Below are positions 1 through 64,000 of a stretch of DNA of 64,000 bases, piece after piece. Origin of the DNA: Candidatus Iainarchaeum sp. (GTDB lineage Archaea > Iainarchaeota > Iainarchaeia > Iainarchaeales > GCA-2688035); contig JAQTNI010000001.1 in NCBI GenBank assembly GCA_028713935.1, forward strand, positions 1,464-65,463. Direction: 5' to 3'. Position 1 is the stretch's first letter. The number at the start of each line of letters is the position of its first letter. Both the position numbers and the translations under genes were made by a program. Under the pieces are notes generated by a model. It did not search any database. It was not told the origin of the DNA and saw only the letters and a list, made by a program, of their open reading frames with translations.

Positions 1-1035
1 GTAAAATTATTGGAAGCCTCGCAGGCAAAAATCAAGGTAATCGGGGTTGGTGGCGGCGGCTGCAATACAATTGAAAGAATGACAGAAGTGAAAATTGCTG
101 GCGCAGAGACTTTTGGAATTAACACTGATGCACAGGACTTGTTAAGCACGCTTTGTGACAAAAAAATTCTTATTGGGCAAGAGCTTACAAGAGGCCTTGG
201 TTCTGGCTCTGACCCTACTGTCGGGGAAGGCGCAGCAAGGGAAAGCCTTGAAGAGCTTGCAGACTCTTTGCAGGGAACAGACCTTGTTTTTATTACCTGT
301 GGAATGGGCGGCGGAACAGGAACAGGAGCAACCCCAGTAATTGCGGAAATTGCAAAAGAAATGAAAGCCCTTACAATTGGCGTTGTTACTTTGCCTTTTA
401 CTGTTGAAGGAAGAAAAAGAATGGAAAACGCAATGTACGGCCTTAGCAATTTGAGAAAGCATGCCGATACAGTAATAGTCATTCCAAATGACAAAATCTT
501 GGAAATAGCGCCTGACTTGCCAGTGAATGCTGCTTTCAAGGTTGCTGATGAAGTTTTGACAAATGCTGTAAAGGGAATTACTGAAATGGTTACAAAACCA
601 GGCCTTATTAACCTTGATTTTGCTGATTTGAGGACTATTCTTCAGAGAGGTGGAGCAGCAATGATTGGGCTTGGAGAATCAAGAAGCTCTGAAGCAGGAG
701 AAGCAAGGGCACTGGAAGCAGTTGAAAAAGCCCTTACAAGCCCTTTGCTTGATGTTGACATTAGCGATGCAAACCGTGCCCTGGTTAATGTCATTGGCGG
801 AAGCGACATGACTTTGAGGGAAGCGGAAATGATTGTTGAAACTGTTTCAGCAAAAATCAGTGACAATGCCCATATTATCTGGGGCGCAATGATTGATGAT
901 ACAATTCCAAAAAACCAGATTCAGGCAATGATTGTAATTGCAGGCGGAAAATTCCCCTATCTTGACAATTCCGACGGAGTGCTTCTCAGGGAAAAACCAG
1001 GCGGAGAAATTGATTTGGGAATAAAATTCACCTGA
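1..1035 (+). CDS. ftsZ: Cell division GTPase FtsZ (probably 5'-partial; ORF track starts at a TTG at 10)
   Basis: KVIGVGGGGCN glycine-rich tubulin G-box near the N-terminus and GGGTGTG tubulin signature. The reading frame is open to the window edge, so the gene may continue upstream. Confidence 0.9.
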   Translation, partial: VKLLEASQAKIKVIGVGGGGCNTIERMTEVKIAGAETFGINTDAQDLLSTLCDKKILIGQELTRGLGSGSDPTVGEGAARESLEELADSLQGTDLVFITCGMGGGTGTGATPVIAEIAKEMKALTIGVVTLPFTVEGRKRMENAMYGLSNLRKHADTVIVIPNDKILEIAPDLPVNAAFKVADEVLTNAVKGITEMVTKPGLINLDFADLRTILQRGGAAMIGLGESRSSEAGEARALEAVEKALTSPLLDVDISDANRALVNVIGGSDMTLREAEMIVETVSAKISDNAHIIWGAMIDDTIPKNQIQAMIVIAGGKFPYLDNSDGVLLREKPGGEIDLGIKFT

Positions 1036-1124
1036 AATTAATTTGAATTCGGGTTTTAGGGTTTTTACCAATGCTTTAAAAACCTTTTTTAACAGTTTTT
1101 TTGTATTAATCGCTGCTTACTTGC

Positions 1125-1361
1125 TTGCAAATGCAATCAATGGTTTTTTTTATGGTTCAGTTTAATTTTGGCTTGAGAGAAAAACTTTTTTCCTTTCTGG
1201 CTTCTTCAAAAAGAGTGCTTGTAATTGCAAAAAAGCCCTCGAAGGATGAATTCATGGCAATGATAAAAGTCACTGCAATCGGCATAATAATAATTGGCGT
1301 AATAGGGGTTTTTGTGCAATTATTTTTTGTCCTTACGGGAATTGGATTTGCAAAATTATAA
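1125..1361 (+). CDS. secE: Preprotein translocase SecE / Sec61-gamma
   Basis: Small protein with KxxKDEF followed by one C-terminal TM helix (TAIGIIIIGVIGVFVQL). Sits at the conserved position between ftsZ and spt5. The exact start among several Met codons is uncertain. Confidence 0.7.
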   Translation: MQMQSMVFFMVQFNFGLREKLFSFLASSKRVLVIAKKPSKDEFMAMIKVTAIGIIIIGVIGVFVQLFFVLTGIGFAKL

Positions 1362-1391
1362 TTTTTAACAAATTTGGATTAGGTTTTTTTT

Positions 1392-1832
1392 ATGTTGTTT
1401 CCGGTTCGCACAACTGTTGGGCAAGAAAGCCTTGTAGTTGACATTTTGAGCCAAAAAATCAAGGTTGATGCCCTGCCTGTTTACAGCATTGCAGTCATTC
1501 CAGGCCTCAAAGGGTATATCCTTATTGAAGCTCAGGATGAATTGAATGTAAGAAATGCAATTGCAGGCGCCCCCCACATCAAGGGCCAGGGAATTGTAAA
1601 AGGCTCTGTTGACATCAAGGAAATAGGTGTTTTGCTGGAATCAAAGCCCTTAATGAAATCCATTAAGGAACATGATAAAATTGAAATTATTTCCGGCGCT
1701 TTCAAGGGAGAAAAAGCAAGAGTAATGCGCGTAAATGACGCAAAAGAAGAAGTTGTTGTAGAGCTTTTAGAAGCGGCAGTGAAAATTCCCGTTACATTAA
1801 AAGCGGAAAACATAAGGGTCTTAAAAGAATAA
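1392..1832 (+). CDS. spt5: Transcription elongation factor Spt5 (NusG homolog)
   Basis: NGN domain followed by a KOW motif (GAFKGEKARVMRV...). Conserved secE-spt5-L11 synteny. Confidence 0.85.
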   Translation: MLFPVRTTVGQESLVVDILSQKIKVDALPVYSIAVIPGLKGYILIEAQDELNVRNAIAGAPHIKGQGIVKGSVDIKEIGVLLESKPLMKSIKEHDKIEIISGAFKGEKARVMRVNDAKEEVVVELLEAAVKIPVTLKAENIRVLKE

Positions 1833-1855
1833 AATTTTTAGGTTTGGTTATCTAT

Positions 1856-2323
1856 ATGCCCGATATAAGTGTTTTGGTTGAAGCTGGAAAAGCAACTGCA
1901 GCAGCCCCCTTAGGCCCTGCTTTAGGCCCTCTTGGAGTGAACATTGGCCTTATTGTTGCACAAATCAACGAAAAAACAAAGTCTTTTTCAGGAATGAAAA
2001 TTCCAGTAAAAATTTCCATTGACTCCAAAAAAAATTTTGAAATTTCAGTTGGAAGCCCTCCAACAAGCGCCCTGATTAAAAAAGAAGCAGGCCTTGAAAC
2101 AGGAGCAGCAAACCCAAAACAGCCTGTTGGCAATATTTCAATGGAACAGGTTGTAAAAGTCGCAAAAATGAAAATTGATTCTTCTGGCTCAGTAAAGCTG
2201 AAATCAGTCGCAAGAGAAGTAGTTGGAGTCTGCGACAGCATGGGCATTACAATTGAAGAAAAAAAAGCAAGGGAAATCCAAAAAGAAATAAAAGAAGGAA
2301 AATTCGATTCAATTCTTGAATAA
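1856..2323 (+). CDS. rpl11: 50S ribosomal protein L11 (uL11)
   Basis: PLGPALGPLGVNI motif and typical L11 length and order. Confidence 0.9.
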   Translation: MPDISVLVEAGKATAAAPLGPALGPLGVNIGLIVAQINEKTKSFSGMKIPVKISIDSKKNFEISVGSPPTSALIKKEAGLETGAANPKQPVGNISMEQVVKVAKMKIDSSGSVKLKSVAREVVGVCDSMGITIEEKKAREIQKEIKEGKFDSILE

Positions 2324-2338
2324 CTTATTGCTAATTTT

Positions 2339-2758
2339 TTATTTTGCTCTTTCTGCTTTGCCTCTTTGTTTTGCAATTCTGTTTAATCTCTTTGTGGTAT
2401 TTCTGTCATATCTGCGTTCGACGTCCCTGTTCATAATAGGAGTATTCCCAGAGCCAATATTGGAAAGAGTTCTTCGGGTAGTCATAACTCTATCGCCTGG
2501 ACCTAAGAATAAAGAGGTTGCTTTTTTGTCCCCTGCTATGTAAACCTTTTCTGGATCATAGGTTCTTCTTTCGGCGTTGGCCGGCCGAACCATTTGCCTT
2601 GACCATTGTCTACGGCCAGTGTTCACTCCCCGAAAAGTTGCTGGTATTGTCTTGCCTGTAACTTTCAATCGCATCCAATTTATTCTTTGCCCTGTTGTCA
2701 GGGTTTTTCCAACCCGCCTTCTCTGCTTTTCTCTCTGGACTGGGCGTGTTATACTCAT
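2339..2758 (-). CDS. Arg/Lys-rich hypothetical protein, possibly nucleic-acid-binding, encoded antisense between L11 and L1
   Basis: 139 codons, ATG preceded by GGTGATTTT (SD-like), AGA/AAA codon usage matching neighbouring genes. About 20% R+K and no Cys. Local GC is clearly higher than its surroundings. No family recognised by eye. Confidence 0.45.
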   Translation of the reverse strand: MSITRPVQREKQRRRVGKTLTTGQRINWMRLKVTGKTIPATFRGVNTGRRQWSRQMVRPANAERRTYDPEKVYIAGDKKATSLFLGPGDRVMTTRRTLSNIGSGNTPIMNRDVERRYDRNTTKRLNRIAKQRGKAERAK

Positions 2759-3016
2759 AAAATCACCGGATAGATAATTATTGCCTAAGTTTTTAAGCTT
2801 TTCCGATTACTTTTTGTGTATATTAATTGGTTTTGTAAGTCTCTTTTTGAGACCGCAACTACCGCTTTTGGGATTGTTCAATTTGCACCTTGCAAATTGT
2901 TTCTTTTCCAACCTTTTTAAGGGCAGAATTGCTGGGCAATTGCGTTTTTCCTTGAAAAACGCTTCTTTTCCCGAGGCTTTTCTTTCCAAGAAAAGGCTCT
3001 GCGGGAGGTTTTTTGA

Positions 3017-3676
3017 TTGAACAAGAATGATTTTTCAGTTGCACTGCAGAAAATGCGCGATTCAAGCAAGCAGAGAAAGTTTACACAGTCAATTGAGTTA
3101 ATGATTAATCTCAAAGGCCTGGATTTTAAAAAAGCAGAGAACCAGCTTGACCTGAAAGTCGTAATGCCTTTTGCCACTGGAAGAACCAGGGGAAAAGTCA
3201 TTGTTTTTGCAAAAAGCAAGAGTTTTGCGGATGAAATAAAAGGCAAGGCTGACAGAGTAATAATGGAATCCGATATTCAGGGCTTGACAAAAAAGGATGT
3301 TTCCCAGATTATTGAGGCTTTTGATGTTTTGCTGGCTGAAGGCCCAGTAATGCTTACTATTGGAAAATTTTTGGGGCAACAGCTTGCGCCAAAAAACAAG
3401 ATGCCCCGCCCTATTCAGCCAAATGTTTCCCAGATTGAAAGCGCTTTGTCTGAAATGTCTTCTGTTACAAAGGTGACAAACAAAAAGGGAAAGCCAATGC
3501 CTGTTATGCAGGTTGTGATTGGCAATGAAAAAATGCAGAACGAGCAGTTGTCTGCAAATGCCTTTGCTATTTTTGACGCTGTCCTGAATGCTGTTCCCGG
3601 AAAAACCCAGAGCATTAAATCTGTTTTTTTGAAGGAAACAATGGGCCCTTCAATAAAAGTTGGTGAGAAAGAATGA
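3017..3676 (+). CDS. rpl1: 50S ribosomal protein L1 (uL1), TTG start
   Basis: L1 family motifs (KFTQSIEL, GKVIVFA). GGGAGG Shine-Dalgarno 9 nt upstream of TTG. Overlaps L10 by ATGA. Confidence 0.9.
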   Translation: MNKNDFSVALQKMRDSSKQRKFTQSIELMINLKGLDFKKAENQLDLKVVMPFATGRTRGKVIVFAKSKSFADEIKGKADRVIMESDIQGLTKKDVSQIIEAFDVLLAEGPVMLTIGKFLGQQLAPKNKMPRPIQPNVSQIESALSEMSSVTKVTNKKGKPMPVMQVVIGNEKMQNEQLSANAFAIFDAVLNAVPGKTQSIKSVFLKETMGPSIKVGEKE

Positions 3677-4464
3677 AGCGCCATATTTTGAAATGGAAAC
3701 AGGCCCAGTTTTCTGAATTAAAGAAAATTGCTTCGCAGTACAAGGTAATTGCAATTGCGGATTTGACAAATTTTCCAGCAGATTTGTTTCAAGGGGTAAG
3801 AAAAAAATTGCAGGGAAAGGCAATTGTGCGTGTTTCCAAGACAAAGGTAATCAAAAAGGCTTTGGAAGAGGCAAATTTGAAGTCAACTGAATTGATTCCT
3901 GTTGTAAAGGGAAGCGTTGCAATTATTTTTACTGACATGGATTCTTTCGAGCTTTATGGCTTGCTTAAAAGAAACAAGGGAAGTGTTTCCGCAAAAGTCG
4001 GTTCCATTGCGCCCGCGGATATTGTTGTTCCTGCAATTGACACTGGTTTGCCTCCTGGCCCGGCGCTTTCTGATTTGAAGGCAGCAGGCCTTGAAGTGAG
4101 GGTGCAGGGCTCTACAATTGCAATTGTAAAGGACAAGGTTGTTGCAAAAAAAGGCGAGGCAATAACAAAGCCTGTTGCTGGAGTGCTTGCAAAGCTTGAC
4201 ATCAAGCCAATAAAAGTCGGCCTGAATATTGTTGCGTGTTATGAGAATGGCCAGTTGTTCCTGCCAAAGGTTTTGGACATTGATTCTGAACAGGTTTTTG
4301 CGCAGATTATGAAGGCTGTGCAGAGCGCAGTGAATTTGTCAGTTGAAATTGTTTATCCTACAAAGGAAACAATTGAATTGATTATTGCAAAGGCTGTAAG
4401 GCAGGCAAATGCAATTGATGCCTTGGCAAAGGCAAAACAGCCTGCGGAAGAAAAAAAGGAATAA
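3673..4464 (+). CDS. rpl10: 50S ribosomal protein L10 / acidic protein P0 (uL10)
   Basis: P0-type N-terminal domain and the archaeal L1-L10-L12 order. Confidence 0.85.
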
Positions 4465-4498
4465 TTTTATTTTTTATCAAAAAAAAAGAGGTGAAAAA

Positions 4499-4801
4499 AT
4501 GGAGTATGTGTATTCGGCCTTATTGCTGCATTCGGCAAAAAAAGAAATTTCTGAAGATGGGCTTTCCCATGTCCTGAAAGCAGCCGGCATAACAGCGGAT
4601 TCCACAAAAATAAAGGGCCTTTTGTCAGCCCTGAAAGAAGTGAACATTGACGAGGCAATCCAGAAAGCTGCAATGCCAGTGGCAGTTGCTGCAACAGCAG
4701 TTGAAGCCAAAACAGAAGAAAAAGGCGCAAAGGAAAAGGCACAGGAAGAAGCCAAATCCGAAGAAGCGGCAGCAGAAGGCTTGAGCTCATTGTTCGGGTA
4801 A
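4499..4801 (+). CDS. rpl12: 50S ribosomal protein L12 / P1 stalk protein
   Basis: [12 protein letters not shown]-terminus, Ala/Glu-rich hinge and C-terminal ...GLSSLFG. GAGGTGA RBS upstream of the ATG at 4499; the ORF-track start at 4409 is too early. Confidence 0.85.
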
Positions 4802-5048
4802 AGCCTTCTCTTTTTTTTATTTTTTAAAAATGCCTTGTTTTTCCCACATTGCAAAAGCATTTGCTTTTGCGATGCGTCACAAAGCCCTGCTTTGCAACGA
4901 GGCTTTTGAAAGCGAGCATTGCGAAGCATTTTTCCCAAGGCTTTTTGCCTTGCAAAAAGGCTTTTGCGAGCGCTTCAAAAGGCTTTTGCCTAATTTTAAA
5001 TATTTAAACCAGCCTTAATTTTCACGCGTTACCAGGTTAAATATTGGC

Positions 5049-5320
5049 TTTTATATTCCAGAGGCAATAATTATTTTGGCATTGGTTTTTTTCAGGCTCA
5101 CCGAAAAAAACATTGTACTCAGGCAACTGGAGGTGGTTGGTAGCGTTTCAGCGGCAACCATTTTTTGCGATTGTTTGATTGACTAATGCCAGCTGCAGGG
5201 GAAATTGCTTCCTTGTTTTGGAACGTCCTTCCCAGGCGAAACTGGTTTAATCTCTGTATGAGAAATAGTCTCCAAAAAAAAGCAATTCCCTGCAGTACTT
5301 TATTTTTGAATTTTTTTCAG
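5049..5320 (+). ncRNA. Candidate structured non-coding RNA (unknown class) with TATA-like promoter and oligo-T terminator
   Basis: TTTTATATT at 5049-5057. GC-rich region with two stem-enclosed domains: GGCATT..AATGCC at 5076-5188, and a 16-bp long-range inverted repeat (5193-5210 pairs with 5280-5295). A T-run follows. There is no ORF here. Confidence 0.3.
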
Positions 5321-5911
5321 GATTGCCATGTTGAGTTCAAAAACTGAACTATAGCGAGCTGCTCTTGCTGTCAGCTGATTTGCTGTCAGCCAAATTGGGT
5401 CATTAGGTTGTGCTTGCCTTCTGATTCCTTGCCTTCGCAGGTCCCCCGCTTCTTCAAATGCCCTTCGGTAGTTTTGCCGAGCCTCTTGGGCAAGCATTAC
5501 GGCTTGTTTTGCTTTGGATTCAAGAAAAGATTTTTCTTTTATGGCAATGTCCAGGGTTTCCTCGCCCGGAAGCGCTGGAATCTTCATTTTTTTCAACTCC
5601 CGAGGCGAATTTGTGCTTCTGCCAAAATAATCAACTGAGGTTTTTTTTGCCAGAACTGGTTTTTTTCTGTTAATTGGTTCCTTTAATAATGGTGACTGTC
5701 GGAATCGAGAAATTTGTTCTTCTGGCAAGCCGCATTTTAAGGCAACCTGGGCATCTGTTAATCCGGGTTGCTGAAGCAGCTTAAATGCCCAGGCAATTTT
5801 TACTTCCTTTGGCTGTGTTGTGATGTCTGGATTTTTTGGCAAGACTTTTCTTTTTATTTTTCGCATAATTGCCATTTTAACCGCCTTGTTTTTTACTTTC
5901 AGCCTTTCCAT
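5300..5911 (-). CDS. Hypothetical protein with a possible HTH
   Basis: 203-aa ORF with neighbour-like codon usage. No family recognised. Confidence 0.4.
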   Translation of the reverse strand: MERLKVKNKAVKMAIMRKIKRKVLPKNPDITTQPKEVKIAWAFKLLQQPGLTDAQVALKCGLPEEQISRFRQSPLLKEPINRKKPVLAKKTSVDYFGRSTNSPRELKKMKIPALPGEETLDIAIKEKSFLESKAKQAVMLAQEARQNYRRAFEEAGDLRRQGIRRQAQPNDPIWLTANQLTARAARYSSVFELNMAILKKIQK

Positions 5912-6618
5912 TCTTTCTGGGCTTTTGAGTATCTTTCAAAAGTGTCTGTGGGAAACCATTGGCCTTTGAATTCTTTTCCGAATAACTTTCCAAGGGCAGC
6001 TATTTTTGGAAAAGTTTCTTTTTCAATTGAAACCTTTCCTTCAGGAATTAGGCTAAAAATTTTGTTGGAAAGAATATATGCTCCGGAATTTATCAATGCC
6101 GGCTTGTTCAAAGAAGGGTCTTTTTCAGTGAAGGCGAGGATTTTTTCTCCTTTCATTTCAACGCTTCCAAAGTCCCTTGCATCTGCAATTTTTGTCAGCG
6201 CAATTGTTGCTATTGCGGAATTTTTTTCATGGGTTTCATTCACTGCCTTGAAATCAACATCTTTTACTTCGTCGCCGTTCATCATTATGAATTTTTCTTC
6301 TTTCCCAAAAAATTCTTCTGCAAATTTAAGGGCGCCTGCTGTTCCCAAAAAAGTTTCTTCCACATTGTAAAAAATTTTCAGGCCAAAAGAATCTCCGTTT
6401 TTAAAAAAAGTTTCAATTTGCCCGTGCTTATAGCCTGTTGCAAGGACAATTTCTTCAACACCGAATTTTTTGCACAATTCAATGTTCCACTGCAAAATTG
6501 GCTTTCCAAGAACAGGGAGCATTGGCTTTGCGGTTTCAAGAGTCAATGGCCTTAATCTTTCCCCAAGGCCGCCTGCAAGAATAAACGCTTTTTTTATGCC
6601 AAGCTTCATTTCAACCAT
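5899..6618 (-). CDS. Sugar-phosphate nucleotidyltransferase (NTP_transferase family)
   Basis: N-terminal ILAGGLGERLRPLT pyrophosphorylase motif, similar to G1P thymidylyl- and guanylyltransferases. Confidence 0.75.
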   Translation of the reverse strand: MVEMKLGIKKAFILAGGLGERLRPLTLETAKPMLPVLGKPILQWNIELCKKFGVEEIVLATGYKHGQIETFFKNGDSFGLKIFYNVEETFLGTAGALKFAEEFFGKEEKFIMMNGDEVKDVDFKAVNETHEKNSAIATIALTKIADARDFGSVEMKGEKILAFTEKDPSLNKPALINSGAYILSNKIFSLIPEGKVSIEKETFPKIAALGKLFGKEFKGQWFPTDTFERYSKAQKEWKG

Positions 6619-6669
6619 TGTATTGGTAATTAAAATGTTTTTTAATGGTTTGGCGCAATTATTCTTCAG

Positions 6670-7533
6670 GTGATTTTTCTGCCTTTTGTGGGATTAAGCT
6701 CAAGTTATTTTGCTTTCCAAAACTTTTCAGTTTATGATTCAGTTAAGCGCATAAGCGACCTTGGATTTTCAACTGTGGAGCTCGGTGCAGCGCATTCTTT
6801 TGAAAAAGGCATTTCGCAAACCCTCCGCAAAATAAAAAAGGATTTTCCAAAAATGAATTTTACTGTCCATGGAATGTTTCCCCCGCTGAAAGAACATCAT
6901 TGGTTTAACCTTTCACTTGGCATTTCCAAAAAAAACAAAAAAATTTTTTCTGACATGTTTAAAGCCGCAGAACTTGTCGAGGCAATGTGCGTCACTGTGC
7001 ATCCTGGCTATCTTTCAAAAGCAATTTTCAGGAACAAAATGGGAATGGATTGCGAAAAAGAAGGCAGCCCTATTTCAAAGGAAAAGGCATTAAGGGGGGT
7101 TTGTTCCGCAATTGATTTTGCTATGCAGCTCAGCGAAAAAACAGGCATTGGCTTTGGCATTGAAAACGTGCCACAGATTGTCTTCAAGCCCGCGATTTAT
7201 TCCGCAAAAGATTTTCAATTGCTTTTTGCAAAATTTTCAAAAGCAGGGCTGCTTTTTGACATGGGCCATGCGCTTGCGGAAACCCGCCTTGGAGAAATCC
7301 TTTCATTTAAGAAAAAAATAATTGAAATGCATGTGCATTACAGCAGGCCAAAACAAGGCGCGCCAAGGAGAGATGAGCATTTGCCCCTCCCTTCCGAAGA
7401 AGCAATTGCTTTCATGAAAACAATTCCCCAAATAAAAAAAATTCCCCTGATTTTTGAGCACGGCACAAGCACAAGTGAACAGCAAATCCTTGAAGAAAAA
7501 AAATTGCTTGAAAATTTTTTGAAAAAAATTTGA
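6670..7533 (+). CDS. Sugar phosphate isomerase/epimerase (xylose-isomerase-like TIM barrel)
   Basis: DLGFSTVELG ... HPGY ... FEHG pattern typical of AP-endonuclease-2 / xylose-isomerase-like barrels. Confidence 0.55.
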   Translation: MIFLPFVGLSSSYFAFQNFSVYDSVKRISDLGFSTVELGAAHSFEKGISQTLRKIKKDFPKMNFTVHGMFPPLKEHHWFNLSLGISKKNKKIFSDMFKAAELVEAMCVTVHPGYLSKAIFRNKMGMDCEKEGSPISKEKALRGVCSAIDFAMQLSEKTGIGFGIENVPQIVFKPAIYSAKDFQLLFAKFSKAGLLFDMGHALAETRLGEILSFKKKIIEMHVHYSRPKQGAPRRDEHLPLPSEEAIAFMKTIPQIKKIPLIFEHGTSTSEQQILEEKKLLENFLKKI

Positions 7534-7538
7534 TTTTG

Positions 7539-8714
7539 TTATTTTTGCCAGGCTTTTTTGTAGGCTTCCCTGAATGGCACTCCTTTTTTTGCAATTTCCA
7601 GTGCTTTTTGCGCTGCAAAAATTTCCGGTGTCAATGCACTTTCTGTTTTTTGCTTGTTGACCTTGATTTTTGCGATTACAATTGCCATTGCATTGATTGA
7701 CGCTTTTGTTGTTTCAAAGCTTTCAATAAGCGGTTCTTTTGCCAGCTGAAAATCCCTGTTATAACCAGATGGCAGGGAATGGATTATTGAAAGAGTTTTG
7801 AACAAGCCTGCCTCCACAACTGCGCTTTTTGCCCTGATCAGCTCCAGAACATCGGGATTATTTTTTTGCGGCATTATTGAGGAGCCAGTGCAGATTTCTT
7901 TCGGCAGTTTTATAAAGCCAAATTCCGCTGTTGAAAAAAGCAGCAAATCAGTTGCAAGCTTGTTCAAATCAAGCATTATCTGCACCAGGGCAAAAATAAT
8001 TGTGCTTTCAAATTTGCCCCTGCTGTTCTGGCAGAAAACAGGGTTTTTCTGGGTTTTTTCAAAGCCAAGCAGTTTTGTTGTAAGTTCCCTGTCAATTTTG
8101 AATGGCAAGCCATATCCCGCTGCTGAACCCAAAGGGTTCTGATTAATGGTTTTTTTTGCAAATTCCAGGGTTTCCAAGTCACTTTCAAGGCTTTCAGTAA
8201 AAGAATCCGCCCAGAGCCCAAAGCTTGAAGGCATTGCCTTCTGCATGTGGGTATAGCCAGGCATTTTTATTTTTCCAAATTTTGTGCAAAATTTTTTTAA
8301 TTCCCGGATTAGTTTCAGCACTGTTTTTTTTGTTTCTGAAATTTCTTCTTTGGCATACAGGCGGATTGCAACAAGCACCTGGTCGTTTCTGCTTCTTGCA
8401 GTGTGAATTTTTTTTCCCGCGGTCCCAATTTTTTTTGTCAGATAATTTTCAATTGCAGTGTGGCAGTCTTCATCCTCTTTTTTTATTATAAATTTTCCTT
8501 TTTCAGAAAGAACAATTATTTCTTTCAGGGCTTTTTCCAGCTTTGGCAATTCCTGCTTGTTAAAAATCCCGATTTTTTTAAGCATTTTTGCATGGGCAAT
8601 GCTTGCAATTGCGTCAAATTTTACAATCTTCAAATCAAGCAAATAATCATTGCCGACTGTAAATTCTTCAATTGCCTTGTCTATCCTTCCAGAATCTTTC
8701 TGCCAGAGCTTCAA
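7539..8714 (-). CDS. argH: Argininosuccinate lyase
   Basis: N-terminal KLW... and fumarate-lyase family motifs (GSSIMPQKNNPD). Follows argG on the same strand. Confidence 0.8.
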   Translation of the reverse strand: MKLWQKDSGRIDKAIEEFTVGNDYLLDLKIVKFDAIASIAHAKMLKKIGIFNKQELPKLEKALKEIIVLSEKGKFIIKKEDEDCHTAIENYLTKKIGTAGKKIHTARSRNDQVLVAIRLYAKEEISETKKTVLKLIRELKKFCTKFGKIKMPGYTHMQKAMPSSFGLWADSFTESLESDLETLEFAKKTINQNPLGSAAGYGLPFKIDRELTTKLLGFEKTQKNPVFCQNSRGKFESTIIFALVQIMLDLNKLATDLLLFSTAEFGFIKLPKEICTGSSIMPQKNNPDVLELIRAKSAVVEAGLFKTLSIIHSLPSGYNRDFQLAKEPLIESFETTKASINAMAIVIAKIKVNKQKTESALTPEIFAAQKALEIAKKGVPFREAYKKAWQK

Positions 8715-8747
8715 AAAAAACGCCTTTTGATAAAATAAAAAATAAAA

Positions 8748-9980
8748 TTAAAAAAAATCAATGCCGAGAGTTTTGTTGACACGTGATTCGACTTTTAATG
8801 GCAGGGATTTTATTTTCAGAAATCCTGTTGAATCGTCCTGGTTGAAGGAACCGCCTTTTTCCATTGTGGCAATGTTTTCGTCATACAAACTGCAGGGGCT
8901 TTTCCTTCCTTTGATACTTATGTTTCCCTTGTACAATTGCAGTTTTACTGTTCCAGTAACTCCTTTTTGCGAGGCATCAACAAAGGCATTCAATGCATGC
9001 AGTTCTCTTGAACACCAGAAGCCATAGTAAACAAGCTCTGCATATTTCGGGCTTAATGAATCTCGCAAGTGCATTAAATCCCTGTCCATTGTAATCCCTT
9101 CCAGGTCCCTGTGTGCGGCATACAAAATTGCCATTCCCGGGCTTTCATAGACTCCCCTGCTTTTCATTCCGACAAACCTGTTTTCAACCATGTCAAGCAA
9201 GCCAACCCCGTTTTTTCCCCCGATTTCATTCAAAAATTCCAATAATTCAACTGGCTGGATTTGTTTTCCGTTTACCCCTATTGGAAAGCCGTTCTCAAAT
9301 TCAATTGCCAGATCAGTTGCATTATCAGGGGCATTTTCAGGCGGAGTGACAATTTCGTACATTTCGCCTGTTGATTCATTCCAGGGCTCTTCCAACAATC
9401 CCGCTTCATGGCTGATATGGGCAAGGTTTGCATCAGTGCTCCATGGCTTTTTAACAGTTGCAACAATCGGAATCCAGTGTTTTTTTGCATAGCCGATTGC
9501 TTCTTTTCTTCCGGGAATAGTATCGCGGAATTCTTTTTCACGCCAAGGCGCTATAATTTTTACATCCGGTTCAAGTGCCTTTGCAGTCAGTTCAAACCTG
9601 CACTGGTCATTGCCTTTTCCTGTTGCCCCGTGGGCGAGGATGTTTGTTTTTTCCTTTTTGGCAATTTCCAGTAATTTTTTTATTATAAAAGGCCGTGCAA
9701 TTGACGTTCCCAATAAATATTTTCCTTCATATTTTGCCTCTGCCTTTAAGCACTGGAAAACTCCTTTGCTTACAAACTCTTCTTTTGCATCCAATGAATA
9801 AAATTTTTTTGCACCGCTTGCAAGGGCTTTTTTTTCAAGGTTTGTTTCTTCTTTTTGCCCGACATCCACAAGAGCAGCAATTACTTCAAAATTTTTTTCA
9901 GAAAGCCATTTTGCAAGGACACTCGTGTCAAGGCCTCCCGAATAAGCCAAAACAATTTTTTCTCCATTCCCATTTTCCAT
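8748..9980 (-). CDS. argG: Argininosuccinate synthase
   Basis: KIVLAYSGGLDTS PP-loop and ArgG family motifs. The start was chosen at the internal MENGNGEK; the ORF track extends to 10085. Confidence 0.85.
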   Translation of the reverse strand: MENGNGEKIVLAYSGGLDTSVLAKWLSEKNFEVIAALVDVGQKEETNLEKKALASGAKKFYSLDAKEEFVSKGVFQCLKAEAKYEGKYLLGTSIARPFIIKKLLEIAKKEKTNILAHGATGKGNDQCRFELTAKALEPDVKIIAPWREKEFRDTIPGRKEAIGYAKKHWIPIVATVKKPWSTDANLAHISHEAGLLEEPWNESTGEMYEIVTPPENAPDNATDLAIEFENGFPIGVNGKQIQPVELLEFLNEIGGKNGVGLLDMVENRFVGMKSRGVYESPGMAILYAAHRDLEGITMDRDLMHLRDSLSPKYAELVYYGFWCSRELHALNAFVDASQKGVTGTVKLQLYKGNISIKGRKSPCSLYDENIATMEKGGSFNQDDSTGFLKIKSLPLKVESRVNKTLGIDFF

Positions 9981-10115
9981 AAAACCGCCTGCAAACCAGC
10001 AATACAGCAATAGCCGCTTCTGCAATTTAAATACTTGCCGCCCCAAAAAAGACAAAAAAAACAAGAACTGTCCCAAATAGAACATTTTTTATTTTTTTCC
10101 CCGCTAATTATTTTC

Positions 10116-10754
10116 ATGCAGGGGCAAAGCATTGCAAAGATTGTTTGTTCTTTTGTGGGCGAACGGCCTTTTTTGCGGGAATGCATGAAAAAAGGCCTGA
10201 TTAATTTTTCCCAGCTTGCAAGGCTGGTTATTTCCGAGAAAAAGCTTTCAAAGGCAGATTTTGACGCTGTTCTTGTTGCCTGCAGGCGTTGTTTTGAAAA
10301 GCTTTCTTTTGGAAAGGAATTCGAATCCAGGATAATTGCCTTGTTTAAAACAAGCAAGATAGAGGTTAAAACAAAAATTTGCGTTTTTGTTGTTTCAAAA
10401 AAAGCCCCTTTTTCAGTTATTTCAAAAATTGTCAGGGAAATTTCCGAAAAAGAAGAATTGTTTCACATTATCCAGGGCAGCTCCGCAGTTACAATAATTG
10501 CTTCCCAGGATTTTTTTGAATTGATAAAAAATTCTTTGGCCGGGTTTGTTGTTTCAGAAAAATCAGGGCTTGTTGAAATACTTGTCAAGACCTCAAAGGA
10601 AATCGAGCAAATCCCGGGTTCGGTTTCTTTCCTTTATGGCAGGCTTTCAGAACAAGGAATCAACATTGTTGAAACAGCAAGCAGCTGGACAGACACTCTT
10701 TTTGTTATCTCGGAAAAAGACCTTGCAAAAACAATGGAACTCCTGGACTTTTAG
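10116..10754 (+). CDS. Hypothetical protein
   Basis: ORF only. Possibly ACT-like, but no clear motif. Confidence 0.3.
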   Translation: MQGQSIAKIVCSFVGERPFLRECMKKGLINFSQLARLVISEKKLSKADFDAVLVACRRCFEKLSFGKEFESRIIALFKTSKIEVKTKICVFVVSKKAPFSVISKIVREISEKEELFHIIQGSSAVTIIASQDFFELIKNSLAGFVVSEKSGLVEILVKTSKEIEQIPGSVSFLYGRLSEQGINIVETASSWTDTLFVISEKDLAKTMELLDF

Positions 10755-11272
10755 GTCTGTTTTTTTATTTTTTTGAGGATAAAATCAGGAAGCATGCCTG
10801 AATCACTGTATGCCTTTTTTATTTTTTCAGGGAGTTTTGGAAATTCTTTTATTTTTCTCCTGCAATTTTTTGCCCCGCAATTGCACTGAAAGCCCCATAT
10901 TTCCTGCCAGTTTATGCCCCAGATTGAATCATCAGTCCATTCCGTTAAAGAATAATCAAAAGTTATTTCCTCGCCTTTTTTTATGTTTTTAAAGGCAACT
11001 AATTTGTCAGATTTGACAATGCAGGAAGTAGGGGAGCAGGAATGATTTATGTAAATAAAAGGCACTTTTAGTTTCAGGTAAATTTTATCCGATATCTGCA
11101 ATGGGTCATCAATCCTTGTTTTTCCTTCACTGTAATCTTTTTTCAGCATTGGTATTGACACTTGTTTTCCCCGCATAATGCAAACGGTTTCGCCTTTTTT
11201 TATATTGCACGAGGCGAAGCAACCTCTGCCTTCAATTTTTGAAACACGAATTTCAATTTTACTTTTTGCCAT
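10751..11272 (-). CDS. SET-domain protein (putative lysine methyltransferase)
   Basis: NHSCSPT, EEITFDY and a Cys-rich post-SET CNCGAKNC arrangement. Confidence 0.75.
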   Translation of the reverse strand: MAKSKIEIRVSKIEGRGCFASCNIKKGETVCIMRGKQVSIPMLKKDYSEGKTRIDDPLQISDKIYLKLKVPFIYINHSCSPTSCIVKSDKLVAFKNIKKGEEITFDYSLTEWTDDSIWGINWQEIWGFQCNCGAKNCRRKIKEFPKLPEKIKKAYSDSGMLPDFILKKIKKQT

Positions 11273-11284
11273 ATCCCCACGTTT

Positions 11285-11950
11285 TCAGAGCAGTGCCACT
11301 GCTTTTTCCAGGTCTTTTTTGCTGTTTATGTTGAAGTATTTTCCCTGGAATGGATAGCCAAACAGCAATCCTTTTTCCGCGAGCCTTGGAAAAAGGTCTT
11401 TTTCAATGCCCTGCATTCCTTTTCCAAGGTGCTTGAAAATCTCGGGTTCAAACAAAAAATAACCCGCATTCACAAGGTAAGAATGTGCCTCGCGCTTTGG
11501 CTTTTCAGCAAATTCTGTTATTTTGTTTCCCTGCAGGACAGCAACCCCAAAGTCCTTTGGATTGCTTACTGTTGTAAGCGCCATTGTTGCAAGCGCATTG
11601 TTTTTCCTGTGGAAAGCAAGCATTTCATTCAGGTTTACAGATGCAATTGTGTCTGCATAGGCAACAAGAAAAGTGTCTTTAAGCCGCGGTTTTGCCATGA
11701 GCAGGGCATTTACTGTTCCGCTTGGCTTTTCCGCAGACAAAAAATCAACTGCAAAAGCCAGGTTTTTTTCCCGCATTTCTTTTTCTATTTCCTTTGCAAA
11801 ACTGTCAGAATAAACAATGAAATTGTTCACGTTATAGCCGTTGATTTCTTCCAAAACCCACTGCAGGACAGGCTTTCCCCTTATTTTAACCAGGAATTTT
11901 GGCTTGCCATTAAGCAGCAGGCTGCTTTTTTTTCCGCCGGCAAGGAGCAA
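11285..11950 (-). CDS. Nucleotidyltransferase (MobA-like / sugar-1-phosphate NTP transferase family)
   Basis: LLAGGKKSS...GKP N-terminal motif and NTP_transferase fold signatures. Confidence 0.6.
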   Translation of the reverse strand: MLLAGGKKSSLLLNGKPKFLVKIRGKPVLQWVLEEINGYNVNNFIVYSDSFAKEIEKEMREKNLAFAVDFLSAEKPSGTVNALLMAKPRLKDTFLVAYADTIASVNLNEMLAFHRKNNALATMALTTVSNPKDFGVAVLQGNKITEFAEKPKREAHSYLVNAGYFLFEPEIFKHLGKGMQGIEKDLFPRLAEKGLLFGYPFQGKYFNINSKKDLEKAVALL

Positions 11951-12217
11951 GGCATTTTTCAGCCTGAAATCGGAGAGGAATTTGCTGAGCAGGTATTCGA
12001 TTGCCTGGCTCCTGCTCCTGATTGTGATTCCGTCAACAAGCCTGTCAACCTGCTTGAGCAGGTCAGCCTTTATTGTAATTGTGACCCTGTCCCTGTTTAT
12101 TCAAACCGCCCCTTTGGTACAACCATAAAAATTTTCATACTTTATCATACTATATATGATTCTATTGTAAATTTAAAAGCCTTTCCAGGCAGACTTTTTT
12201 TTTCTTGGAGGGATAAA

Positions 12218-13525
12218 ATGGATATCACTGTTGTTGGCACTGGCTATGTCGGCCTTGTTGCGGGAACCTGTTTTGCGGATATGGGAAACAGGGTTTTCTG
12301 CGTTGACATTGACAGCAAAAAAATTGGCATGCTGAATGATGGCAAATGCCCCATTTATGAGCCTGGGCTTGAGCCGCTTATTGAAAAAAATGTGAAGGCA
12401 AAAAGGCTTTTTTTCACTACTGACATAAAAAAGGCGATTAATGAAACGGAAATTATTTTTATTGCGGTGGGCACTCCGCCAAAGCCGAATGGCGATGCAG
12501 ACCTCAGCTTTGTGGAGAATGTTGCAAAAACAATTGCAGAGACAGCCACAGAACCGAAAATTGTTGTTGAGAAAAGCACTGTTCCTGTTGAAACAGGCGA
12601 GAGAATTGCAGCTGTCCTGAAACTGTACAATCCGCACAATGTTGTTTTTGAAGTAGTAAGCAACCCAGAGTTTTTAAGGGAAGGCTCTGCTGTAAAGGAT
12701 TTTTTGGTGCCTGACAGGATTGTTATTGGCGCAAGCAGCGAGCATGCGCGCAAGAAACTGGGCGAGCTTTACTCCCCATTGAAGGCAAAAATCCTTTTTA
12801 CTGATGTGAAAAGCGCTGAAATAATAAAGCACGCGAGCAACAGTTTTTTGGCAACAAAAATTTCTTTTATAAATGCAATTGCAGACATCTGCGACAATAC
12901 CGGGGCTGATGTTAAGCTTGTTGCGGAAGGAATGGGTCTGGATGCGAGAATTGGAAAATCCTTTTTGAATCCGGGAATAGGGTATGGGGGCTTTTGCTTT
13001 CCGAAGGATGTTGAGGCTTTTATCAGGATTGCGGAAAAAAAAGGCTATGATTTCAGGCTTTTGAAGGAAGTCCAGGAAATAAACCATGCACAGAGAAAAA
13101 TTTTTGTAAAAAAGATTGAGCAACAGTTATGGAACCTGAACAACAAGAAAATCTGTGTGCTGGGGCTGGCTTTCAAGCCGAACACTGATGATATGAGGTT
13201 TGCCCCTAGCATTGACATTATTAAGATGCTTCAGGATGAGGGTGCAAAAATTTTTGCCTATGACCCAGTTGCAATGGAAAGGGCAAAATCTGAAATCAGG
13301 GGAATTGAATTCTGCAGCAATGCGTATGCAGCCGCAAAAGATGCCGAGGCATTGCTTGTTTTGACTGAATGGCAGGAATTTTTGGAACTTGATTTCAAGA
13401 AAATCAGGGCTTCAATGAAAACCCATTTCCTTTTTGACGGAAGAAACTGCCTTGATTCAAAAAAAATGATTTCTCTTGGCTTTAAGTATTTTGGGATGGG
13501 TTCCCAGGGCAATAATTGCCTTTGA
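12218..13525 (+). CDS. ugd: UDP-glucose 6-dehydrogenase
   Basis: MDITVVGTGYVGLV Rossmann motif and the GGFCFPKD active-site Cys. GGAGGG RBS upstream. The ORF-track start at 11429 is antisense read-through. Confidence 0.9.
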   Translation: MDITVVGTGYVGLVAGTCFADMGNRVFCVDIDSKKIGMLNDGKCPIYEPGLEPLIEKNVKAKRLFFTTDIKKAINETEIIFIAVGTPPKPNGDADLSFVENVAKTIAETATEPKIVVEKSTVPVETGERIAAVLKLYNPHNVVFEVVSNPEFLREGSAVKDFLVPDRIVIGASSEHARKKLGELYSPLKAKILFTDVKSAEIIKHASNSFLATKISFINAIADICDNTGADVKLVAEGMGLDARIGKSFLNPGIGYGGFCFPKDVEAFIRIAEKKGYDFRLLKEVQEINHAQRKIFVKKIEQQLWNLNNKKICVLGLAFKPNTDDMRFAPSIDIIKMLQDEGAKIFAYDPVAMERAKSEIRGIEFCSNAYAAAKDAEALLVLTEWQEFLELDFKKIRASMKTHFLFDGRNCLDSKKMISLGFKYFGMGSQGNNCL

Positions 13526-14286
13526 TGGAAAGGTGTTTCTTGTTGAAGGCAATTATTCCTGCAGCGGGCTATGCAACAAGGCTTTATCCTTTGACTGAAA
13601 ATTCGCCAAAGGCACTGGTTACTGTAAGCGGAAAGCCGATTCTGGAGCACATAATCAACAAAATCAGTCAGCTGCCCTCTGTTGACGGGATTTTCATTGT
13701 AACAAACTCAAAATTTTACAAGTGCTTTTCAGGCTGGTTCGCAGGCTTTGAAAACAAATCCGGAATTCCAATAAAAATCCTTGATGACGGCACAACAAGC
13801 AATGAAACAAGGCTTGGGCAGATTGGCGACATACAGCTTGCCATTGACAGGGAAAAGATTGACAATGAATTGGTTGTTATTGCAGGGGACAACCTGTTCA
13901 ATTTTTCGCTTTTGCCGGCATTCAATTTTTTCAGGAAAAAGAAAACAATTGTCAATGCGCTCTGGGACAGCAAAAGCCTTGAAGTCGCAAGGGAACAGGG
14001 AATTGCAGTAATTGACAAAAAAAACAAATTTGTGCTTTTCCAGGAAAAAGACCCAAACCCAAAAAGCACTTTAACTTCCCTTGGAATTTATTTTTTTCCA
14101 AAGGAACAGGTGAAGCTTCTCAAGGAGTATCTTGGCAATGGCAACAGCCCTGACAAAATGGGTTACTTCATGATCTGGCTTATCCAGAACAGCGTTGTTT
14201 TTGGCTATACTTATTATGAAAAATGGTTTGACATTGGCTGGCATTCGGCCCTTGAAAAAGCGAGAAAAGAATTTGTTCCGGATTGA
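13525..14286 (+). CDS. Sugar-1-phosphate nucleotidyltransferase (short RfbA-like)
   Basis: AIIPAAGYATRLYPLT pyrophosphorylase motif. Confidence 0.7.
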   Translation: MERCFLLKAIIPAAGYATRLYPLTENSPKALVTVSGKPILEHIINKISQLPSVDGIFIVTNSKFYKCFSGWFAGFENKSGIPIKILDDGTTSNETRLGQIGDIQLAIDREKIDNELVVIAGDNLFNFSLLPAFNFFRKKKTIVNALWDSKSLEVAREQGIAVIDKKNKFVLFQEKDPNPKSTLTSLGIYFFPKEQVKLLKEYLGNGNSPDKMGYFMIWLIQNSVVFGYTYYEKWFDIGWHSALEKARKEFVPD

Positions 14287-14355
14287 TTCCAAATTTTTCA
14301 ATTTTTTTAGCCGACTTTATGTTTTTTAATCAATAATGCTGATAAATTGGTTAAT

Positions 14356-15294
14356 ATGCAAAAAATTCTTGTGACAGGCGGGGCAGGGTTTATTGGCTCG
14401 GCAACAGCTGATTTTTTGGCTGAAAAAGGATTTGGAATCTGCATTGTTGACAACCTTTTTATGGGCAAAAAAGAAAACATTCCAAAAGAAGCTTCTTTTT
14501 ACAAGGCGGACATAAGAAACAAGGCTTCACTTGAAAAAATTTTTGCAAAGGAAAAGCCAGATTTTGCAATGCATTTTGCAGCGCACATGAACCTGCGCCA
14601 GTCAATAAAAAACCCTTTTTTTAATGCGGGCGTGAATGTAACAGGCACGCTTAACCTGCTTGAAGCCTGCAAAAAATTTTCAATTAAAAAAATTATTTTG
14701 GCCTCTTCAGGCGGCGCAGTATATGGCGAGCCTCTTGAATTGCCAGTGCCTGAAAGCCATACTTTGCAGCCGCTTTCCCCTTATGGCGCTTCAAAAATAG
14801 CAGTTGAAAAATATGCCTATTCTTATTGGAAAAACTTCGGCCTTGATTTTGTTGCGTTGCGCTATGCAAATGTTTTTGGCCCAAGGCAGAATCCAAAAAG
14901 CGGGGCAGGGATAATTTCAATTTTTTCCGAAGCCCTGCTGCATAAAAAAAAGCCCTTTATTTTTGGTTCGGGCGAGCAGACAAGGGATTTTGTTTTTTCA
15001 AGGGATGTTGCAGAAGCGAATTTTTTGGCGCTTACTAAAAAAACAAAAAACCGCATTTTTAATATTGGGGCAGGAAAGGAAGTCTCAGTGAACAGGGTTT
15101 TTGGGTTGTTAAAAAATTTTTTTGGCTCTGGCAAGGAAGCCATCAGGAAACCCGAGATAGCAGGCGAAGTTAAAAGGATTTTTCTTGACAATTCACTTGC
15201 AAAAGAGGAGCTTGGCTGGGTTCCAAAAACAGGGTTTGAAGAAGGAATGAAAATTACTGCGGAATGGTTCGTTGAAAAAAACAGGAAAAAGTGA
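14356..15294 (+). CDS. NAD-dependent epimerase/dehydratase (GalE-like UDP-sugar 4-epimerase)
   Basis: ILVTGGAGFIGS and YxxxK (YGASK) short-chain dehydrogenase/reductase motifs. Confidence 0.75.
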   Translation: MQKILVTGGAGFIGSATADFLAEKGFGICIVDNLFMGKKENIPKEASFYKADIRNKASLEKIFAKEKPDFAMHFAAHMNLRQSIKNPFFNAGVNVTGTLNLLEACKKFSIKKIILASSGGAVYGEPLELPVPESHTLQPLSPYGASKIAVEKYAYSYWKNFGLDFVALRYANVFGPRQNPKSGAGIISIFSEALLHKKKPFIFGSGEQTRDFVFSRDVAEANFLALTKKTKNRIFNIGAGKEVSVNRVFGLLKNFFGSGKEAIRKPEIAGEVKRIFLDNSLAKEELGWVPKTGFEEGMKITAEWFVEKNRKK

Positions 15295-15298
15295 TTTT

Positions 15299-16231
15299 GT
15301 GAAAACAATTATTGTTGCGGGCGCGGCAGGCTTTATTGGCAGCAATCTTTCCGAAAGGCTTTTGAAAGAAGGCAACAGGGTAATAGGAATAGACAATTTT
15401 GCCAGCAGTTCAAGAAAAAACATTGAACCCCTTTCGGAATTTGAAAATTTTTCTTTTTTTGAGCACGATGTGCAGGAACCCCTGGAGCTAGGGGAAAATG
15501 TTTCACAGGTTTATAATTGCGCTTCTCCTGCAAGCCCTATTGATTTTGCAAAAATTCCCATTGAAATTCTCATGACAAATTCCCTTGGAATGAAAAACCT
15601 GCTTGATTTCTGCCTGCAAAAAAAAGCACGGCTTCTCCAGACATCAACTTCAGAGGTTTATGGCGACCCTCTTGTCCATCCGCAAAAAGAATCCTATTGG
15701 GGCAATGTAAATCCTCTTGGGGAACGGTCTTGCTACGACGAAGCCAAGCGCTTTGCAGAAGCACTGATAATGGCGTACAAGAGAAAATATTCCCTTGAAG
15801 TGCGCATTGCAAGGATTTTCAATACTTATGGGCCGAGAATGAGAAAAGATGACGGCAGGGTAGTGCCCTCCTTCATTGAACAGGCACTGCATAACCAGCC
15901 GATTACTGTTTTTGGAGAGGGAAAGCAAACAAGAAGCTTTTGTTATGTATCAGACCAGGTTGATGGCCTTGTAAAATTAATGAATTCCGGCTTCACTGGG
16001 CCTGTTAACATTGGAAACCCAGTTGAAATCACAATGATTGAGCTTGCAGAAAAAATAATTGAGCTTGCGAATTCAAAATCAAAGGTTATTTTCAAGCCTC
16101 TTATTCATGCCGATGACCCAAAAAAAAGAAAGCCGGACATTTCCCTTGCAAAAGAAAAATTGGGCTGGGAACCAAAAGTGCACTGGGAAGAAGGAATGAA
16201 AAAAACAATTGAATGGTTCAGGAAAAACTGA
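15299..16231 (+). CDS. uxs: UDP-glucuronate decarboxylase (UDP-xylose synthase)
   Basis: Near-diagnostic stretch SEVYGDPLVHPQKESYWGNVNPLGERSCYDEAKR...IARIFNTYGPRM...DGRVVPSFI. A GTG start 5 nt after the upstream stop is likely; the ORF track uses an overlapping TTG at 15272. Confidence 0.8.
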   Translation: MKTIIVAGAAGFIGSNLSERLLKEGNRVIGIDNFASSSRKNIEPLSEFENFSFFEHDVQEPLELGENVSQVYNCASPASPIDFAKIPIEILMTNSLGMKNLLDFCLQKKARLLQTSTSEVYGDPLVHPQKESYWGNVNPLGERSCYDEAKRFAEALIMAYKRKYSLEVRIARIFNTYGPRMRKDDGRVVPSFIEQALHNQPITVFGEGKQTRSFCYVSDQVDGLVKLMNSGFTGPVNIGNPVEITMIELAEKIIELANSKSKVIFKPLIHADDPKKRKPDISLAKEKLGWEPKVHWEEGMKKTIEWFRKN

Positions 16232-16290
16232 AAACACAAATTTTTTTGCATTTACCTGTTGATTTTTAAATTCTTTTTTCTTATATTTAA

Positions 16291-18669
16291 TTGGTGTTTT
16301 TTTTGCTTAAAAAAATGCTTTTTTTGCTCTGCCTTTTGCTTTTGTCTTCAAGTGCCTTTGCAGTGATATCACACGACTCTCTGAAGGTTTTTGCTGTCAC
16401 TGAAGACGGGCAGACAGCAATGACTGCAAATCTTGGCCTTACAATTGAAGCCGGCACAGGAAAAGTCTGGAGCAGTGTTGAGCCTCTTATTGGAACTTCA
16501 ACGCAGACAACTGAAAAGGCAGCTGTCCAGGTTGCAAAAAATTATTCTCCAAGCGTTTCTTCTTTTGACTACAAATTTGACATTAACAGCAATGCATCTC
16601 TTGTTGACGGCCCAAGCGCGGGCGCGGCAATGGCACTGCTTACCATTTCAATGCTGACTGACAAGCACATCCCTGAAAATGTCGGGATTACAGGAACAAT
16701 AACAAATGAAGGGGGAGTGGGGCAGGTTGGCGGTGTTTTCAAAAAAGCACAGGAAGCAGCGCGCATTGGAATAAAACTTTTCATGATTCCTGCAGGGGAA
16801 TCAAAGCAGATTATGACTGGGCAAAATGGCGCAGAATATGTCAATCTTGTCGATTATGCGCCTGCAAATTGGGGCATGAAAGTTGTTGAAGTAAGCAATA
16901 TTGACCAGGTTTTAAAATTCGCATTTTCAGACATCCAAAGCATTGATGTGAATGCAAACCAGGAATTGCCTGTTTTTGTTCCAAAGCCAGTTTCTGTTTC
17001 GGACAATGTTTACAAAATGCATGATTTGACAGAGGGTTACATAAAAAGGGCTTCAGAAGCGCTTACCCATGCAAGAAAAAGTCTTACAGGGACGCTTTTG
17101 AATGATGCAGATGCCACCGAAGCAATGCTTGCAGCATTGACAAACGCTGAAAAAAATTTGCAGGACGCAAAAATGCTTTTTGACCAGAACTATTTTTACA
17201 GCGCTGCAAACTATGCCTTTTTGGCGCAGGTTGACGCAATGTTTGTCGATGATTTAAGCCAAAACCCCTCTCTTATTGACCCTTCTTCAACTTTTTTGGA
17301 TTTGAAGCTGCTTGACCTGAAAAAAGACGCGGGTTCACTTGAAAAAGACCTGAATGATTTTGTCCAGATTGAAGGCTGGGAATGGCACATTGCTGCGCAA
17401 CAGAGGCTTGCCTGGGCAGAACAAAAAATTGATTCCCTGATAAACAAAAAAACAATTGTAATAAACATTGACGGAACCACTGCAAGTTCCCTTGTGGAAT
17501 TGCACGATTATGAGTTTGCAGTTGCCTGGCTTTCCGTTGCAAAAGATTTTTCCTCGCTGGCACAGGAATCAACAAAAAAAGTCCGCTCAAAGCCAATGTT
17601 CAATGAGGAAATAAACACTTACATAATCAATGCGGAAAACAATCTTTCCTCAATTCCGCAGGATTCTTCAGAGGACATAACAAGAAGGATTGAAACAGCC
17701 AAAAAATCAAGAGACCTTGGCAGAAGCGCTGCTTCTCTTTTTGATGCCGCCTCCGCCTTTGCACTGTCAAATGCGGATAATTTCATTAAAAACAAGGACC
17801 TGAACACACTGGAAACAGTGTTAAGGCAAAAATCCTCTGATTTGCAGAAAAAGCTTGACACGAAGGGCAATGGTTTTGTCTGGGCAAGGCTTTATCTTGA
17901 CCATGCAAATTATTATCTGCAGGGAATTGAATTTTACAAGTCAAAAGGCCTGAATGCGCAGGCGCTTGAAATGGCGCAAAGCGGAATTTCAATTGTTTTT
18001 CTCTCCGAAGAAATTTTCAATGCGTCTGAAACAGCGGGAAATTATTATTCCAATGTTCCCGCATCAGACCTTTCAGAAAACATCCGCCCTTTACTGCCGA
18101 ATTACTTCAATCCCGCGGTTATTGCCGCGCTCATTGCAGTGATAATCTGCCTTGCCCTGCTGTTGTTTTTCATGCACAGGCAGGCTTCTGCTTCCAACTC
18201 GGAAGACAAAAAAATCAGCCTTGAAAAGGCAAAAGCAAGGCTTGACAGGCTGTTTGCAGACAAAAAAATTTCTTATGAAAAATTCCTTGAAATGAATTCA
18301 ATACTTGAAAGCAGAAGCAAAGAAATTGATTTGGACAGGGAAGCATTAAGCCAGACAACTGTAAAGGCAGACAAAATGCGCTTTGAGCTCCAGGCGCTTA
18401 AAAGGACTCTTGCAGAGCTTGAAAGGCAGAAAAAATCAGGCCTGATAACAAAAAAAGACTTTGAAAAAACAGTTTCAAAAATCAATTCAAAATCAGGCTA
18501 TCTTGAAAAAGCCCTTGTTGAAAGAAAAAAAGACGCAGCAGCAGAAGAAGCCAAGATAAAGCTTGAAACAAAAGAATATTCAAGCGAAGCAAAAGAAATG
18601 TTAAAATCAGGAAAAAAAGAAATCAACCGCAAATGGCAAAAAGCAAAAAAAACAAAATCCAAAAACTGA
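16291..18669 (+). CDS. Secreted or membrane-anchored protein with Lon (S16) protease domain, helical region, one TM helix and a Lys/Glu-rich coiled-coil tail
   Basis: Signal peptide. Lon catalytic-domain motifs DGPSAGAAM (Ser) and KKAQEAARIGIK (Lys). TM helix AVIAALIAVIICLALLLFF near residue 610. Confidence 0.7.
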   Translation: MVFFLLKKMLFLLCLLLLSSSAFAVISHDSLKVFAVTEDGQTAMTANLGLTIEAGTGKVWSSVEPLIGTSTQTTEKAAVQVAKNYSPSVSSFDYKFDINSNASLVDGPSAGAAMALLTISMLTDKHIPENVGITGTITNEGGVGQVGGVFKKAQEAARIGIKLFMIPAGESKQIMTGQNGAEYVNLVDYAPANWGMKVVEVSNIDQVLKFAFSDIQSIDVNANQELPVFVPKPVSVSDNVYKMHDLTEGYIKRASEALTHARKSLTGTLLNDADATEAMLAALTNAEKNLQDAKMLFDQNYFYSAANYAFLAQVDAMFVDDLSQNPSLIDPSSTFLDLKLLDLKKDAGSLEKDLNDFVQIEGWEWHIAAQQRLAWAEQKIDSLINKKTIVINIDGTTASSLVELHDYEFAVAWLSVAKDFSSLAQESTKKVRSKPMFNEEINTYIINAENNLSSIPQDSSEDITRRIETAKKSRDLGRSAASLFDAASAFALSNADNFIKNKDLNTLETVLRQKSSDLQKKLDTKGNGFVWARLYLDHANYYLQGIEFYKSKGLNAQALEMAQSGISIVFLSEEIFNASETAGNYYSNVPASDLSENIRPLLPNYFNPAVIAALIAVIICLALLLFFMHRQASASNSEDKKISLEKAKARLDRLFADKKISYEKFLEMNSILESRSKEIDLDREALSQTTVKADKMRFELQALKRTLAELERQKKSGLITKKDFEKTVSKINSKSGYLEKALVERKKDAAAEEAKIKLETKEYSSEAKEMLKSGKKEINRKWQKAKKTKSKN

Positions 18670-18672
18670 TTC

Positions 18673-21666
18673 TTATTGCACTGCCTGTTCCGCATTCATG
18701 GAATCCATTTGTTCCCTTAATTTTAATCCCACTACGCTGCTTTTCTGCTTGTTTAAAGCAACACCAATTATCTGGCTTGCATTCTGTATCAAAGGGTCGT
18801 TATGGGTTACAACAATAAACTGGGATTTTTTGCTCATTTCTTTTATCACATTCACCATTTTTGCTGAATTTTCCTTGTCAAGCGCCGCATCTGCCTCGTC
18901 AAAAATGTAAAAAGGAGAAGGCTCATAAAGCTGTATCGCAAAAAGGAACGCAAGCGCAGTAAGAGTTTTTTCCCCTCCGCTCATTGCATCAATATTTTTC
19001 ATTGACGCGCCTTTGTGCTTTGACTCAATCACTAATCCCGATTCCAATGGGTTTTCAGGGCTGCTGAGTGACAATTGCCCGAAGCCCCCGAACAATTCCA
19101 AAAACATTTTTGAAAAATTCCTGTTCAATTCGTTAAAGCAGTTCATGAAAAAAGTTGTCCTTTTCACTTCAATTTTCTGCATCAAATCCATTATTGCAAG
19201 CTTTTCCTCGTCAAGCTTTGCAAGCTTCTGCCTTACATCAATTACTTCCTGCTTCAATTCATTGAAAGAGTCAACTGCCTTCATGTTTATTGCGCCAAGC
19301 TCTGCAATCCTTTTTTCAATGTCAATTATGCGCTTCTGAAGCTGTTTTTCCTCCATATTGCTGATTTTTGGGACATTTGCATACTGTGCAAATTCCTCGC
19401 TTAAATCGGAAAGCCTGACTTCAAGCTTTGAATTGTCAATTTTTATTTCATTTGCCTGCTGCTCCAGCCTTTTGATTTTCTGCTGCAAAGAATTTTTTCT
19501 TTCAAAGGAAGCAGAAATTTTTTCGTCAATTCCGCTTTTTTCCTCAAAAAGCTTTTTGCTTTCCTTTTCTGATTTTTTCATTTCTTCCTGCAGGGAAACA
19601 ATTGTGTTGCCAAGCAGCCTTATGCTTTCAGCTGTTTTTTCAATGGCAGCTGACATTTCACTGTTTGCTTTTTTCAGCTGGGAAATTTCCTCTTCAACAA
19701 TTTTTTTTTCTTCGGAAGAGCGTTCCTTTCCCCTTTGAAACCCGCTTTTTTTTTGTTCAAGCAGCCCAAGCCTCAATTGAATGTCAGTAATGCTGTTTGC
19801 AAGGCTGGAAACTTTTTCAAAGCCAATTTCGGCCTTGAATTCCCTTGTTTCAATTTCTTTTTCCATTTTTTTTGCTTTTGCGGAAGAAAGAAGAGCCTCG
19901 AGTTTTTGTGCTTCCCTTTCCCTTTGTTCAAGTGAATCAGCGCAAAGCTCTTTTGCAATCCTGTCTTTTTTTGCGCTTAAAGAAGAAAATTTCTGCTTCA
20001 GCTCTGCAAGATTTGCTGTTTCAAATTCCAATTCCCTCATTATTTCAAAAATGCCTTCAAGCCTTGCTTTTTTTGCATCAAGCTTTTTTGCCTGCTCAGC
20101 AAAAATCCCTGATTGCACATTCAGGCCGTTAAGCAAATCCTGTTTTTTTTCAACAAGCATTTTCTTTTTTTCAATTGTCAGCCTGCTTTCGCAAACAGGG
20201 CAGGAAGCAGCCTGTTTCTGCAGTTCATTAATAGCGTTTTTTGCCTCGATTATCCTTGATTCGTTTGACTTTGAATCCACAATGCTTTTTTTTATTTCAT
20301 TTGAAACAATTTTCAGCTCTTCCTTTATGTCAGGGTGTTCCTGCATTAACTTGTCAAGGCTGTGCTTTTTTTCATCTTTCCTCGTGAACTCGCTTTTTGC
20401 CTTTTCAAGCTCTGCGCTTGTTTCCTGCAAGGCAAGCTTTTCAAATGCAATTTCCCTCTGCAAAGCTGAAATCTCGGCTTTTTTTTCAAACAAAATTTTC
20501 TGGGCTTTTGACTCTTCTTCAGCAAGCAAAACAAGCGCCCTGTCCATTTCCTTCAGAGCGCTTTCTTTTCCCATGCCTTTTTCTTCAAGCTCTTTTTTTC
20601 TCTGCCTTAACACATCAAGCTGCCTTTTGAGTTCAGGCAGCTCTTTTTCAATTGCGGCAAGCTCTTTTTCCCTGTTGTTTTGCTCATTCAGAAAAGCCTT
20701 TATTTTTTCTTCCAGATAAAAAATCCTTGAATTGTTTTTTTCCAGCAAACGCTTCTTGTTCTCGCTGTCCTGCACAGCAAGCATTTTCTCGGCTTTTTTT
20801 TCCTCTGTTTTTATTCCAAAATTTGCAAAAGCCTCTTTGCTGCCGGCAAGAATAAGCCTGTTTATTTCTTCTGAGCGCTCCTGCCATTGCCTTATTTTTG
20901 CATCCTCTTCTGAAAACTTTGCCTGCCAGGAATTCTGTTCTTCGCCAACACTAAAAACCTTGTCAGTGTTTTCCTTTCTCAATGCAGTGATTTTTTCTAT
21001 TTCAAGGTGCAATGCAGTTGCCTTTACCTGTTTTTTTTCATCCTGCAATTGCCCAAATTCCATTGCTGCCTGCCTGTCCCTTTCAAGGCTTTGCAGATAA
21101 TTTTCCCTTTCAGCCATTACTATTGCGGCTTCTTTTATGCGCATTTCAACCTTTTCAAGGTTTTTCAATGCCTCTGCTTTTTTTTCGTCAAACTCATGCA
21201 GGCCGGCAAGCTCATCGATTATCCGGCGCCTTTCTTCAGGAGTCATTTCAATCAGCCTTGTTGCATCTCCCTGCACAACAATATTATGCCCGCTTGGCCG
21301 GATTCCCAATTCTCCAAGAAGAGAGCTAATCTCATTCAAAGTTTTTCTCTGGTCATTAAGCCTGCAAATGCTTTTGCCCTGCTTGTCAATCATCCTGCTA
21401 ATGTCATATTTCTGGTCATTGTGTTTTATTGTCAAATCGACTTTTGCATAATTTTCCATTGCGCCATTATTGACAAGCTCTGACAATTTCGCCGCTCTTA
21501 ATGTTTTAAGCGAAGTAGCTCCCATTACAAACATCAATGCATCCAGAATGTTTGTTTTTCCGCAGCCATTGCCGCCCACAATTGCAGTGAAACCATCCGA
21601 AAAAGGGATTTCAGCTTTCTTAAAGCTCTTGAAATTCTTTAAAACAAGTTTTTGGAGTTTAACCAT
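18673..21666 (-). CDS. smc: SMC-family ATPase with SMC-type head and a central Rad50-like zinc hook in place of a hinge
   Basis: N-terminal FTAIVGGNGCGKTNILDA, QGD...ERRRIIDELAG, and C-terminal LSGGEKTLTALAFLFAIQ...FYIFDEADAALD...QFIVVTH. The middle is all coiled-coil with CPVCESRLTIE. Confidence 0.8.
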   Translation of the reverse strand: MVKLQKLVLKNFKSFKKAEIPFSDGFTAIVGGNGCGKTNILDALMFVMGATSLKTLRAAKLSELVNNGAMENYAKVDLTIKHNDQKYDISRMIDKQGKSICRLNDQRKTLNEISSLLGELGIRPSGHNIVVQGDATRLIEMTPEERRRIIDELAGLHEFDEKKAEALKNLEKVEMRIKEAAIVMAERENYLQSLERDRQAAMEFGQLQDEKKQVKATALHLEIEKITALRKENTDKVFSVGEEQNSWQAKFSEEDAKIRQWQERSEEINRLILAGSKEAFANFGIKTEEKKAEKMLAVQDSENKKRLLEKNNSRIFYLEEKIKAFLNEQNNREKELAAIEKELPELKRQLDVLRQRKKELEEKGMGKESALKEMDRALVLLAEEESKAQKILFEKKAEISALQREIAFEKLALQETSAELEKAKSEFTRKDEKKHSLDKLMQEHPDIKEELKIVSNEIKKSIVDSKSNESRIIEAKNAINELQKQAASCPVCESRLTIEKKKMLVEKKQDLLNGLNVQSGIFAEQAKKLDAKKARLEGIFEIMRELEFETANLAELKQKFSSLSAKKDRIAKELCADSLEQREREAQKLEALLSSAKAKKMEKEIETREFKAEIGFEKVSSLANSITDIQLRLGLLEQKKSGFQRGKERSSEEKKIVEEEISQLKKANSEMSAAIEKTAESIRLLGNTIVSLQEEMKKSEKESKKLFEEKSGIDEKISASFERKNSLQQKIKRLEQQANEIKIDNSKLEVRLSDLSEEFAQYANVPKISNMEEKQLQKRIIDIEKRIAELGAINMKAVDSFNELKQEVIDVRQKLAKLDEEKLAIMDLMQKIEVKRTTFFMNCFNELNRNFSKMFLELFGGFGQLSLSSPENPLESGLVIESKHKGASMKNIDAMSGGEKTLTALAFLFAIQLYEPSPFYIFDEADAALDKENSAKMVNVIKEMSKKSQFIVVTHNDPLIQNASQIIGVALNKQKSSVVGLKLREQMDSMNAEQAVQ

Positions 21667-21792
21667 AAAAAAATTCACTTTGTAAGAGGCATTAAGGCAA
21701 TTCTGCCAATAGGTTTCTTAACTGAAAATCTTTTTAAATGGATTTTTAAGTTCTGGGGACTTGTTTATTTGGCCTTAAATAAACCTTCCCAA

Positions 21793-22521
21793 TCAGAGAG
21801 GCCGTTTTTTTGGTTTATTTTGCTTATTTTTTGCTCTTTGTTCCGCTTTAAATTTTCTGTAAAATTCTCTATCTTTTTGAGGATATGGTTTTACATTATG
21901 CGAATCAATTGTTGTAATGCCTGCTTTCCTAAATGTTTGAAGATATTGCCGAACCTGCCGCTTGTATTCCCCCGGAGATGAACACGCTCCAAAAAGGAAG
22001 AAAAGGGACGGCAAAACGCCAACAGGTTTTGCTTTTTTTCTTTCAGCGATTCTTTTTAATCTCTTTGCAACCCAAACCCTCCAATTCTCTCCGACCTGTT
22101 CAGAAAATAGTTTAAGCTCATTTTGTCTCTTGCGCTCTCCCTGAATGTGGTTAATATGCAATTCCAGTTTTCCTCCTTGGCTCTGAAGAAAAAAACCAAT
22201 AGTCGCTATTCTGTGTTGATTATTATCCTGAATGCCTAATTGAATAGGACATTCCACATGAATTAAGTTTTTTGACAACTTAATTTGAAAAGAACCTACT
22301 TTCAGTGGTTTTTGAGCAGCCAAATTTTGAAACAAATCACTAGTCAAAAGAGCGCTCGCCAAAGCATCCTGGGATGAAAGAGTTTCTGGGAGCTGCTTCA
22401 AAGTCTGTTCACAAACAAAAAAAGAATCAACTGGAATTTTTTTTGCCTCTAATTGAGCCAAAACCTCAGTTTGTTCATAGAAGAAATATAAGTTGTGTTC
22501 AGATATAAAAATCAATAGCAC
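21793..22521 (-). CDS. Hypothetical protein upstream of smc
   Basis: 242-aa ORF. No Mre11 phosphoesterase or ScpA motifs were recognised. Confidence 0.35.
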   Translation of the reverse strand: MLLIFISEHNLYFFYEQTEVLAQLEAKKIPVDSFFVCEQTLKQLPETLSSQDALASALLTSDLFQNLAAQKPLKVGSFQIKLSKNLIHVECPIQLGIQDNNQHRIATIGFFLQSQGGKLELHINHIQGERKRQNELKLFSEQVGENWRVWVAKRLKRIAERKKAKPVGVLPSLFFLFGACSSPGEYKRQVRQYLQTFRKAGITTIDSHNVKPYPQKDREFYRKFKAEQRAKNKQNKPKKRPL

Positions 22522-22578
22522 ACTTCTTTCGCTTAAGCCCTTATCTATTGAAATTCCAGAAGCTTGTCCAAAAACAGT

Positions 22579-23367
22579 TTATTCCCTGTCAAGGTAATAA
22601 AAGGCAAGCGCAAAATTCACAAAAGCAATTTGTATTGCCCAGAAAACAGCAATAATTATTCCCACTGCTATTTCATCAACAACCAAATCCGACAAAACAG
22701 AGCCAATAAAACCGATTATCCCGCTAATTATTAAAACAATTATCAGGAATAAAACAGTTGTCCAGAATTTTTTGTCGGAAAATTCCCATGACTTTCCAAT
22801 TGCAGCCTTTAATTTTTCTCCCCCGCAAGCCATTGCGGGAATTGTAAAAGCCAGTTTTACAAGAACAAAAACAATTGCTATTGCAAGCAAAAACACCAAA
22901 ACAAGTGCCCAGATTCCTGCAGAGGGCATTATCAAAAACAATATCCAAAAAATTACCATGATAAGCGCAGCCAGCACTATTTCAAATAGGATTAATGAAA
23001 GAATCCGGCCTCCCTGTTCAATTGTCTGTGAAACAGCACTGCCAATTGAAGGCTTTTTTTCAGACAGCTCTTTTGCATAATTTGAATAAAAAAAGCCTGT
23101 CACAGTAACCACTATTAAGGAAACAAGGCCTGCGAGCAGCAATGGAACAAGGCTTCCAGCATACAAATTAAAAAACTGGAATGGCAATTCGCCTAAGCCC
23201 GATTCAGGAATATTCCCCAAAAAAACAGCGTTTATTGCCAATTCAACAAAAAAATCAATTACCGCAAAAAAAACAACTGCAATGACAGCAGCCGCAGCAA
23301 GCCCAGGAACAAGGCAAACAGGGTGCTTTGCAATTTCCTTAAACCCTTTTGCAAAAACTCCAAGCAA
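22579..23367 (-). CDS. Polytopic membrane protein (hypothetical)
   Basis: Six or more hydrophobic helices. Confidence 0.5.
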   Translation of the reverse strand: MLGVFAKGFKEIAKHPVCLVPGLAAAAVIAVVFFAVIDFFVELAINAVFLGNIPESGLGELPFQFFNLYAGSLVPLLLAGLVSLIVVTVTGFFYSNYAKELSEKKPSIGSAVSQTIEQGGRILSLILFEIVLAALIMVIFWILFLIMPSAGIWALVLVFLLAIAIVFVLVKLAFTIPAMACGGEKLKAAIGKSWEFSDKKFWTTVLFLIIVLIISGIIGFIGSVLSDLVVDEIAVGIIIAVFWAIQIAFVNFALAFYYLDRE

Positions 23368-23433
23368 ACAAAAACACCAGAAATAATAGGAATCTGGAAT
23401 TTAAAAAACCATGCCCTTTAGGGCGGGAGAATG

Positions 23434-23787
23434 TCATTTTTCCTTGTATCCAAATTTTTTGTTGTATTTGTCATGGCTTAAGATATCAAGGACAAAAGCT
23501 ATTATTTCTATTTGTGTTTCTCCTTCTGTTAAAGCGTAAAACATTCGCCAATAATTTGGCAAGCCAACCCAAAAAAGATTTTTTATTCCGTATTTTTCCT
23601 TGTATTCTTTTGGAATAAGGTGTTTATTTATTGGTTCGCCGTAATGAATGTTTGCTTTTATCAATTCGACTTTTCTGCCAACTGCTGCCAAAATTGTCTT
23701 TTCAATCTTTGAATGTTCTGCTTCTTTGTTCAAATAGTTGTAAACTTCTTCTGCTTCCGGGGACAATTTTATTCTGACGATTTTCAT
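23434..23787 (-). CDS. RelE/ParE-superfamily toxin-like protein
   Basis: 117 aa with a toxin-like C-terminus (...IIAFVLDILSHDKY). 4-bp overlap with the upstream small gene. Confidence 0.5.
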   Translation of the reverse strand: MKIVRIKLSPEAEEVYNYLNKEAEHSKIEKTILAAVGRKVELIKANIHYGEPINKHLIPKEYKEKYGIKNLFWVGLPNYWRMFYALTEGETQIEIIAFVLDILSHDKYNKKFGYKEK

Positions 23788-24002
23788 AATTCAAGGCCTT
23801 TTGCAATAGCGCGTTTAAGGTTGGCATTAGAATTTGTAATCCAGGTAATGCCCTTCAAACTCACGGCAATCTTGTTGCTGTCTTCCAAATACTGCAAAAC
23901 CACTTTAAGGGTGTTATGGTTAACCTGCTTTGGAAGCCTTCTTTTAAGCTCTGCAATTGAAAGCGCGCTCTCATCAGCCCGCTTCAAAACATTCTCAACC
24001 AT
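23784..24002 (-). CDS. Putative antitoxin / small DNA-binding protein
   Basis: Small ORF overlapping the toxin start (ATGA). The ORF track extends to 24083. Confidence 0.4.
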   Translation of the reverse strand: MVENVLKRADESALSIAELKRRLPKQVNHNTLKVVLQYLEDSNKIAVSLKGITWITNSNANLKRAIAKGLEL

Positions 24003-24142
24003 AATCACTGTATTCAAAGTGGGAGAATGCTCTAATTTCTGTTCCTTTTGAACCAAAACACTTCTCGACAAAAACATCACCAAAAGTTATTAACTAATAA
24101 GTAATTAGCACGAAAGAATATAAAAAGGTTTTGGTTACTTTA

Positions 24143-24213
24143 TGGACTCGCCGGGAGTTGAACCCGGGTTTCGGCCTTGCGAAGGCCGCTTCTTACCGTT
24201 GGAATACGAGCCC
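24143..24213 (-). tRNA. tRNA-Ala (anticodon CGC), intron-less, no encoded CCA
   Basis: Full cloverleaf read by eye: acceptor GGGCTCG/CGAGTCC with the G3:U70 Ala identity pair, anticodon stem CGGCC/GGCCG, loop TTCGCAA, T-arm CCGGG-TTCAACT-CCCGG. Confidence 0.85.
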
Positions 24214-24252
24214 TGCTTATAAAATTTGTCCTGAAACAATTAAAAATTGCCT

Positions 24253-24744
24253 TTATTGGCTTTTTTTGCCTTGTTGCAGTTCCCATGGAAAAATAATCCA
24301 GTTTTCCGTTGTCTTGTAATAATGCACTTTTTGCCTTGATTGCAGTGAAGAATTTTTGTTTTTGTAATAAATCACTGCAATGTCAATTGTTTTGAGACCT
24401 GGAATCAGGGCTTTTGCATTAATGCTGCCAATAATTTGTTCCATTGTTTTTCCTTCATCAACCAAGTCATCAACAAGCAGTATTTTTTTTGGCTCTGCAT
24501 TTTCACAGCACCATTTGACATTGGCATCAAAAAAGCTTTTTTTATCAGGGCAATTGTTTTTGTTATAGCGCTTGGAAACAACAATTCCCAGGGGAAGCTG
24601 CAGCAATTCGCTTAACAGTTTTCCCGGAACAAGGCCGCCTGATGCAATGCAGACAACTGCCTCATAATTGTTTTTTTCAAGTTTTTTTGCCAGATGCCTG
24701 CAGGCGGTTTCAATTTCTTTCCAGCTGACTTTAATTGTGCCCAT
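24253..24744 (-). CDS. Purine phosphoribosyltransferase (HGPRT/XGPRT-like)
   Basis: ILLVDDLVDEGKTM PRPP-binding motif. Confidence 0.7.
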   Translation of the reverse strand: MGTIKVSWKEIETACRHLAKKLEKNNYEAVVCIASGGLVPGKLLSELLQLPLGIVVSKRYNKNNCPDKKSFFDANVKWCCENAEPKKILLVDDLVDEGKTMEQIIGSINAKALIPGLKTIDIAVIYYKNKNSSLQSRQKVHYYKTTENWIIFPWELQQGKKSQ

Positions 24745-24867
24745 TGCAAAACACTTGAGCTATTGTTTCAATGTTTCTCTGCTTGACATCGTGCCAGGGC
24801 TTTTGCCGAAGGCTAGACTTGCGAAGCAAGTCTTTCTTTCCCTGGGCTTTCTTTTTAAGAAAGGCCA

Positions 24868-25045
24868 GTGGGGTTACAGGGATTTGAACCCTGATCAACT
24901 GGTCGCTCATTATTTTACCCTGCCTTTTTGTTGTTTACCAAAGAAAAATGGTTCTTTTCTTTGGGCAACTTACACTTTCTTTTCTTGCCAAGAAAAGAAA
25001 GGGCAGGTCTGGAGCCAGTCGCACTGCCTGGTTATGCTATAACCC
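24868..25045 (-). tRNA. tRNA-Trp (anticodon CCA) with a ~105-nt intron in the anticodon loop
   Basis: Acceptor GGGGTTA/TAACCCC, D-stem GCAT/GTGC, anticodon stem ACTGG/CCAGT, loop CTCCAGA, T-arm CAGGG-TTCAAAT-CCCTG, discriminator A. Intron is roughly 24907-25011. Confidence 0.75.
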
Positions 25046-25264
25046 CGTTGGGATAATTGAAGAATTTAAAGTTTTTAAAATCAGAGGTTTTGCATTGCAA
25101 AACCTTTCTTTCCCAGGGCTTTCTTTTTTAAAGAAAGGCCTGCCAAAGTAGCTCACTTGTTGAGTGCATAAAACAACTTTGTTTTGTTGTGTTTTTAAAG
25201 ATATGGAATTTTTTATTTTTCAAATCCGTCAATTTAATATATTCTAATTGCGCTACTATTACTG

Positions 25265-28200
25265 GTGTTTGTTTTGGCTGACAAAAAAGGTTCTTCGGAA
25301 GCTGGAGAAGAGATTTTTTCAGATGTTTTTGGCGTTGACGAGGATGAAAAGCGCGCCAGGGAAAGGCTTGCCAAGGAAACAGCTGAAAAAGAAGCAAAGC
25401 AAAAAGCCTCAAAAGGCGAGAAAGAGGAAAAAGAATTGCCTTCTGAAAAAGAAGAGCCTGAAATTGTTGCCTTGAAGAAAACCCAAAAAAAGCCTGCCCA
25501 AAAAATTCCAGTTGAGGCCAAAGCCACTGTTACTGATTCTCCCGAGCAAAAGGAATTGAAGCAGAAAATCAAAAAGGTTATTCTGGCAAAGGCAGCAAAG
25601 GCCGCTGAAAAGGATTCTGCAAAAATTTTTGACAAGGAAATTGACATCAAGGAAAAAGGAGTTAAGGAAAAAGAAAAAGAAGAAGAGCCAGAGCCTGAAG
25701 AAGAAAACGAAAAAGAAGATTCAAAAGAAATTGTGCCAAAATTTGCCCTTAATTTTTTGCAGGATTCAGAAGGAAGCGTTTTCATTGGCAGGAAAACAAG
25801 TGTTTTCCAGGAATATGGCAATGAAGCAGGCCTGTATATTGGGAATATTGCAGAGCCTTCCTTTGAAGGAAAAAAAGTTTTATTGGATGGTTTAAATCCG
25901 CATGTTGTTTTTGTCTGCGGGGCAAGAGGCAGCGGAAAATGCCTTACTGGAGACACTCTAATTGCGCTTGAAGATGGTACAGTAAAGCCGATAAGAGAAC
26001 TGGAACATGATAATCAAAAAGTTCTTTCAATGGATTCTGAAATGAAAATTGTTGCCACTCAAAAAAGCGGTTTTTTTAAAAGGAGAGTAAATAAGATTCT
26101 GGAAGTTAACTTAAAAAGTGGCAAAAAGATTAGGTTGACCCCTGAGCATCCTTTGTTTACAATGCAAGGCTGGAAGCCTGCGCAGGAGTTGAGAGAAGGA
26201 AGCAGAATTGCTGCTGTTAATAAACAGGTTGGGCTTGGTTTTTCAAGTAGCAGGCAGGAAAGCGTTTGTTATTCTGCCGCAAGGGCAAAATTAATGCAAA
26301 TTAATTTGCTTAACAAGGATGAGTTGGTGCAAAATGCTTCTTCAAATATTTTTTGGGACGAAATAACTGAAAAAACAGAATTATCAGGAGAATTTGAAGT
26401 TTTTGATATCAGTGTTCCAACACACCACAATTTTGTTGCAAATGATATTATTGTCCACAACAGTTATCTGCTTGGAGTGCTTGCTGAAGAGCTTGCCTTG
26501 AAGAATCCCAATGTCGGCCTTATTGTAATCGACCCTGTAGGGGTTTTTTGGGGAATGAGGCATCCTAACAAGGAAGAAAAAGAGCTTGAGGCTCTTGCAA
26601 AAACAGGCCTTCTTCCGAACGGCCTGAATAATCTCAAAGTTTTTATTCCAAAGGGAATGAAGGACAAGGTTCCGAAAAACACTTTTGATGCGGCTTTCAG
26701 CATGCCTGCTTCTCTTCTAACTGCAGAAGACTGGTGCCTAACTTTTGGCATTGACAGGTTTTCCCCAAGCGGCCTGCTCCTTGAAAAAGTTTTGCACAAG
26801 ACAAAGCACGGCTATAAGACAAAAGAAGGAAAATATGTAAAATCAGAGGATGTTTTTGATTTGGAGGACATTATTGAATGCCTGCATAATGACAATGAAA
26901 TAAATTCAGCCGAGCTTGGCTATAAGGCCGATTCAATAAGGGCCCTTGCTTCCAGGTTTGATGCCGCAAAAGCCTGGGGAGTTTTTGATGAAAGAGGAAC
27001 TCCTTTGATTGAAATTTCAAAGGAAAACCAGTTGACAATTATTGACACTTCTTTTTTGGATGACAATGTTTCCGCGCTAATAATCGGGATTCTTGCAAGA
27101 AGAATTCTTGCCGCGAGAAAATTAAGCACTCGCAGGGAAGCTGCTTCAAAATTCAAGGATGATTCTGTTGAAAACCTAATGGAATTGGGAATCCCTCCCA
27201 CATGGCTGTTTATTGATGAGGCACACACTTTGATTCCAAGCGGAAACATGAAAACTCCTGCAAGCAGTGCCCTTGTTGAATATGTGAAGCAGGGAAGGCA
27301 GCCTGGCTGCAGCCTTGTTTTTGCAACACAGCAGCCGAGCGCAATTGACACCCATGTTTTAAGCCAGCTTGACATTATTGTGGCGCACAAGCTTGTTTTT
27401 GACGATGACATAAAGGCAGTTTACAAGAGAACTCCAACTATTATTCCAAAGCAATACAAGAACAGCAATTTTATCAAAACACTGCCAGTTGGAATGGGAA
27501 TTGTTGGAGATAGAAGAGAAGAAACCTCGCGCGCTTTTGTAATGAAAATCAGGCCAAGAATGTCACAGCACGAAGGCAGGGAAGCAGTTACTTCTGAAAG
27601 GTCTTCACAGGTTTTTGACAAATCCAAGGTTCTTGCCCTTGCAATTGGAATGGCTTATGCCCAGATTGAAAGAAAGCCGACAGAAGCCTCTTACATTAGC
27701 CAGATTGTCCAGACTCTTAATACAAAATACAAGTCAACTTTGCAGCTTTCAGATGTTCTTGATGCGCTTGAAAAAAAAGGCGTCGGAATCAATCCCAAAA
27801 CTTCTGTTTTAAGCATTCCGGACGAGGAAGCAGAGCATGAAGTAGTGGAAGAAGAAGTCCGTGAAACAGAAGAAGAAGTGCAAAAAGAAGTGAAATCAGT
27901 TTCACCAGAAGAAAGCATTTCACTAATGGCTTTTCCAGCCAATCTTCAGGAAGAATCAGCAAGAAGGCTTTTTGACAGGCTGAGAAAGAAAAAAACTCTC
28001 GGCTTGTTTGGAAAAGAAGAGCTGATTGAAAAAATTTCCTTGAAATATTTGCCAATTTTCCATGTTACTTTCAATGTTTTCAATGAAAAAGGCTCTTTCA
28101 ATATTGCAGAGGCCTATGTTGATTCCCATTCAGGGGAATTTTTGAATTTTGATTTTGAACAAAAACAATTTGTTGAATCCCACGGCTTAAGCCTGCTTTC

Positions 28201-28657
28201 GGAAATGGGCACTTTGGAATCAAGAATCCTGCTTTTGCTTTCCGAAAAAAAATCCTCTTTTGAAGACCTTCAAAACAGGCTTGGAGAAGAAGAAAAAAGC
28301 ATTGAAAAGGCAATTGATTCGCTTATGGAAGCAAATGCAATTGCGCTTGAACAGTCAAAAGAAAAAGACTGGTTTTTTTTGAAAACAAAAATTGATTTGC
28401 CAAAAAGCCCCTTGCATTCCCTGCTTACAAGCGTGAAAAAACTGCCAGTGGAAGAAATTTCCGCTTCCAATCTTGAAAAGCCGCAGTTTGACAAAACAAA
28501 ATTCCAGGAGGTTTTTTCAAAAATCTGGGGAAAAGTCCAGATAAAAAGCATTTCAGAAGTTTTTTTGCCAAGATATGAGGCAATTATCAGGAAACAGGAC
28601 AATTCAATAAGGGCAATTTCAGTTGACGCCTACTCAGGAAAAGAAATTGCGGACTAA
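25265..28657 (+). CDS. HerA/FtsK-superfamily ATPase (DUF87-like) with an acidic Lys/Glu-rich N-terminal extension, an intein in the P-loop and a ~370-aa C-terminal extension
   Basis: Walker A is GARGSGK[intein]SYLLG. Walker B LFIDEAHTLIP. HerA-type ATQQPSAIDTHVLSQLDIIVAHKL. Confidence 0.7.
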   Translation: MFVLADKKGSSEAGEEIFSDVFGVDEDEKRARERLAKETAEKEAKQKASKGEKEEKELPSEKEEPEIVALKKTQKKPAQKIPVEAKATVTDSPEQKELKQKIKKVILAKAAKAAEKDSAKIFDKEIDIKEKGVKEKEKEEEPEPEEENEKEDSKEIVPKFALNFLQDSEGSVFIGRKTSVFQEYGNEAGLYIGNIAEPSFEGKKVLLDGLNPHVVFVCGARGSGKCLTGDTLIALEDGTVKPIRELEHDNQKVLSMDSEMKIVATQKSGFFKRRVNKILEVNLKSGKKIRLTPEHPLFTMQGWKPAQELREGSRIAAVNKQVGLGFSSSRQESVCYSAARAKLMQINLLNKDELVQNASSNIFWDEITEKTELSGEFEVFDISVPTHHNFVANDIIVHNSYLLGVLAEELALKNPNVGLIVIDPVGVFWGMRHPNKEEKELEALAKTGLLPNGLNNLKVFIPKGMKDKVPKNTFDAAFSMPASLLTAEDWCLTFGIDRFSPSGLLLEKVLHKTKHGYKTKEGKYVKSEDVFDLEDIIECLHNDNEINSAELGYKADSIRALASRFDAAKAWGVFDERGTPLIEISKENQLTIIDTSFLDDNVSALIIGILARRILAARKLSTRREAASKFKDDSVENLMELGIPPTWLFIDEAHTLIPSGNMKTPASSALVEYVKQGRQPGCSLVFATQQPSAIDTHVLSQLDIIVAHKLVFDDDIKAVYKRTPTIIPKQYKNSNFIKTLPVGMGIVGDRREETSRAFVMKIRPRMSQHEGREAVTSERSSQVFDKSKVLALAIGMAYAQIERKPTEASYISQIVQTLNTKYKSTLQLSDVLDALEKKGVGINPKTSVLSIPDEEAEHEVVEEEVRETEEEVQKEVKSVSPEESISLMAFPANLQEESARRLFDRLRKKKTLGLFGKEELIEKISLKYLPIFHVTFNVFNEKGSFNIAEAYVDSHSGEFLNFDFEQKQFVESHGLSLLSEMGTLESRILLLLSEKKSSFEDLQNRLGEEEKSIEKAIDSLMEANAIALEQSKEKDWFFLKTKIDLPKSPLHSLLTSVKKLPVEEISASNLEKPQFDKTKFQEVFSKIWGKVQIKSISEVFLPRYEAIIRKQDNSIRAISVDAYSGKEIAD
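25940..26461 (+). mobile_element. Mini-intein (174 aa, no homing-endonuclease domain) inserted after the Walker A lysine
   Basis: Starts Cys-LTGDTLIALEDG (Hint block A), ends ...NDIIVHN followed by Ser +1. Removing it restores GxxxxGKS. Confidence 0.8.
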
Positions 28658-28667
28658 AAAATTTTTT

Positions 28668-29543
28668 TTACCAAACTTTGTAATCCCAATATTTTCCTTT
28701 TTTTGGAGACCTGACAGTTGCAATGTTTTTTTTGTCCAACAAGTCTATGCTGATTATTTTTGGTGCTTTTGCCATTAACGGCCTGCCCAACACAAGATTC
28801 ACTGTTTCATGTGCCTGAAGAGTTGCCGTAATATATGCCCTTTCAGGAGTTATTGCCCAGGTTTGCCTTTCTCCAGACAAATAAAATTTTCCCCACTCTT
28901 TATCGGCACCATGGGTTATTGCATATTTTACTCTTTTGCCCCTTAATTTGTGGTGCAATTTGCCTAATTCTTCGCTTGGAATATCCAAATCAAGGCTTTT
29001 TGTAGGAAGATTGAACATTGTTTCATAATCAATGCCTTTTGGCAGCACAGTTGAAACAAAAGCCCTGTAAGGCGGCCCTCCGGACATTGTAACCACAGGA
29101 ATTCCTAATTTTCTTGCAACCCTGTGGATTATAACCCTTGAATACATGTTGTCTATTCCCTGGACTATAACATTGATTCCTTTGAAAGCACTTTCTGCAT
29201 TTTTTGTGTTTACCATTTCATTCATTACCTCTATTTTTACAGTCTTTGCAGTTGCATCATTCAAAAACTCGAGCATATTTTTTGTTTTCGGCCTGCCTAA
29301 TTTTGAATATACTGCAAAAGAATTTCTGTTGAGATTAGAAAGCTCTAAGTTATCCTGGTCAATTATTCTGATTAGGCCAAAACCAATTCTTGCAAGAACT
29401 GCTGCAGCAAGTTCCCCAACGCATCCTTGTCCTGCAACACAAATTTTTGCTTTCCTGATTTTTTCCTGTTCTGTTTTTTTGTAGATTCCAAAGTTTCTGT
29501 CTCTAATGAGGTAATAAAGCTCTAATTTGTCTTGGCCAGACAA
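28668..29543 (-). CDS. ThiF/MoeB/E1-like adenylyltransferase family protein
   Basis: KICVAGQGCVGELAAAVLARIGFGLIRIIDQD dinucleotide-binding motif of E1-like enzymes. Confidence 0.7.
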   Translation of the reverse strand: MSGQDKLELYYLIRDRNFGIYKKTEQEKIRKAKICVAGQGCVGELAAAVLARIGFGLIRIIDQDNLELSNLNRNSFAVYSKLGRPKTKNMLEFLNDATAKTVKIEVMNEMVNTKNAESAFKGINVIVQGIDNMYSRVIIHRVARKLGIPVVTMSGGPPYRAFVSTVLPKGIDYETMFNLPTKSLDLDIPSEELGKLHHKLRGKRVKYAITHGADKEWGKFYLSGERQTWAITPERAYITATLQAHETVNLVLGRPLMAKAPKIISIDLLDKKNIATVRSPKKGKYWDYKVW

Positions 29544-29641
29544 ATTTTCTAATTGCTCACAAGAAAGATTACTGAAAGCGTTTTCTCTTTCTTTTAGCGT
29601 TTTCGGATTATTAAATGCCGGAATTTTCTCACCCTATCAGG

Positions 29642-31345
29642 TTAGCAGCCCCTATTTTCGCAAATCGCTTTCAAAACTTTTTCAATTTTTTTTGGGTCAT
29701 GCCTTAACAATTCCTGTTTTGAAGATTTTGTTTTTTTCTGCGCAGAAGCAATAAGGTCTGTGCCAATTAATTTTGCCTTTATTCCCTGCAGGCAAGGCAA
29801 ATCGTTTTCCATGAAAAAAGACTGTTCCAAGGCATACCTGCGCAGAGTTTCCTTGTTAGGCTTTTTTGTGTTATACACTATAAAATCAAGGCAATTTTTT
29901 CCCAGATACTTTTCTATTTCCCTAACCTGCCTTGAAAGGCAATAGCCATGGGTCTGGTTTACCTGTGTCATTACATTTGCAATGAAAACTTTTTTTGCCT
30001 TGCTTTTTTTTATGGCGGAAGCCATTCCTTTTACAAGCAAATTTGTTATCACGCTTGTAAACAGGCTTCCTGGCCCAATAATAATCAAATCAGCATCCAG
30101 AATTTCTTTTTTTGCTTCCGGAAGAATTGTTGCCTTGTTTGGCTTTAAAAAAACTTTTTTTATTGGGGCTCTTTTTGCAACCTGTTCCGGCTTTAAGTTT
30201 CTCTGGATAATGCTGTCTTCGCCGCAAAGCACTGTTCCATTTGCAAGCAGTGCATGGACATGCACATCCTGCAATGTTGAAGGCAAAACCTTGCCTCTTA
30301 TTGCAAGAATCTGGGATGCCTGCTTTATTGCCTGTTCAAAAGAACCGGTTGTTTTTGCAAGCGCTGCAATGAACAAATTTCCAAAAGAATGGTCAGCCAG
30401 GACTCCTTTTTCAAACCTGTACCTGAACAAATCCTTCAAAAGTTTTTCCGAACTGCTTAGCGCAACAAGGCAATTTCTTATGTCCCCTGGAGGCAGGATA
30501 TTCAAATCTTTTCTTAACACTCCTGAGCTTCTTCCACAGTCAGTCACTGTCACAATTGCAGTTACATGCGGAGTGAATTCTTTTACTGCAGTCAAAACCA
30601 TTGGAAGGCCTGTTCCGCCTCCAATTGCAACAATTTTTGGCTTGTGATTTTTTCCCTCTTCGACTTTTTTGATTATTGCGGGAATTTCTGACAATTTTTT
30701 TATTTTAAAATCAGGCTCTTCCATGAGGTTTTTTGGCAAAATTTTTTGGTATCTGCCGTGAAGAAACTGTATTGTTGTCATTCCAAGCTTGTTTCCAACC
30801 CTTATTTCGCTGTGAATCCTGTCCCCAATTGAAATTGCCTCTTCCGGCTTCAATGAAAATTGTTTTAGCACCTGTTCAAACAAGGCGTCTTTGGAGCCTT
30901 CTTTTTCAATGTCATGAATCAGGATTAAATCCATGTATTTTTCAAGCCCAAGCAATTGTATTTTTTTCATCTGCCTGCTGTAAAGCCCGCTTGAAACAAT
31001 TACAAGCCGTATTTTCTGGGCTTTGAGCTTTTCAAACAAGGGCACTGCTTCCCTGAAAAGCGAAATTTGTTCCACTTCATCGGAATTGTATGCATGCAAA
31101 GCAGAATTCACACAGTCCTGCTGGCTCTGCAATGAAAATGCATTGCACACATTTCCAAAAACATCTGCTTTCGGCCCCAACCTGCCTTCTGTTTCAACTA
31201 TTTGCCCGTAAATTTCCTCTTTGGGTTTTTCAATGAATTTTGCCATTGCGGCTGCAGCCCTCTGCCTTGCAGCCTCAACCAGCTGGCCAGTGCAGTCAAA
31301 AAGAGTATCATCCAAATCAAAAATAATTGCCTTTATCTTTGCCAA
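29642..31345 (-). CDS. Fusion protein: HAD-family hydrolase (N-term) with CofD/YvcK (UPF0052) domain (C-term)
   Basis: IIFDLDDTLFD HAD motif I. C-terminal half IVAIGGGTGLPMVLTAV...VTVTDCGRSSG is typical of CofD/YvcK. Confidence 0.7.
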   Translation of the reverse strand: MAKIKAIIFDLDDTLFDCTGQLVEAARQRAAAAMAKFIEKPKEEIYGQIVETEGRLGPKADVFGNVCNAFSLQSQQDCVNSALHAYNSDEVEQISLFREAVPLFEKLKAQKIRLVIVSSGLYSRQMKKIQLLGLEKYMDLILIHDIEKEGSKDALFEQVLKQFSLKPEEAISIGDRIHSEIRVGNKLGMTTIQFLHGRYQKILPKNLMEEPDFKIKKLSEIPAIIKKVEEGKNHKPKIVAIGGGTGLPMVLTAVKEFTPHVTAIVTVTDCGRSSGVLRKDLNILPPGDIRNCLVALSSSEKLLKDLFRYRFEKGVLADHSFGNLFIAALAKTTGSFEQAIKQASQILAIRGKVLPSTLQDVHVHALLANGTVLCGEDSIIQRNLKPEQVAKRAPIKKVFLKPNKATILPEAKKEILDADLIIIGPGSLFTSVITNLLVKGMASAIKKSKAKKVFIANVMTQVNQTHGYCLSRQVREIEKYLGKNCLDFIVYNTKKPNKETLRRYALEQSFFMENDLPCLQGIKAKLIGTDLIASAQKKTKSSKQELLRHDPKKIEKVLKAICENRGC

Positions 31346-31431
31346 TGCTGTTCACCAATAGAAATTTTCACTTTGAAACAATTGAATAGGGTATTTATTA
31401 AACGGTTTTTGGTTCAAAGCTGAAATTGCAG

Positions 31432-32454
31432 TTATTGCTTTTTTTTATAAATTTTCCAGGCTTCAGGAAGCCAGTGAGTTGTTTTTTTTGTTTTTATAAT
31501 CCTGTCAGCTTCTTCCAAAGAAAAAAATTTGCCGCTTGTTGCCTCGCTTTTGTCCAAAACAATTTTTCCATCATGAAAAATTTTAAAAACAGCAACAACC
31601 AAGTGTTCGGGATTTTTGTCCATGACAAATTTTCCCAAGTATTTTGGCTTGCCTTTGATTTTTGTTTCTTCAAACAGCTCTGCTTTTGCGGCTTCCGCAT
31701 AAGTCTGCCCGTATTTAACGTGAAAACTGCATGCACAGTCAACACAACCCGGAAAAATCTTTTTTTCAGGGCTTCTTTTAGTGAGAAACACTTCTTTTTT
31801 GGAATTGAGAACAAAAACAACTCCTGCCCTGTGAAGCAAGCCTTTTTGATGCGCTTCCTCACGGGGGATTTTTCCCAGAACCTTATCCTTTTTGTCCACA
31901 AAATATGAATATTCAATTGGATTTTGTTTTTCTAAAAGTTTTTTGTAAATTCTTTTTGCTTTTTCAGCTGCTTCGGGAAGCATGAATTTTGATTTTAAAT
32001 CCAGTTCCAGTTTTGCAAGAGCATTTTCCCTGCCAACCAGTTTGCATATGAATTCAAAGCCAGTAAAATGAGCCAGTTTGTCCGCAGAAGCAACTATTTT
32101 TGCTTCAATTGTTTTCGGCTCCGGCGGCTTGCTTGTCCTGTGCGCTTCAATGCAATGCAAAACCCTTGCAATTTTGCCTTTTGTAAAACCTATTGACGGC
32201 AAAAATTCTTCTGCAATTTTTTTTCCAACAAGGTGATGGTCTTCATTTGCTTTTTTTGCTTTTTCAGCTCCTTTCCAATCTGCCTTCTGGCCAACATCAT
32301 GCAGCCAAGCAGCAGCTTCAACAATCTGCCTGTCGGCTTTTGGATAAAAACTGCAGAGCCATTTTGCTTCTTTCACAACAAGCATTGTATGCCCGTCAAC
32401 AGCACTCTCTTCCAGCTTTGACCTTGCAAAAGATTCGATTTTATCTTTCAACAT
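31432..32454 (-). CDS. Fusion protein: HD-domain phosphohydrolase (N-term) with Nudix hydrolase (C-term)
   Basis: H...HDVG HD motif. Nudix box GQTYAEAAKAELFEETKIKG. Confidence 0.7.
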   Translation of the reverse strand: MLKDKIESFARSKLEESAVDGHTMLVVKEAKWLCSFYPKADRQIVEAAAWLHDVGQKADWKGAEKAKKANEDHHLVGKKIAEEFLPSIGFTKGKIARVLHCIEAHRTSKPPEPKTIEAKIVASADKLAHFTGFEFICKLVGRENALAKLELDLKSKFMLPEAAEKAKRIYKKLLEKQNPIEYSYFVDKKDKVLGKIPREEAHQKGLLHRAGVVFVLNSKKEVFLTKRSPEKKIFPGCVDCACSFHVKYGQTYAEAAKAELFEETKIKGKPKYLGKFVMDKNPEHLVVAVFKIFHDGKIVLDKSEATSGKFFSLEEADRIIKTKKTTHWLPEAWKIYKKKQ

Positions 32455-32475
32455 ACAATCAATTCTTTTCTTATT

Positions 32476-33510
32476 TTATTCCATGCTTTGCAAAAGCCCC
32501 ACTCTTCCCAGTTCCAAAAAATATTCGTTTTCAGGGTTATTGATTCCTTTTTTGCATTTTGTGTAGGTCGCAAGAATAACATAGATTGCGTGCCCGAGTT
32601 TTATGTAAGTTGGCAATGCTTCAAGTTCTTTCTGTGTTAGCGGAATAATTTTTTGGTATTCTTCCAAAACGATTTCAATGTTTTTTTCAGTTTTGCTTTT
32701 GCTTTCCTGCTCAAAAAGCACAGTGCAAGCCATTACCGCAAGCTCCTGTATTCTTGGATAATAATTTGCACATGCAAAATCAATAAGCCACAATTTTCCG
32801 TTTTTATCCTTCATTATGTTTGTTTTTGTCAAATCGCCATGAACAAAACAATGGGGCAATTTGTTTATTTCAAGTGCTTTTAAATCTTTCACCAATGGAA
32901 GAATTTTTTTCAGGTCTTCAGAATCCAGAAATTTTTTTGCTATTCGGAATTCCTTCAAAAAACTTGTTATTGCCCAATGGTCATAAACAAACTTTGGCTT
33001 TATTTTCATGCTGTTTATTATTGCGGCCTGCTTTGCCAAAAACCTTATTTCCAAATCGGCCAGTTTTTCTTTTGATTCAAACAAAGTTTTGCCTTCAATA
33101 AAATCCATTGCAACAAGCCGCAATTTTTTTCCCCTGACATTTAAAATCTGCAAATGCCTGTTTTTTGCCTCCAATAATTTTGGAGTGACCACATTGCTTT
33201 CCAAGGCCTTTTCCATGATTTTGACATATCTCTTGCATTCTTGGAGCGTTCTAAAATCAGCAAAGACTTTGACAAAAAAATTCCCTTTTTTTGTTTGCAG
33301 GGCAAAATTAAAATCTTCATAGCCAATTGCAACAAGCCTGTTTGAAACAAAAGCGCCAAGCCCAAAGCATTTGCAAACAGCTTCAGAAATATCTTCCAAT
33401 CTGCCTTTGAAGCCAATCCTTTTTTTGAATAAATCCCCCTCAGCCAAGCCAATCACTTTTTTTATTAGCAATCTGTTTACCAAAGATTCAAGTTCTTTTT
33501 CTTTGGGCAA
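32476..33510 (-). CDS. Aminoglycoside/choline-kinase-like phosphotransferase (APH family); start uncertain
   Basis: HGDLTKTNIMKDKNGKLWLIDF catalytic loop. The annotated TTG start lies inside a tRNA-associated repeat module. Confidence 0.6.
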   Translation of the reverse strand: MPKEKELESLVNRLLIKKVIGLAEGDLFKKRIGFKGRLEDISEAVCKCFGLGAFVSNRLVAIGYEDFNFALQTKKGNFFVKVFADFRTLQECKRYVKIMEKALESNVVTPKLLEAKNRHLQILNVRGKKLRLVAMDFIEGKTLFESKEKLADLEIRFLAKQAAIINSMKIKPKFVYDHWAITSFLKEFRIAKKFLDSEDLKKILPLVKDLKALEINKLPHCFVHGDLTKTNIMKDKNGKLWLIDFACANYYPRIQELAVMACTVLFEQESKSKTEKNIEIVLEEYQKIIPLTQKELEALPTYIKLGHAIYVILATYTKCKKGINNPENEYFLELGRVGLLQSME

Positions 33511-33550
33511 CTTACACTTTCTTTTTCTTTCAAAGAAAAAGGAAGGGCAG

Positions 33551-33711
33551 TGCGTCCGCCGGGATTCGAACCCGGGTTACGAGCTCTTTCCTGCTTCAAT
33601 TTTGTTTATTATTTGTTGAAGTTCTTTCTTTTGGGCAACTTACACTTTTCTTTCTTTCAAGAAAGAAAAGGGCAGTGGGAAGCTCGAATCCTACCGCTAG
33701 ATTACAGACGC
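33551..33711 (-). tRNA. tRNA-Gly (anticodon CCC) with a ~90-nt intron
   Basis: Acceptor GCGTCTG/CGGACGC (one G-U pair), D-loop AGCGGTAGG, anticodon stem CGAGC/GCTCG, loop TTCCCAC, T-arm CCGGG-TTCGAAT-CCCGG. Intron is roughly 33585-33674. Confidence 0.75.
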
Positions 33712-34551
33712 GTTTTCTTTTTTTTCTGTTGTGCCTGTTTCTGTTTGCTGTAATTGTGCTGATGGCGCTATTAAGTATGCCTGTTGGTTTTCTATTTTTA
33801 TTTGCATTCCTGGCAGGTAGATTTTTACTAGGTTTTTTTCTGTGGGAGGAAATTTTTCCGCCAGTGCGAGCAATTGCAGTGTTTGTTTTTTTTCTATTAC
33901 AAGGTTGTTTTGCTCTGTTTTTGCCTGCAGAGATTCTTTTATTTGGTTTGCAAAGTTTGGGTTTGTGCATTCAATGCGGATTTGTTGCAGTTCTTGTTTT
34001 TCAATTATTGCAAAAATTGTGGGAATTGTTTCCTGTGAAAGAGAAATTTTTTTGAAGTCATTAAAATTCAGTTCTTTTAGTGCTGTTATCTGGTGCAAGA
34101 GCACGTCTGAAAGGTATTTTAGTTGTTGTGCCCGTTTGTCTGTTTTTTCCTTTAGTTCAAGCAAATCGGAAATGTAAAAATTGCTGCTTGTTTTTGCTGC
34201 TTTCAGCAAATCGTTGTCTGCTTTGCTTCTTTCAATGAGGGTTTGCAGCATTTTTACTATTGTTTCAACCTCTTCAACAGGGTTTTTTGATGCCATGCTT
34301 TCATTTAGCCTTGTCAATAGCTTGTTTTTCATTTCAGAATTGATTTCAACAAGGCCCTTGTCTGTTACAAAAATCTTGTTTGCCTGCCTCTGCACAACGC
34401 CAATTGCAGCCAAATCTTTCAAAGTCCTACTTAAAGCAGCGCGAGCAGAATTAATGCTGCCATATTCAGAAGTGATTCTGTTAAGCAGCTCGTTGTAATC
34501 AATTCCGGGATTCTGCTTAAGAATTAACAAAAAATTGTTTCTCTGGGTCAC
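33697..34551 (-). CDS. Winged-helix DNA-binding protein with a long helical C-terminal region
   Basis: N-terminal wHTH-like segment. Its stop overlaps the first ~15 nt of tRNA-Gly. Confidence 0.45.
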   Translation of the reverse strand: MTQRNNFLLILKQNPGIDYNELLNRITSEYGSINSARAALSRTLKDLAAIGVVQRQANKIFVTDKGLVEINSEMKNKLLTRLNESMASKNPVEEVETIVKMLQTLIERSKADNDLLKAAKTSSNFYISDLLELKEKTDKRAQQLKYLSDVLLHQITALKELNFNDFKKISLSQETIPTIFAIIEKQELQQIRIECTNPNFANQIKESLQAKTEQNNLVIEKKQTLQLLALAEKFPPTEKNLVKIYLPGMQIKIENQQAYLIAPSAQLQQTETGTTEKKENASVI

Positions 34552-34574
34552 GTTAAAAACAATTAGTCGAATCC

Positions 34575-34700
34575 TTTAAAATCGTTTCTAATTTTTGTTT
34601 TTTGTTAATTTTTTCCACAATCTTGTTAATGGTTTTTTTAATTTGTTAATTAATTTGTTTTTTCAGGCTTTAATTTGTTAATTAGCATGTTGCATTTTCA
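34575..34700. promoter_or_regulatory. Array of TTGTTAAT(T) direct repeats in the intergenic region
   Basis: At least four copies of TTGTTAAT within ~110 bp, just upstream of the wHTH gene and downstream of rpl44e. Confidence 0.35.
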
Positions 34701-34748
34701 AGAAAAAGTGTTATTATTCGCTTTGAAACTAACAAACAGGTTTGCATT

Positions 34749-35042
34749 TTATGCTGCAGTTGTGCCTTTTCCGACTTCTATTTTTTTCATTCTTTTTGGG
34801 ATTACAAAATAGTGTTTTGCAGAGCAGACACTGCATTCTGCAATGAAACAGGGTTTTTTGTTTTGTTTTTTTACTGTTGCAGTAAACTGGTGTTTTCCCT
34901 TGTAACCGCGTTTTTTTCTTTCATTGGACCTGTTTCCTTTTGCCATTGTCCTTGGCGAACCTGCCCTGAACAATTTGAGCTTATGGTCTGTATGGGTATT
35001 GCATTTTTTGCAATAATCCTTGATTACCTTTGGCATATTCAT
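34749..35042 (-). CDS. rpl44e: 50S ribosomal protein L44e (eL42)
   Basis: YCKKCNTHTDHK ... CSVCSAKH zinc-ribbon pairs and basic composition typical of L44e. Confidence 0.8.
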   Translation of the reverse strand: MNMPKVIKDYCKKCNTHTDHKLKLFRAGSPRTMAKGNRSNERKKRGYKGKHQFTATVKKQNKKPCFIAECSVCSAKHYFVIPKRMKKIEVGKGTTAA

Positions 35043-35181
35043 AAAGCATCACAAAAAATCGGATTTATTCTACAAATTACTAAAAATTATAGGCATGGAA
35101 AGCTTTTAAAAGCACTCTGAAAACACAAAAACACACTATTTCCAAGTAACTCTTTAATTCTGATTTGTCTTTTATTATGCC

Positions 35182-35640
35182 ATGGTTCGGAATGTTAAAA
35201 AATGGGTAAATTATGTTGATAAGTCCCTTGCAAGGCAGCCTAAGCGTGCACTGAGAAGGCAGAGGCAAATAGAAAGGCAAGTTTTTGCCCAAGAAATTTC
35301 TCCAAAGGACTTGAAAAAGGCGCGTGCAGAGTTATCTGCTTCTGTTGCAGAGCAAAGAGTCCTGAGAAAGGATCACAAGCTTTTTAACAAAATAGTTATT
35401 GACACAGCAATAAAAGAGCTTGGTTTTAATCAGACTTTGTCTTCTTCTGCATTAAGAAACCTGCATTTGCTTTCAAACAGGGCCTTGATGATTCCCCTGG
35501 GTTCAACAATAGAAATCCGACCTGAAGTTTTTGGCCAAACATTAACTCAAATAATCAGGTTAATTGGCGACAAACCCCTTGCAATAAAATTTTTGTCTAC
35601 TCTGATTCACTTGCGCGAAGCTTACAATAAAAATCTTTAA
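35182..35640 (+). CDS. Hypothetical protein
   Basis: ORF only. Confidence 0.3.
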   Translation: MVRNVKKWVNYVDKSLARQPKRALRRQRQIERQVFAQEISPKDLKKARAELSASVAEQRVLRKDHKLFNKIVIDTAIKELGFNQTLSSSALRNLHLLSNRALMIPLGSTIEIRPEVFGQTLTQIIRLIGDKPLAIKFLSTLIHLREAYNKNL

Positions 35641-35671
35641 TGCAAAAGCAATTGAGAAAACCATTTGCAAT

Positions 35672-36088
35672 TCAGTTTTGCCCTATTCCACAAAGTTTTT
35701 TCCATTGCTCTTCCACTGTCCTTTCGTTCACATATGGCTTGTGGTGCCTGAATCCGCCTCCAAATCCTGCTGGGATGTGCAGTAATTCGTGAATCAGGGT
35801 TTTTGTTTTGTCATCCTCGCTTAGCCTGTCAAATTTTTCCGAAAGCAGTTCAATCACATAAAAAGGCTCTGTTTTCATTCCAAGCTGCATTGCTTTTCCT
35901 AACCCATGTATGCGTGCAATTGTCCTTCTTGTTTTTGTCCCTGCACTTTTAAGACAGGCAATTCTTTCAGGCGCAATATGGTGAAAACCGAGCTTTTCAA
36001 CAAGTTCCCTTGCCTTCAAAGTCCATTCTTCTGAAAAAGCGTATTTCACAAAAAAAACCTTATAACATTTCAGAAATTTTTTTTCCAA
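35672..36088 (-). CDS. Putative zinc metallopeptidase (HExxH)
   Basis: HELLHIPAGFGGGFRHH motif. Confidence 0.45.
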   Translation of the reverse strand: MEKKFLKCYKVFFVKYAFSEEWTLKARELVEKLGFHHIAPERIACLKSAGTKTRRTIARIHGLGKAMQLGMKTEPFYVIELLSEKFDRLSEDDKTKTLIHELLHIPAGFGGGFRHHKPYVNERTVEEQWKKLCGIGQN

Positions 36089-36560
36089 ATTCCCTTGCTG
36101 CCTGCGGGCCTTTTCCTGTAATTATTTTGCCATCGGTTTCAACAAGCGCTTCAGTTAATTTTGCGCCTTTTGCCTCAATTTTCTCTGCAAGCCCTGTGCA
36201 GGTCGCTTTTTTTCCTTTCAAGAGGCCTGCATTTGCAAGAATCATTGGTGCAATGCAGATTGCTGCAACAATTTTTCCTTCTTTTGAAAATTCTTTTGCC
36301 AATTTCAATGCAGCCGCATCTTTGAAATAAGTTTCTGAGCCTGAGCCTCCGACAAAAATAATTGCATCAAAATCGCCTGTTTTCACCTGCTTTAATTCCA
36401 ATGAAATTTCCGCTTTTCCCCCAAGCATTCCAATTGCAGTGCCTTTTTGCTTTCCTGCAATAACTGTTTCATGCCCTGCCTTTTCCAGCTCTTCTTTTGT
36501 AAAAAACAATTCTTCATCACGGAAATTTTTTTGTGCAATTACCAAAACAATCTTTGCCAT
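36060..36560 (-). CDS. DJ-1/PfpI family protein
   Basis: IVLVIAQKNFRDEE ... AAICIAPMILA, with the nucleophile Cys in the elbow motif. Internal start chosen. Confidence 0.7.
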   Translation of the reverse strand: MAKIVLVIAQKNFRDEELFFTKEELEKAGHETVIAGKQKGTAIGMLGGKAEISLELKQVKTGDFDAIIFVGGSGSETYFKDAAALKLAKEFSKEGKIVAAICIAPMILANAGLLKGKKATCTGLAEKIEAKGAKLTEALVETDGKIITGKGPQAAREFGKKISEML

Positions 36561-36626
36561 AAGCAGTGCCTTTATCCAATTATTTGCAGGGAAAGGTTTT
36601 TTATTCTGAAAGGGCATAATGTTTGC

Positions 36627-36974
36627 ATGAAAACAGGGCTTTTGCTGATTTGCTTTGTTGTTTTTGCTGTTTTGTTCAGCGGCTGCACACAGCAGCCCGC
36701 ACAAGCCCCTCTAGGCGGAAACAATTCCAATACAATTGAAATTTCAAATTTTTCTTTTTCTCCAAGCGAAATTACAATTAAAAAAGGAGAAACTGTTGCC
36801 TGGATAAACAAGGATTCAGCAAAGCACAGCATTGTTTCAGACTCAGGAAGCGAATTGAATTCAACGCTTTTGGCAACCAACGAAACTTTTTCACACACAT
36901 TTAATTCTTCGGGAACATTCGGTTATCATTGCACTGTGCACGCTTCAATGAAAGGAAAAGTAATCGTAGAGTGA
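36627..36974 (+). CDS. Cupredoxin (plastocyanin/halocyanin-like blue copper protein) with signal peptide and Cys lipobox
   Basis: C-terminal YHCTVHASMKG copper-ligand pattern (Cys-x2-His-x3-Met). Confidence 0.7.
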   Translation: MKTGLLLICFVVFAVLFSGCTQQPAQAPLGGNNSNTIEISNFSFSPSEITIKKGETVAWINKDSAKHSIVSDSGSELNSTLLATNETFSHTFNSSGTFGYHCTVHASMKGKVIVE

Positions 36975-36978
36975 TTGC

Positions 36979-37197
36979 TTGCTCGAAAACATTGTTTATT
37001 TCATGATTCTTGGAAAGCCGCTCATATTCTATTTGGGGATTATTACCCTGGTTTCTTTTTTGTGCACTGCAACAATCGGCTTTTTGAATTTTAAAGGCTA
37101 TAAAAAAATTCCTTTCAAATGGCATCCGCGCTTTGCTGCAATTTCAATAATTCTGGGAATAATCCACGGCACACTCGGAATACTGCTTTACCTTTGA
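36979..37197 (+). CDS. Small membrane protein (2 TM)
   Basis: Hydrophobic 72-aa ORF. Confidence 0.35.
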   Translation: MLENIVYFMILGKPLIFYLGIITLVSFLCTATIGFLNFKGYKKIPFKWHPRFAAISIILGIIHGTLGILLYL

Positions 37198-37235
37198 AAA
37201 CAAAGCTTTTTATTTTGCTTTTTTCTAATTAGAAC

Positions 37236-38057
37236 ATGCAGCCAAAAATCTTCTGGATTGCCTCTCTCGCGCTTCTTTTGATAATGCTCATTGTGAATGC
37301 CTTTTTTGTCCTCGACCTGCTCACTTCCGACCTTCCAGTTGAATTGTTCATAGTGAATTTCATACTTTTTTTCCCATTGGCTGCCTCACTTGGCTTTGTT
37401 TGGGCCAAAAAAAATTTTGGCTATTATTTAAGCCTTGTTCTTGGGGCGATTTTTTTAGTGCTTTATGCGGGTGAATTTATTTTTACGCTCCTGGCTTTGC
37501 AGGAAGCGCTTTCCCTGATGGATTTTTTTTCCTTTATTTTCCCGCTTATAATTCCGCCTGCCCTGCTCCTGCTCTGCACATGGAAAAGCAGGCCTGTTTT
37601 TCAGGAAACAAATCCGGGAACACATTGGAATGCAGCGCTGATTACACTAGTCCTGGTTTTTTTGTTTTACCTTGCTTCGGCAATAACACTTGCCTTTTAT
37701 TATTCCGCAATGGTTGCAGCCGAATATTTCACTGAAAACCTTGTTTATATTTTCAATTCCCTCTTAATCCAGGGAGCAATCTTTATTGTTGCGCTTATTG
37801 CAACTGCATTTTTCTTTTTTAAAAAAAGAGCGGGTTTTTACCTGGGGCTTGCTGTTCCAATCCTGCTTGCAATTGTTTCCCTTGCAGACCTGAGCATGCA
37901 ATTAATTTCTGTTTGGCAAATTGCAACTCCAGATGAAATGTTGTCATTGTCACTTGCAATTTTAGGTTCCATCCAGCCAGGCCTTTTAATAATCCTTTTT
38001 TACTGTATCTGGAAAGCAAAGCCTGTTTTTGAGGAAAAAAAACATGCACAACCTTGA
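37236..38057 (+). CDS. Polytopic membrane protein (hypothetical)
   Basis: Eight or more hydrophobic helices. Confidence 0.5.
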   Translation: MQPKIFWIASLALLLIMLIVNAFFVLDLLTSDLPVELFIVNFILFFPLAASLGFVWAKKNFGYYLSLVLGAIFLVLYAGEFIFTLLALQEALSLMDFFSFIFPLIIPPALLLLCTWKSRPVFQETNPGTHWNAALITLVLVFLFYLASAITLAFYYSAMVAAEYFTENLVYIFNSLLIQGAIFIVALIATAFFFFKKRAGFYLGLAVPILLAIVSLADLSMQLISVWQIATPDEMLSLSLAILGSIQPGLLIILFYCIWKAKPVFEEKKHAQP

Positions 38058-39087
38058 TTTGAAACTGGATTCCTCGCAGCTGAAAGATATCTGGGTTATG
38101 CTTAGCCAGTCCTGTGACCATAAATGCAGGAATTGCTTTGAAGCAACTGAAAAAGGAATTGATTCATCAAAAGACAACCTTTCTGCAAAAGAAATACTGA
38201 AATTAATCAATGAGGCAATTGAATTGGGAATCAATGAAGTCGGGATTCCAGGAGCATGAGAACCATTTCACCCAAAAAATATCAAAATACTGTTCAAGAT
38301 TCTTAATAACAATTTCAAAAAGGGAATTCATACAACTGTTTTTACACACCTCGGCTTTTTTGACAAGAAGATAGTAAAAAAGCTTGCAAAATTCGGTGAC
38401 AAAATTACGCTGCTTGTAAAATTCAATTCCTTTAAGCCAGAGCTTCAGGATTGGTTTGACAATGCAAAAGGCTATGCAAAAAAACGCGATAAAATTCTTC
38501 AGCTCCTGTTCAAGCAGGGCTTTAACGATGGCAAACGCCTTGGTTTTGTAACCTCAATAATGACTTTTAATTTCAAGGAGATTCCTGAAATTTTCCGTTA
38601 CTGCAGGAGAAATAACATTGTGGTTGATATTGACAATATTTTGCCGAGGGGGAGAGGCTATAAAAACAAGTTCAATCCCTCGGATAAAAAACTGAAGGGA
38701 ATGTATGAAACACTTGCAAAAATTGACAAAGAAGAATTTGGCAATGGCTGGGAACCAACCGGGAGTTATGCCGGCCCTGAAGCCTGCAATCGTTATTGCC
38801 ATCACCTGTTCATTGCAAAAAACGGTGAAGCACATCCCTGCATTGGCTCTGTTAATATTTTTCTTGGCAATGTAAAAAAGCTCGGCTTGAAGCAAATTTG
38901 GAATTCTTCGGAAATGAAAATTATCAGGGAACGTTCTTATGACGGGAAATGTCTTGACTGCAAATTGTTCATTGAAAACAAATGCCATTCCTGCCTTGGC
39001 AGATATACTGAAAATCTTGACAAAAGGAATCTTCTTGAAACAGGAAAGGGTCATACAACTGGCTGTTTTTGCTTCAAAGAAAAATAA
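38029..39087 (+). pseudogene. Radical SAM / SPASM-domain enzyme interrupted by one in-frame TGA (38257-38259)
   Basis: N-terminal CDHKCRNC (CxxxCxxC) and C-terminal Cys-rich SPASM region. The frame is continuous across the TGA, which falls at the Gly of the conserved GGEP motif (GIPGA*EPF). Confidence 0.7.
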
Positions 39088-39100
39088 TAGGGGCAAATTT

Positions 39101-39814
39101 TTAATCAGCCAGTTCCCAGTAAATTCTCCTGTTGCTTGCTCCCTTGTTGTTGAGTTTTGTAATCTTCACTTTTCCGATTTCTTTTGTGTTTTTCACATGG
39201 GTTCCGCCGTCAGCGCTCACATCAATGTTTCCAATGCTGACAAGCCTGAATTCTTCAAGCGCTTTTGGCAATTTGTCCTTTAACCTGAACAAATCAGGAT
39301 TTTTCAATGCCTCTTCTCTTTTCACAAAAGAAACAGTAATGCCAAGGTTTCCTGAAATAATCTCATTTGTGTCTTTTTCAATTGCAGCAAGTTTTTCCCT
39401 GTCAAATTCTTTTAAGTCAAAATCCATTCTGCTGTGCTCTATGCCGAGCTGGTTTCCTGAAACAAGAACCCCAAATTTTTTCCAAATTGAATTGTGAATA
39501 ATGTGCGCGGAAGAATGCATTCTCATTAATTTGTATCTGCGTTCCCAGTCAACAATGCAATGCACTTCATCTCCCTGTTTCAAGCCTTCCCTGTCAACTT
39601 CATGGCTCACATTTTTGCCAAAAGCCTTTGAAAAAACAACTTTGAATTCAGCTCCATCGCTTTTCCTTTTAATTGTTCCATTGTCACAAGGCTGCCCGCC
39701 CTGCTCCGGATAAAGAGCTGTCCTGTCAAGAACAACAAATTTTTCCTGCATGCTTTCCACTTTGGCATCAAATTCTTTAAGGTAAGAATCATGCAGCCAC
39801 AAAAACTCTGTCAT
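39101..39814 (-). CDS. alaX: AlaX-type Ala-tRNA editing domain protein
   Basis: HSSAHIIH and ...GGTHVKNTKEIG zinc-binding editing motifs. Internal start at MTEFLW. Confidence 0.7.
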   Translation of the reverse strand: MTEFLWLHDSYLKEFDAKVESMQEKFVVLDRTALYPEQGGQPCDNGTIKRKSDGAEFKVVFSKAFGKNVSHEVDREGLKQGDEVHCIVDWERRYKLMRMHSSAHIIHNSIWKKFGVLVSGNQLGIEHSRMDFDLKEFDREKLAAIEKDTNEIISGNLGITVSFVKREEALKNPDLFRLKDKLPKALEEFRLVSIGNIDVSADGGTHVKNTKEIGKVKITKLNNKGASNRRIYWELAD

Positions 39815-39907
39815 AAAAAGCCTGACAAAATTAACAATAAAAAGAATTAAAAAATTAGTTTTTTTGCTAAACTTGGTTTTAAGCTTTTTTCTGTTTATTG
39901 CTTGTTT

Positions 39908-40459
39908 ATGGGAAATTTTTATTTTGACATTGAAACAACTGGCCTTGATGCAAAGAAAAACAAGATTATTACTATCCAGTACCAGGAATTGGACAGGCAC
40001 ACAGGCAATGCAATTGGCGAGCTTGTGATTTTAAAAGAATGGGAGCTTTCTGAACGCGGAATTCTCGAAAAGTTTATTGCCGATTCAAAGATTGCAAGCA
40101 ATTATGATTTTGATTTTATTCCAACTGGCTATAACTTGGGTTTTGAACACAATTTTTTGAAGGAAAGAACAGCGCTTCACAGCCTGAATCCTCTTGATAT
40201 TCTCAGCAAGCCGTTTCTCGACCTGAGGGCTTTTGGCATAATAATGAACAAAGGGGAATTCAAAGGCTCAGGCCTTGACAAAATAACAGGAAAAGCAACT
40301 GACGGAAGGCAGGTTCCAATCTGGTATCAAAACAAGGAATATGCCACAATAATCAAATACATAGAAAACGAGGCAAAATCATTCATAGAACTCAATGCCT
40401 GGCTATACAAAGAAATGCCGGGCTGCATGGAAAGATTCAAAAAAGAAAACAAAATATGA
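39908..40459 (+). CDS. DEDD-family 3'-5' exonuclease (DnaQ-like)
   Basis: YFDIETTGLD Exo I motif. Confidence 0.65.
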   Translation: MGNFYFDIETTGLDAKKNKIITIQYQELDRHTGNAIGELVILKEWELSERGILEKFIADSKIASNYDFDFIPTGYNLGFEHNFLKERTALHSLNPLDILSKPFLDLRAFGIIMNKGEFKGSGLDKITGKATDGRQVPIWYQNKEYATIIKYIENEAKSFIELNAWLYKEMPGCMERFKKENKI

Positions 40460-40463
40460 ACAA

Positions 40464-40658
40464 TTATTCTTCCCAGATAAACAGCTTGTCAATTGTTGTT
40501 TTCAGCTCTTTTGCCAGTGCATGGGCAAGCAAAATTGAGCAGTTGTAATCTCCTTTTTCAATGAAAACAATTGTTTCCCTTCTTACCCCGACTTTTTTTG
40601 CAAGCTCTTCCTGGGTAAGGCTGAATTTTGCCCTGAGTTCTTTGATTCTTGTTTTCAA
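40464..40658 (-). CDS. XRE-family HTH transcriptional regulator
   Basis: [29 protein letters not shown]. Confidence 0.75.
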
Positions 40659-40670
40659 GGAATCACTTTG

Positions 40671-41090
40671 TCAATCAATTTTTCCATTTTTTTTAAACCA
40701 TAGTGCCAGCACAATGAAAGTGATTGCAGGCACAACAATTAATGCCTCAAAAGCGTATCTAAATTCAATTTCGGGAAGCCTGAAAAACTCAATTGCAAAC
40801 ATATTGGCAACCATTATTACGATTGCAAGCCACAATCCGACAAGAAAAGCATAATAACCAGCTTTCCAGGTTGCTTTTTTGGACAATTCATCCTCCAGAG
40901 GCAGGCCTGTTTTGATTGAAGTGACTTTTTCAGAAGCGGCAACAATTGCAATAAGTCCTACTGCAACTGCAATTGCAACAGTGGCAACAAGCCAAAAAGA
41001 ACTGCCAGGCAGAGAAAAAAACAGGGAAAAACCCGCAATCAGCAAAGCCGCAAGAAAAACCCGGATAAAAAGATTCAACCGTTTGCCCAT
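40671..41090 (-). CDS. Membrane protein (4 TM), likely co-transcribed with the XRE regulator
   Basis: Hydrophobic ORF starting 13 nt after the regulator gene. Confidence 0.45.
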   Translation of the reverse strand: MGKRLNLFIRVFLAALLIAGFSLFFSLPGSSFWLVATVAIAVAVGLIAIVAASEKVTSIKTGLPLEDELSKKATWKAGYYAFLVGLWLAIVIMVANMFAIEFFRLPEIEFRYAFEALIVVPAITFIVLALWFKKNGKID

Positions 41091-41161
41091 AAAAACACCT
41101 CTTGTTAGATTAAACTAACATGTTATATTTATATAACATTAGGTTTTTAAAGGTTTCCAAA

Positions 41162-41617
41162 TCAGTAGTTTCCTGTCCTTCTTTCTTTTGGCAGGAAATT
41201 GAAGAGCTTTCCGTTTAATGCTTTTCCCGTTCCCATAAAATCTTCTTTGTTTTTCACAATAAAAATTCCTTTCAGGCTTTTTTCTATTTCAATGCTTTCG
41301 CAGTTCATCCATCTTTCTTTCTGCACAGAAGAAATTTCCAGAATGTTTTTTTTGATTTTTTTTGAAAGCAGATGCGTTGCATCAAGGCTTAATCGCAGCT
41401 CCCCGCCTTCTCTTCTTGCAAAAAACAGGCCCATTGTCTGTATTTGCAGGTTTTTTACCAGGATTCCAAGGTCTTCTTTTGAAACGCTTCCGGTAAAAAT
41501 CCTTATGTCCCTGATTGTTTCAAAAAATAAAAAATCCGGCTTTTCAATGCCAAAATTTTTTTCAAGATTCCTCAATAATTCCTTTTTTTTGCCTTTTGTC
41601 AAAAACCTGATCTTCAT
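41162..41617 (-). CDS. Nip7-like PUA-domain RNA-binding protein
   Basis: GLFFARREGGELRLSLDATHLL resembles the Nip7 core. Adjacent to a Nop2/Sun methyltransferase. Confidence 0.45.
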   Translation of the reverse strand: MKIRFLTKGKKKELLRNLEKNFGIEKPDFLFFETIRDIRIFTGSVSKEDLGILVKNLQIQTMGLFFARREGGELRLSLDATHLLSKKIKKNILEISSVQKERWMNCESIEIEKSLKGIFIVKNKEDFMGTGKALNGKLFNFLPKERRTGNY

Positions 41618-41621
41618 AAAA

Positions 41622-42569
41622 TCACTCTTTTTTTAATTTTGCAACAAAAAAACCTTCACAGTCATTGTCCTGCGGATAAATCCTGCAGGCATTTTCAATT
41701 CCTTCCACAAAACTGCTTTTCCCCCATTCCTTAATGCCATGCCTTGATTTCAAAGGCAGGCTTGCTTTTTCAATCACCAAGCCTTTTTTTTGCGCCAGGT
41801 AAGAAACAACTTCCTCATTTTCTTCAGGGGCATGAGTGCAGGTTGAATAAACCATTGTTCCGCCTTTTTTTAAAAGCGCGGAAGCCGAAATTGCAATTTT
41901 TTTCTGCAAATCGCTTAATTGCCTTATTGCACCAATGCTCCAGGTAATTAAAGTTTTTGGATTGCTGCGGATATTTCCCTCTCCAGAGCAGGGAACATCA
42001 ACGAGAATTTTGTCAAACTCAAGGTTAATGCTGCCCATTTCCTGGCATAAAAAAATTGCGTCTTCTTTTGTCACAATTGTGTTTCCAACAGCGCATCTTT
42101 CAAGGTTTGAGCAAAGCGAAATTATCCTGTCAACTGCCCTGTCATTTGCAATTATTGCGCCTGAATTTTCCATTAAGGCTGCAATCTGAGTTGTTTTTGA
42201 GCCTGGAGAAGCGCATAAGTCAAGCACAAATTCCCCTGGTTTTGGCTCAAGTGCGAATGCAGGCATCATGCTGGAAACTTCCTGGACATAATAATAGCCA
42301 AGCAGATGCTCAATTGCTTTTCCGATTTCTCCAGGCAGCAGCTTGCTTTCAATAAGCATTATTTCCTGCCTGCCGGAAAAAGGCTGGCTTATTTTCCAGT
42401 TTTTTTCCTCCAATTTTTGCCTTAATTCATCGGGAGAAATTTTCAGTGTATTGCAGCGGATAAAATTCAATGGGTATTCATGGATTTTTTTTGAAAAATC
42501 CGCAAAATCACTTTCTTCAGGCAGAAGCCTGCGCATTCTTTCCTCAAACAAGGGCTTCGGGTTTATCAT
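41622..42569 (-). CDS. NOL1/NOP2/Sun-family RNA (cytosine-C5)-methyltransferase
   Basis: VLDLCASPGSKT SAM motif and catalytic DVPCSG and TCT Cys motifs. Confidence 0.85.
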   Translation of the reverse strand: MINPKPLFEERMRRLLPEESDFADFSKKIHEYPLNFIRCNTLKISPDELRQKLEEKNWKISQPFSGRQEIMLIESKLLPGEIGKAIEHLLGYYYVQEVSSMMPAFALEPKPGEFVLDLCASPGSKTTQIAALMENSGAIIANDRAVDRIISLCSNLERCAVGNTIVTKEDAIFLCQEMGSINLEFDKILVDVPCSGEGNIRSNPKTLITWSIGAIRQLSDLQKKIAISASALLKKGGTMVYSTCTHAPEENEEVVSYLAQKKGLVIEKASLPLKSRHGIKEWGKSSFVEGIENACRIYPQDNDCEGFFVAKLKKE

Positions 42570-42605
42570 AAGGAAATTAACAATCGAGAAGCTTTTATAC
42601 TTAAA

Positions 42606-43250
42606 GTGCTTATTGTTTTCATGGAATCTTTTTTTGCAATCAGGGCAATAATGGCAATTGTTTTGATAATTTTTTTTGCTGCTTTGTTTGATTCTTATCC
42701 ATACCTTAAGGCTTTTTTTATTGCATTGTTTTTTTTAGTGGTGATTTATTACCGCAGGTCACAACTGGCAAACATTTCCGCCTTTACAAAAAAAGCAAAC
42801 GGCTTTGATGACAGAAAAATTTTGATTCCCTTTTACACAATTTTTTTGGTGTTTTGCGCATATGACTTTTTATCACAGCCAATGAATCTTCCGATAACAA
42901 TTTTTGGCGGAATTGTTTTTACAATCGGAATTTATATTTATTCCAACAGCGTAAAAAAGCTTGGCAAGTTTTTTTCCACCGCAGTTGAAATAAAGGAAAA
43001 ACACAGGCTGATTCAAAACGGGCCATACAAACACGTAAGGCACCCGGCTTATTTTGGCTCCCTGCTTTTTTTGGGAGGCTTGGCAATTGCAGCAAACAGC
43101 CTTATTGCAGGCATAATTTACCTAATCCTTCTCCTGCCATGGTTTGCTTGGCGCATTTCAAGCGAAGAAAAAATGCTTGAAAAAGAATTTGGAAAAACCT
43201 TTTTAGAATACAAAAAGAAAACAAAAATTCTTATTCCAAAGCTTCTTTGA
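42606..43250 (+). CDS. Isoprenylcysteine carboxyl methyltransferase / phospholipid methyltransferase family membrane protein
   Basis: VRHPAYFGSLLFLGG motif. Confidence 0.65.
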   Translation: MLIVFMESFFAIRAIMAIVLIIFFAALFDSYPYLKAFFIALFFLVVIYYRRSQLANISAFTKKANGFDDRKILIPFYTIFLVFCAYDFLSQPMNLPITIFGGIVFTIGIYIYSNSVKKLGKFFSTAVEIKEKHRLIQNGPYKHVRHPAYFGSLLFLGGLAIAANSLIAGIIYLILLLPWFAWRISSEEKMLEKEFGKTFLEYKKKTKILIPKLL

Positions 43251-43266
43251 AAATTGCATTTTTTCC

Positions 43267-43503
43267 TTAACCGCAATTGACAGTTATCTTATTTACAGAT
43301 GCGGCATCAGGACAGTTGCCTGTTATGCCAATCGCGCTTGCTTCACAAGTGCTAGTGCCATAAAAGTTTGCTGGCTTGTTCAGTTCTCTGCATAATTTTA
43401 GCGCTGTTGGCTCTTGCATTGAATAGAAATTTCCTGCCAAAAAACCGACAATCAACCCGATTATCAGGATTCCTATAATCAAAATATTTTTATTTTCAAC
43501 CAA
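43267..43503 (-). CDS. Small Cys-rich secreted/membrane-anchored protein
   Basis: N-terminal TM helix plus 5 Cys. Confidence 0.35.
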   Translation of the reverse strand: MVENKNILIIGILIIGLIVGFLAGNFYSMQEPTALKLCRELNKPANFYGTSTCEASAIGITGNCPDAASVNKITVNCG

Positions 43504-43546
43504 TTTATCACCTCTTGAATATTAAATGGCTAATCTTTTTTAAGTG

Positions 43547-44656
43547 TTAGCCTTTTGATTTTCCGATTTCTTTCACTGCTTTGACAAACATTCCAGCTGC
43601 CCATGCGGAGTTTGGCTCTGATTTCAGGAACAGGCTATTAACCGGCTTTCCTTCAAACAAAAAATCATGCACACACTTGTTTTCAATTATTATTTCAGAA
43701 ATTTTTCTTATTTCCTGCCTTGCCTCTTTTTTCCAGCCAATTTTGTCCAGGACAATTGCATTCAGGCAGCCAAGCCAGAGCCATGAAAAGCCATTGTGAA
43801 TGTGATATTCCTGCAGGGGCATTAGCACCAGTGGCAGCCTCCAGAAAGGATAGGCAGGGTAGTTTGTCTGCAAAGGCCACTTGTTCAATTGGTGCTGTTT
43901 TATCTTGTTTGCAATCATCTGGCCCTGCTCTTCATCTGCAATTTCCCACCAGGCAGCCAATAGGTTTCCGTCTGCTGCAAAATAATCGTGTTTCTGGATA
44001 AAAATCCAGTCAGCATAAAAAGCCCCTGTCCAGAATTCCTCGTTGATTTTTCTTTTGATGCTAATTGCTGTTTTTGAGGCTGTTTCCGCAAGCTCTTTTT
44101 GTTTCAGCAAAATGCATAGCCTTTCAAAAGAATCAATTGCCTTGAAAAAACAGGCATTGGAATACAAAACAGTCCCATATTTCAATACTGATTCTGCCCA
44201 ATTGCCAAGCACTGTTTCTTCTACCAAAAAATCCTTGTCTTTGTCGCGGGAAACAAGCCAGTCAACTGCTTTTTTTAAACTGCCAAAATTCTGCCTTGCA
44301 AAATCCAGGTCCTTTGTTTTGTCAACATATTCTGTAAAAGCAATTATCCCAAGAGCAGTGGCATCAATCGGCTTTCCAACAATCATCTTGTAAGAAGGCT
44401 TTAATTTTTTGTCAAAAAACAACGGCAAAATTCCTTTCGGGCCTTGTTGCCCAAAAAAAAGTTCAAGGTTTTTTTTTGCTATTTCAAAATCCCCGAGTTC
44501 CATTGCGCCAAAACAGGCAAAAAAAGAGTCCCTTGCCCTGTATTCCTTCAAAAAAACGCTTCCTGCAAGAATTCCTTTTTCAGAATAGCATTTTTGCAGG
44601 CATTTTGCTGCAATTGAAAAAGCCTCTTCAACCTCGGGATGCATCCATAAAAACAT
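43547..44656 (-). CDS. Glycoside-hydrolase-like (alpha/alpha)6-barrel protein (GH63/trehalase-like)
   Basis: Trp-rich pattern (WWEIADEEQ, GFSWLWLG) typical of six-hairpin glycosidases. Confidence 0.35.
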   Translation of the reverse strand: MFLWMHPEVEEAFSIAAKCLQKCYSEKGILAGSVFLKEYRARDSFFACFGAMELGDFEIAKKNLELFFGQQGPKGILPLFFDKKLKPSYKMIVGKPIDATALGIIAFTEYVDKTKDLDFARQNFGSLKKAVDWLVSRDKDKDFLVEETVLGNWAESVLKYGTVLYSNACFFKAIDSFERLCILLKQKELAETASKTAISIKRKINEEFWTGAFYADWIFIQKHDYFAADGNLLAAWWEIADEEQGQMIANKIKQHQLNKWPLQTNYPAYPFWRLPLVLMPLQEYHIHNGFSWLWLGCLNAIVLDKIGWKKEARQEIRKISEIIIENKCVHDFLFEGKPVNSLFLKSEPNSAWAAGMFVKAVKEIGKSKG

Positions 44657-44699
44657 GTAAAGAGCAATTTTTTAATATTAGAGTCACCTAAATATACTC

Positions 44700-45029
44700 A
44701 TGCCAAAAACACCGAGAATAGGTCTTGTAAGGCGGGCTTTGGGGTCAGTGCAGGCCTACCGTGCTCGCAGGCGGCGCATTAACAAATTGGGAAAATGCCT
44801 AAAAAAAGTAAAATCCGCACTCAGGTTACAAGTAAACAATGCCAGAGAGGCAATTATTTTGAAAAGAGAGGCGGCTTCCCCTCCAAAGTCTGGTGACAGA
44901 GTTCTAACTGTGATAGACAAATGGGCAGAGTCGGACTTGAAATTAGGCATTCCAAAAATACGCAAATTGAAACGCAGACGCGATTTGATTAATGCAAAAC
45001 TTGCAAGTTTACAAACAAAACCCAAATAA
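44700..45029 (+). CDS. Basic hypothetical protein
   Basis: ORF only. Confidence 0.3.
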   Translation: MPKTPRIGLVRRALGSVQAYRARRRRINKLGKCLKKVKSALRLQVNNAREAIILKREAASPPKSGDRVLTVIDKWAESDLKLGIPKIRKLKRRRDLINAKLASLQTKPK

Positions 45030-45042
45030 GCAAATTTCAATT

Positions 45043-45837
45043 ATGAATTGTTCAAAAATAACAAAAAGCATTTTTAAGAAACTGAAAAAGCGCTCTCCAA
45101 AAAGCCACAAATGCCAAAATGGCCTTGTTTTAATAATTGCAGGCAGCAAACAATACCAGGGCAGCCTTGTTTTCAGCGCAAAAACAGCAAGCAGGCTTGC
45201 AGACCTTATTTTTGCATGCACAGCAAAAGAAAACATTCCAATAATAAAAAAAATTTCTCCCGAATTAATTGTACATCCAATGAAAGACTCATTAAAACTT
45301 GCGGAAAAAGCAGATTCAATCCTGATTGGGCCTGGGCTTGAAAAAAACCAAAAAAACAAATTACTAATAAAAAAAATCCTAAAAAAATTCTGGAACAAAA
45401 AAACAATTCTGGACGCAACAGCTCTCCGCTTAATTTCCCCTGAAAACCTGCACTCAAATTGCTGCGTAACCCCCCATGCAAAAGAATTTCTCGCATTGTT
45501 CCATGAAAAACCCTCAAAAAAAACAGTTTTCAGAAACGCGCAAAAAAACAATTGCATAATTGTTGCAAAAAGCCCAATTGATTTCATCAGCAATGGAAAA
45601 AAAATTTTTTGCAATTCAACTGGAAATCCAGGAATGACAACCGGCGGAACAGGAGACACTCTCGCAGGGCTGATTGCAGGATTTGCAGCAAAAAACTCTT
45701 TGCTTGAATCTGCCCTTGCAGCCTGCTACTTGAATGGCTTTGCAGGAGACCTGCTCTTCAAAGAACGCGGCTTTATGTTCAATGCGGAAGACCTAATGGA
45801 AAAGCTTCCAATCGCATACAAAAAATTGTCAGCCTGA
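45043..45837 (+). CDS. nnrD: ADP-dependent NAD(P)H-hydrate dehydratase (YjeF C-terminal family)
   Basis: HKCQNGLVLIIAGS ... GNPGMTTGGTGDTLAGLIAG. Confidence 0.75.
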   Translation: MNCSKITKSIFKKLKKRSPKSHKCQNGLVLIIAGSKQYQGSLVFSAKTASRLADLIFACTAKENIPIIKKISPELIVHPMKDSLKLAEKADSILIGPGLEKNQKNKLLIKKILKKFWNKKTILDATALRLISPENLHSNCCVTPHAKEFLALFHEKPSKKTVFRNAQKNNCIIVAKSPIDFISNGKKIFCNSTGNPGMTTGGTGDTLAGLIAGFAAKNSLLESALAACYLNGFAGDLLFKERGFMFNAEDLMEKLPIAYKKLSA

Positions 45838-46108
45838 TTTCACCAAGATTTTAAAAAACCATATCAATAATACTTTTTGAGTTGGGAGCAAGGTGGGCAT
45901 GAACAAGGTTCATGCCTGCCAAATTTTTACTTCTCCAAAAGAAGCAATTAAAAACCACTTGATTCCTAATTTTAACACTGCAGAGGTGGCAAGGCCTTTC
46001 TTTGCCTTGCAAAGAAAGCCCTGGGAAAGAAATACTTTTTGCCAATGCAAAAAGTGCTTCGCAAAGGAAACCCCTGGGAAAAAATTGCCGCCAATAAAAG
46101 AAAATCAT

Positions 46109-46302
46109 GCAGAGGTGGCAGAACTTGGTAAATGCGCCGGCCTTGAGAAGCCTTTCTTTCTAAAGAAAGAAAGCCTTGGGAAAGAAACAGTTTGGCTCTG
46201 CCAAACTGTAGTTCGCTTCGCTTACATTAGAAAAAAAGATTATTATTTTTCAGGCGAGCCGGTGTCCGAAAGGGCGCGTGGGTTCAAATCCCATCCTCTG
46301 CG
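46109..46302 (+). tRNA. tRNA-Ser (anticodon TGA) with a ~108-nt intron and long variable arm
   Basis: Acceptor GCAGAGG/CCTCTGC, anticodon stem CCGGC/GCCGG, loop CTTGAGA, variable arm TGTCCGAAAGGGCGC, T-arm GTGGG-TTCAAAT-CCCAT. Intron is roughly 46149-46256. Confidence 0.7.
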
Positions 46303-46314
46303 CAATCTTTTTTT

Positions 46315-46680
46315 TTATTTTGCTGTTTTTACCCATGTTTCTGCAGAGTTTTTTTTGGGGTTGAAATAAAACCCGATTTCAAGAAGAGCCCGGCTTGTTT
46401 CATCGCCTTTTTTGTTTTTGATTGTGATAACAAGTTCATGCTCAAGGCTGCCTGGCTTTAAGAGCGATTCAATCTGCCTTTTTATAAAACTTGTTGCCTC
46501 TTTTTCAGGGGCATTCTCTAAAATCCGTGAGTGAGTTGCTTCCAAAAAATATGGCGCAGGGTTTGTGCTGAAAAAAGTTTTCAGCTTCGCCTCTAATTCA
46601 TTGAAAGAGGAAAAATCCCCTGTCCAGGTTAATTTTGTTTTCAATTGACCACAAAAAGCATTTTTGCAGAAGCAATTCAT
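46315..46680 (-). CDS. Hypothetical protein
   Basis: ORF only. Confidence 0.3.
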   Translation of the reverse strand: MNCFCKNAFCGQLKTKLTWTGDFSSFNELEAKLKTFFSTNPAPYFLEATHSRILENAPEKEATSFIKRQIESLLKPGSLEHELVITIKNKKGDETSRALLEIGFYFNPKKNSAETWVKTAK

Positions 46681-46686
46681 TCAGGA

Positions 46687-46962
46687 TTATTTTCTGCCTT
46701 TTTTTGCATGTTCCAAATATTTCTGATGGCAGTCTTCAGAGCAAAATCCCCGCAGGAACATTACTGTTCCGTCATCAGTGATGTCCTTGTCGCAATGCAT
46801 GCATCTTTTGTTTTTTTTAAGGCCAAATTTGTCGTAATATGGCTTGTCAGTAATTATTGGCAAATTCCCACCTCGTATAGAACCAGCTGCAATAATCTTA
46901 AAAATCTGAATCTTTTGGGGATTTCTGCTCTTGTTGCATTTATTTGTATCCACCATCAACAA
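46687..46962 (-). CDS. Small zinc-binding protein (Cys4 cluster)
   Basis: CMHCDK ... CSEDCH. Confidence 0.35.
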   Translation of the reverse strand: MLMVDTNKCNKSRNPQKIQIFKIIAAGSIRGGNLPIITDKPYYDKFGLKKNKRCMHCDKDITDDGTVMFLRGFCSEDCHQKYLEHAKKGRK

Positions 46963-47671
46963 TCAGGGTTGTTCCTGTGATATAGCTTGCATCATCGGAT
47001 GCCAAAAAGAGAACTGCCCTTGCCACTTCTTCAGGTTTTGCCCATCTTTTGAGCCAAATTTTTTCAGTTTCTTTTTCAATGTATTTTTTTGGCAAGTTTT
47101 TGTTCATTGCGGTATCAATCCATCCCGGAGCAACTGAATTTACAAGAATATTGGGGGCAAGGGCTTCAGCCAATGTTTTTGTTAAACTGATTACTCCTGC
47201 TTTCGCAGCAGCATAATCCATGGAATCAGGGTTTTGAGAATTTATCCCGCTTGTGGAAGAGATATTCACAATTTTGCCTTTTTTCATGAAAGGAAGAACC
47301 GCTTTTGCCACCAAAAAAGGCCCAATAAGGTTGACAGCAAGGGTTTTTTGCCATTGCTCAATAGTCTTTTCCTTAAAGGGAATGTCAAAAACAATTCCTG
47401 CATTGTTTACTAAAATGTCAATTTTTCCAAATTTTTTTCCAACTTCGCTTGCCATTCTTTTTACATCGCTTTCATTTGAAATGTCGGCTTTGACAAAAAT
47501 TGCATCGCTGCCCAGTGCCTTCAATTCTTCCAAAACCTTTTTTGCTTCAAGTTCAGAATTGTCACAATTAATTGCAATTTTTGCGCCTTCTTTTGCAAAT
47601 AGCACAGCACAAGCCTTGCCGATTCCCCTGCTTGCGCCAGTAATCAGAACTGTTTTATCCTTAAATCGCAT
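46940..47671 (-). CDS. Short-chain dehydrogenase/reductase (FabG-like)
   Basis: VLITGASRGIG, NNAG and YxxxK motifs. Confidence 0.85.
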   Translation of the reverse strand: MRFKDKTVLITGASRGIGKACAVLFAKEGAKIAINCDNSELEAKKVLEELKALGSDAIFVKADISNESDVKRMASEVGKKFGKIDILVNNAGIVFDIPFKEKTIEQWQKTLAVNLIGPFLVAKAVLPFMKKGKIVNISSTSGINSQNPDSMDYAAAKAGVISLTKTLAEALAPNILVNSVAPGWIDTAMNKNLPKKYIEKETEKIWLKRWAKPEEVARAVLFLASDDASYITGTTLIVDGGYK

Positions 47672-47726
47672 ATATAGTTTTATGAGGTTGTTAGCCCTTA
47701 AAAAAGTTTCTGCAATTGATAGAATC

Positions 47727-48449
47727 ATGGAACGCTTCTGGGAAATTGATTTTCTGCGCGGAATAGCAATAATAATGATGATACTGTTTCATTTGCTGTT
47801 TGACATTGCTTTTTTCACTAGCATCAAAGTTCCTGTTGATTCCGGCTTCTGGTTCTGGTTTGCAAGGGCAACAGCAGCAATTTTCATTCTCCTTGTGGGA
47901 ATTTCCCTCACAATAAGCCATCAGCGCACAATTGAATCAGGTGGCAAGGCGGGAAAAAAATTTTTTAAAAGAGGCACAAAAATATTTTGTTATGGCTTGT
48001 TGATAACAATTATTACCTGGATTTTCTTTCCAGGCGAATTCATTATTTTTGGAATACTGCATTTTATTGGAATTTCAATAATAATTTCCCAGTTGTTTTT
48101 CAATTGGAAATGGAAAAACCTATTGCTTGGAATGGCCCTTTTTCTTTCAGGGCTTTTTCTGCAGAATTTTTCCTTTAATTTTCCCTGGCTATTATGGCTT
48201 GGATTTAAGCCGGAACAATTTGCAACTTTTGATTATTTTCCCTTATTGCCCTGGTTTGGCCTTGTTTTAATTGGCCTGTTTGCAGGCAACCTTCTTTATC
48301 CAAAAGCAAAAAGGGCTTTCAGAATTCCGGAACTTGGAAAAAAGCTTTTTGCAAGAGAACTATGCTGGCTTGGCAAGCATTCCCTTGCAATCTATTTGCT
48401 GCACCAGCCGATTCTTGTTGCAATAATGCTAATTTTGAAAACAGCCTAA
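47727..48449 (+). CDS. Polytopic membrane protein (DUF1624/acyltransferase-3-like)
   Basis: FLRGIAIIMMILFHL N-terminal motif and multiple TM helices. Confidence 0.5.
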   Translation: MERFWEIDFLRGIAIIMMILFHLLFDIAFFTSIKVPVDSGFWFWFARATAAIFILLVGISLTISHQRTIESGGKAGKKFFKRGTKIFCYGLLITIITWIFFPGEFIIFGILHFIGISIIISQLFFNWKWKNLLLGMALFLSGLFLQNFSFNFPWLLWLGFKPEQFATFDYFPLLPWFGLVLIGLFAGNLLYPKAKRAFRIPELGKKLFARELCWLGKHSLAIYLLHQPILVAIMLILKTA

Positions 48450-50258
48450 TCATTCCCATTCAATTGTTCCCGGCGGCTTATGCGTAATGTCATAAAAAAC
48501 ACCTGAAACAGGGAATTTTTGCATTATTTCCAGAGCCATTTTTTCCAAAAACTTTTTTTCAATTCTTGCAAATTTAGCTGTCATTGCTTCCCTGCTGAAA
48601 ACAGGCCTTAAAACAACAGAATCAAGGTTTTTTCCATTAACAGAAACAGGAATCAAAACAATTGGGAACTGCCAGATTTTATTGTACAATTTTTTCTTTT
48701 CAATTGCTTTCAATGCAAAATCATCAATTTCCTGCAAAAGAAAAATTCTTTCTTTTTCCAAAAAACCTTTTTTCAATGCAACAGAAACAATTTTTTTTGG
48801 CTGCAAGGCAAAAACAACCCTGCTTATTCCTCCAATAGAATTAGTGATTCCAGTTGAAGTTTTTTCAAGCAAATCCCAGTCAAGCTTCCCCTCAATAACA
48901 GCTGCATTCCTATAACTCCTTGAATCCCCCTGAACACCAACAGATTTTATTGGCAAAACTTTTCCCTTATAACCCTTCTTTGAAGCGATTTCATCAAGGC
49001 TTTTTTGCAGTTCAATATTCTCCTCTGCTTCTTCTTTTTCAGAGCAAAGAATCCTGATTGCAAGCCCAGGCCCCGGAAAAGGATGCCTAGAAATCATTTT
49101 AGCAGGCAAGCCAAGCTTTTTTCCAAGCTCTCTCACTTCATCCTTATACAATTCCCTAATCGGTTCAATTACTTTTCCATCCTCAATCATCTGCTTTATT
49201 GATTCAACCCTGTTATGATGAGTCTTGATATGGGAAGCAAGCTTTGTTCCTGCGCTTTCAATTGTATCAGGATAAATAGTTCCCTGCCCCAAAAGCCACT
49301 GCCCCGCATTCAAATCAAGCCTTTCCAAATTTTCATTCACAATTTTTACAAAAAGATTTCCAATTATTTTTCTCTTTTCTTCCGGTTCAACCACGCCTTT
49401 CAATGAACCAATAAACTCATTGCTTGCATCCAAAAGCTTCACATTCAATCCCTGTTTTGCAAAAACACTCATTATTTCCCTGCTCTCGTTTTTTCTCATA
49501 AAACCAGTGTCAACATGCAAAGCAAGAATCCTTTTGCTTCCAAGAGCCTTTTTCAAAAGCACAAGAGCAACAGTGCTGTCTACTCCTCCAGAAGCAAGCA
49601 AAAAAACATTTTTTCCCTTTGCAAAAGCCCTTATTTCCAGAACTTTCTGTTCCACAAAATTCCTGATTGTCCAGGAACCAGAACAATTGCATTCCTTCAA
49701 AACAAAATTTTTCAGAATTTTCATTCCAAACCTTGTATGAGTAACCTCAGGATGAAACTGCAAACCAAAAATCTTTTTTTCAAAATCAGCCATTGCAGCA
49801 ATGTCACAATCAGAAGTAGAGCCAATAACCTCAAAGCCTTCAGGCAAGGCACTTACAAAGTCTCCATGGCTCATCCAGACATTTGTTGCAGCAGGCAAAG
49901 AAGAAAAAATTCCCTTGTTGCCTTTTTTATGCAAAGAAGCAACCCCATACTCCCTTACACCTGCTCTTTCAACTTTTCCGCCCAACTCTTTTGCAAGCAA
50001 CTGATGCCCATAACAAATTCCCAGAATCGGAATTCCCAAAGAAAAAACTTTTTTATCCAAAACAGGGGCTTTTTCATCATAAACGCTTGCAGGCCCGCCG
50101 CTTAAAATAATTCCCCTAAACCTCTTGAATTCTTCTATTGCAGAATCAGGAGCAATTATCTCTGAAAAAACATTCAGTTGCCTTACTCTTCTTGCAATCA
50201 AATGGGCATATTGCCCGCCAAAATCAACAACAGCAATTGTTTCCTTTGAAGAAACCAT
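48450..50258 (-). CDS. guaA: GMP synthase (glutamine-hydrolysing), fused GATase + ATP-PPase
   Basis: IAVVDFGGQY ... GICYGHQ amidotransferase half. LLASGGVDSTV PP-loop in the synthetase half. Confidence 0.85.
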   Translation of the reverse strand: MVSSKETIAVVDFGGQYAHLIARRVRQLNVFSEIIAPDSAIEEFKRFRGIILSGGPASVYDEKAPVLDKKVFSLGIPILGICYGHQLLAKELGGKVERAGVREYGVASLHKKGNKGIFSSLPAATNVWMSHGDFVSALPEGFEVIGSTSDCDIAAMADFEKKIFGLQFHPEVTHTRFGMKILKNFVLKECNCSGSWTIRNFVEQKVLEIRAFAKGKNVFLLASGGVDSTVALVLLKKALGSKRILALHVDTGFMRKNESREIMSVFAKQGLNVKLLDASNEFIGSLKGVVEPEEKRKIIGNLFVKIVNENLERLDLNAGQWLLGQGTIYPDTIESAGTKLASHIKTHHNRVESIKQMIEDGKVIEPIRELYKDEVRELGKKLGLPAKMISRHPFPGPGLAIRILCSEKEEAEENIELQKSLDEIASKKGYKGKVLPIKSVGVQGDSRSYRNAAVIEGKLDWDLLEKTSTGITNSIGGISRVVFALQPKKIVSVALKKGFLEKERIFLLQEIDDFALKAIEKKKLYNKIWQFPIVLIPVSVNGKNLDSVVLRPVFSREAMTAKFARIEKKFLEKMALEIMQKFPVSGVFYDITHKPPGTIEWE

Positions 50259-50311
50259 GAAAAAGTCAGGGCAAGAATCTTTTTAAATAAGATTCCTAAA
50301 AATAAACTATT

Positions 50312-50548
50312 ATGTTATCAATAAAATTGCCTAAACAAAAAGGCAAAACAAGCAAAATTCTTGATTCACAAGGCAAAGAAGTCATTTTTAATTGCCCAAA
50401 ATGCAACATTCCAATGCAACGGGGAAAAGAAAAATTTGACAAAGACAATTTTGGAGTAGCAAAGCTTACCTGCAAAAAATGTGGCAATGTACTTTATGAT
50501 TTTATGATTCCAAAAGAATCTTTTTTTGAACAAGGAGAAGCAGAATAA
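50312..50548 (+). CDS. Small zinc-ribbon protein
   Basis: CPKC ... CKKC. Confidence 0.35.
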   Translation: MLSIKLPKQKGKTSKILDSQGKEVIFNCPKCNIPMQRGKEKFDKDNFGVAKLTCKKCGNVLYDFMIPKESFFEQGEAE

Positions 50549-50622
50549 TCGCCTTTTAATTTTTCCAAAGCCCCAAGCACCTTTTTATTTAAATATTTGC
50601 ACAACTTATTATTTCAAGCAAT

Positions 50623-50868
50623 GCGGGGGTGGCAGAGCGGTCTAATGCGCACGCCTGGAAAGGCCTTTTCTTGCAAGCAAGAAAAGCCCTGGGAAAAGAA
50701 CAATTTGCTTTGCAAATTGGTTGATTCCCCGGTTCTCCCCAAAGGATAATTTCAGTTAGAAATTTTTTTCTTTGGGGTGGACTGCAGACCTTTCTTTTTA
50801 TTAAAAAGAAAGGGATATAGAGAGCGTGTTCTCGAAAGGGAGCGCGAGTTCAAATCTCGTCCCCCGCG
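50623..50868 (+). tRNA. tRNA-Ser (anticodon GGA) with a ~160-nt intron; its 3' end is the integration target (attL)
   Basis: GCGGGGGTGGCAGAGCGGTCTAATGCG 5' half, anticodon stem CACGC/GCGTG, loop CTGGAAA, long variable arm, T-arm GCGAG-TTCAAAT-CTCGT, acceptor 3' CCCCCGC. Confidence 0.75.
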
Positions 50869-50958
50869 TTAAACGAAAAGTTCAAATCCAATTGAACGGA
50901 AAATTCAAAAAAGAAGCTTTTTTATTTTGCTTGGAGCATAATTGTTATTGGTGGTATA

Positions 50959-51180
50959 ATGGATCAAACTTTTAAGGTTGTGATTGAGAACGGCATGGAC
51001 GGTTATTTAATTGCAGAAGTTCCAGAATTGCCAGGTTGCTATTCTCAAGGAAAAACCATGGAAGAGCTTTTAGGCAATATTAAAGAGGCAATTGAACTCT
51101 ATTTGGAATCGCTGCAAGAACTGGATAAAAAACCAGAAAAACGGTTTGTTGAAATAAAAGAAGTTGTCGTAAATGCCTAA
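50959..51180 (+). CDS. hicB: HicB-like antitoxin (UPF0150)
   Basis: GYLIAEVPELPGCYSQGKTMEELLGNIKEAIELYLE. Confidence 0.75.
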   Translation: MDQTFKVVIENGMDGYLIAEVPELPGCYSQGKTMEELLGNIKEAIELYLESLQELDKKPEKRFVEIKEVVVNA

Positions 51181-51400
51181 GCTCAAGCTGCTTGCGCCAA
51201 AAGAACTAATAAAAATCATTGAAAAACTCGGCTTCAAGTTTTTACGGCAAAAAGGAAGCCACGCAACCTTTGTCCATCCAGACGGAAGAATGACAGTAAT
51301 ACCAATACACAGCAACTCAAAAATAGATAGAGGATTGCTCTTGAAAATAATAAAAAAAGAACTGCAAATGGAAAGGCAAGAATTCGAAATATTATTGTAA
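51173..51400 (+). CDS. hicA: HicA-like mRNA interferase toxin
   Basis: KELIKIIEKLGFKFLRQKGSHATFVHPDGR. Confidence 0.75.
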   Translation: MPKLKLLAPKELIKIIEKLGFKFLRQKGSHATFVHPDGRMTVIPIHSNSKIDRGLLLKIIKKELQMERQEFEILL

Positions 51401-51441
51401 AAAAGGGCTGTGTTATAAATTGTCCGAAATGCAAGAAGAAA

Positions 51442-51710
51442 ATGGTTGAGGAAAAAGGCGAAACTCCCGAAGGCGCTACATACCATTATCACAAGTGTCC
51501 TAACTGCTGCGAGGAAATAGTTGACATGAAACAGTTGCACGCTGTTGCACAGCAATACAGGGAAATGAAAAAATACACTGCAAAAATCAGCAAATGGGGA
51601 GAAGCCTCGGCATAAGAATTCCAAAAGAACTCGCAGAACAACACTCCCTGAAACAAAACGGCGAAGTAACCTTGGTTCCGGAAAAAAAAGCAATAAAAAT
51701 AGTTGCATAA
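51442..51710 (+). pseudogene. Zinc-ribbon / AbrB (SpoVT)-domain gene split by an apparent +1 frameshift in a G4 run (~51596-51599)
   Basis: Frame 1 reads ...CPNCC...KISKWGEASA*. Frame 2 continues MGRSLGIRIPKELAEQ...VTLVP (AbrB swapped-hairpin motif). The W-G and S-L-x-I-R-I-P halves of one AbrB motif lie in two different frames. Confidence 0.45.
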
Positions 51711-51724
51711 AACGAAGCCAGAAA

Positions 51725-52168
51725 GTGCTTGGGCTGATTCAAAAGATAAATATAAAAATACGGGAAGTGCAATATATGGCCATGGCACGAACACTCAAAC
51801 AAAGAAAAAACCGAAGAAAAACAGGTGGCGTACTTGCTGTCAGCCCCAATCCACGTGAGGTATATCGTGAAGCTGATGGTTGGAGTGTTTTTCCAGATGT
51901 TCGGTACTATGTGCCTGGTAAGCGCATGACTAATTTTCAAGTGGCTCTCCGATTTTCCAATAAAAAAGGTTCCGATCGTTGGCGCTATAACCAATTTTTG
52001 AAACAACATGGTTTTATGGTAACAATGGGCGGTGATATTGTAAAGTCGCTTCCCGGCAAGAAATTTAGAATGCTAACAAAAACAGAGAAAGACAAAGTGT
52101 TACGCTTGTTAAAGTCGGGCTGGGCAGTATCTTATGGCCCAAGGCCAAAAAATACACGACAAAAATAA
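51725..52168 (+). CDS. Conserved hypothetical protein, paralog A, ending 8 nt before the att repeat region
   Basis: About 55% identical to the ORF at 53250-53687. Shared motifs RRKTGGVL, FPDVRY, GSDRWxYNQFLK, GDIVKxLPG and C-terminal SGWAxxYGPxPK. Confidence 0.5.
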   Translation: MLGLIQKINIKIREVQYMAMARTLKQRKNRRKTGGVLAVSPNPREVYREADGWSVFPDVRYYVPGKRMTNFQVALRFSNKKGSDRWRYNQFLKQHGFMVTMGGDIVKSLPGKKFRMLTKTEKDKVLRLLKSGWAVSYGPRPKNTRQK

Positions 52169-52279
52169 CCTGATGCTTGTCACGCGCATCATTAACGGCA
52201 TAGTGTTCAAATCTCGTCCCCCGCGTGTTTTTATTTCATAAACAATATGTTTTTAAATTGAAAACAGAATGTTTTTATT

Positions 52280-52822
52280 ATGCTTGCGAGTGAATTGTTT
52301 TCTTCAAAGGAGAGAATTGGGCTTATCAAGATTCTTTTTTATACGCCCAATTTGGAATTAAAAGTTAGGTCTCTTGCTCGGTTTGCAAAAGTAAGCCCTG
52401 CTCTTGTTTCCGGCACGATTGCGATTCTTAAGAAACAAGGAGCTATAAACAAAGGCAAAATTGATTTGTTGCATCCTTCTGCAAGGGCCTTGAAAATACT
52501 ATTGAATATTGAAAGCCTCACCTCTGCCAAATTTGTTCCTGAAATAAGAAGCATTTTCAAGGATTGCAATGGCATTGGTTTGTATGGTAGTTGGGCAAAC
52601 GGAACCAATTCAAAAGACAGTGATTTGGATTTTTGGGTAAAATCAGAATCTGAAAGCGAGGAAAAGTCGGCTAAAATAAGTCGTTTTGTTAAGCAGAAGC
52701 TTGGCTTGGAAGCCAGCATAATTATTCTTACACAAAAAAGGCTGAAAGAATTGAAAGAAAAGGATTTTGTTTTTTATTCAATGCTGTACAATTGTTTTTT
52801 GTTGTGGGGCGAAGGAATATGA
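52280..52822 (+). CDS. Minimal nucleotidyltransferase (MNT) with N-terminal wHTH
   Basis: GSWANGTNSKDSDLDF pol-beta-like nucleotidyltransferase motif. Confidence 0.7.
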   Translation: MLASELFSSKERIGLIKILFYTPNLELKVRSLARFAKVSPALVSGTIAILKKQGAINKGKIDLLHPSARALKILLNIESLTSAKFVPEIRSIFKDCNGIGLYGSWANGTNSKDSDLDFWVKSESESEEKSAKISRFVKQKLGLEASIIILTQKRLKELKEKDFVFYSMLYNCFLLWGEGI

Positions 52823-53235
52823 TTGATTTTAATGAGTGCCTTGCAAAAGGCCTTTTGGCAAGAATTCCCGCTTCAAGGGAAAAAGCTTTGCAGAGTATTG
52901 AGAAAGCAAAAGAACTATTGGAAGAAGCAAAAGCAAGCCTTGAAGAGGAAAGAATCAATTCCACAGTAATAGTTGCCTATCTTGCAATTTTTCATGCTGC
53001 AAGGGCACTGCTTTTCAAAGATGGTTACAGGGAAAAAAGCCACGAATGCGTAATCCGCTATCTGGAAGAAAAATATCCTGAAATAAAACCAGGGCAGATT
53101 GAAGCCTTGGAAAAATACAAAAGTGAAAGAACCCACACACAATACGATGTGAGTTATAATCCAAGCGAAGAACAAGCAGAAAAAATGATAAAATTCACGG
53201 AAAAATTCATCCAAACAATAGAAGAAATGATTTAA
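52819..53235 (+). CDS. HEPN-domain protein (partner of the MNT)
   Basis: IVAYLAIFHAARALLFKDGYREKSHE HEPN pattern. ATGA overlap with the MNT gene. Confidence 0.65.
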   Translation: MIDFNECLAKGLLARIPASREKALQSIEKAKELLEEAKASLEEERINSTVIVAYLAIFHAARALLFKDGYREKSHECVIRYLEEKYPEIKPGQIEALEKYKSERTHTQYDVSYNPSEEQAEKMIKFTEKFIQTIEEMI

Positions 53236-53249
53236 GCTGGTTCGCTTCT

Positions 53250-53687
53250 ATGCCTTGTTTTTTGGAAAATTATAAATATGGGCATGTGCTTAATACTATT
53301 GGTAGTTTAATGCGCGGTGTAAACAAAAATAGGAGAAAAACTGGTGGCGTACTCCGTGTTGGGAAACGACCACTTGAAGTTGGGATTTCGTTGGAAGATA
53401 GCGGTTTTCATGTTTTTCCCGATGTTCGATACCGCAGTGACCGAATGAGTAGATTTAAAACTTCTCGCAGGTTTTCTAACAAAATAGGTTCAGATCGCTG
53501 GCACTATAACCAGTTTTTAAAACCTCGCGGCTTTTGGATTACCCAAGCGGGCGATATTGTAAAACCCCTTCCGGGCAATAAATTTAGGTTTTTAAAGCTA
53601 TCCGAATTTCGGAAAGTTAGGGATTTGTTATGGTCGGGTTGGGCAAAGAGATACGGCCCAAAACCAAAAACAACTAAGCGAAAATAG
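53250..53687 (+). CDS. Conserved hypothetical protein, paralog B, ending just before the att repeat
   Basis: See paralog A. The start is probably the internal MRGVNKNRRK near 53310. Confidence 0.5.
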   Translation: MPCFLENYKYGHVLNTIGSLMRGVNKNRRKTGGVLRVGKRPLEVGISLEDSGFHVFPDVRYRSDRMSRFKTSRRFSNKIGSDRWHYNQFLKPRGFWITQAGDIVKPLPGNKFRFLKLSEFRKVRDLLWSGWAKRYGPKPKTTKRK

Positions 53688-54131
53688 CATCATTCTTGCC
53701 ACGCGCATCTTTAACAGTAAGGTGTTCAAATCTCGTCCCCCGCGTAATTTCAATTAATAGTCCAGAGTGTTGGCATATTAGTTGTAAGATAAAATCTTGG
53801 TTTGCTCATATTTGCCCTGTGTGCTTTTGCGAGAGCAAAATATTGGATTAGAGGCCGCAGAGGCTGTTTATTGGTGATGTTTTTGCGTTCTTGCTTTTCT
53901 AATTCTTTTTGGAGCCCACCTGTAACTTACAGATTTTCTGTTGTGATGATTTTTTTTGCTTAATAACTTTAAGAACAGGGTTCCAATTCTTCGGGCATTT
54001 TCCTGCGGATTTGAAGAACAATCAACAATATACAACGGTTTCTTATGTTGTATTGCAAGAGCCTTTGCTTCAAGTGCGCAGGCATAACATTCACGTTCGA
54101 TATCTTTGATACTTACAGAATGCCGTGTTTT

Positions 54132-54545
54132 TTATCTTCTGCGCATTTCCAGCCTGTTTTGCCTTCTTTCTTGGATTACCAGCGGGTTTCCTTTTATTAA
54201 AACAATTCCGTCAAAATACTTTGCGCATTCAGGAATCAACTGTGTAAAAATACTGGCATCATGCCTGATCCTGTTGATAACAAAGTGCCCATCAACTACA
54301 ATAAGTTTTTCGGGATATTTTCTGGCTAGGTCCCTGATTTCAAGTGCAGCTTCTTCAATAAACTTCTGCATCTCGCGATTCGTTTGTTCTCCAAATTTTT
54401 TTCCGGAAAAACTTTTTCTAAACTTTTTTTTTAAAAATTCTGCGCCACGAATATAATAGAACAGCGGCCCTAGTTTTTCACTTGCAAGCTTAATTGCAGT
54501 TGTTTTTCCCAGAGTATGTGGCCCCCCGACATAAATTAAAACCAT
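54132..54545 (-). CDS. P-loop NTPase / small nucleotide-kinase-like protein
   Basis: Walker A GGPHTLGKTT at the N-terminus. Confidence 0.5.
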   Translation of the reverse strand: MVLIYVGGPHTLGKTTAIKLASEKLGPLFYYIRGAEFLKKKFRKSFSGKKFGEQTNREMQKFIEEAALEIRDLARKYPEKLIVVDGHFVINRIRHDASIFTQLIPECAKYFDGIVLIKGNPLVIQERRQNRLEMRRR

Positions 54546-54644
54546 ACTTAACTTACCCCTCTTTTGTATATATTTTTTTGGTTATAAGAAAAAAATGAAT
54601 AAGCTTTTTATTTCCAAGTGCCCATTATTTACAAGGTAATTTGT

Positions 54645-55337
54645 ATGGCAAAAAGCAAAAAAGAATTTTCTGGAAAAAAGGATTGCGGAATTGTTGTTTC
54701 AAAGGATGGGCCTTATCTTGTTTCTGGCGGCTTGCCTCTGGTAAGGGAAATTGCTGTGCCTGACAGTGAAGGCCATCCTGTAAAATGGGTGAAAGGCAAG
54801 GTTTTTCCTGCCAAGGGAGATTATGCTCTTTGCCGTTGTGGACAGACTGAAAAAAAGCCGTTTTGTGATGGAACACACACTAAAATAGGCTTTGATGGCA
54901 CTGAAACAGCAAGCAGGAAAGAATTCCTGAAACAAGCGGAAAAAATCAGTGGGTCAGGCCTTGTTTTGTTTGATGCGCCAGAACTGTGCGCAGGAGCAGG
55001 GTTTTGCCATAGCAAGGAAGGGGATACATGGAACCTTACAAAAGAGTCTGATAATTTCAAATCAAAAAAAATTGCAATCCAGCAGGCATGCGATTGCCCT
55101 GCGGGAAGGCTGGTGGCTTGTGAAAAAAAAACAGGCAAGCCAATTGAACCTGATTTTAAGCCAGGAATCAGCATTACAAAATGGCAAGGCGAAAAATTTC
55201 CCGGTCCCTTTTGGATAAAAGGCGGAGTGCCAATAGAATCGCATGATGGAAAAAAATATGAAACAAGGAATCGCGTTACTTTGTGCCATTGCGGCAAATC
55301 AAGAAACAAGCCGTTTTGTGATGGCAGCCATATGTAA
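54645..55337 (+). CDS. CDGSH iron-sulfur domain protein (two CDGSH motifs)
   Basis: CRCGQTEKKPFCDGTH and CHCGKSRNKPFCDGSH. Confidence 0.8.
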   Translation: MAKSKKEFSGKKDCGIVVSKDGPYLVSGGLPLVREIAVPDSEGHPVKWVKGKVFPAKGDYALCRCGQTEKKPFCDGTHTKIGFDGTETASRKEFLKQAEKISGSGLVLFDAPELCAGAGFCHSKEGDTWNLTKESDNFKSKKIAIQQACDCPAGRLVACEKKTGKPIEPDFKPGISITKWQGEKFPGPFWIKGGVPIESHDGKKYETRNRVTLCHCGKSRNKPFCDGSHM

Positions 55338-55383
55338 GCAAATATTTTTCCAAGTTTTTTTGTTGGAAAGGTTATAAACTACT

Positions 55384-55887
55384 TTGTTAAATGCTTTTTT
55401 TATGCAGGAAGAATTCAGGCTTGTTTCAAATACGGAATTGGCAGGCCCTTTAAGGCATTTTGTTGAAGCTATTTTTGCCAAACATATTTCTAATCCGGGT
55501 TCTTTGAAGGTTTTTATTTCAAACGGCGGCCAAATGAAAGGGATTGCAAGGGGCAATGTTTTGATTGGATTTTGCGCCTTTATGCCGCTTGGCAATGATT
55601 CTGTTTTAATAAGCCAAATCTGGACAAATACGAAGTCAGTGGCTGCAAGAGAATTCAAAAGAGATTTTGGCAGGACTCCAACAGAATATCTTTTTGGAGA
55701 TTTTTTGAGGAAAGGAATTTCCCATTTTCATCATCTAGGGGTAACAGCTTTAGGTGCAAGATTTTTGGCAAGGCTTGAGAAAAACGCCCTGGTTGCTAAA
55801 AAACAAAGCGGGTTTGAAATAACAAATAGGGCAATTGAAAAAGCAAAAAAAACAAGGCAATTAAGGCCTCTCAGGGTTATTCATTGA
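55384..55887 (+). CDS. Hypothetical protein
   Basis: ORF only. Confidence 0.3.
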   Translation: MLNAFFMQEEFRLVSNTELAGPLRHFVEAIFAKHISNPGSLKVFISNGGQMKGIARGNVLIGFCAFMPLGNDSVLISQIWTNTKSVAAREFKRDFGRTPTEYLFGDFLRKGISHFHHLGVTALGARFLARLEKNALVAKKQSGFEITNRAIEKAKKTRQLRPLRVIH

Positions 55888-55892
55888 ATTTT

Positions 55893-56120
55893 TTATTCGT
55901 CCTGTTTTTGCTTGGGTTTGACTGGTGTTTTTACCTGGCCTCTGGCCTGGTTGCTTTCTGAAAGGTCCTGGATTCTTCTAGCCAAAGCGGAATATTTTTT
56001 TTGTTTCAGCATTAATTGCATTTCCAACAGCCTTAATTGCCAGTAGTCCTGGGGTTTTGCGCAGTCCAGTTCGTCCAGCACTTCGGATAACTTTCGTTTC
56101 ACCATAAAAATTGCCTCCAA
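55893..56120 (-). CDS. Hypothetical small protein
   Basis: ORF only. Confidence 0.25.
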   Translation of the reverse strand: MEAIFMVKRKLSEVLDELDCAKPQDYWQLRLLEMQLMLKQKKYSALARRIQDLSESNQARGQVKTPVKPKQKQDE

Positions 56121-56374
56121 AAAAATCAGTCAAATTTTTGAATAAAAAGCCAATAAAAAATCAATTCCAAATTGTTATATAATCAGTGTATGGTTAGTAT
56201 TAAAATGCAATAATAAGGCAGCAATAAACGCTTTTTTTGGCTCAGTTCCCTTTATAACCTGTTTTTGGCACTTATTATGTATATCAGATTCTGTTTCTCT
56301 AATCTGTTAGTGCTTTGGCACCATAGTAAATTTTTTGAGAATTAAAAAATTCAATTGATTGTGGAGGGATAAAA

Positions 56375-56869
56375 ATGACTTTAGAACCTATTTGGACAAA
56401 AGACCTGGATATTGTTTTTGTTGGAATAAACCCGAGGTCAGAATCAGTGGAAAATGGAATGTATTTTCACGAGAACAATTCTTTTTGGTCGCAATTAAAC
56501 GAATCTGAAATTACTTCGGAAATTACTGATTCAAAAAACATGCTGAAATACAATATTGGAATTGATAACCTGGTTCACAGGCCTACGAAAAGCAGCAAAG
56601 AGCTTTCAAAAAAAGAATATTATGATGGCAGGAAAGAACTGGAACAAAAAATTCTGGAGCAAAAGCCAAAGACTGTCTGCTTTTTGGGAAAAAAGGCATT
56701 CAGGAAATATTTTAAGGAAAAGCCTGAAAACCATGGCTGGCAAAAAGAAAAAATTTTGGAATCAAAAGTTTTCATAGCGTATGTTCCGAAAAAAAACAAG
56801 TATGATTCAAAAATGAACATTACTGAAAAAGACAAGATAAACAAGTTAAAAGAATTAAAATCACAATAA
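56375..56869 (+). CDS. mug: G/U mismatch-specific uracil-DNA glycosylase (Mug/TDG family, UDG family 2)
   Basis: IVFVGINPRSESVENGMYFHENNSFW motif. Confidence 0.7.
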   Translation: MTLEPIWTKDLDIVFVGINPRSESVENGMYFHENNSFWSQLNESEITSEITDSKNMLKYNIGIDNLVHRPTKSSKELSKKEYYDGRKELEQKILEQKPKTVCFLGKKAFRKYFKEKPENHGWQKEKILESKVFIAYVPKKNKYDSKMNITEKDKINKLKELKSQ

Positions 56870-56997
56870 GCAATTCACTGCAAATGCTTTGTGCAGGGCA
56901 GGCAAGCTTTGCACAAACAATGAATTGCAGAGCAATTAATTCAAATAAGCTTTTTATTCCTAAGCGCACTGATTAGTTAAATAGGGGCTGTTTTTCA

Positions 56998-58152
56998 ATG
57001 GGCAAAACTTTTGGCATCAGCATAGGGCTTGGCATTGTAAAGCCAAATTTTGAAAAGCCGTTTGAAGAGAATTTTGAGAAGGCTTTTTCTGCTTTCAAGG
57101 AATACAAAAAGGCAAAAATTTCTGAAAGGAAAGCGTTTTTTGGAGTGCTTTCAAGGAAGGACTGGGAAAGCCTTGTAGGAATAAAGCTGATTGAAAATTC
57201 TTCCATAGAAGGAAAAAAATTTCTTGAAGGGGAATACAAAAAAATTCTTTTTTTTGATGAAGAAAGGCTTTTTCTTGAAACAGTTGAACTGAACAGGGAA
57301 ATGGAAAACAATCTTTTTCTTCTGAAGAAAAAAAGAAGTTTTGCAAAAAGCATTGCAAAGGGAATTTTCAGGGTAAAAAATGCTTTTTCTGGCTTTGAAA
57401 GGCTTTTCAAGAAAAAAATTCTTTTGGAAATGGGTTTTTTCAGGCTGCTGCCTTTTTGTTATTCCCTGATTGAAGAACTGCCTGAATCAAAAAAACAATT
57501 TGTGAAATACAATGAAAGCGATGCAATTGAGTTTGTTTCAAAGCCGGGCCAGAGCCTTAATAAAATTGAAAAAGAATTATTGCGGAACATTCTGCTTGCA
57601 GAAAAAATTCTTGCAAAAAAAGGCCTGAAACTTTTTTTTGGCAGTGTTTATCCAAAAACAAAAAGAATGGGCTTGCTGAAAAAGATTGGAATTGGCGAGG
57701 ACCAGAATTTTTTGGAATTGCATTTGCACATGGGAAATTTTGATTCCGCTGCTGAAATGGCAGAACTGTACAACAAAATAATTGGCTTTTTTGAAGCAAA
57801 TCCCCTGTTAATTGAAGAGGAGCGCAGGCTTTTTTATGGCCTTAAAAACCCAAGAAGGTTAAGCCTGAAAGGCATTGAAGAGCAAATTCGGGCAAGGTTT
57901 GGAAAAAACAGCAGGCTTGAAAAACCAGGCAGGCCTGATATTGATGCAATTATTTCGGCTTTGAACAATAGAAAACAGAAATTTTTGGCGAGAGATTATG
58001 CGACTGTTTTTATCAGGCCTGAGCTTGGCACAATTGAAATCAGGGCTTTTGGAACAAAAGGAAACGGAACAAAAAGCATAAGGAAAAACCTTCATGAAAA
58101 CATTGTTTTTTTTGAACAGTTCATGAAAAAACTTGAATTGGCTTCAGCGTGA
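56998..58152 (+). CDS. Hypothetical protein, possibly carboxylate-amine-ligase-like
   Basis: 384-aa ORF. The TIEIRAFG segment is reminiscent of the GCS2 family, but this is weak. Confidence 0.3.
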   Translation: MGKTFGISIGLGIVKPNFEKPFEENFEKAFSAFKEYKKAKISERKAFFGVLSRKDWESLVGIKLIENSSIEGKKFLEGEYKKILFFDEERLFLETVELNREMENNLFLLKKKRSFAKSIAKGIFRVKNAFSGFERLFKKKILLEMGFFRLLPFCYSLIEELPESKKQFVKYNESDAIEFVSKPGQSLNKIEKELLRNILLAEKILAKKGLKLFFGSVYPKTKRMGLLKKIGIGEDQNFLELHLHMGNFDSAAEMAELYNKIIGFFEANPLLIEEERRLFYGLKNPRRLSLKGIEEQIRARFGKNSRLEKPGRPDIDAIISALNNRKQKFLARDYATVFIRPELGTIEIRAFGTKGNGTKSIRKNLHENIVFFEQFMKKLELASA

Positions 58153-59037
58153 CTTTGGAATTTTGTGGCCTCCAAATTTGTTTCTTATGGCTGCTATAAA
58201 CTTGTTTGAAAAAGTGTTTTCCTGCCTTGACCTTAGGCGGGATTCAAAAGCTGCTGTTATTGAAGAAAACGGGATTTCTTTTTTCCAGGCTTCTTCAATT
58301 GCCCATTTGCCTGTTTCCCCGCCTTCAACAATTCCCGGAAGATTATCAAAATTTTCTTCTTTAAGCGCTTTTTCCGCGAGTTCAAGGATATATGACCTGA
58401 TTATGGCCCCGTTGTTCCAGGTGCCGGCAATTTCACAAAGATTAAAGCCAAATTCAGATTTTGACAATAATTCAAATCCCTCTGCATAGCTTTGAAGAAT
58501 TCCGTATTCAATTGCATTGTGCGCCATTTTTATAAAATGCCCTGAACCATTTCCGCCTGCAAACAATAATCCGTTTTTGCTTGCCAAAGCCTCAAAAACA
58601 GGCTTGAACTTTTCAAAGGCCTTTTTTTCCCCGCCAACAGTGAAACAAAGCCCGTTTTCAGCGCCCCGCAGGCCCCCGCTTGTTCCTGCATCAAGAAAAA
58701 AAATGCCTTTTTCTCCAAGGCTTTTGGCTCTTCTGATGGAATCAAGGTAATGGGAATTGCCTGCATCTGCAATAATGTCGCCTTTTTTCAAATAGGGAAG
58801 AATTTCCAAAATTGCTTTTTCCACTGCTTCCCCCGCTGGAACCAAAAGGACAATTTTTCTTTCCGGCTTTAAATACTCCACAAACTCCTTAATGCTTGAA
58901 GCGATATTAATTTTTTTTCCAAGCTCTTTTCTTAAATCCGGATTTTTATCAAACCCAATGGCATCAATTTTTTTTGAAGCCAGATTTGCCAATGCCCTCT
59001 GGCCAATTTTTCCCAGGCCAATGATTCCAACCTGCAT
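58144..59037 (-). CDS. gnd: 6-phosphogluconate dehydrogenase (decarboxylating), short NAD(P)-binding form
   Basis: MQVGIIGLGKIG Rossmann motif and Gnd family motifs (GTSGG, GSGHFIKMAHNAIEYG). Confidence 0.8.
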   Translation of the reverse strand: MQVGIIGLGKIGQRALANLASKKIDAIGFDKNPDLRKELGKKINIASSIKEFVEYLKPERKIVLLVPAGEAVEKAILEILPYLKKGDIIADAGNSHYLDSIRRAKSLGEKGIFFLDAGTSGGLRGAENGLCFTVGGEKKAFEKFKPVFEALASKNGLLFAGGNGSGHFIKMAHNAIEYGILQSYAEGFELLSKSEFGFNLCEIAGTWNNGAIIRSYILELAEKALKEENFDNLPGIVEGGETGKWAIEEAWKKEIPFSSITAAFESRLRSRQENTFSNKFIAAIRNKFGGHKIPKSR

Positions 59038-59040
59038 GAA

Positions 59041-59943
59041 TTATTGCCTCCCTAGTTTTTCGTCAGCAAAAACAAAAGCCCCAAGCAGCCCAATTTTGCT
59101 GCCAAGCTTTGACGGAACAATTTTTGGCACCTTGCCGATTGTATACTTTTTTATTTCGCGTGGCTTTGGAATAATTTTGTCAAACTGGTTCAAAGCAATT
59201 GAGCCCATCAAAACAATTGCATCAACAGAAAAAGCATTAAGCATATTGCCAATGCCCTGCGCATTGTAATCCCTTATTTGCCAAACAATTTTTTTTATTT
59301 TTTTGTCTGACTCGCTCAGCCTGAAAAAGTCTTCAACTGTTATCCTTGTTTTTAATTCTTTTTCAATTATGGATTCTATTCCAAAACCAGAGGACATTGC
59401 GGCCCAGCAGCCAAGCCTGTTGCAGCTGCATTTTTTGGCCTTTTTCAAATCCCGCTCCAAGGTTGTGTGGCCGAATTCGCCAAAAAAACAGTCCATTGCC
59501 TTGCCGTTCATGACAAGCCCGGAACCAATTCCAGTGCTAATTGCCAGAAGAAAAAATTTTTTCACTGTTTTTCCCAGGCCAAAATTCAGTTCGGCTTTTG
59601 CGGCAGCTTTCAGGTCGTTTGCAATAAAAACAGGCTCTTTAAAGTGCCTGCCTAATTCTCTGGCAACATTGAATTTGGAATTAATTTTCATTGGTGCAGA
59701 TTCCAGCAAAAACCCGTTTTCAACAGGGCCTGGCAAGCCAAGTGAAACTCCCGCAATTTTGAATTCAGAAGAAACGCTTTCCCTAAGCGCCTTTGACAAA
59801 TCCCTGATTTGCATTATTAGCGCTTTTGGGCTTCCCTTGATAGTTTTACACTCAATTGCCCTGGTTATTTTTCCGTTTTTTTGCATTAACGCGCCAAGAA
59901 TTTTTGTTCCGCCAACATCATAGCATTCTATCAGGCCAGGCAT
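59041..59943 (-). CDS. ROK-family sugar kinase (glucokinase-like)
   Basis: YDVGGTKI ... GLPGPV ... FIANDLKAAA. Confidence 0.7.
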   Translation of the reverse strand: MPGLIECYDVGGTKILGALMQKNGKITRAIECKTIKGSPKALIMQIRDLSKALRESVSSEFKIAGVSLGLPGPVENGFLLESAPMKINSKFNVARELGRHFKEPVFIANDLKAAAKAELNFGLGKTVKKFFLLAISTGIGSGLVMNGKAMDCFFGEFGHTTLERDLKKAKKCSCNRLGCWAAMSSGFGIESIIEKELKTRITVEDFFRLSESDKKIKKIVWQIRDYNAQGIGNMLNAFSVDAIVLMGSIALNQFDKIIPKPREIKKYTIGKVPKIVPSKLGSKIGLLGAFVFADEKLGRQ

Positions 59944-59982
59944 AATTATGTATTGTTTGCAATAACAAATAAATAACTGTCT

Positions 59983-60696
59983 GTGCATAAATGCAGGTTA
60001 ATGAAAATAATTGCAGATAAAAATATGGAAAAATTGAATAAGCTTGCAGCCAAGATTTTGGCGAGAAGCATAAAACAGATATTGAAAAAAAAGGAGTATC
60101 TTATTCTGGGCCTTGCAGGCGGCAGGAGCCTTTTTGGCTTTTTAAAAGTTCTAAGCCGGGAAACAGAAATCCCCTGGAAAAAAATCCATTTCTTTCTGGC
60201 TGACGAAAGAATAGTGCCTGTTTCAAGCAAAGAAAGCAATTTCAGGATGATCAAGGGCGCCCTGTTTGACAGGCTTGCCAGTAAAAAATTATTGCCAAAA
60301 AAGAATATCCACAAATTTGCCATGAATAAAAAACCATGTTTTGGGCTTTTTGATTATGAAAAAGAGCTGAAAAAATACGGGAATTTTTATGATATCCTGG
60401 TTTTAAGTTCCGGAGAAGACGGGCACATAGCCTCTTTGTTTCCAAAACATGATTCAATAAAAAACAATTCAGAATGTTATCTGATAGTAAAAAATTCGCC
60501 CAAACCGCCTGAAAAAAGAATGAGTGTTTCGAGAAAAATGATTTTAAGGTCAAAAATTGTTTTGTTGTTTTTTATTGGCGAAGCCAAAAAAACCGCCTAT
60601 AAAAAATTTTTAGAAAAAGGCAATGGCTTTTTTGTGTGCCCTGCGAAACTAACCAAAAGAATCAAGGAACTGTATGTCCTAACAAGCCACAAATAG
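59983..60696 (+). CDS. pgl: 6-phosphogluconolactonase
   Basis: LGLAGGRS ... LADERIVP ... SSGEDGHIASLFP. Confidence 0.8.
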   Translation: MHKCRLMKIIADKNMEKLNKLAAKILARSIKQILKKKEYLILGLAGGRSLFGFLKVLSRETEIPWKKIHFFLADERIVPVSSKESNFRMIKGALFDRLASKKLLPKKNIHKFAMNKKPCFGLFDYEKELKKYGNFYDILVLSSGEDGHIASLFPKHDSIKNNSECYLIVKNSPKPPEKRMSVSRKMILRSKIVLLFFIGEAKKTAYKKFLEKGNGFFVCPAKLTKRIKELYVLTSHK

Positions 60697-60699
60697 GGG

Positions 60700-61287
60700 T
60701 TATTCAAAAAATTCTTTTTTAAGAATGATTTTGTTTGTAAGGCCATAATTGTGCTTTTCGAGTACGCCTTTTGATTCAAGCCTTTTGATTGTCCTGTGGA
60801 CCTGGACCTTGCTTAACCCTGTTTCCTTGACAAGCTTTGATTGAGTGGATTCAAAATTTGCTTTTTTAAGCGTGTCAATAATTTTTTTTTCGTCAGGCAG
60901 CAATAGGCTGTTTGTTGTTTCCTGTTTTATTGCCTTGATTTCTTTTTCGCGGACAAGGCTCCAGATTACAATTCCCGCCAAAATTGAAACAACTGCGCCT
61001 GCAATCAGGAAAAGCGAGGTTGGGGATAGCAGTGCCTGCACAGGATCGGGCGTAAAAAACCTGGCCCTGTCGAATCTGTTTGAATCAATGTTTAAGTCCC
61101 TGGCTTCTGCAGGCAGGCTCTGTGAAATTCTCTCTCCCAAAGGAAAACCAACAAGCTCTATTCTCCAAAAAACAGTGTAAGCCTGAAGTATAAAGGAAAT
61201 AAGCGAAAAACCGCCGAAAAGAAAGCACAAAAACATTATTGCAAAATACTTTTTCTTTGCCCTGAAAATAGTTTCATTTTGTTTCAT
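60700..61287 (-). CDS. Membrane-anchored winged-helix transcriptional regulator
   Basis: Two TM helices, then C-terminal LVKETGLSKVQVHRTIKRLESKGVLEK. Confidence 0.55.
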   Translation of the reverse strand: MKQNETIFRAKKKYFAIMFLCFLFGGFSLISFILQAYTVFWRIELVGFPLGERISQSLPAEARDLNIDSNRFDRARFFTPDPVQALLSPTSLFLIAGAVVSILAGIVIWSLVREKEIKAIKQETTNSLLLPDEKKIIDTLKKANFESTQSKLVKETGLSKVQVHRTIKRLESKGVLEKHNYGLTNKIILKKEFFE

Positions 61288-61402
61288 GTTTCATCACGTT
61301 TCAATGCCCCATAATAACTGTTTCATTAGGTTACAAGGAGGTTACAGGCACTCCTAATAATTGTTGCAAACCAATTTAAATCTAGTGTTCGGAGGCAGTA
61401 TA

Positions 61403-62113
61403 ATGGATTTGCCTGTTTTGGAATTGAAAAATGTATGGAAAATTTATAAAATGGATTCAGTGGAAGTAACGGCTGTGAGGGATATCAGCCTGAAAATTCA
61501 CGAAGGCGAATTCGTTGCAGTTATTGGGGCTTCCGGCAGCGGAAAATCCACTGCGCTTTCAATAATGGGCGCTTTGGATGTTCCCACAAAAGGGGAGGTT
61601 TTTTTGTCAGGAACAGAGATAACAAAGCTTCCCGAATCAAAAATTGCGCGTATAAGGGGCAGAAGAATCGGCTTTGTTTTCCAGACTTTTAATTTGCATC
61701 CCACATTGAATGTTTTTGAAAATATTGCCTTGCCAATGAGGATTCACGAGTTTCCGGAATCGGAAATAAATTCCAAAGTAAGGGAATTACTGAAACTTGT
61801 GGGGCTTGAGCCAAGGGAAAAGCACTTGCCTGCCCAGCTTTCTGGCGGGGAACGGCAGAGAGTTTCTGTTGCAAGGGCATTGTCTGCAAACCCTTCAATG
61901 ATTCTGGCTGACGAGCCAACAGGAAACCTTGATACAAAAACCAGCCTTGAAATAATGGATTTGTTTGCGCAGCTTAACAGGGATGGAAAAACAATTGTTT
62001 TAGTAACCCATGAAATGAATCTTGCCGGTTATGCAGAAAGGCGCATTACACTCAGGGACGGTGCAATGGTTTCCGATAAAAAAAACCAGAAAGGAGGAAT
62101 TAAAGGTGGATAA
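61403..62113 (+). CDS. ABC transporter ATP-binding protein (MacB/LolD-like)
   Basis: GASGSGKST Walker A, LSGGERQRVSVARAL signature, ILADEPTGNLD Walker B. Confidence 0.9.
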   Translation: MDLPVLELKNVWKIYKMDSVEVTAVRDISLKIHEGEFVAVIGASGSGKSTALSIMGALDVPTKGEVFLSGTEITKLPESKIARIRGRRIGFVFQTFNLHPTLNVFENIALPMRIHEFPESEINSKVRELLKLVGLEPREKHLPAQLSGGERQRVSVARALSANPSMILADEPTGNLDTKTSLEIMDLFAQLNRDGKTIVLVTHEMNLAGYAERRITLRDGAMVSDKKNQKGGIKGG

Positions 62114-62411
62114 AAAATTGTTGGTTTGCATAGTAATAATCCTGATTTTGGCTGGAACAGTTTCTTTTTTTGTTCTGAGGGATTTTGGAATTCTTGGCGG
62201 CAGGGATTTTAGAGGCGGGTTTAACAATAACAATTTTAATGATGCCTCTGTGCTTTTGCCGAGAATAAAAACTTCCCTGGGCTTGCCTGCTGATGCAACG
62301 GATGCACAGGTAAAAGAGGCGTTGGGCCTGCCCCAGGATGCAAATTTTGAACAAATAAGAAACGCATTCATTCAAAAATATCCAATAACAAGACCACAAG
62401 GAGGAAATTAG
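62106..62411 (+). CDS. Small membrane-anchored protein (GTG start)
   Basis: GGAGG RBS, then GTG. One N-terminal TM helix. Confidence 0.4.
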   Translation: MDKKLLVCIVIILILAGTVSFFVLRDFGILGGRDFRGGFNNNNFNDASVLLPRIKTSLGLPADATDAQVKEALGLPQDANFEQIRNAFIQKYPITRPQGGN

Positions 62412-62412
62412 C

Positions 62413-63897
62413 ATGAACAAAAAAATTTTAATTGGAGCAATTTTTTTGCTGGCAATAATTGGGTTCCAGATGCAATTGGCCTATGCGGCTGCATCTGAGC
62501 CTGCATATCTTGTTTCAGTTACTGGAACAAGATTTTTGCCTGCAAACATTAATGCAGGGGACATTGCAAGCGTTGCAATAGATATCCAGAGCAATGCCTT
62601 TGCTTTTGCAATAAGCGACCTGAATGGAACAATTGATTTGGGAAACCAGTTTTTGCCGATTAAATCACAGGATTCTTTTGTGGGTTTGCGCGCAGGCTCA
62701 ACAAAAACCCTGATATTCAATTTTCAGGCAAAACAGGATACTTTGCCAGGTTATTATCCGGCTTTTTTGACAATCACTTATGCGCGCCCTGACGGAGCTC
62801 TTGCAAAGCAGACCCAGCCTTTTTCAATTCCGGTTTCAAAATCAGAAAAAAATCTTGATGTAACAGTGAACCCAAGAGTAATAAATCCAGGAAACCAGAC
62901 AGACATTGTTTTTACAGTAAAAAACTTGGGCGGAGTTCCTGTGACAAACCTTTCTTTTTCCTGGTCTGAAGCCAGCGATTTGTTATTGCCATTAGGCTCT
63001 GACAACAAAAAGTATGTTGCAATTTTAGGCGCAAATGAATCAACAGGAATTTCTTACACAGTTGCGGCAGACCCAAACATTACTCCGGGAATTTATCCTG
63101 TTGATGTTACAATAACATTCAATGACAGCAATGGCACAAGGACAATTACCTCAAATGTGGGGATAATAATCGGTGGCAAAACAGATTTTGAAATAAGTGC
63201 TGAAATAAGTTCCAGCAACCAGCTTTCAATAAGCATTGCTAATGTAGGCTCTAATAATGCAGGGGCAGTGGTTGTAAAAATTCTTGACCAGAGTGGAATA
63301 AAGGTTAGCGGAAGCAGCACTTCAATAATTGGAAACCTGAACAAGGGGGATTATACAATTGCAAATTTCCAGTTATTGTCCTCTGGTTTTGGGCAGGTCA
63401 CGCAGAATTCCGGAACTGAGCAGGCAAACCAGCAGCAGTTTCCCCCAGGAAGTGATGCTAACAGGTTTGGCTCACAGGCAAGGCAGGGAAGCCCAAGCAG
63501 TGTTGCAATAGAAATTGATTACACTGACACAACCGGCGAAAGGCAGAGCGTGCAAAAAACAATTTCCTTAAGCAGGGAAGTTTCAACTGGCACAACTGCC
63601 GGAACAGGCTTTTCAGGCAGGCAGGGCCAGAACAGCCTGATGTCAAATATTGCCTGGATACTTTTGGCAGCATTTGTAATCTCCCCTATTGGCTTGAATT
63701 ATAAATTAAAAAAGAAGAAATGGAAAACAATTGGAATTGCATTGGCGCCTATAATAATTTTGTTTTTGGCGACAATACTTGTTTTCAATTCCAATCTGAT
63801 AGGCATAATCCTCTCTGCAATAGTTTCAGTGGCTTTGCTTGCCTGGCTTTTTTACAAGCCATTGCAAGCCAGGCTTTTTTTTAAAAAGGAAAAGTGA
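62413..63897 (+). CDS. Large cell-surface protein (signal peptide, beta-rich repeats, C-terminal TM anchors)
   Basis: N-terminal signal sequence and Thr/Ser/Asn-rich beta-type segments. C-terminal hydrophobic helices and KKKK. Confidence 0.6.
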   Translation: MNKKILIGAIFLLAIIGFQMQLAYAAASEPAYLVSVTGTRFLPANINAGDIASVAIDIQSNAFAFAISDLNGTIDLGNQFLPIKSQDSFVGLRAGSTKTLIFNFQAKQDTLPGYYPAFLTITYARPDGALAKQTQPFSIPVSKSEKNLDVTVNPRVINPGNQTDIVFTVKNLGGVPVTNLSFSWSEASDLLLPLGSDNKKYVAILGANESTGISYTVAADPNITPGIYPVDVTITFNDSNGTRTITSNVGIIIGGKTDFEISAEISSSNQLSISIANVGSNNAGAVVVKILDQSGIKVSGSSTSIIGNLNKGDYTIANFQLLSSGFGQVTQNSGTEQANQQQFPPGSDANRFGSQARQGSPSSVAIEIDYTDTTGERQSVQKTISLSREVSTGTTAGTGFSGRQGQNSLMSNIAWILLAAFVISPIGLNYKLKKKKWKTIGIALAPIIILFLATILVFNSNLIGIILSAIVSVALLAWLFYKPLQARLFFKKEK

Positions 63898-63903
63898 TTC
63901 TCA

Positions 63904-64000
63904 ATGAATCTGAAAGATTCTTTCAAGCTTTCTGTTAACAGCATTTTGCACAGAAGGCTGAGAGCCTGGCTCACTCTTTTGGGAATTATTATTGGAGTCG
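63904..64000 (+). CDS. ABC transporter permease (FtsX/MacB-like), 3'-partial
   Basis: MNLKDSFKLSVNSILHRRLRAWLTLLGIIIGV N-terminus. Runs off the window. Confidence 0.6.
   Translation, partial: MNLKDSFKLSVNSILHRRLRAWLTLLGIIIGV

Follow-up and report, generated by a model that had tools for sequence, protein, structure and literature searches.

A strand-polar repeat module of DPANN archaea, common in tRNA introns and trailers, that may fold back into a triple helix

Several described systems come close to the element analyzed here. Bulge-helix-bulge (BHB) tRNA introns of the Thermoproteales are excised by the splicing endonuclease and 'intron transposition' has been described for them; among archaeal tRNA introns generally, sequence relatives turn up in different tRNAs, also at non-canonical sites such as the D-loop and T-loop, and their presence varies between relatives. 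Homopurine-homopyrimidine mirror repeats can form an intramolecular triplex, H-DNA, while in ENEs a U-rich internal loop clamps a 3′ A-rich tail upstream of a tRNA-like element. In Methanococcus, the autoregulatory mRNA site of ribosomal protein L1 lies in the rpl1 leader, near the ribosome-binding site.

The present study analyzes hairpin repeats in a window of 64,000 nucleotides from a Candidatus Iainarchaeum MAG contig (Iainarchaeota). A preliminary description had drawn attention to GC-clamped hairpins in the rpl1 leader, after rpl12 and at tRNA loci, and all hairpins quoted there exist, with positions shifted by no more than about 7 nt: in the rpl1 leader GGCTTTTCTTTCCAAGAAAAGGC lies inside 2973-2999 (originally ~2968-2992) and the neighboring GCGTTTTTCcttGAAAAACGC at 2942-2962, after rpl12 GCAAAAGCatttGCTTTTGC lies inside 4847-4874 and GGCTTTTTGCcttGCAAAAAGGC inside 4937-4963, and CCTTTCTTTTTattAAAAAGAAAGG occupies 50789-50813 (originally 50795-50820). 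They were rightly taken for a dispersed family and not for chance, as the composite pattern GCCTTT-N3-20-AAAGCC-NN-GGGAAA-(N)-GAA has six matches in the window and none in 100 shuffles. Hairpins with at least 10 pairs number 21, compared with 10.0 +/- 3.0 (maximum 19) in 30 dinucleotide shuffles, and 15 of the 21 fall in six non-coding clusters. The hairpins are real, but a GC-clamped hairpin is an incomplete account of the unit, which is a polar three-arm module. Several features had been missed. The seeming G.G or C.C flaw is a conserved one that assigns each copy a strand, and a third arm of 9–12 nt invariably comes after the hairpin, on one side. The copy in the rpl1 leader runs antisense to that gene, the hairpin at 50789-50813 lies inside a 162-nt tRNA-Ser(GGA) intron, and module-built introns occur in four of the window's five tRNA genes. 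The earlier interpretation is partly supported overall. That the module is a polar, modular repeat family widespread in DPANN archaea is largely shown; for the fuller reading, in which this strand-polar repeat spreads as a self-contained fold-back triplex wherever it is harmless or removed, we would put the probability at about 0.45.

On its sense strand the AB module begins with two variable bases, followed by GCC, a pyrimidine arm (Y), a loop, a purine arm (R), GCC again and two bases pairing with the first two, with one conserved C.C mismatch at the base of the stem. The third arm, R′ (GGGAAAGAA...), repeats R in mirror orientation instead of complementing it, and the two co-vary; a second hairpin (B) of variable stem sequence usually comes after R′. 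In a sister module, type C, CTGCCC-Y-loop-R leads into the linker TGTAAGTTGCCC of 12 nt, with R′ after it. Outside GCC...GCC, the two flanking bases form a Watson-Crick match in 109 of 113 copies, in seven pair combinations (shuffled pairings: mean 38, maximum 53), and 50 copies of hairpin B yield 38 distinct perfect stems. Compensatory changes separate the window from its relatives at two places: the outermost pair of rpl1-leader hairpin A is A-T in the window and G-C in relative L079, and the tRNA-Trp trailer differs in hairpin B from that of relative L001. Judged from this covariation, the stem of the module is real.

The third arm, in turn, mirrors R. The match spans the full stem, or falls short of it by no more than one base, in 62 of the 72 distinct (R, R′) pairs (permuted mean 28, maximum 42 in 5000 trials), and mirror length follows stem length over the range 6 to 12. 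An independent set of 29 distinct type C modules, fetched with the linker as sole bait, includes 24 perfect mirrors, and the mean mirror identity of type C R′ is 0.96 versus 0.73 when permuted (maximum 0.85). An alternative explanation could be that R′ is a direct repeat, giving an alternative Watson-Crick hairpin with Y, but this is excluded by the asymmetric A-run patterns of the type C set, such as (1,4,5)->(5,4,2), (3,1,5)->(5,1,4) and (4,7)->(7,4), which also rule out the mirror as a trivial by-product of (GAAA)n periodicity. Across all hairpins that have a purine arm and a match of 8 nt or more downstream, the mirror scored above the direct repeat 89 times and below it 5 times, with 37 ties; type C arms have 0.96 identity to the mirror and 0.83 to the direct repeat.

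From its sequence symmetry we infer that the three-arm layout is that expected of a fold-back triple helix. The third arm is unpaired in every MFE fold computed, R arms are 98% purine, and their G's are isolated (4 GG dinucleotides observed, 30 expected); the combination of a homopurine-homopyrimidine tract with mirror symmetry is that which characterizes H-DNA and intramolecular triplexes. A single strand Y-loop-R-R′ would fold so that the purine strand of the hairpin is contacted by the mirror arm, producing an intramolecular triple helix of the purine motif on the sense strand and of the pyrimidine motif (U.A-U / C+.G-C) on the complementary strand. Each module would be a compact, nuclease-resistant fold, self-contained and unpaired with host RNA, and could therefore spread and persist. 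Spread would follow some recombination or insertion route, and persistence would be favored where tRNA-processing enzymes excise the module, in introns and trailers, or where it does no harm, in the loops of UTR stems and in non-transcribed spacers. Several observations weigh against a triplex. R′ of the AB module follows the stem with no spacer, and doubling back over three base pairs and the mismatch with only two G's would be sterically tight. Purine-motif triplexes are poorly tolerated by RNA strands, and it is the purine version that the tRNA-sense RNA bears. Several features look tuned to the antisense strand, perhaps in DNA form: its mismatch is G.G and not C.C, its triloops include GNA ones (GCGAAGC, for example), and its pyrimidine motif is rich in T.A-T and has isolated C's. 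The near-lack of G.U pairs is atypical for RNA-selected helices; of 11 mismatches in 113 modules just one is G.U, and 11 are too few for G.U and A.C counts to pick out the structured strand.

The suggested link to tRNA genes was borne out, with modules found both in tRNA introns and after tRNA 3′ ends. Within the window, four tRNA genes out of five have introns of 90–162 nt built from modules, and removing the insert, at 37/38, restores canonical tRNA-Trp, Gly, Ser(UGA) and Ser(GGA) (ARAGORN with introns, Rfam tRNA model); standard scans overlooked two to four of the five. At the tRNA-Trp(CCA) locus, all on the minus strand, an AB module (24815-24868) starts 1 nt past the discriminator base, a type C module (24952-25006; CTGCCC-Y-loop-R, linker TGTAAGTTGCCC, R′ AAAGAAAAGAA) forms the 5′ end of the 105-nt intron, and a further AB module (25086-25142) lies upstream of the promoter region. 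The tRNA-Gly(CCC) gene, likewise on the minus strand, has one type C module immediately after its 3′ end (33493-33550) and another at the 5′ end of its 90-nt intron (33622-33675). By inspection its exon-intron junctions form a canonical bulge-helix-bulge (stem CGAGC/GCUCG, 4-bp helix UUCC/GGAA, 3-nt bulges CA|C and AG|A, outer helix UGC/GCA). Viewed informally, the BHB of the other window tRNAs looks relaxed. On the plus strand, a 12-nt copy of the tRNA-Ser(UGA) 5′ end (45980-45991), the sole duplication seen, is joined to an AB module in 45980-46055 (A 45991-46023, R′ 46023-46033, B 46034-46055), and an AB module with hairpin B and a conserved GTTCGCTTCGCTTACA motif (46148-46226) lies at the 5′ end of the tRNA-Ser(UGA) intron. 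The 162-nt tRNA-Ser(GGA) intron, also on the plus strand, begins with an AB module (50661-50719) and carries near its 3′ end an inverted type C-like module (50763-50813) composed of Y′ TTTTTTTCTTTGGGG, a spacer and the hairpin CCTTTCTTTTT att AAAAAGAAAGG. We also considered that these 'introns' might be spacers between separately transcribed tRNA halves, in which the module would act as a terminator and an A/T-rich box would provide an internal promoter. A BHB formed by leader and trailer around tRNA-Trp or tRNA-Gly was rejected for want of complementary leader sequence, and no C or D boxes of guide RNAs were found by eye in the window's introns.

Beyond the window, a scan of a genome collection recovered at least 109 matching loci, several copies per genome; the matches listed are mostly from Iainarchaeota, with others in Aenigmatarchaeota, Micrarchaeota, Woese-/Pacearchaeota and Nanoarchaeota. 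Of introns of at least 40 nt, 37 of 45 begin with such a hairpin and 31 of these 37 have the mirror arm, while a module hairpin lies within 10 nt of the 3′ end in 24 of 82 tRNAs, mostly at 0–3 nt and occasionally at up to 6, although these context frequencies are biased because the loci were retrieved with the pattern itself. All of the approximately 30 modules that ARAGORN placed inside tRNA genes are on the tRNA sense strand. The main habitat, as is largely shown, is the extreme 5′ end of long tRNA introns and the first bases past tRNA 3′ ends. Other copies lie in intergenic spacers, some as tandem arrays (e.g. in JBAZQI01).

The strict sense orientation, with the module 0–3 nt from a 5′ splice site or discriminator base, invites the possibility that hairpin and third arm are a host RNA-processing element, one that serves a DPANN tRNA-processing enzyme for recognition or anchoring. 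A candidate is the splicing endonuclease; DPANN endonucleases share a specific L3 loop insertion that is associated with increased tRNA gene disruption (PMC5829648). Such an element would position cleavage immediately before the hairpin, both at 5′ splice sites of introns and at tRNA 3′ ends, and/or cap the excised RNA, leaving a stable small RNA. It would account for bases that are non-structural and yet kept across DPANN phyla (GCC..GCC, GGG, the linker TGTAAGTTGCCC and GTTCGCTTCGCTCACA), and the CTGCCC at the 5′ flank of type C introns pairs with GGGCAG near the 3′ splice site. This explanation is nonetheless unlikely in our view, given many intergenic copies in both orientations with no tRNA or other Rfam RNA nearby, copies between terminators or antisense in an mRNA leader, a distance to the tRNA 3′ end that varies from 0 to 6 nt, relatives in which the same tRNA has no intron, and a tRNA-Ala(CGC) in the window itself that lacks a module.

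A second possibility is that the structure acts in DNA. Mirror and inverted repeat together would form H-DNA, or else a cruciform-triplex, where the DNA is supercoiled or single-stranded. They would serve as an orientation-dependent transcription barrier (a terminator or insulator by tRNA genes with high transcription) or as a hotspot of replication or recombination, and the pyrimidine arm would also provide a T-rich tract for termination by archaeal RNA polymerase. The Y arm of tRNA trailers does occupy the exact place of the oligo-T of module-less tRNAs, there interrupted by C, but Y arms in the window hold T3–T5 runs only, and T8 tracts are already present at rpl12 and at its convergent gene. 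Some copies lie in apparently untranscribed spacers and intergenic copies are more often co-oriented with flanking tandem genes than opposite (13 and 5, respectively), yet the commonest site is the intron start, where a roadblock or terminator would abort the tRNA. Mirror symmetry and purine/pyrimidine segregation are the classical requirements of H-DNA, and near-perfect Watson-Crick stems intolerant of G.U, together with GNA triloops and the G.G mismatch on the antisense strand, would suit DNA; the intra-strand Y arm and its covariation, however, are not required for H-DNA alone. On balance we regard a DNA-level role as improbable.

Of the three roles proposed in the preliminary description (transcript 3′-end or processing signal, protein-binding site, miniature mobile repeat colonizing tRNA anticodon loops), the last fits best, with support from presence or absence between relatives, nested insertions, tandem arrays and the at least 109 DPANN loci, mobility being deduced from this distribution and turnover only. 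The tRNA-Trp intron, for example, is absent in L001 while its flanks are about 90% identical. The module does not resemble a MITE: one end is sharp and the other variable, and neither a transposase nor terminal inverted repeats were found for it, nor a target duplication when filled and empty sites were compared. An ORF beside the modules (2339-2758, minus strand), tried as a transposase, has no Pfam or NCBIfam match, and a CRISPR was rejected in the lack of any regular repeat-spacer array. One form of mobility that would need no target duplication is single-strand DNA transposition, of which the module could be a REP/BIME-like relic, its mismatched hairpin being a putative site of an HUH/Y1 enzyme (RAYT or IS200/IS605-type). 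As such an enzyme acts on one strand, both the polarity and the abrupt end at the foot of hairpin A would be explained; that end is seen when the filled site is compared with the empty site of relative L231. The hairpin, an imperfect palindrome with a strand-specific mismatch, and the intergenic arrays of copies also fit. No conserved tetranucleotide adjoins the hairpin, however, and the long co-varying mirror arm is without counterpart in REP or IS200 ends. Viral contigs had no match to the AB pattern, and their eight matches to the type C 16-mer, at least three of them on the same contigs as hairpin-less metagenome matches, look like chance. We consider this origin very unlikely.

The copies at 2960-5000 are, as is largely shown, ordinary family members in permissive places. 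In the rpl1 leader the sense strand of the repeat is the minus strand. Hairpin A of the first AB module (2973-2999; GAGCCTTTTCTT gga AAGAAAAGCCTC, with the C.C mismatch) appears on the rpl1 mRNA strand as a G.G-mismatch hairpin ending 1 nt before the Shine-Dalgarno sequence GCGGGAGG. Its third arm (2963-2972) is GGGAAAAGAA, the mirror of the purine arm AAGAAAAG, and reads UUCUUUUCCC on the mRNA strand; the arm is unpaired in the MFE folds. Hairpin B (2942-2962) is GCGTTTTTC aag GAAAAACGC. A degenerate second AB module follows in tandem on the same strand (2879-2926; B 2879-2899, third arm 2900-2909, remnant A 2910-2926) and is better preserved at the same position in L079. Outside the repeat, comparison of five relatives reveals a conserved plus-strand leader core (2818-2872) with a TATA-like box (2818-2826), a hairpin GTCTC-T5-GAGAC (2839-2853) and ACCGC (2861-2865), which can pair with GCGG at 3001-3004; both modules sit within the loop closed by this pairing.

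It had been suggested that hairpins such as these might serve L1 autoregulation, and their position directly 5′ of the Shine-Dalgarno, in a leader that as a whole folds better than shuffles (z = -3.15), counts in favor of this. The orthologous leaders point the other way. The window and L079 have two modules, L230 and L232 have one each with nested hairpins, and L231 has the conserved core and stem with no module; the module is not specific to rpl1 mRNA, occurring as well in tRNA introns and trailers and at the at least 109 loci, and in the leader it is antisense. Comparison of these sequences makes the rpl1-leader copies look like passengers, and the GTCTC hairpin with the ACCGC...GCGGGAGG core would be the better operator candidate. 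An L1 operator would be expected to mimic the L1-binding site of 23S rRNA, an RNA that the window does not encode.

Archaeal transcription terminates at oligo-T, with 3′-end formation requiring five or more T in a row on the non-template strand directly past the gene, and by analogy the plus-strand tract T8-a-T6 directly after the rpl12 stop (4812-4826) is likely the terminator. It precedes the hairpins, which lie in the spacer between this and the oligo-T tract of the convergent gene, both putative terminators, with no U run after them. Read on the minus strand, they comprise a divergent module (4837-4874; CATCGCAAAAGC aaat GCTTTTGCAATG then TGGGAAAAAC) and a divergent AB-type module (4927-4963; AAGCCTTTTTGC aag GCAAAAAGCCTT then GGGAAAAATG), whose base AAGCC...GCCTT with the C.C mismatch is as in a T-run/GC-top subfamily arrayed in JBAZQI01 (L026). 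Neither strand resembles a bacterial-type intrinsic terminator, sense-strand hairpins being followed by GGGAAAGAA and those of the other strand by unrelated flank; the T-rich segment of the module is its 5′ arm and not 3′ of the hairpin. Relatives L231 and L232 lack these hairpins. The sequence does not support a terminator role for the post-rpl12 copies, and regulation specific to this operon, with an L1 operator in the leader and an rpl12 terminator downstream, is hardly credible.

Returning to the fold-back triplex, it need not be a passenger. Near-identity across DPANN phyla and a position flush with tRNA cleavage sites could instead reflect host function, either as a cap that marks cleavage sites for a DPANN-specific activity and stabilizes the released RNA or as a DNA triplex 'diode' by tRNA genes. 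This is possible, though we doubt it; if true, it would represent the first natural co-varying intramolecular triplex family in archaea and a new tRNA-processing determinant.

The repeat family is apparently undescribed. A literature search that included the literal motif sequences found no description of the module, and Rfam, at gathering and permissive thresholds, returned only tRNA matches for the window and 18 loci (best non-tRNA score: Fusobacteriales-1, 30.8 bits where 52.1 was required). Should the mirror arm indeed form a triple helix, the modules would be a large natural family with covariation among all three strands, giving comparative evidence for a structure otherwise rare outside a few eukaryotic and viral RNAs, and much of the sequence of the unusually long DPANN tRNA introns and trailers would be explained. 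Modules also offer a sequence handle for locating disrupted DPANN tRNA genes and concrete substrates for studies of DPANN splicing endonuclease, RNase Z and RNA polymerase, and annotators should avoid taking their hairpins for operators or terminators of particular genes.

The module shares features with each of the known systems and coincides with none. Like bacterial REP/BIME elements, it is a short imperfect palindrome with a strand-defining imperfection, present in many copies per genome, clustered in tandem in intergenic spacers and UTRs, and turning over rapidly between relatives; unlike them, it is archaeal, strongly tied to tRNA introns and trailers, equipped with a co-varying mirror arm and a second variable hairpin, and arrayed directly instead of alternating. 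REP/BIME elements are mobilized by RAYT transposases, and the module is not known to have a RAYT-like gene. With archaeal BHB introns it has in common removal by splicing endonuclease, relatedness among introns of different tRNAs and at non-canonical positions (D-loop, T-loop), and presence or absence between relatives, but the shared part is a structured module of the intron 5′ end, conserved across phyla and abundant outside tRNA genes. The Methanococcus L1 site is also in the rpl1 leader near the ribosome-binding site, but the module is not rpl1-specific, is missing in one ortholog and there opposes the tRNA-sense orientation of the family. MALAT1, MEN-beta and ENEs likewise place a triple helix, putative in the present case, beside a site cut by a tRNA-processing enzyme, and the antisense order of the module, Hoogsteen strand, Watson-Crick pyrimidine strand and purine strand, is that of an ENE plus A-tract; the module, however, is a hairpin with an adjacent mirror arm, lacks both an internal loop and a terminal A tract, is found downstream from the tRNA part, and has two purine strands in tRNA-sense RNA. 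H-DNA mirror repeats share its strict purine/pyrimidine segregation, mirror symmetry and short spacer, and its isolated G's suit C+.G-C triplets flanked by T.A-T. The difference is that the duplex partner comes from an inverted repeat on the same strand, so that one strand alone could form both hairpin and third strand, and that the module is a dispersed, evolving family and not a simple tract.

The hairpins named in the preliminary description of this window all exist, within a few bases of where they had been placed, and those with at least 10 pairs number 21 in the whole window against 10.0 ± 3.0 (maximum 19) in dinucleotide shuffles. Fifteen of the 21 lie inside six non-coding clusters: the rpl1 leader, the spacer after rpl12, and the surroundings or introns of tRNA-Trp, tRNA-Gly, tRNA-Ser(UGA) and tRNA-Ser(GGA). 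The gene content around them is archaeal, with rpl11 (1844–2323), rpl1 (3017–3676), rpl10/P0 (3673–4464) and rpl12/P1 (4499–4801) as well as ftsZ, secE and spt5. The encoded L1 matches exactly a protein of a 'Candidatus ainarchaeum sp.' metagenome-assembled genome, a member of the Iainarchaeota in DPANN. The hairpins had been called near-perfect and the stems are indeed present, but they have one conserved mismatch in common, which is C.C or G.G depending on the strand read and gives every copy an orientation. They belong to one family of three-armed modules with strand polarity. On the sense strand, hairpin A of an AB module reads x2x1-GCC-Y-loop-R-GCC-y1y2, where Y is a pyrimidine arm and R a purine arm; immediately 3′ of it comes a third arm, R′ (GGGAAAGAA or GGGAAAAGAA), and then usually a second hairpin, B, with the motif GTTCGCTTCGCTCACA in many copies. 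A sister module, type C, has a linker before the third arm and reads CTGCCC-Y-loop-R-TGTAAGTTGCCC-R′. The pattern of hairpin A plus R′ has six matches in the window and none in 100 shuffles: on the minus strand at 2963–2997 in the rpl1 leader and at 24834–24865 and 25106–25139 on either side of tRNA-Trp, and on the plus strand at 45994–46031 upstream of tRNA-Ser(UGA), at 46150–46186 where the intron of that gene starts, and at 50663–50700 at the start of the tRNA-Ser(GGA) intron. Type C modules occupy three sites in the window (the starts of the tRNA-Trp and tRNA-Gly introns and a position directly 3′ of tRNA-Gly), and an inverted C-like module that includes the hairpin at 50789–50813 lies near the 3′ end of the tRNA-Ser(GGA) intron.

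The stems covary. In a set of 113 AB copies, drawn from the window and from genome-collection loci, x2x1 can form Watson-Crick pairs with y1y2 in 109, and seven different dinucleotide pairs are represented; shuffled pairing gives 38 on average and at most 53. The stem of hairpin B is perfect in 50 copies and takes 38 different sequences among these. Compensatory changes were found between orthologues in the outermost pair of the rpl1-leader hairpin A (G-C in the window, A-T in the related locus L079) and in hairpin B of the tRNA-Trp trailer (AGACTTGC/GCAAGTCT in the window, AGGCTTGC/GCAAGCCT in L001, from a close relative). G.U pairs are nearly absent from the stems, accounting for 1 of 11 mismatches in the 113 modules. 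The sense-strand loop of hairpin B is TNC in 27 of 43 cases (TTC 14, TGC 10, TCC 2, TAC 1), as at 24815–24833 and 46034–46055 in the window and in loci L016–L109; on the antisense strand these become GNA triloops with a closing C-G pair, such as GCGAAGC, which as a DNA mini-hairpin is exceptionally stable.

The third arm is R read backwards, neither complementary to nearby sequence nor a direct repeat. Although the symmetry is partly built into the AB search pattern, the mirror covers the whole stem or all but one base in 62 of 72 distinct (R, R′) combinations, whereas permuted pairing averaged 28 and never exceeded 42 over 5000 trials, and the matched length tracks stem length from 6 to 12 nt. 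Because of this built-in symmetry, an independent set was fetched from metagenomes with the type C linker as the only bait; about 80 of its 120 matches were chance matches with no hairpin, and the 33 copies retained represent 29 distinct modules, all with Y-loop-R upstream. Of the 29, 24 have an R′ that mirrors R perfectly, and mean mirror identity is 0.96, compared with 0.73 under permutation (maximum 0.85) and 0.83 in the best direct-repeat register. A direct repeat is ruled out, the question being settled by asymmetric A-run patterns, which pass from R to R′ as (1,4,5) to (5,4,2), (3,1,5) to (5,1,4), (2,3,5) to (5,3,3) and (4,7) to (7,4). When every purine-arm hairpin in the loci that has a match of 8 nt or more downstream is considered, the mirror outruns the direct repeat in 89 cases, falls short of it in 5 and ties with it in 37, and a mirror of at least 7 nt occurs downstream of 44% of such purine-arm hairpins and upstream of only 4.5%. 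To our knowledge no polymerase-based process produces mirror repeats, and the three-way match of Y, R and R′ is therefore probably kept by selection on structure.

An intramolecular triple helix is the only standard structure we know of for which a single strand must supply Y, R and the mirror image of R, and from these sequence patterns we infer that the mirror arm forms one. It would be of the purine motif on the sense strand and of the pyrimidine motif on the complementary strand, in the order Y′-Y-loop-R. Consistent with this, the third arm is unpaired between two hairpins in every secondary-structure prediction, and the purine arms (74% A, 24% G) have isolated G's, with 4 GG dinucleotides against 30 expected; an A-rich composition with isolated G's is one that T.A-T and C+.G-C triplexes favour. 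In AB modules R′ abuts the stem without a spacer, which is sterically tight, and purine-motif triplexes are poorly tolerated by RNA strands. Several features, namely the G.G mismatch, the hairpin B loops and the pyrimidine motif, favour the antisense strand, possibly as DNA.

The genome-collection scan gave at least 109 loci. Among the matches listed, nearly all with a hairpin came from DPANN metagenome-assembled genomes (MAGs), chiefly Iainarchaeota, with several loci each in JBAZQI01, JAGVNX01 DeMMO3_25, JAQTPU01, DATDTD01 and JAFCFG01, and others in Aenigmatarchaeota, Micrarchaeota, Woese-/Pacearchaeota and Nanoarchaeota. Bacterial matches had no hairpin and were set aside as chance matches, and the AB pattern had no match in viral contigs.

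The modules are associated with tRNA genes. Four of the five tRNAs of the window (24143–24213, 24868–25046, 33550–33711, 46109–46302 and 50622–50869) have introns of 90–162 nt at position 37/38. Default detection recovered one of the five with ARAGORN without introns (bacterial mode) and three with Rfam, those missed being hidden by introns of 105–162 nt, and the tRNA sets of such MAGs are probably under-called. Across the loci, which were fetched with the module pattern and therefore give biased frequencies, a module-type hairpin opens 37 of the 45 introns that measure 40 nt or more (31 of the 37 with a mirror arm), and one lies no more than 10 nt past the 3′ end in 24 of the 82 tRNAs. All of the roughly 30 modules that ARAGORN places inside tRNA genes lie on the tRNA sense strand. 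One possibility is that the modules serve the host in processing or stability, with the L3-loop endonuclease of DPANN (PMC5829648) perhaps recognising them. The flanks of other copies resemble D-loop or T-loop sequence, which suggests non-canonical intron positions. Remaining copies are intergenic and in both orientations (13 co-oriented and 5 opposite in tandem-gene contexts), and no Rfam RNA was found near the modules in 18 intergenic loci. Spacers of about 250–450 nt in JBAZQI01 are occupied by tandem arrays of hairpin-GGGAAAGAAAGAA units, accompanied by a further repeated core, cgccagccccaagcaaagcatggctttgcgggcctcgtaccctgcagggcactcgg (L014 5600–5700, L022, L026 2410–2470, L049), with which they may make up a larger composite element.

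Relatives differ in the presence or absence of modules. The tRNA-Trp(CCA) gene at 24868–25046 (−) has a 105-nt type C intron that its counterpart in L001 (3278–3351, JAQTPU010000018) lacks, although identity in the flanks is about 90%; the intron was recently and precisely gained or lost. The tRNA-Ser(GGA) intron has its first module in common with locus L094 and differs downstream. An exact 12-nt copy of the tRNA-Ser(UGA) 5′ end (GCAGAGGTGGCA; original at 46109–46120) lies at 45980–45991, 117 nt upstream of the gene, and has an AB module after it. Either an additional intron at the D-loop position, whose exon is ambiguous, or a duplication upon insertion could account for it. The same copy caused ARAGORN to mis-call a tRNA-Glu spanning 45980–46303. 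When filled rpl1 leaders are set against the empty one of L231, the element has a single sharp end, where hairpin A has its foot, and the target is not duplicated. These points argue for a proliferating element. The family may instead be a REP-like relic of single-strand transposition. Of the roles first proposed for the hairpins, that of a mobile repeat fits, whereas those of L1 operator and rpl12 terminator do not.

Leaders of rpl1 were compared in five relatives with L1 identity from about 90% down to 59%, all of which, including one without a module, have a common core: a TATA-like box (2818–2826), a GTCTC-T5/6-GAGAC hairpin (2839–2853), ACCGC (2861–2865) and GCGGGAGG (3001–3008), which includes the Shine-Dalgarno sequence and whose GCGG can pair with ACCGC. 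The stretch between ACCGC and GCGG varies: in L231 it is only five bases long and holds no module; in L230 and L232 it holds a single antisense module, in whose stem more hairpins are nested; in the window and L079 it holds two antisense modules in tandem; and in L233 it holds a different Y′-Y-R unit. The modules have therefore been inserted into a loop that a conserved stem closes. They are dispensable to that stem, whatever its role, and the conserved core, intact in L231, is a better L1 operator candidate than the repeats. Since the modules are antisense to rpl1, its predicted mRNA would have the pyrimidine-motif version, UUCUUUUCCC-GA-GGCUUUUCUU-ucc-AAGAAAAGGC-UC. Between the rpl11 stop and the rpl1 promoter, an ORF at 2339–2758 (−) encodes 139 very basic amino acids (MSITRPVQREKQRRRVGK...) with no match in Pfam or NCBIfam; missing at this position in L079, L230, L232 and L233, it looks like a lineage-specific insertion adjoining the modules.

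After the rpl12 stop codon comes a T8+T6 tract (4812–4826), and the convergent ORF at 5300–5911 (−) likewise has a T8, some 20 nt beyond its stop codon. Two divergent modules with minus-strand sense (4837–4874 and 4927–4963) lie between these tracts. At the DNA level the family may act as an H-DNA barrier or terminator. This placement speaks against an rpl12 terminator, as does the absence of the modules from L231 and L232; L233 has instead a sense module directly past the stop codon. The rpl copies appear to be passengers. In the spacer after rpl12, where the window holds modules, L232 has an ORF for an 89-aa GIY-YIG domain (3846–4115, +). A non-coding stretch 3′ of rpl12 is conserved across Iainarchaeota (window about 5040–5300; L231 2230–2465; L232 3560–3850), reading GGTGGTTTTT.GGCTCACC ... 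GGAGGTGGTT..TAGCG..CAGCGG ... TTGGAACG ... CTCCAAAAAAAAGC; it had no Rfam match at E ≤ 5 and is a candidate unannotated structured RNA or 3′ UTR element.

A triple helix would give the module a compact, self-contained fold that could be tolerated in introns, trailers and loops, and the family would spread as a selfish element. No Rfam family matches the modules and a literature search found no description of them; the general kind, dispersed structured repeats and tRNA-intron elements, is known, and the three-strand architecture appears unreported. Among known elements, those closest to the modules are bacterial REP/BIME repeats, mobile archaeal BHB introns, H-DNA mirror repeats and the ENE/MALAT1 triple helices, which lie beside tRNA-like processing sites. 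A defining feature of most of these is missing from the modules, which nevertheless have some features in common with each.

What the first reader, a model, noticed from the sequence alone, without database searches (positions are those of the whole stretch)
24868..25045. tRNA-Trp(CCA) carries a ~105-nt anticodon-loop intron built from the same hairpin modules that flank the gene
The exons fold into a perfect cloverleaf only after removing ~105 nt inserted after anticodon-loop position 37. The intron opens with ACCTGCC and closes with GGCAGGGT. It contains CTTTCTTTTCTTggcAAGAAAAGAAAG-TGTAAGTTGCCCAAAGAAAAGAAC, which is nearly identical to the tRNA-Gly intron. The 3' trailer (24843-24865) and the 5' flank (25105-25130) carry related GGGCTTTCTTTTTAAGAAAGGCC hairpins. 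No RUGAUGA/CUGA box C/D pair is visible, so the euryarchaeal box C/D guide design for the tRNA-Trp intron does not seem to apply. A GCGAC pentamer occurs in the 5' exon and again at the intron 3' end.
Basis: seen in the sequence. Interest (0 to 1): 0.6.

Follow-up and report, generated by a model that had tools for sequence, protein, structure and literature searches.

The report
tRNA-Trp intron made of triplex-type repeat
A tryptophan tRNA gene of a tiny DPANN archaeon is interrupted by a 105-base intron that is a recently acquired copy of a small self-folding repeat, a hairpin plus a mirror-image third strand, which in many DPANN genomes sits right at the points where tRNA and rRNA precursors are cut.

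Summary
A tRNA-Trp(CCA) gene lies on the minus strand at 24869-25046, with a 105-nt intron (24904-25008) at the canonical 37/38 site. The Rfam tRNA model scores it 48.8 bits and ARAGORN with intron search finds it. The spliced exons keep a cloverleaf with compensatory changes against relatives. The intron is not a box C/D guide. Its splice motif is relaxed: the 3' bulge is canonical, the central helix is 3 bp plus a mismatch, and the 5' site lies in an internal loop. The intron body is one copy of "module A": CTGCCC, pyrimidine arm, loop, purine arm, GTGTAAGTTGCCC, then a purine tract that mirrors the purine arm. The flanks carry a sister "module B" with the same three-strand layout. Across 45 distinct module A copies from about 40 DPANN contigs, 455 of 458 aligned triplets are T:A*A or C:G*G. 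This is the signature of an intrastrand purine-motif triple helix. The CTGCCC end lies 1-6 nt from a splice site or a tRNA end in 31 of 46 copies. Orthologous tRNA-Trp genes have no intron, a module B intron, or an inverted module A, so the intron is a recent, exchangeable cassette. I rate it a new variant of known kinds: transposed archaeal tRNA introns and bacterial intrastrand triplex repeats. Splicing and triplex formation are inferred, not shown.

The parts
25009..25046 (-). tRNA-Trp(CCA) 5' exon (positions 1-37, anticodon CCA)
   Evidence: Rfam tRNA model at 48.8 bits. ARAGORN with intron search. Cloverleaf covariation.
24904..25008 (-). 105-nt intron at canonical 37/38
   Evidence: It folds into a closed three-way structure: RNA -34.2 kcal/mol, z -4.95; DNA -25.4 kcal/mol, z -6.5.
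24869..24903 (-). tRNA-Trp 3' exon (38-73, discriminator A; CCA not encoded)
25002..25007 (-). CCTGCC, 5' arm of the intron-closing helix (includes the module 'head')
   Evidence: Pairs with GGCAGG at 24919-24924.
24919..24924 (-). GGCAGG, 3' arm of the intron-closing helix
   Evidence: It is separated from the central splice helix by 10 unpaired nt.
24990..25003 (-). Module A pyrimidine arm Y (CCC TTTCTTTTCTT)
24976..24986 (-). Module A purine arm R (AAGAAAAGAAA), Watson-Crick partner of Y
   Evidence: (I1).
24963..24975 (-). Conserved linker GTGTAAGTTGCCC
   Evidence: Exact in 3 window copies and in about 40 DPANN contigs.
24952..24962 (-). R' (AAAGAAAAGAA), the in-register mirror image of R and the proposed third strand
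   Evidence: 11/11 mirror match. Family statistics.
24938..24948 (-). Y'' (TTTTTCTTTGG), Watson-Crick partner of R' in this copy only
   Evidence: (I6). Only 6 of 47 family members have such a partner, which equals the control rate.
24932..24937 (-). TAAACA tail motif of the long subfamily of module A
   Evidence: Found 10-14 nt after R' in 6 of 47 copies, including all three window copies.
24904..24908 (-). GAG (24906-24908) pairs with C32-U33-C34; CG (24904-24905) plus A38 form the 3-nt 3' splice bulge
   Evidence: Bulge-helix-bulge geometry test.
24816..24866 (-). Module B in the 3' trailer, starting 3 nt after the discriminator (GGCC-Y-loop-R-GCCCA-GGG-R'-hairpin 2)
25086..25140 (-). Module B about 40 nt upstream of the tRNA, same orientation
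25061..25080 (-). A/T-rich stretch (TTTTAAAAAC TTTAAAT) at -34 to -19, a candidate archaeal TATA region (inferred only)
   Evidence: Read. No archaeal promoter tool was available.
33622..33675 (-). Module A in the tRNA-Gly(CCC) intron (strict hBHBh' motif)
33493..33550 (-). Module A directly after the tRNA-Gly discriminator
46150..46208 (+). Module B at the start of the tRNA-Ser(UGA) intron
45993..46056 (+). Module B upstream of tRNA-Ser(UGA), preceded by a 12-nt copy of the tRNA 5' end
50662..50719 (+). Module B at the start of the 162-nt tRNA-Ser(GGA) intron
2942..2999 (-). Module B in an intergenic region with no tRNA nearby

Best explanation
This is a working tRNA-Trp(CCA) gene of a DPANN archaeon, most likely Iainarchaeota.

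**How the intron is removed (inferred).**
- The 105-nt intron is probably removed by the archaeal splicing endonuclease and ligase.
- The precursor is cut after G37 and before A38.
- The 3' cut lies in a canonical 3-nt bulge between the anticodon stem and a short helix formed by C32-C34 with GAG at the intron end.
- The 5' cut lies in an internal loop next to a 6-bp helix (CCUGCC/GGCAGG) that closes the rest of the intron into a compact domain.
- This is a relaxed motif of the kind that loop-bearing DPANN endonucleases are thought to accept.

**What the intron body is.**
- It has no guide function.
- It is one copy of a dispersed, non-coding repeat with the order: head CTGCCC, pyrimidine arm, loop, purine arm, 13-nt conserved linker, mirror purine tract.
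- The three arms co-vary as T:A*A and C:G*G triplets, so the element is under selection to form a hairpin with a third strand laid on it. This is an intrastrand triple helix. On the strand shown it is a purine motif; on the complementary strand it is a pyrimidine motif.

**How the repeat behaves.**
- The family acts as an exchangeable cassette.
- It occupies sites whose transcript is cut away: tRNA and rRNA introns, the nucleotide after the discriminator, and the nucleotide before position +1.
- It is gained, lost, inverted or swapped between close relatives.

**Shown versus inferred.**
- Shown: gene, intron position, repeat family, three-way covariation, positional rule, and presence/absence polymorphism.
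- Inferred: splicing, real triplex formation, whether DNA or RNA folds, and the way the cassette moves.
For: **Gene and intron**
- The Rfam tRNA model scores 48.8 bits.
- ARAGORN with intron search calls Trp(cca) with a 105-nt intron.
- Spliced exons aligned with six relatives give 98% paired cells, 10 pairs changed on both sides, and 0 of 500 shuffles as good. Acceptor pairs 6:67 and 7:66 are compensated.

**Splice motif**
- Central helix is 3 of 4 pairs, the anticodon stem is intact, and the 3' bulge is canonical. The tRNA-Gly intron built from the same module has a perfect hBHBh' motif.
- DPANN endonucleases carry the L3 loop, which is linked to disrupted tRNA genes (PMC5829648).

**No guide function**
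- There is no CUGA, only a one-mismatch C box, and no complementarity of 8 nt or more to the tRNA.
- Rfam gives no snoRNA hit.

**Repeat family**
- The 18-mer of the linker is found in 42 archaeal (DPANN) stretches. The 10 bacterial hits match the roughly 17 expected by chance. All archaeal hits have the full architecture.
- R' is the in-register mirror of R in 47 of 47 copies and is never beaten by a direct-repeat alignment.
- Mean mirror identity is 9.78 of 10, against 7.68 +/- 0.19 with shuffled partners.
- Triplets are canonical in 455 of 458 cases for module A, with no T.G wobble, and in 131 of 134 cases for module B.
- R' has no Watson-Crick partner beyond the control rate: 6 of 47 against 61 of 470.

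**Positional rule**
- The head lies within 6 nt of a processing site in 31 of 46 copies and always faces the tRNA body.
- One copy lies inside a 23S rRNA insertion.

**Recent gain and exchange**
- Orthologous tRNA-Trp genes with 69-70 of 73 identical exon positions differ in the intron. L054 has none. L055 and L008 have 58-62 nt module B introns. L020 and L043 carry an inverted module A.
- Orthologous tRNA-Ser(GGA) has module A in L015 and module B in the window.
Against: - The 5' splice site is not in a canonical bulge, and the closing helix is displaced by 10 nt. A strict endonuclease would not cut it.
- No endonuclease or ligase gene lies in the window, and only 64 kb is visible, so a second, intronless tRNA-Trp gene cannot be excluded.
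- In this particular copy R' has a 10-bp Watson-Crick partner (Y''), and minimum-energy folding predicts two hairpins rather than a triplex.
- By textbook knowledge (not checked here), purine-motif triplexes form with DNA and exclude RNA. Yet 15 of 20 intronic module A copies, and the intronic module B copies I inspected, are transcribed in the purine-motif orientation.
- No transposase, reverse transcriptase or other mobility gene is nearby.
- Flanking target duplications occur in only 3-5 copies, and there are no hits in viral contigs, so the way the element moves is unknown.
- The loci were found through the module itself, so frequencies outside the window are biased.
Confidence: 0.7

Rival explanations
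1. RNA end cap. The module is a host-useful RNA element. tRNAs punctuate polycistronic transcripts. After cutting by RNase Z, RNase P or the splicing endonuclease, the hairpin with its third strand sits at the very 5' or 3' end of the neighbouring RNA (or of the excised intron) and protects it from exonucleases. This is analogous to the MALAT1 triple helix that lies upstream of a tRNA-like RNase P site.
For: - The head is 1-4 nt from tRNA 3' ends in the sense orientation and 2-3 nt from tRNA 5' ends in the antisense orientation, so the stem always ends up terminal.
- Same-strand open reading frames follow most 3'-abutting copies and precede 3 of 4 5'-abutting copies.
- In the window, the frame of gene 33697-34551 runs into tRNA-Gly, and module A precedes the next gene on the same strand. 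tRNA-Trp, module B and the phosphoribosyltransferase gene are also on one strand.
- In the antisense orientation the RNA would form U.A-U/C+.G-C triplets, an established RNA triplex type (my own knowledge).
Against: - It does not explain the intronic copies, the rRNA insertion, or the intergenic copies between divergent genes.
- Same-strand neighbours are common anyway in compact genomes.
- Most copies are in the orientation that would need an RNA purine-motif triplex.
- There are no G.U pairs in 592 stem positions, which is unusual for an RNA helix under selection.
- No expression data are available.
Confidence: 0.25
2. Purely DNA-level non-B structure. The element is a repeat of the BoxC/TM_ECO type. 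It folds only as single-stranded or supercoiled DNA, promotes recombination and rearrangement, and is found in tRNA introns and flanks merely because insertions there are harmless.
For: - It has the same Y-loop-R-loop-R' architecture as the intrastrand triplex motifs of bacteria, which form triplex DNA in vitro and mark unstable loci (PMC4666352).
- Both orientations occur.
- Stems are perfect palindromes without wobble pairs.
- Module swapping and intron presence/absence are seen between close relatives.
- Tandem multiplication of the R' unit occurs in L008 and L009.
Against: - Harmlessness alone does not explain spacing of 1-6 nt from the processing site, nor the fixed polarity of the head.
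- Orientation in introns is biased: 15 sense against 5 antisense for module A, and every intronic module B copy I inspected is sense.
- The linker is kept identical across several phyla while the arms drift.
Confidence: 0.3
3. Disrupted pseudogene. A repeat inserted into the anticodon loop has inactivated this tRNA-Trp copy, and the functional gene lies elsewhere.
For: - The 5' splice site is non-canonical and the closing helix is displaced.
- Only 64 kb of the genome is visible.
Against: - The exons are intact, with compensated acceptor-stem changes against relatives.
- The 3' site is canonical.
- 4 of 5 tRNA genes in the window, and dozens in related genomes, carry the same kind of intron, several with perfect motifs.
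- DPANN genomes usually have one gene per tRNA (my own knowledge).
Confidence: 0.05
4. Box C/D guide intron, as in Haloferax and other Euryarchaeota, directing 2'-O-methylation of C34 and position 39.
For: - The length (105 nt) and the position match my recollection of the Haloferax intron.
- One near-match to a C box (AUAAUGA) is present.
Against: - There is no D or D' box, even if the intron is circularised.
- There is no guide complementarity of 8 nt or more.
- Rfam gives no C/D hit.
- Intron content is not conserved among orthologues, and one of them lacks the intron.
Confidence: 0.02

Closest known systems
Archaeal endonuclease-spliced tRNA introns at 37/38 (bulge-helix-bulge type)
   Same: Position, exon context, the 3-nt 3' bulge next to the anticodon stem, and anticodon-intron pairing. 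The sister intron in tRNA-Gly has a perfect hBHBh' motif.
   Different: The 5' site is relaxed. The intron is long and consists of a dispersed repeat that also occurs outside introns.
Transposed intron families of Thermoproteales (Fujishima et al. 2010, as summarised in PMC4090602) and intron gain in Caldiarchaeum (PMC3293823)
   Same: Near-identical intron sequences occur in different tRNA species. Gain and loss occur between close relatives. A scattered tRNA 5' fragment lies next to an inserted sequence (window 45980-45991).
   Different: The phyla are different (DPANN). The same element also abuts tRNA 5' and 3' ends, sits in a 23S rRNA insertion and in intergenic DNA, occurs in both orientations, and has a three-strand architecture. 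No recombinase gene is associated.
Intrastrand triplex motifs of bacteria (TM_ECO / BoxC; Holder et al. 2015, PMC4666352)
   Same: The order is pyrimidine arm, loop, purine arm, loop, mirror purine arm on one strand, with C:G*G and T:A*A triplets. The elements are many dispersed non-coding copies linked to variable loci.
   Different: The arms are A/T-rich rather than G/C-rich. Module A has a 13-nt conserved second loop. The hosts are archaeal. There is tight linkage to tRNA/rRNA processing sites and use as intron content.
Box C/D guide intron of euryarchaeal tRNA-Trp (Clouet d'Orval et al. 2001, cited in PMC4090602)
   Same: The same tRNA, the same site, and a similar length.
   Different: No C/D boxes and no guide sequences.
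MALAT1/MEN-beta 3'-end triple helix upstream of a tRNA-like RNase P site (my own knowledge)
   Same: In copies that abut a tRNA 5' end, the transcript would read U-rich strand, U-rich strand, A-rich tract, then the RNase P site. That is a triple helix left at a 3' end made by tRNA processing.
   Different: It applies to only 3-4 of 46 copies. It is not an ENE with an internal loop. No evidence of RNA stabilisation was obtained.
REP elements and MITEs
   Same: Short, non-coding, structured and dispersed, in both orientations, and dependent on functions encoded elsewhere.
   Different: There are no terminal inverted repeats. Target duplications are seen in only a few copies and with variable length, 16-39 nt. 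Mirror symmetry is present in addition to dyad symmetry.

Membership tests
Archaeal endonuclease-spliced tRNA intron | Removal restores a canonical cloverleaf tRNA | tested here: met
   Rfam scores 48.8 bits with the insertion skipped. ARAGORN with intron search finds it. The cloverleaf is 98% paired, with 10 pairs compensated.
Archaeal endonuclease-spliced tRNA intron | Strict hBHBh' motif: two 3-nt bulges, a 4-bp central helix, and contiguous outer helices | tested here: not met
   The central helix is 3 of 4 pairs. The outer helix h' is displaced by 10 nt, so the 5' site lies in an internal loop. The 3' bulge and helix h are canonical. This is a relaxed motif.
Archaeal endonuclease-spliced tRNA intron | Splicing endonuclease and RtcB-type ligase present in the genome | not testable with these tools
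   None was found among about 58 window ORFs, and the rest of the genome is not available. The literature reports loop-bearing endonucleases in DPANN.
Archaeal endonuclease-spliced tRNA intron | Spliced tRNA and excised intron detectable | not testable with these tools
   No RNA data.
Box C/D guide intron of tRNA-Trp | C/C' (RUGAUGA) and D/D' (CUGA) boxes | tested here: not met
   No CUGA in the linear or circular form, and one C-box near-match. No Rfam hit.
Box C/D guide intron of tRNA-Trp | Guide of about 10 nt complementary to the anticodon arm | tested here: not met
   The longest complementarity to the mature tRNA is 7 nt, and it lies elsewhere in the tRNA.
Intrastrand triplex motif (purine motif, ITxF class II-like) | Three consecutive blocks Y, R, R', with R complementary to Y and R' the mirror of R | tested here: met
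   455 of 458 triplets; 131 of 134 triplets.
Intrastrand triplex motif (purine motif, ITxF class II-like) | Short loops (1-6 nt in the published search definition) | tested here: not met
   The second loop is 13 nt in module A. In module B it is 4 nt (CCYN) plus GG, which fits. Definition taken from PMC4666352.
Intrastrand triplex motif (purine motif, ITxF class II-like) | Triplex demonstrated physically | not testable with these tools
   Folding programs model only Watson-Crick and wobble pairs.
Transposed tRNA intron family (Thermoproteales type) | Closely similar introns in tRNAs of different identity | tested here: met
   Trp and Gly in the window. Ser, Cys, Asn, Leu and others in related genomes.
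Transposed tRNA intron family (Thermoproteales type) | Intron presence differs between orthologous genes of close relatives | tested here: met
   L054 has no intron. L055 and L008 have module B. The window has module A.
MITE / REP element | Terminal inverted repeats and fixed-length target duplication | tested here: not met
   No terminal inverted repeats. Duplications occur only in L029, L031, L038 and weakly in L014/L021, with lengths of 16-39 nt.

The most novel reading that the evidence does not exclude
Modules A and B are natural intramolecular triple helices kept by selection: a purine motif on one strand and a pyrimidine motif on the other. They act as self-contained cassettes that create new endonuclease-spliced introns, and they attach themselves, head first, to the ends produced by RNase P, RNase Z and the splicing endonuclease in DPANN archaea. 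That would be the first covariation-level proof of a selected three-stranded fold of this type. It would also give a traceable route for how archaeal tRNA and rRNA introns are gained.
Probability: 0.35. Interest if true: 0.85.

Novelty: new variant of a known kind. Interest (0 to 1): 0.68.

Why it matters
**Intron gain.** How archaeal tRNA introns are gained is an old open question. Here one gene, tRNA-Trp, is seen in close relatives in four states:
- without an intron
- with a 60-nt cassette
- with a different 105-nt cassette
- with the cassette inverted

The event is therefore recent and the inserted unit is defined. This makes intron gain testable.

**Triple helix under selection.** The cassette shows near-perfect three-way covariation, 586 of 592 triplets across the two module types. 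Templated copying cannot produce a mirror repeat, so this argues that a three-stranded fold is under selection in living cells. That has been hard to show for any natural purine-motif triplex.

**Annotation.** Default tRNA finders miss these genes: 4 of the 5 tRNA genes in this window were missed by default ARAGORN, and one by Rfam at every threshold tried. This may explain some of the 'missing' tRNAs reported for DPANN genomes.

Tried and rejected
- **Box C/D guide.** Rejected: no D box and no guide.
- **Strict bulge-helix-bulge at any of the five equivalent junction placements.** Only 37/38 keeps the anticodon stem, and even there the motif is relaxed. Minimum-energy folding gives a different, uninformative pairing at the junction.
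- **R' as a direct repeat of R, offering an alternative hairpin with Y.** Rejected: the in-register mirror match is never worse and is usually better than the best shifted direct match. The register is also fixed relative to the linker.
- **R' as one arm of a second ordinary hairpin.** Rejected for the family: a partner is present in 6 of 47 copies, the same as the control rate. It is true for the window's Trp copy.
- **Known RNA family.** Nothing from Rfam other than tRNA in the window at E up to 0.1, and nothing over the modules in the other loci.
- **K-turn or H/ACA features in the linker.** None seen by eye.
- **Viral origin.** No hits in viral contigs.
- **Transposon-like target duplications as a general feature.** Only a few copies have them.
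- **Pyrimidine arm as an oligo-T terminator in trailers.** The longest T runs are similar in intronic and trailer copies (4-7 against 4-5, read), so I did not pursue this.
- **Mobility or splicing genes in the window.** None found.
- **GCGAC pentamer.** Not conserved in orthologues, so I treat it as chance.
- **Prior descriptions.** Five literature searches found no description of this element in the library held.

Full report
**1. The observation**

On the minus strand, 25046-24869 reads GGGGTTATAGCATAACCAGGCAGTGCGACTGGCTCCAG, then 105 nt, then ACCAGTTGATCAGGGTTCAAATCCCTGTAACCCCA.
- Default ARAGORN finds only tRNA-Ala in the window. Rfam with gathering filters finds three tRNAs but not this one.
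- With laxer filters the Rfam tRNA model matches 24869-25046 end to end at 48.8 bits (E 8e-9 locally, 2e-7 for the whole window). It skips 109 nt in the anticodon loop.
- ARAGORN run with intron search calls tRNA-Trp(cca) with a 105-nt intron.
- I aligned the spliced sequence with six related tRNA-Trp genes. It keeps the cloverleaf in 98% of cells, with 10 pairs changed on both sides and no shuffle out of 500 doing as well. Acceptor pairs 6:67 and 7:66 are U:A/C:G and A:U/G:C among the four closest genes.

The gene therefore looks functional.

**2. Splice motif**

In the canonical layout, nucleotides 32-35 pair with intron positions n-5 to n-2. Each cut lies after the second base of a 3-nt bulge. 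I scored this for every junction placement that gives the same mature tRNA; GACC is repeated at both junctions, so there are five.
- Only 37/38 keeps the anticodon stem.
- There, C32-U33-C34 pair with GAG (24908-24906), and C35 faces U.
- The 3' bulge is C, G | A38, which is canonical.
- The 5' site (A36, G37 | A) is followed by CCUGCC, which pairs with GGCAGG. Ten unpaired nucleotides (GUAAAAUAAU) separate GGCAGG from GAG.
- The motif is therefore relaxed.
- The tRNA-Gly(CCC) intron in the same window is built from the same module and scores a perfect hBHBh'. So do many introns in related genomes.
- Published work links the L3 loop of DPANN endonucleases with relaxed motifs and disrupted tRNA genes (PMC5829648).
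- No endonuclease gene lies in the window.

**3. Not a box C/D guide**

The intron has no CUGA, even if circularised. It has one near-match to a C box and no stretch of 8 nt or more complementary to the mature tRNA. Rfam gives no C/D hit.

**4. What the intron is made of**

The core (25006-24952) is CTGCCC, TTTCTTTTCTT, GGC, AAGAAAAGAAA, GTGTAAGTTGCCC, AAAGAAAAGAA.
- The same layout occurs in the tRNA-Gly intron and directly after the tRNA-Gly discriminator, with an identical 13-mer.
- A second layout, module B, reads GGCC, pyrimidine arm, loop, purine arm, GCCYN, GGG, purine tract, then a second hairpin with apical UGC-NNN-GCA.
- Module B lies 3 nt after the tRNA-Trp discriminator, about 40 nt upstream of the gene, at the start of both tRNA-Ser introns, upstream of tRNA-Ser(UGA), and once between divergent protein genes.
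- Four of the five tRNA genes in the window carry such modules. tRNA-Ala does not.

**5. Distribution**

- The 18-mer AAGTGTAAGTTGCCCAAA occurs in 52 stretches of the species-representative genome collection.
- Of these, 42 are from DPANN archaea: Iainarchaeota, the complete AR10 genome, Pacearchaeota, Aenigmatarchaeota, Nanoarchaeia and unnamed archaeal MAGs.
- The other 10 are bacterial and lack any of the surrounding architecture. About 17 chance hits are expected.
- There are no hits in viral contigs.
- The closest tRNA-Trp exons belong to an Iainarchaeum MAG (L008). The window's genes are ordinary archaeal housekeeping genes.

**6. Three-strand covariation**

- In all 47 module A copies the purine tract after the linker (R') is the mirror image of the purine arm (R), in register with the linker. 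The best shifted direct-repeat alignment is never better.
- Mean identity over 10 positions is 9.78, against 7.68 +/- 0.19 when partners are shuffled between copies. The maximum in 2000 shuffles is 8.49. Ten different G patterns occur.
- Read as triplets (pyrimidine arm: purine arm * R'), 455 of 458 are T:A*A or C:G*G, with one stem mismatch and no T.G wobble.
- Module B gives 131 of 134.
- R' has a Watson-Crick partner of 8 nt or more downstream in only 6 of 47 copies, which is the control rate.
- No polymerase can copy a mirror repeat from a template, so the pattern requires selection for a fold in which R' lies antiparallel to R. That fold is an intrastrand purine-motif triple helix. The complementary strand has the matching pyrimidine-motif potential.
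- This architecture is known from bacterial intrastrand triplex motifs such as TM_ECO/BoxC, which form triplex DNA in vitro (PMC4666352). I found no description of an archaeal or tRNA-linked version in five literature searches.
- Whether DNA or RNA folds in vivo is open. The lack of wobble pairs, the use of both orientations and the chemistry of the purine motif (my own knowledge) favour DNA. The orientation bias in introns favours RNA or a transcription-linked process.
- The window's Trp copy is atypical: R' also has a 10-bp partner (24948-24938), and folding programs predict two hairpins inside the closing helix.

**7. Positional rule**

The CTGCCC head always faces the tRNA body.
- It lies 1-6 nt from the 5' splice site in 15 sense introns.
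- It lies 1-3 nt from the 3' splice site in 5 antisense introns.
- It lies 1-4 nt after the discriminator in 7-8 sense copies.
- It lies 2-3 nt before position +1 in 3-4 antisense copies.
- One copy lies in an insertion within 23S rRNA, closed by the same CCTGCC/GGCAG helix.
- About 15 copies are not next to a recognised tRNA. A few of these are flanked by 16-39 nt direct duplications of the neighbouring gene start or tRNA end.

I cannot explain the rule. Ideas are in the notebook and in the rival explanations.

**8. Recent gain and exchange**

A metagenome scan with 20 nt of exon 1 found two more orthologues.
- L054 has the same exons and no intron.
- L055 has a 58-64 nt module B intron and a module B trailer.
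- L008 has a 62-nt module B intron and a module A trailer. This is the reverse of the window.
- L020 and L043 carry an inverted module A. L016 has an unrelated 71-nt intron.
- Orthologous tRNA-Ser(GGA) introns start with module A in L015 and module B in the window.

The intron content is therefore not conserved. The intron is a recent cassette, and the two module types substitute for each other.

**9. Verdict**

- The gene and intron are of a known kind.
- The new parts are the cassette, its three-way covariation, its polarity rule and its spread through DPANN.
- Splicing, triplex formation and the mobility mechanism are inferred and need the experiments listed under next steps.

Noticed in passing
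window 50622-50869 (+): tRNA-Ser(GGA) with a 162-nt intron. Rfam missed it at every threshold tried, and default ARAGORN missed it too. It was found only with ARAGORN intron search and by eye. The intron starts with module B and ends with a separate pyrimidine/purine hairpin at 50789-50815.
   Followed up: partly
window 45980-46303 (+): ARAGORN with intron search mis-calls this region as tRNA-Glu with a 236-nt intron. The cause is a 12-nt copy of the tRNA-Ser(UGA) 5' end (GCAGAGGTGGCA) at 45980-45991, just before a module B. The real gene is tRNA-Ser(UGA) at 46109-46302. The fragment looks like a footprint of an insertion.
   Followed up: partly
L037 1-1214: Module A lies inside an insertion in the 23S rRNA gene of a groundwater DPANN MAG. 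The insertion is closed by CCTGCC...GGCAG, so the cassette apparently also serves as an rRNA intron.
   Followed up: partly
L008 about 5900-6165 (-); L009 6960-7060: The unit GTTGCCC plus purine tract (linker end plus R') is repeated in tandem three to five times after one hairpin, as if extra third strands had been added.
   Followed up: no
L029 about 4000-4100; L031 7200-7500; L038 2110-2260: Module A copies are flanked by direct duplications of 16-39 nt that contain a gene start with its ribosome-binding site (L029, L031) or the last 22 nt of tRNA-Lys plus its trailer (L038). In L031 the module and duplication are repeated in tandem.
   Followed up: partly
L016 381-525: The tRNA-Trp intron of this relative (71 nt) has no module. 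It does have two GAUGA motifs and UGGAGC complementary to the anticodon loop, so it may be a remnant of a box C/D design.
   Followed up: no
window 25265-28657 (+): A HerA-like ATPase (DUF87, HerA_C) interrupted by an intein (Intein_splicing, E 3e-24), with a long acidic and lysine-rich N-terminal extension.
   Followed up: no
window 33697-33711 (-): The open frame of the upstream gene (33697-34551) runs 14 nt into tRNA-Gly. There is no room for a separate promoter. Gene, tRNA, module A and the next gene are probably one transcript.
   Followed up: no
window 52280-53235 (+): An adjacent nucleotidyltransferase (NTP_transf_2) and HEPN-domain ORF pair, the usual toxin-antitoxin arrangement.
   Followed up: no
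window 24932-24937, 33477-33482 and 33599-33604 (approximate); L017, L018, L019: A TAAACA motif lies 10-14 nt after R' in a subfamily of module A. Its reverse complement (TGTTTA...) resembles an archaeal TATA element, which could matter for copies lying antisense upstream of a tRNA.
   Followed up: partly
window 35672-36088 (-): An ORF with a 'putative phage metallopeptidase' domain (E 3e-18) sits among housekeeping genes.
   Followed up: no

What the first reader, a model, noticed from the sequence alone, without database searches (positions are those of the whole stretch)
25265..28657. HerA/FtsK-like ATPase with a 174-aa mini-intein in the Walker A loop and ~570 aa of unexplained N- and C-terminal extensions
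Removing residues Cys...His-Asn (nt 25940-26461) restores a canonical P-loop GARGSGK-SYLLG. The intein has Hint blocks (CLTGDTLIALEDG ... NDIIVHN|S) and no room for a homing endonuclease. The host protein has HerA hallmarks (LFIDEAHTLIP, VFATQQPSAIDTHVLSQLDIIVAHKL). It also carries a 200-aa Lys/Glu-rich acidic N-terminus and a ~370-aa C-terminal region of unknown fold. It is stand-alone, with no NurA, Mre11 or conjugation genes nearby, and is convergent with an E1-like ThiF gene. This architecture is atypical for repair HerA and could mark a defence-type or DNA-translocation ATPase.
Basis: partly seen in the sequence, partly recalled or inferred. Interest (0 to 1): 0.65.

Follow-up and report, generated by a model that had tools for sequence, protein, structure and literature searches.

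The report
Intein-split HerA-like ATPase of DPANN archaea
A conserved but unstudied DNA-motor-like ATPase of tiny DPANN archaea (Iainarchaeota) is interrupted in its ATP-binding loop by a self-splicing mini-intein; the intein is an ordinary kind of selfish element, while the host protein has a tail found nowhere else and sits near the chromosome-organising SMC gene.

Summary
ORF 25265-28657 (+) encodes 1130 aa. Residues 226-399 are a 174-aa intein (Pfam Intein_splicing, 2.6e-24). Removing it restores the Walker A loop GARGSGK|SY. An intein-less relative differs at the DNA level by exactly this 522-nt indel. The mini-intein derives from a ~437-aa LAGLIDADG intein found at the same site in sister lineages, minus its endonuclease core.

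The host is a HerA-clade ATPase. Its best structural matches are archaeal HerA at about 16% identity, and Walker A, Walker B, the arginine finger and the sensor motif all line up. It fails the membership tests for repair HerA, anti-phage HerA, FtsK and VirB4.

The "unexplained extensions" are family hallmarks. They are present in hundreds of full-length homologues from Iainarchaeota (Diapherotrites), and a compact sister branch occurs in Micrarchaeota. The N-terminus is a Lys/Glu-rich low-complexity region. The C-terminus models confidently (pLDDT 90) as winged helix, acidic linker, alpha/beta domain, winged helix, alpha/beta domain. This tail is found only fused to such ATPases.

The context is housekeeping, not defence. 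The ThiF neighbour is incidental. In 12 related loci (11 genomes) the gene lies within about 8 kb of SMC.

The most likely role is a soluble hexameric DNA translocase in chromosome maintenance, but this is inferred. Interest is moderate.

The parts
25265..28657 (+). Complete precursor gene (1130 aa including the intein). The likely true start is the TTG at 25274. A TATA-like box TTTAATATA lies at 25233.
25265..25732 (+). N-terminal Lys/Glu-rich low-complexity region (extein aa 1-156). It is variable in length across the family. It contains two conserved short motifs: DVFGxDEDEK near the N-terminus, and the Lys-rich segment KIKKVILAKAAKAAEK...GIKExG (helix inferred).
25733..25918 (+). Small conserved beta-rich N-domain that leads into the P-loop strand. 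It may be a reduced HAS-barrel; this is inferred from its position and strand content.
25919..25939 (+). N-terminal half of the Walker A loop, GARGSGK, which ends the N-extein.
25940..26461 (+). 174-aa class-1 mini-intein. It has Cys1 (CLTGDT), block B LTPEHP, block F VFDISVP..NFVAN and block G DIIVHN, followed by the +1 Ser. The LAGLIDADG core is deleted. GC content is 37%, against 43% in the adjacent ATPase core.
26462..27586 (+). Rest of the HerA-like ATPase core. It begins with the +1 Ser that completes GK|S and includes a helical insertion between Walker A and Walker B.
27203..27226 (+). Walker B motif WLFIDEAH.
27287..27340 (+). KQGRQPGCSLVFATQQPS. This holds the arginine-finger motif (GRQPG, aligning to GRKYG/GRKFG of HerA) and the sensor motif (ATQQPS, aligning to SQRPS). 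It is nearly invariant in the family.
27620..27814 (+). Winged helix 1. Its third helix is acidic and hydrophobic.
27824..27904 (+). Acidic linker predicted to be disordered (pLDDT below 50).
27917..28177 (+). Alpha/beta domain 1 (beta-alpha-beta-hairpin-beta-beta), ending in the motif YVDSHSGEF. It is PepSY-like by topology only.
28187..28381 (+). Winged helix 2, of the TrmB/MarR/MecI type.
28451..28627 (+). Alpha/beta domain 2 (beta-alpha-beta-beta), ending in the motif SVDAYSGKEI.
33697..34551 (-). Context only: 'u284', a protein specific to Iainarchaeota. Pfam gives only weak hints of an N-terminal winged helix, and nothing else is recognised. In most relatives it lies convergent and immediately downstream of the ATPase. 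Here it is displaced about 5 kb.
18673..21678 (-). Context only: the SMC gene. Together with the GPDPase_memb-like gene at 22579-23367 and the Lon_C-like gene at 16291-18669, it forms a block that stays within about 8 kb of the ATPase in 12 related loci (11 genomes).

Best explanation
The gene encodes a lineage-specific, chromosomally encoded, housekeeping-type ATPase of the HerA clade of the FtsK-HerA superfamily. The family is characteristic of Iainarchaeota (Diapherotrites) and has relatives in Micrarchaeota.

Shown:
- A selfish LAGLIDADG intein invaded the codon junction between the Walker A Lys and Ser. Full-length ~437-aa copies persist at the same site in sister lineages.
- In this genome the intein has lost its endonuclease core and is now a 174-aa mini-intein.
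- All canonical splicing residues are intact.
- The P-loop is physically split in the precursor.

Inferred:
- The protein can bind ATP only after the intein splices itself out.
- The mature ~106-kDa protein most likely assembles into a HerA-like hexameric ring that uses ATP to translocate double-stranded nucleic acid through its pore.
- The family-specific tail (winged helix, acidic linker, alpha/beta domain, winged helix, alpha/beta domain) and the Lys/Glu-rich disordered N-terminus act as adaptors to DNA or partner proteins.
- The protein is soluble. It is conserved like a core gene and is persistently linked to the SMC gene block in an FtsZ-containing organism. Its most likely job is therefore chromosome maintenance (segregation, resolution or repair), not defence or conjugation.
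For: Intein:
- Pfam Intein_splicing 2.6e-24.
- Boundaries are C1 and HN|S.
- Intein-free alleles read GSGK|SY in 108 of 120 homologues.
- The window differs from L004 by an exact 522-nt indel.
- The alignment to the 435-438-aa LAGLIDADG inteins at the same site shows a clean internal deletion of about 263 aa, with blocks A, B, F and G conserved.
- Seven further occurrences share this site. These are P0004, P0031, P0105, L020, L023, L025 and the Micrarchaeota protein P0186. P0004 and L020 carry identical intein sequences and may be one allele.

ATPase:
- Pfam DUF87 3e-14 and HerA_C 4.7e-7.
- The AF2 model has pLDDT 88.6.
- Foldseek's top hits are all HerA: 9x1m at 4.8e-18, then 4d2i.
- Walker A, Walker B, the Arg finger and the sensor align to HerA 8xau and 4d2i.

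Family and conservation:
- More than 100 homologues have 99-100% coverage.
- Column identity in the core is 70-95%.
- The C-terminal module gives only 71 hits in 1.84 billion representatives. The ten checked with Pfam all carry a HerA-type ATPase, and the rest are full-length family members or short fragments.
- A short Micrarchaeota branch shares the module.

Context:
- SMC, a membrane protein, a Lon_C-like protein and u284 lie next to the gene in 12 loci (11 genomes) whose SMC is only 37-57% identical to the window's.
- FtsZ is in the window.
- No transmembrane segment is present.
Against: - No experiment exists for any member of the family.
- Oligomeric state, substrate and splicing activity are all inferred.
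- The ATPase and its conserved neighbours are not co-transcribed. u284 is convergent and the SMC block lies on the other side of it. A ribosomal-protein gene (L44e) sits inside the block. The linkage may therefore be inherited synteny and not functional.
- The linkage was not seen in the two Micrarchaeota loci.
- Both winged helices sit in a net-acidic tail (pI 5.6), and winged helix 1 has an acidic third helix. Direct DNA binding by the tail is therefore uncertain.
- The best profile hit in the defence library is mad8 at 2e-18.
Confidence: 0.6

Rival explanations
1. It is simply the organism's DNA double-strand-break repair HerA. It would work with NurA/Mre11/Rad50 encoded elsewhere, decorated with lineage-specific tails.
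For: The closest solved structures are the T. kodakarensis HerA-NurA complex and S. solfataricus HerA. The catalytic motifs align.
Against: It scores 27-28 bits against the NCBIfam HerA equivalogs, whose cut-offs are 800-970. No NurA, Mre11 or Rad50 was seen among the called genes flanking the five loci with gene tables, or in the window. In the other loci only homologues of the window's own neighbours were sought. Identity to HerA is only about 16%. The N-terminal barrel that docks NurA is much reduced. The tail is unique to this family.
Confidence: 0.15
2. It is the motor of an anti-phage defence system, of the Sir2-HerA, DUF4297-HerA or MADS type.
For: PADLOC gives mad8 at 2e-18 and several HerA defence models at 1e-15 to 1e-7, all partial. 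Several of the top structural hits are defence HerAs.
Against: It scores 31-32 bits against HerA_antiphage cut-offs of 800-850. No effector or other mad genes are adjacent in any locus. The core is very strongly conserved, and the chromosomal position is syntenic among aaRS, ribosomal and SMC genes. This is the opposite of the usual defence-island pattern.
Confidence: 0.05
3. It is a VirB4/TraG/coupling-protein-like ATPase that moves DNA or protein between the DPANN cell and its host.
For: The short-branch relatives give weak TrwB_AAD_bind (7e-9) and P-loop_TraG hits. One relative (L003) has a TrbC/T4SS-pilin gene 2.4 kb upstream.
Against: The protein has no transmembrane segment. T4SS genes are absent from the window and from the other loci. 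The L003 pilin lies downstream of an integrase gene at the start of the locus, so it may belong to a separate integrated element. Foldseek ranks HerA structures first.
Confidence: 0.1
4. The interrupted gene is a dead allele. The degenerate mini-intein no longer splices, and the ATPase is non-functional in this genome.
For: The homing endonuclease has been lost, which is a late stage of the intein homing cycle.
Against: The 1130-codon frame is intact. Cys1, the Thr and His of block B, the Asp of block F, the terminal His-Asn and the +1 Ser are all conserved. The exteins remain 86% identical to an intein-less allele with no sign of decay.
Confidence: 0.05

Closest known systems
Archaeal HerA (the HerA-NurA end-resection motor, e.g. 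PDB 9x1m and 4d2i)
   Same: It shares the RecA-like core fold with a helical insertion. Walker A, Walker B, the GR(K/Q)xG arginine finger and the (S/T)Q(R/Q)P sensor align. HerA gives the best Foldseek hits (4.8e-18 and 1.1e-16).
   Different: Identity is about 16%, and the HerA equivalog cut-offs are missed by a wide margin. No NurA/Mre11/Rad50 neighbourhood is present. The N-terminal barrel is reduced. The protein adds a ~156-aa Lys/Glu-rich N-terminus and a ~356-aa tail of winged helices and alpha/beta domains.
P-loop inteins of archaeal and bacterial ATPases (MCM site a, DnaB site b, RFC-S site a; Novikova et al. 2016, PMC4760082)
   Same: The intein sits inside the Walker A loop of a DNA-related ATPase. 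LAGLIDADG-containing and mini forms both occur at one site. The distribution is sporadic among otherwise intein-free alleles.
   Different: The host protein family is new: a HerA-clade ATPase of Iainarchaeota and Micrarchaeota. No HerA entry appears in that survey's text.
FtsK/SpoIIIE
   Same: Both belong to the same superfamily of ring translocases. Both have a motor followed by a C-terminal winged helix, as in the FtsK gamma domain, and a long low-complexity linker-like region. The organism divides with FtsZ.
   Different: The Pfam FtsK_SpoIIIE hit falls below its cut-off. There is no N-terminal membrane domain. No homology between the winged helices and FtsK gamma was demonstrated. Structurally the protein is closer to HerA.
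Anti-phage HerA systems (Sir2-HerA/Nezha, DUF4297-HerA, TdpAB) and MADS mad8
   Same: The ATPase fold is the same, with partial profile matches (mad8 at 2e-18).
   Different: No effector partner is present. The gene has a housekeeping context and strong conservation. The cut-offs are not met.

Membership tests
Class-1 intein (Hint fold) | Profile match to the intein splicing domain above the curated threshold | tested here: met
   Intein_splicing scores 86.2 bits against a cut-off of 35.8 (E=2.6e-24). Hint scores 35.7 against 29.7.
Class-1 intein (Hint fold) | Catalytic residues: Cys/Ser1, block B T-x-x-H, block F Asp, terminal His-Asn, and a +1 Ser/Thr/Cys | tested here: met
   C226 is present, with LTPEHP, VFDISVP and DIIVHN|S. 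All are conserved in the six homologous inteins aligned.
Class-1 intein (Hint fold) | Precise in-frame insertion in a conserved host motif, with intein-free alleles | tested here: met
   GSGK|S is contiguous in 108 of 120 homologues. The window differs from L004 by a net 522-nt indel.
Class-1 intein (Hint fold) | Protein splicing actually occurs | not testable with these tools
   This needs expression and mass analysis.
Mini-intein (endonuclease-less) | No homing-endonuclease domain between the splicing blocks | tested here: met
   The window protein gives no LAGLIDADG hit. P0004, P0031, P0105 and P0186 carry PF14528. The alignment shows that about 263 aa are deleted.
HerA (DSB-repair helicase, NCBIfam NF040819 / NF040937) | HerA-type RecA-like core with Walker A, Walker B, Arg finger and sensor | tested here: met
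   Foldseek gives 9x1m at 4.8e-18 and 4d2i at 1.1e-16.
HerA (DSB-repair helicase, NCBIfam NF040819 / NF040937) | Score above the equivalog cut-off | tested here: not met
   27.5 and 28.3 bits, against cut-offs of 970 and 800.
HerA (DSB-repair helicase, NCBIfam NF040819 / NF040937) | Gene linkage with NurA/Mre11/Rad50 | tested here: not met
   None was found in the window within about 9 kb or among the called genes of five related loci. The rest of the genome was not examined.
Anti-phage HerA (NF042943 / NF042944; Sir2-HerA, DUF4297-HerA) | Equivalog score and an adjacent effector gene | tested here: not met
   31-32 bits against cut-offs of 800-850. No Sir2, DUF4297 or nuclease neighbour is present.
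MADS mad8 | Profile match together with other mad genes in the locus | tested here: inconclusive
   PADLOC mad8 gives 2e-18 over profile positions 17-254 of 314. No methyltransferase or other defence genes were seen nearby, but the other mad genes were not specifically searched.
FtsK/SpoIIIE | Pfam FtsK_SpoIIIE above threshold | tested here: not met
   17.3 bits against a cut-off of 24, covering the P-loop region only.
FtsK/SpoIIIE | N-terminal membrane anchor | tested here: not met
   The maximum Kyte-Doolittle 19-residue mean is 1.37, and it falls inside an ATPase-core helix.
FtsK/SpoIIIE | C-terminal DNA-reading winged helix (gamma domain) | tested here: inconclusive
   Two winged helices are present. 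No specific similarity to FtsK gamma was found, and DNA binding was not tested.
VirB4 / TraG / T4 coupling proteins | Profile match above threshold and T4SS neighbours | tested here: not met
   The window protein gives no such hits. Only short-branch relatives give weak hits. No T4SS genes lie nearby.
PepSY domain (PF03413) | Profile match above the gathering score in the alpha/beta domains | tested here: inconclusive
   There is no hit in the window protein, even at E up to 10. One relative, P0184, scores 22.2 bits against a cut-off of 24. None of ten further relatives gave a hit. The topology beta-alpha-beta-beta(-beta) and the terminal 'VDAxSGE' motif are compatible.

The most novel reading that the evidence does not exclude
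The family would be the Iainarchaeota/Micrarchaeota functional counterpart of FtsK: a soluble HerA-clade ring translocase. It would be recruited through its disordered Lys/Glu-rich N-terminus and its tail of winged helices and alpha/beta domains. It would cooperate with SMC, and possibly with the lineage-specific neighbour u284, to clear or resolve chromosomes at the FtsZ division site of ultra-small archaea. The P-loop intein could then act as a post-translational gate on this activity.
Probability: 0.15. Interest if true: 0.7.

Novelty: new variant of a known kind. Interest (0 to 1): 0.4.

Why it matters
How archaea segregate and resolve chromosomes is poorly understood, above all in FtsZ-dividing lineages that lack FtsK. 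A HerA-type motor was proposed for this role on comparative-genomic grounds two decades ago (Iyer, Makarova, Koonin and Aravind 2004, from my own knowledge).

This family offers a concrete candidate in DPANN archaea. It is a soluble HerA-clade ATPase, conserved like a core gene, with a unique adaptor tail and persistent linkage to SMC. Its confidently modelled domains could be expressed and tested.

The intein adds one more host protein to the list of ATPases invaded at the P-loop. The family also displays intein-free, full-length and endonuclease-deleted alleles side by side, which makes a tidy natural series of the homing cycle. Neither point overturns current ideas.

Tried and rejected
- **ThiF/E1 partnership: rejected.** ThiF is absent next to the gene in the closest relative, L004, and in all other loci.
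- **Second intein in the 698-aa UDP-glucose dehydrogenase ORF (11429-13525): rejected.** The N-terminal 263 aa is a spurious upstream read-through. The real start is MDITVVGTGYVG.
- **u284 as a kleisin (ScpA) or other known protein: no support.** There is no Pfam hit below E=0.004. The profile of 53 homologues finds nothing in the PDB below E=0.25.
- **u242, u117 and u99, which lie between SMC and the ATPase:** no homologues were found in related loci, and only weak Pfam hints appeared.
- **PepSY assignment of the alpha/beta domains: not confirmed**.
- **Fold searches with the tail model** returned only winged-helix matches. The AlphaFold-database library was not available, so the alpha/beta domains were never searched on their own.
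- **The genome-contig scan** was run with a single protein, so it reached only close relatives: 22 loci, those with a named taxon being Iainarchaeum or Forterrea. The wider phyletic range rests on source names.
- **Literature searches** found no description of this family.


Full report
**1. Observation**

The mechanical ORF list contains 25265..28657 (+), 1130 aa with a GTG start.

The segment CLTGDT...DIIVHN is aa 226-399, which is 174 aa and nt 25940-26461. Deleting it joins GARGSGK to SYLLG. Pfam scores the segment as Intein_splicing with E=2.6e-24 (86.2 bits against a cut-off of 35.8) and as Hint with E=9e-9. The rest of the protein matches DUF87/HerA central (3e-14) and HerA_C (4.7e-7) once it is spliced in silico.

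**2. Source organism and context**

The window is an archaeal chromosome fragment with GC content near 39%. Rfam finds two tRNAs with long introns that ARAGORN misses.

A 99% identical protein, P0001, comes from a 65.9-kb contig of 'Candidatus Iainarchaeum sp.' and is annotated 'DUF853 family protein'. It starts at the TTG at 25274.

The neighbouring genes are housekeeping or metabolic:
- Upstream: a Lon_C-like protein, SMC, a GPDPase_memb-like membrane protein, tRNA-Ala and a phosphoribosyltransferase.
- Downstream: ThiF, HAD-CofD, HD-NUDIX and an APH-like kinase.
- FtsZ sits at the start of the window.

No NurA, Mre11, Rad50, T4SS or defence effector genes lie nearby.

**3. The intein**

Among the 120 best homologues, 108 read GxRGSGK-S and four read GxRGSGK-C, the Cys marking an intein. 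The remainder have GTGK-S or are fragments.

Three further species-representative genomes (L020, L023, L025) carry ~437-aa inteins at the same site. A distant Micrarchaeota homologue, P0186, also has a P-loop LAGLIDADG intein.

The window intein aligns with the long inteins over its first 92 residues and its last ~82 residues. The ~263 residues that hold the LAGLIDADG core are missing. Blocks A (CLTGDT), B (LTPEHP), F (VFDISVP..NFVAN) and G (DIIVHN), and the +1 Ser, are all conserved, so the element looks splicing-competent.

At the DNA level the window and the intein-less relative L004 (86% protein identity) are collinear, apart from one net 522-nt insertion. Intein GC content is 37%, against 43% for the adjacent core.

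Inteins in ATPase P-loops are well documented for MCM, DnaB, RFC-S and many others (PMC4760082). The intein is therefore a new member of a known kind. It is a late, endonuclease-deleted stage of the homing cycle.

**4. The host ATPase**

An AF2 model of the spliced extein (aa 157-956) has mean pLDDT 88.6. Foldseek against the PDB returns only HerA-type proteins at the top:
- T. kodakarensis HerA-NurA, 4.8e-18.
- S. solfataricus HerA, 1.1e-16.
- Then the anti-phage HerAs, D. radiodurans HerA and TdpA.
- All share about 14-20% identity with the query.

The HMMER alignments to 8xau and 4d2i line up four motifs:

| Motif | This protein | HerA |
|---|---|---|
| Walker A | GARGSGKS | GSTGSGKS |
| Walker B | FIDEAH | YEEAH / IEEAH |
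| Arginine finger | GRQPG | GRKYG / GRKFG |
| Sensor | ATQQPS | SQRPS |

These positions are invariant or nearly so in the family.

The protein nevertheless fails every membership cut-off tried:
- HerA equivalogs: 27-28 bits against 800-970.
- Anti-phage HerA: 31-32 bits against 800-850.
- FtsK_SpoIIIE: 17.3 bits against 24.

PADLOC's best hit is mad8 at 2e-18, and it is partial. The protein has no transmembrane segment.

**5. The 'extensions'**

They are not peculiar to this gene. More than 100 homologues cover 99-100% of the 801-aa query at 49-86% identity.

| Extein region (aa) | Conservation |
|---|---|
| 161-600 (core) | 70-95% column identity |
| 600-956 (tail) | Present in all without gaps, at lower identity |
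| 1-156 (N-terminus) | Variable in length, Lys/Glu-rich, with two conserved short motifs |

The composition of the N-terminal region is given.

AF2 models the last 356 aa with pLDDT 90.3 as five parts:
- winged helix 1;
- a disordered acidic linker;
- an alpha/beta domain;
- winged helix 2;
- a second alpha/beta domain.

The alpha/beta domains end in 'VDxxSGE' motifs and have a PepSY-like topology. Pfam PepSY is seen only once, below threshold, in a relative, so this assignment is inconclusive.

A phmmer search of 1.84 billion representatives with the tail finds only 71 proteins. The ten checked with Pfam all carry a HerA-type ATPase, and the rest are full-length family members or short fragments.

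A compact sister branch of 450-540 aa lacks the N-terminal region and the helical insertion. It keeps the alpha/beta, winged helix, alpha/beta module. Its named members are mostly labelled Micrarchaeota (a few 'Marsarchaeota'), and one comes from a mine-drainage metagenome.

**6. Gene neighbourhood**

Twelve related loci (11 genomes) have SMC that is only 37-57% identical to the window's. In nearly all of them the order is as follows:
- ATPase (+);
- a u284 homologue (-), immediately downstream and convergent;
- L44e (-), seen in the three loci with called genes;
- a GPDPase_memb-like gene (+);
- SMC (+);
- a Lon_C-like gene (-).

In the window and its close relative L004 the SMC block lies upstream and inverted. 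Here u284 (33697-34551) is displaced about 5 kb by ThiF, HAD-CofD, HD-NUDIX and APH. ThiF is missing at this place in L004, so the ThiF adjacency is incidental.

u284 forms a family of 138 proteins. Every member that carries a taxon name is from Diapherotrites, Iainarchaeum or an unclassified archaeon. It has no Pfam or PDB match.

In two Micrarchaeota loci the gene sits among aaRS and glycolytic genes, without SMC.

The linkage is suggestive but not proof. The genes are not co-oriented, and a ribosomal-protein gene lies within the block.

**7. Mechanism**

Shown:
- The P-loop is physically split by an intein with intact catalytic residues.
- The mature protein has all HerA catalytic motifs and the HerA fold.
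- The tail contains two winged helices and two alpha/beta domains.
- The family is strongly conserved and sits in a housekeeping context.

Inferred:
- Splicing is a prerequisite for ATP binding.
- The protein forms a hexameric ring and translocates dsDNA.
- The tail and the N-terminal motifs act as adaptors.
- The protein works in chromosome maintenance, possibly together with SMC.

Rivals are repair HerA with NurA encoded elsewhere, a defence motor, a transfer ATPase and a dead allele. Each is weighed in its own section. None is excluded outright, but each lacks its defining context.

**8. Comparison and novelty**

It works like HerA and, more loosely, like FtsK. It is not a member of any curated HerA, FtsK or VirB4 family by the tests run here. 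Databases call it DUF853, DUF87 or 'ATP-binding protein'. Four literature searches found no description of it.

The intein is ordinary. The host family is a new variant of a known kind: a HerA-clade motor with a unique tail.

**9. Verdict**

Interest is moderate (0.4). The intein is unsurprising. The host family is a plausible but unproven candidate for a chromosome-handling motor in DPANN archaea.

Noticed in passing
window 33551-33711 (-) and 46109-46302 (+): Two tRNA genes of 161 and 194 nt, presumably with long introns. Rfam finds them (46 and 40 bits) but ARAGORN misses them. This is typical of archaea and supports the archaeal origin of the window.
   Followed up: no
window 33697-34551 (-); homologues in L001-L024: 'u284' has about 138 homologues; every one that carries a taxon name is from Diapherotrites, Iainarchaeum or an unclassified archaeon. 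Pfam gives only weak hints of an N-terminal winged helix, and there is no Pfam or PDB match. In most relatives it lies convergent and directly downstream of the ATPase gene. It may be a partner, or the adjacency may be only synteny.
   Followed up: partly
window 16291-18669 (+), 18673-21678 (-), 22579-23367 (-): A block of a Lon_C-like 792-aa protein (protease domain at aa 100-212 only, the rest unassigned), SMC and a GPDPase_memb-like membrane protein. The block is conserved across deeply diverged Iainarchaeota. The membrane-protein gene directly precedes SMC on the same strand in most loci.
   Followed up: partly
window 28668-29543 (-): The ThiF/E1-like gene is present here but absent at the same position in the close relative L004. 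It appears to be a recent local insertion. It also gives moderate hits (down to 9e-14) to PADLOC E1-E2 models.
   Followed up: partly
window 10-1035 (+): An FtsZ gene (Tubulin 1.3e-50, FtsZ_C 6e-27), so the organism uses FtsZ-based division.
   Followed up: no
window 11429-13525 (+): The mechanical ORF for UDP-glucose dehydrogenase is 698 aa. This is only because an upstream frame is open. The real protein starts near aa 264 (MDITVVGTGYVG), and there is no intein.
   Followed up: yes
window 35672-36088 (-): A small protein matches 'Putative phage metallopeptidase' PF18894 (3e-18). It lies next to a DJ-1/PfpI gene.
   Followed up: no
L003 1-8200: In another Iainarchaeota genome the region upstream of the ATPase holds a phage-type integrase, wHTH proteins, a P-type ATPase and a TrbC/T4SS-pilin-like gene. 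This may be an integrated mobile element.
   Followed up: no
window 21793-22521 (-), 23434-23787 (-), 23784-24083 (-): Three small ORFs of 242, 117 and 99 aa lie between SMC and the ATPase. They have no homologues in the related loci and only weak winged-helix hints. Their status as genes is uncertain.
   Followed up: partly
L023 9167-13777; L025 4700-8956: Relatives with the full-length ~437-aa LAGLIDADG intein at the same P-loop site. Their precursors are 1419-1537 aa, and the length of the N-terminal low-complexity region varies widely between lineages.
   Followed up: partly
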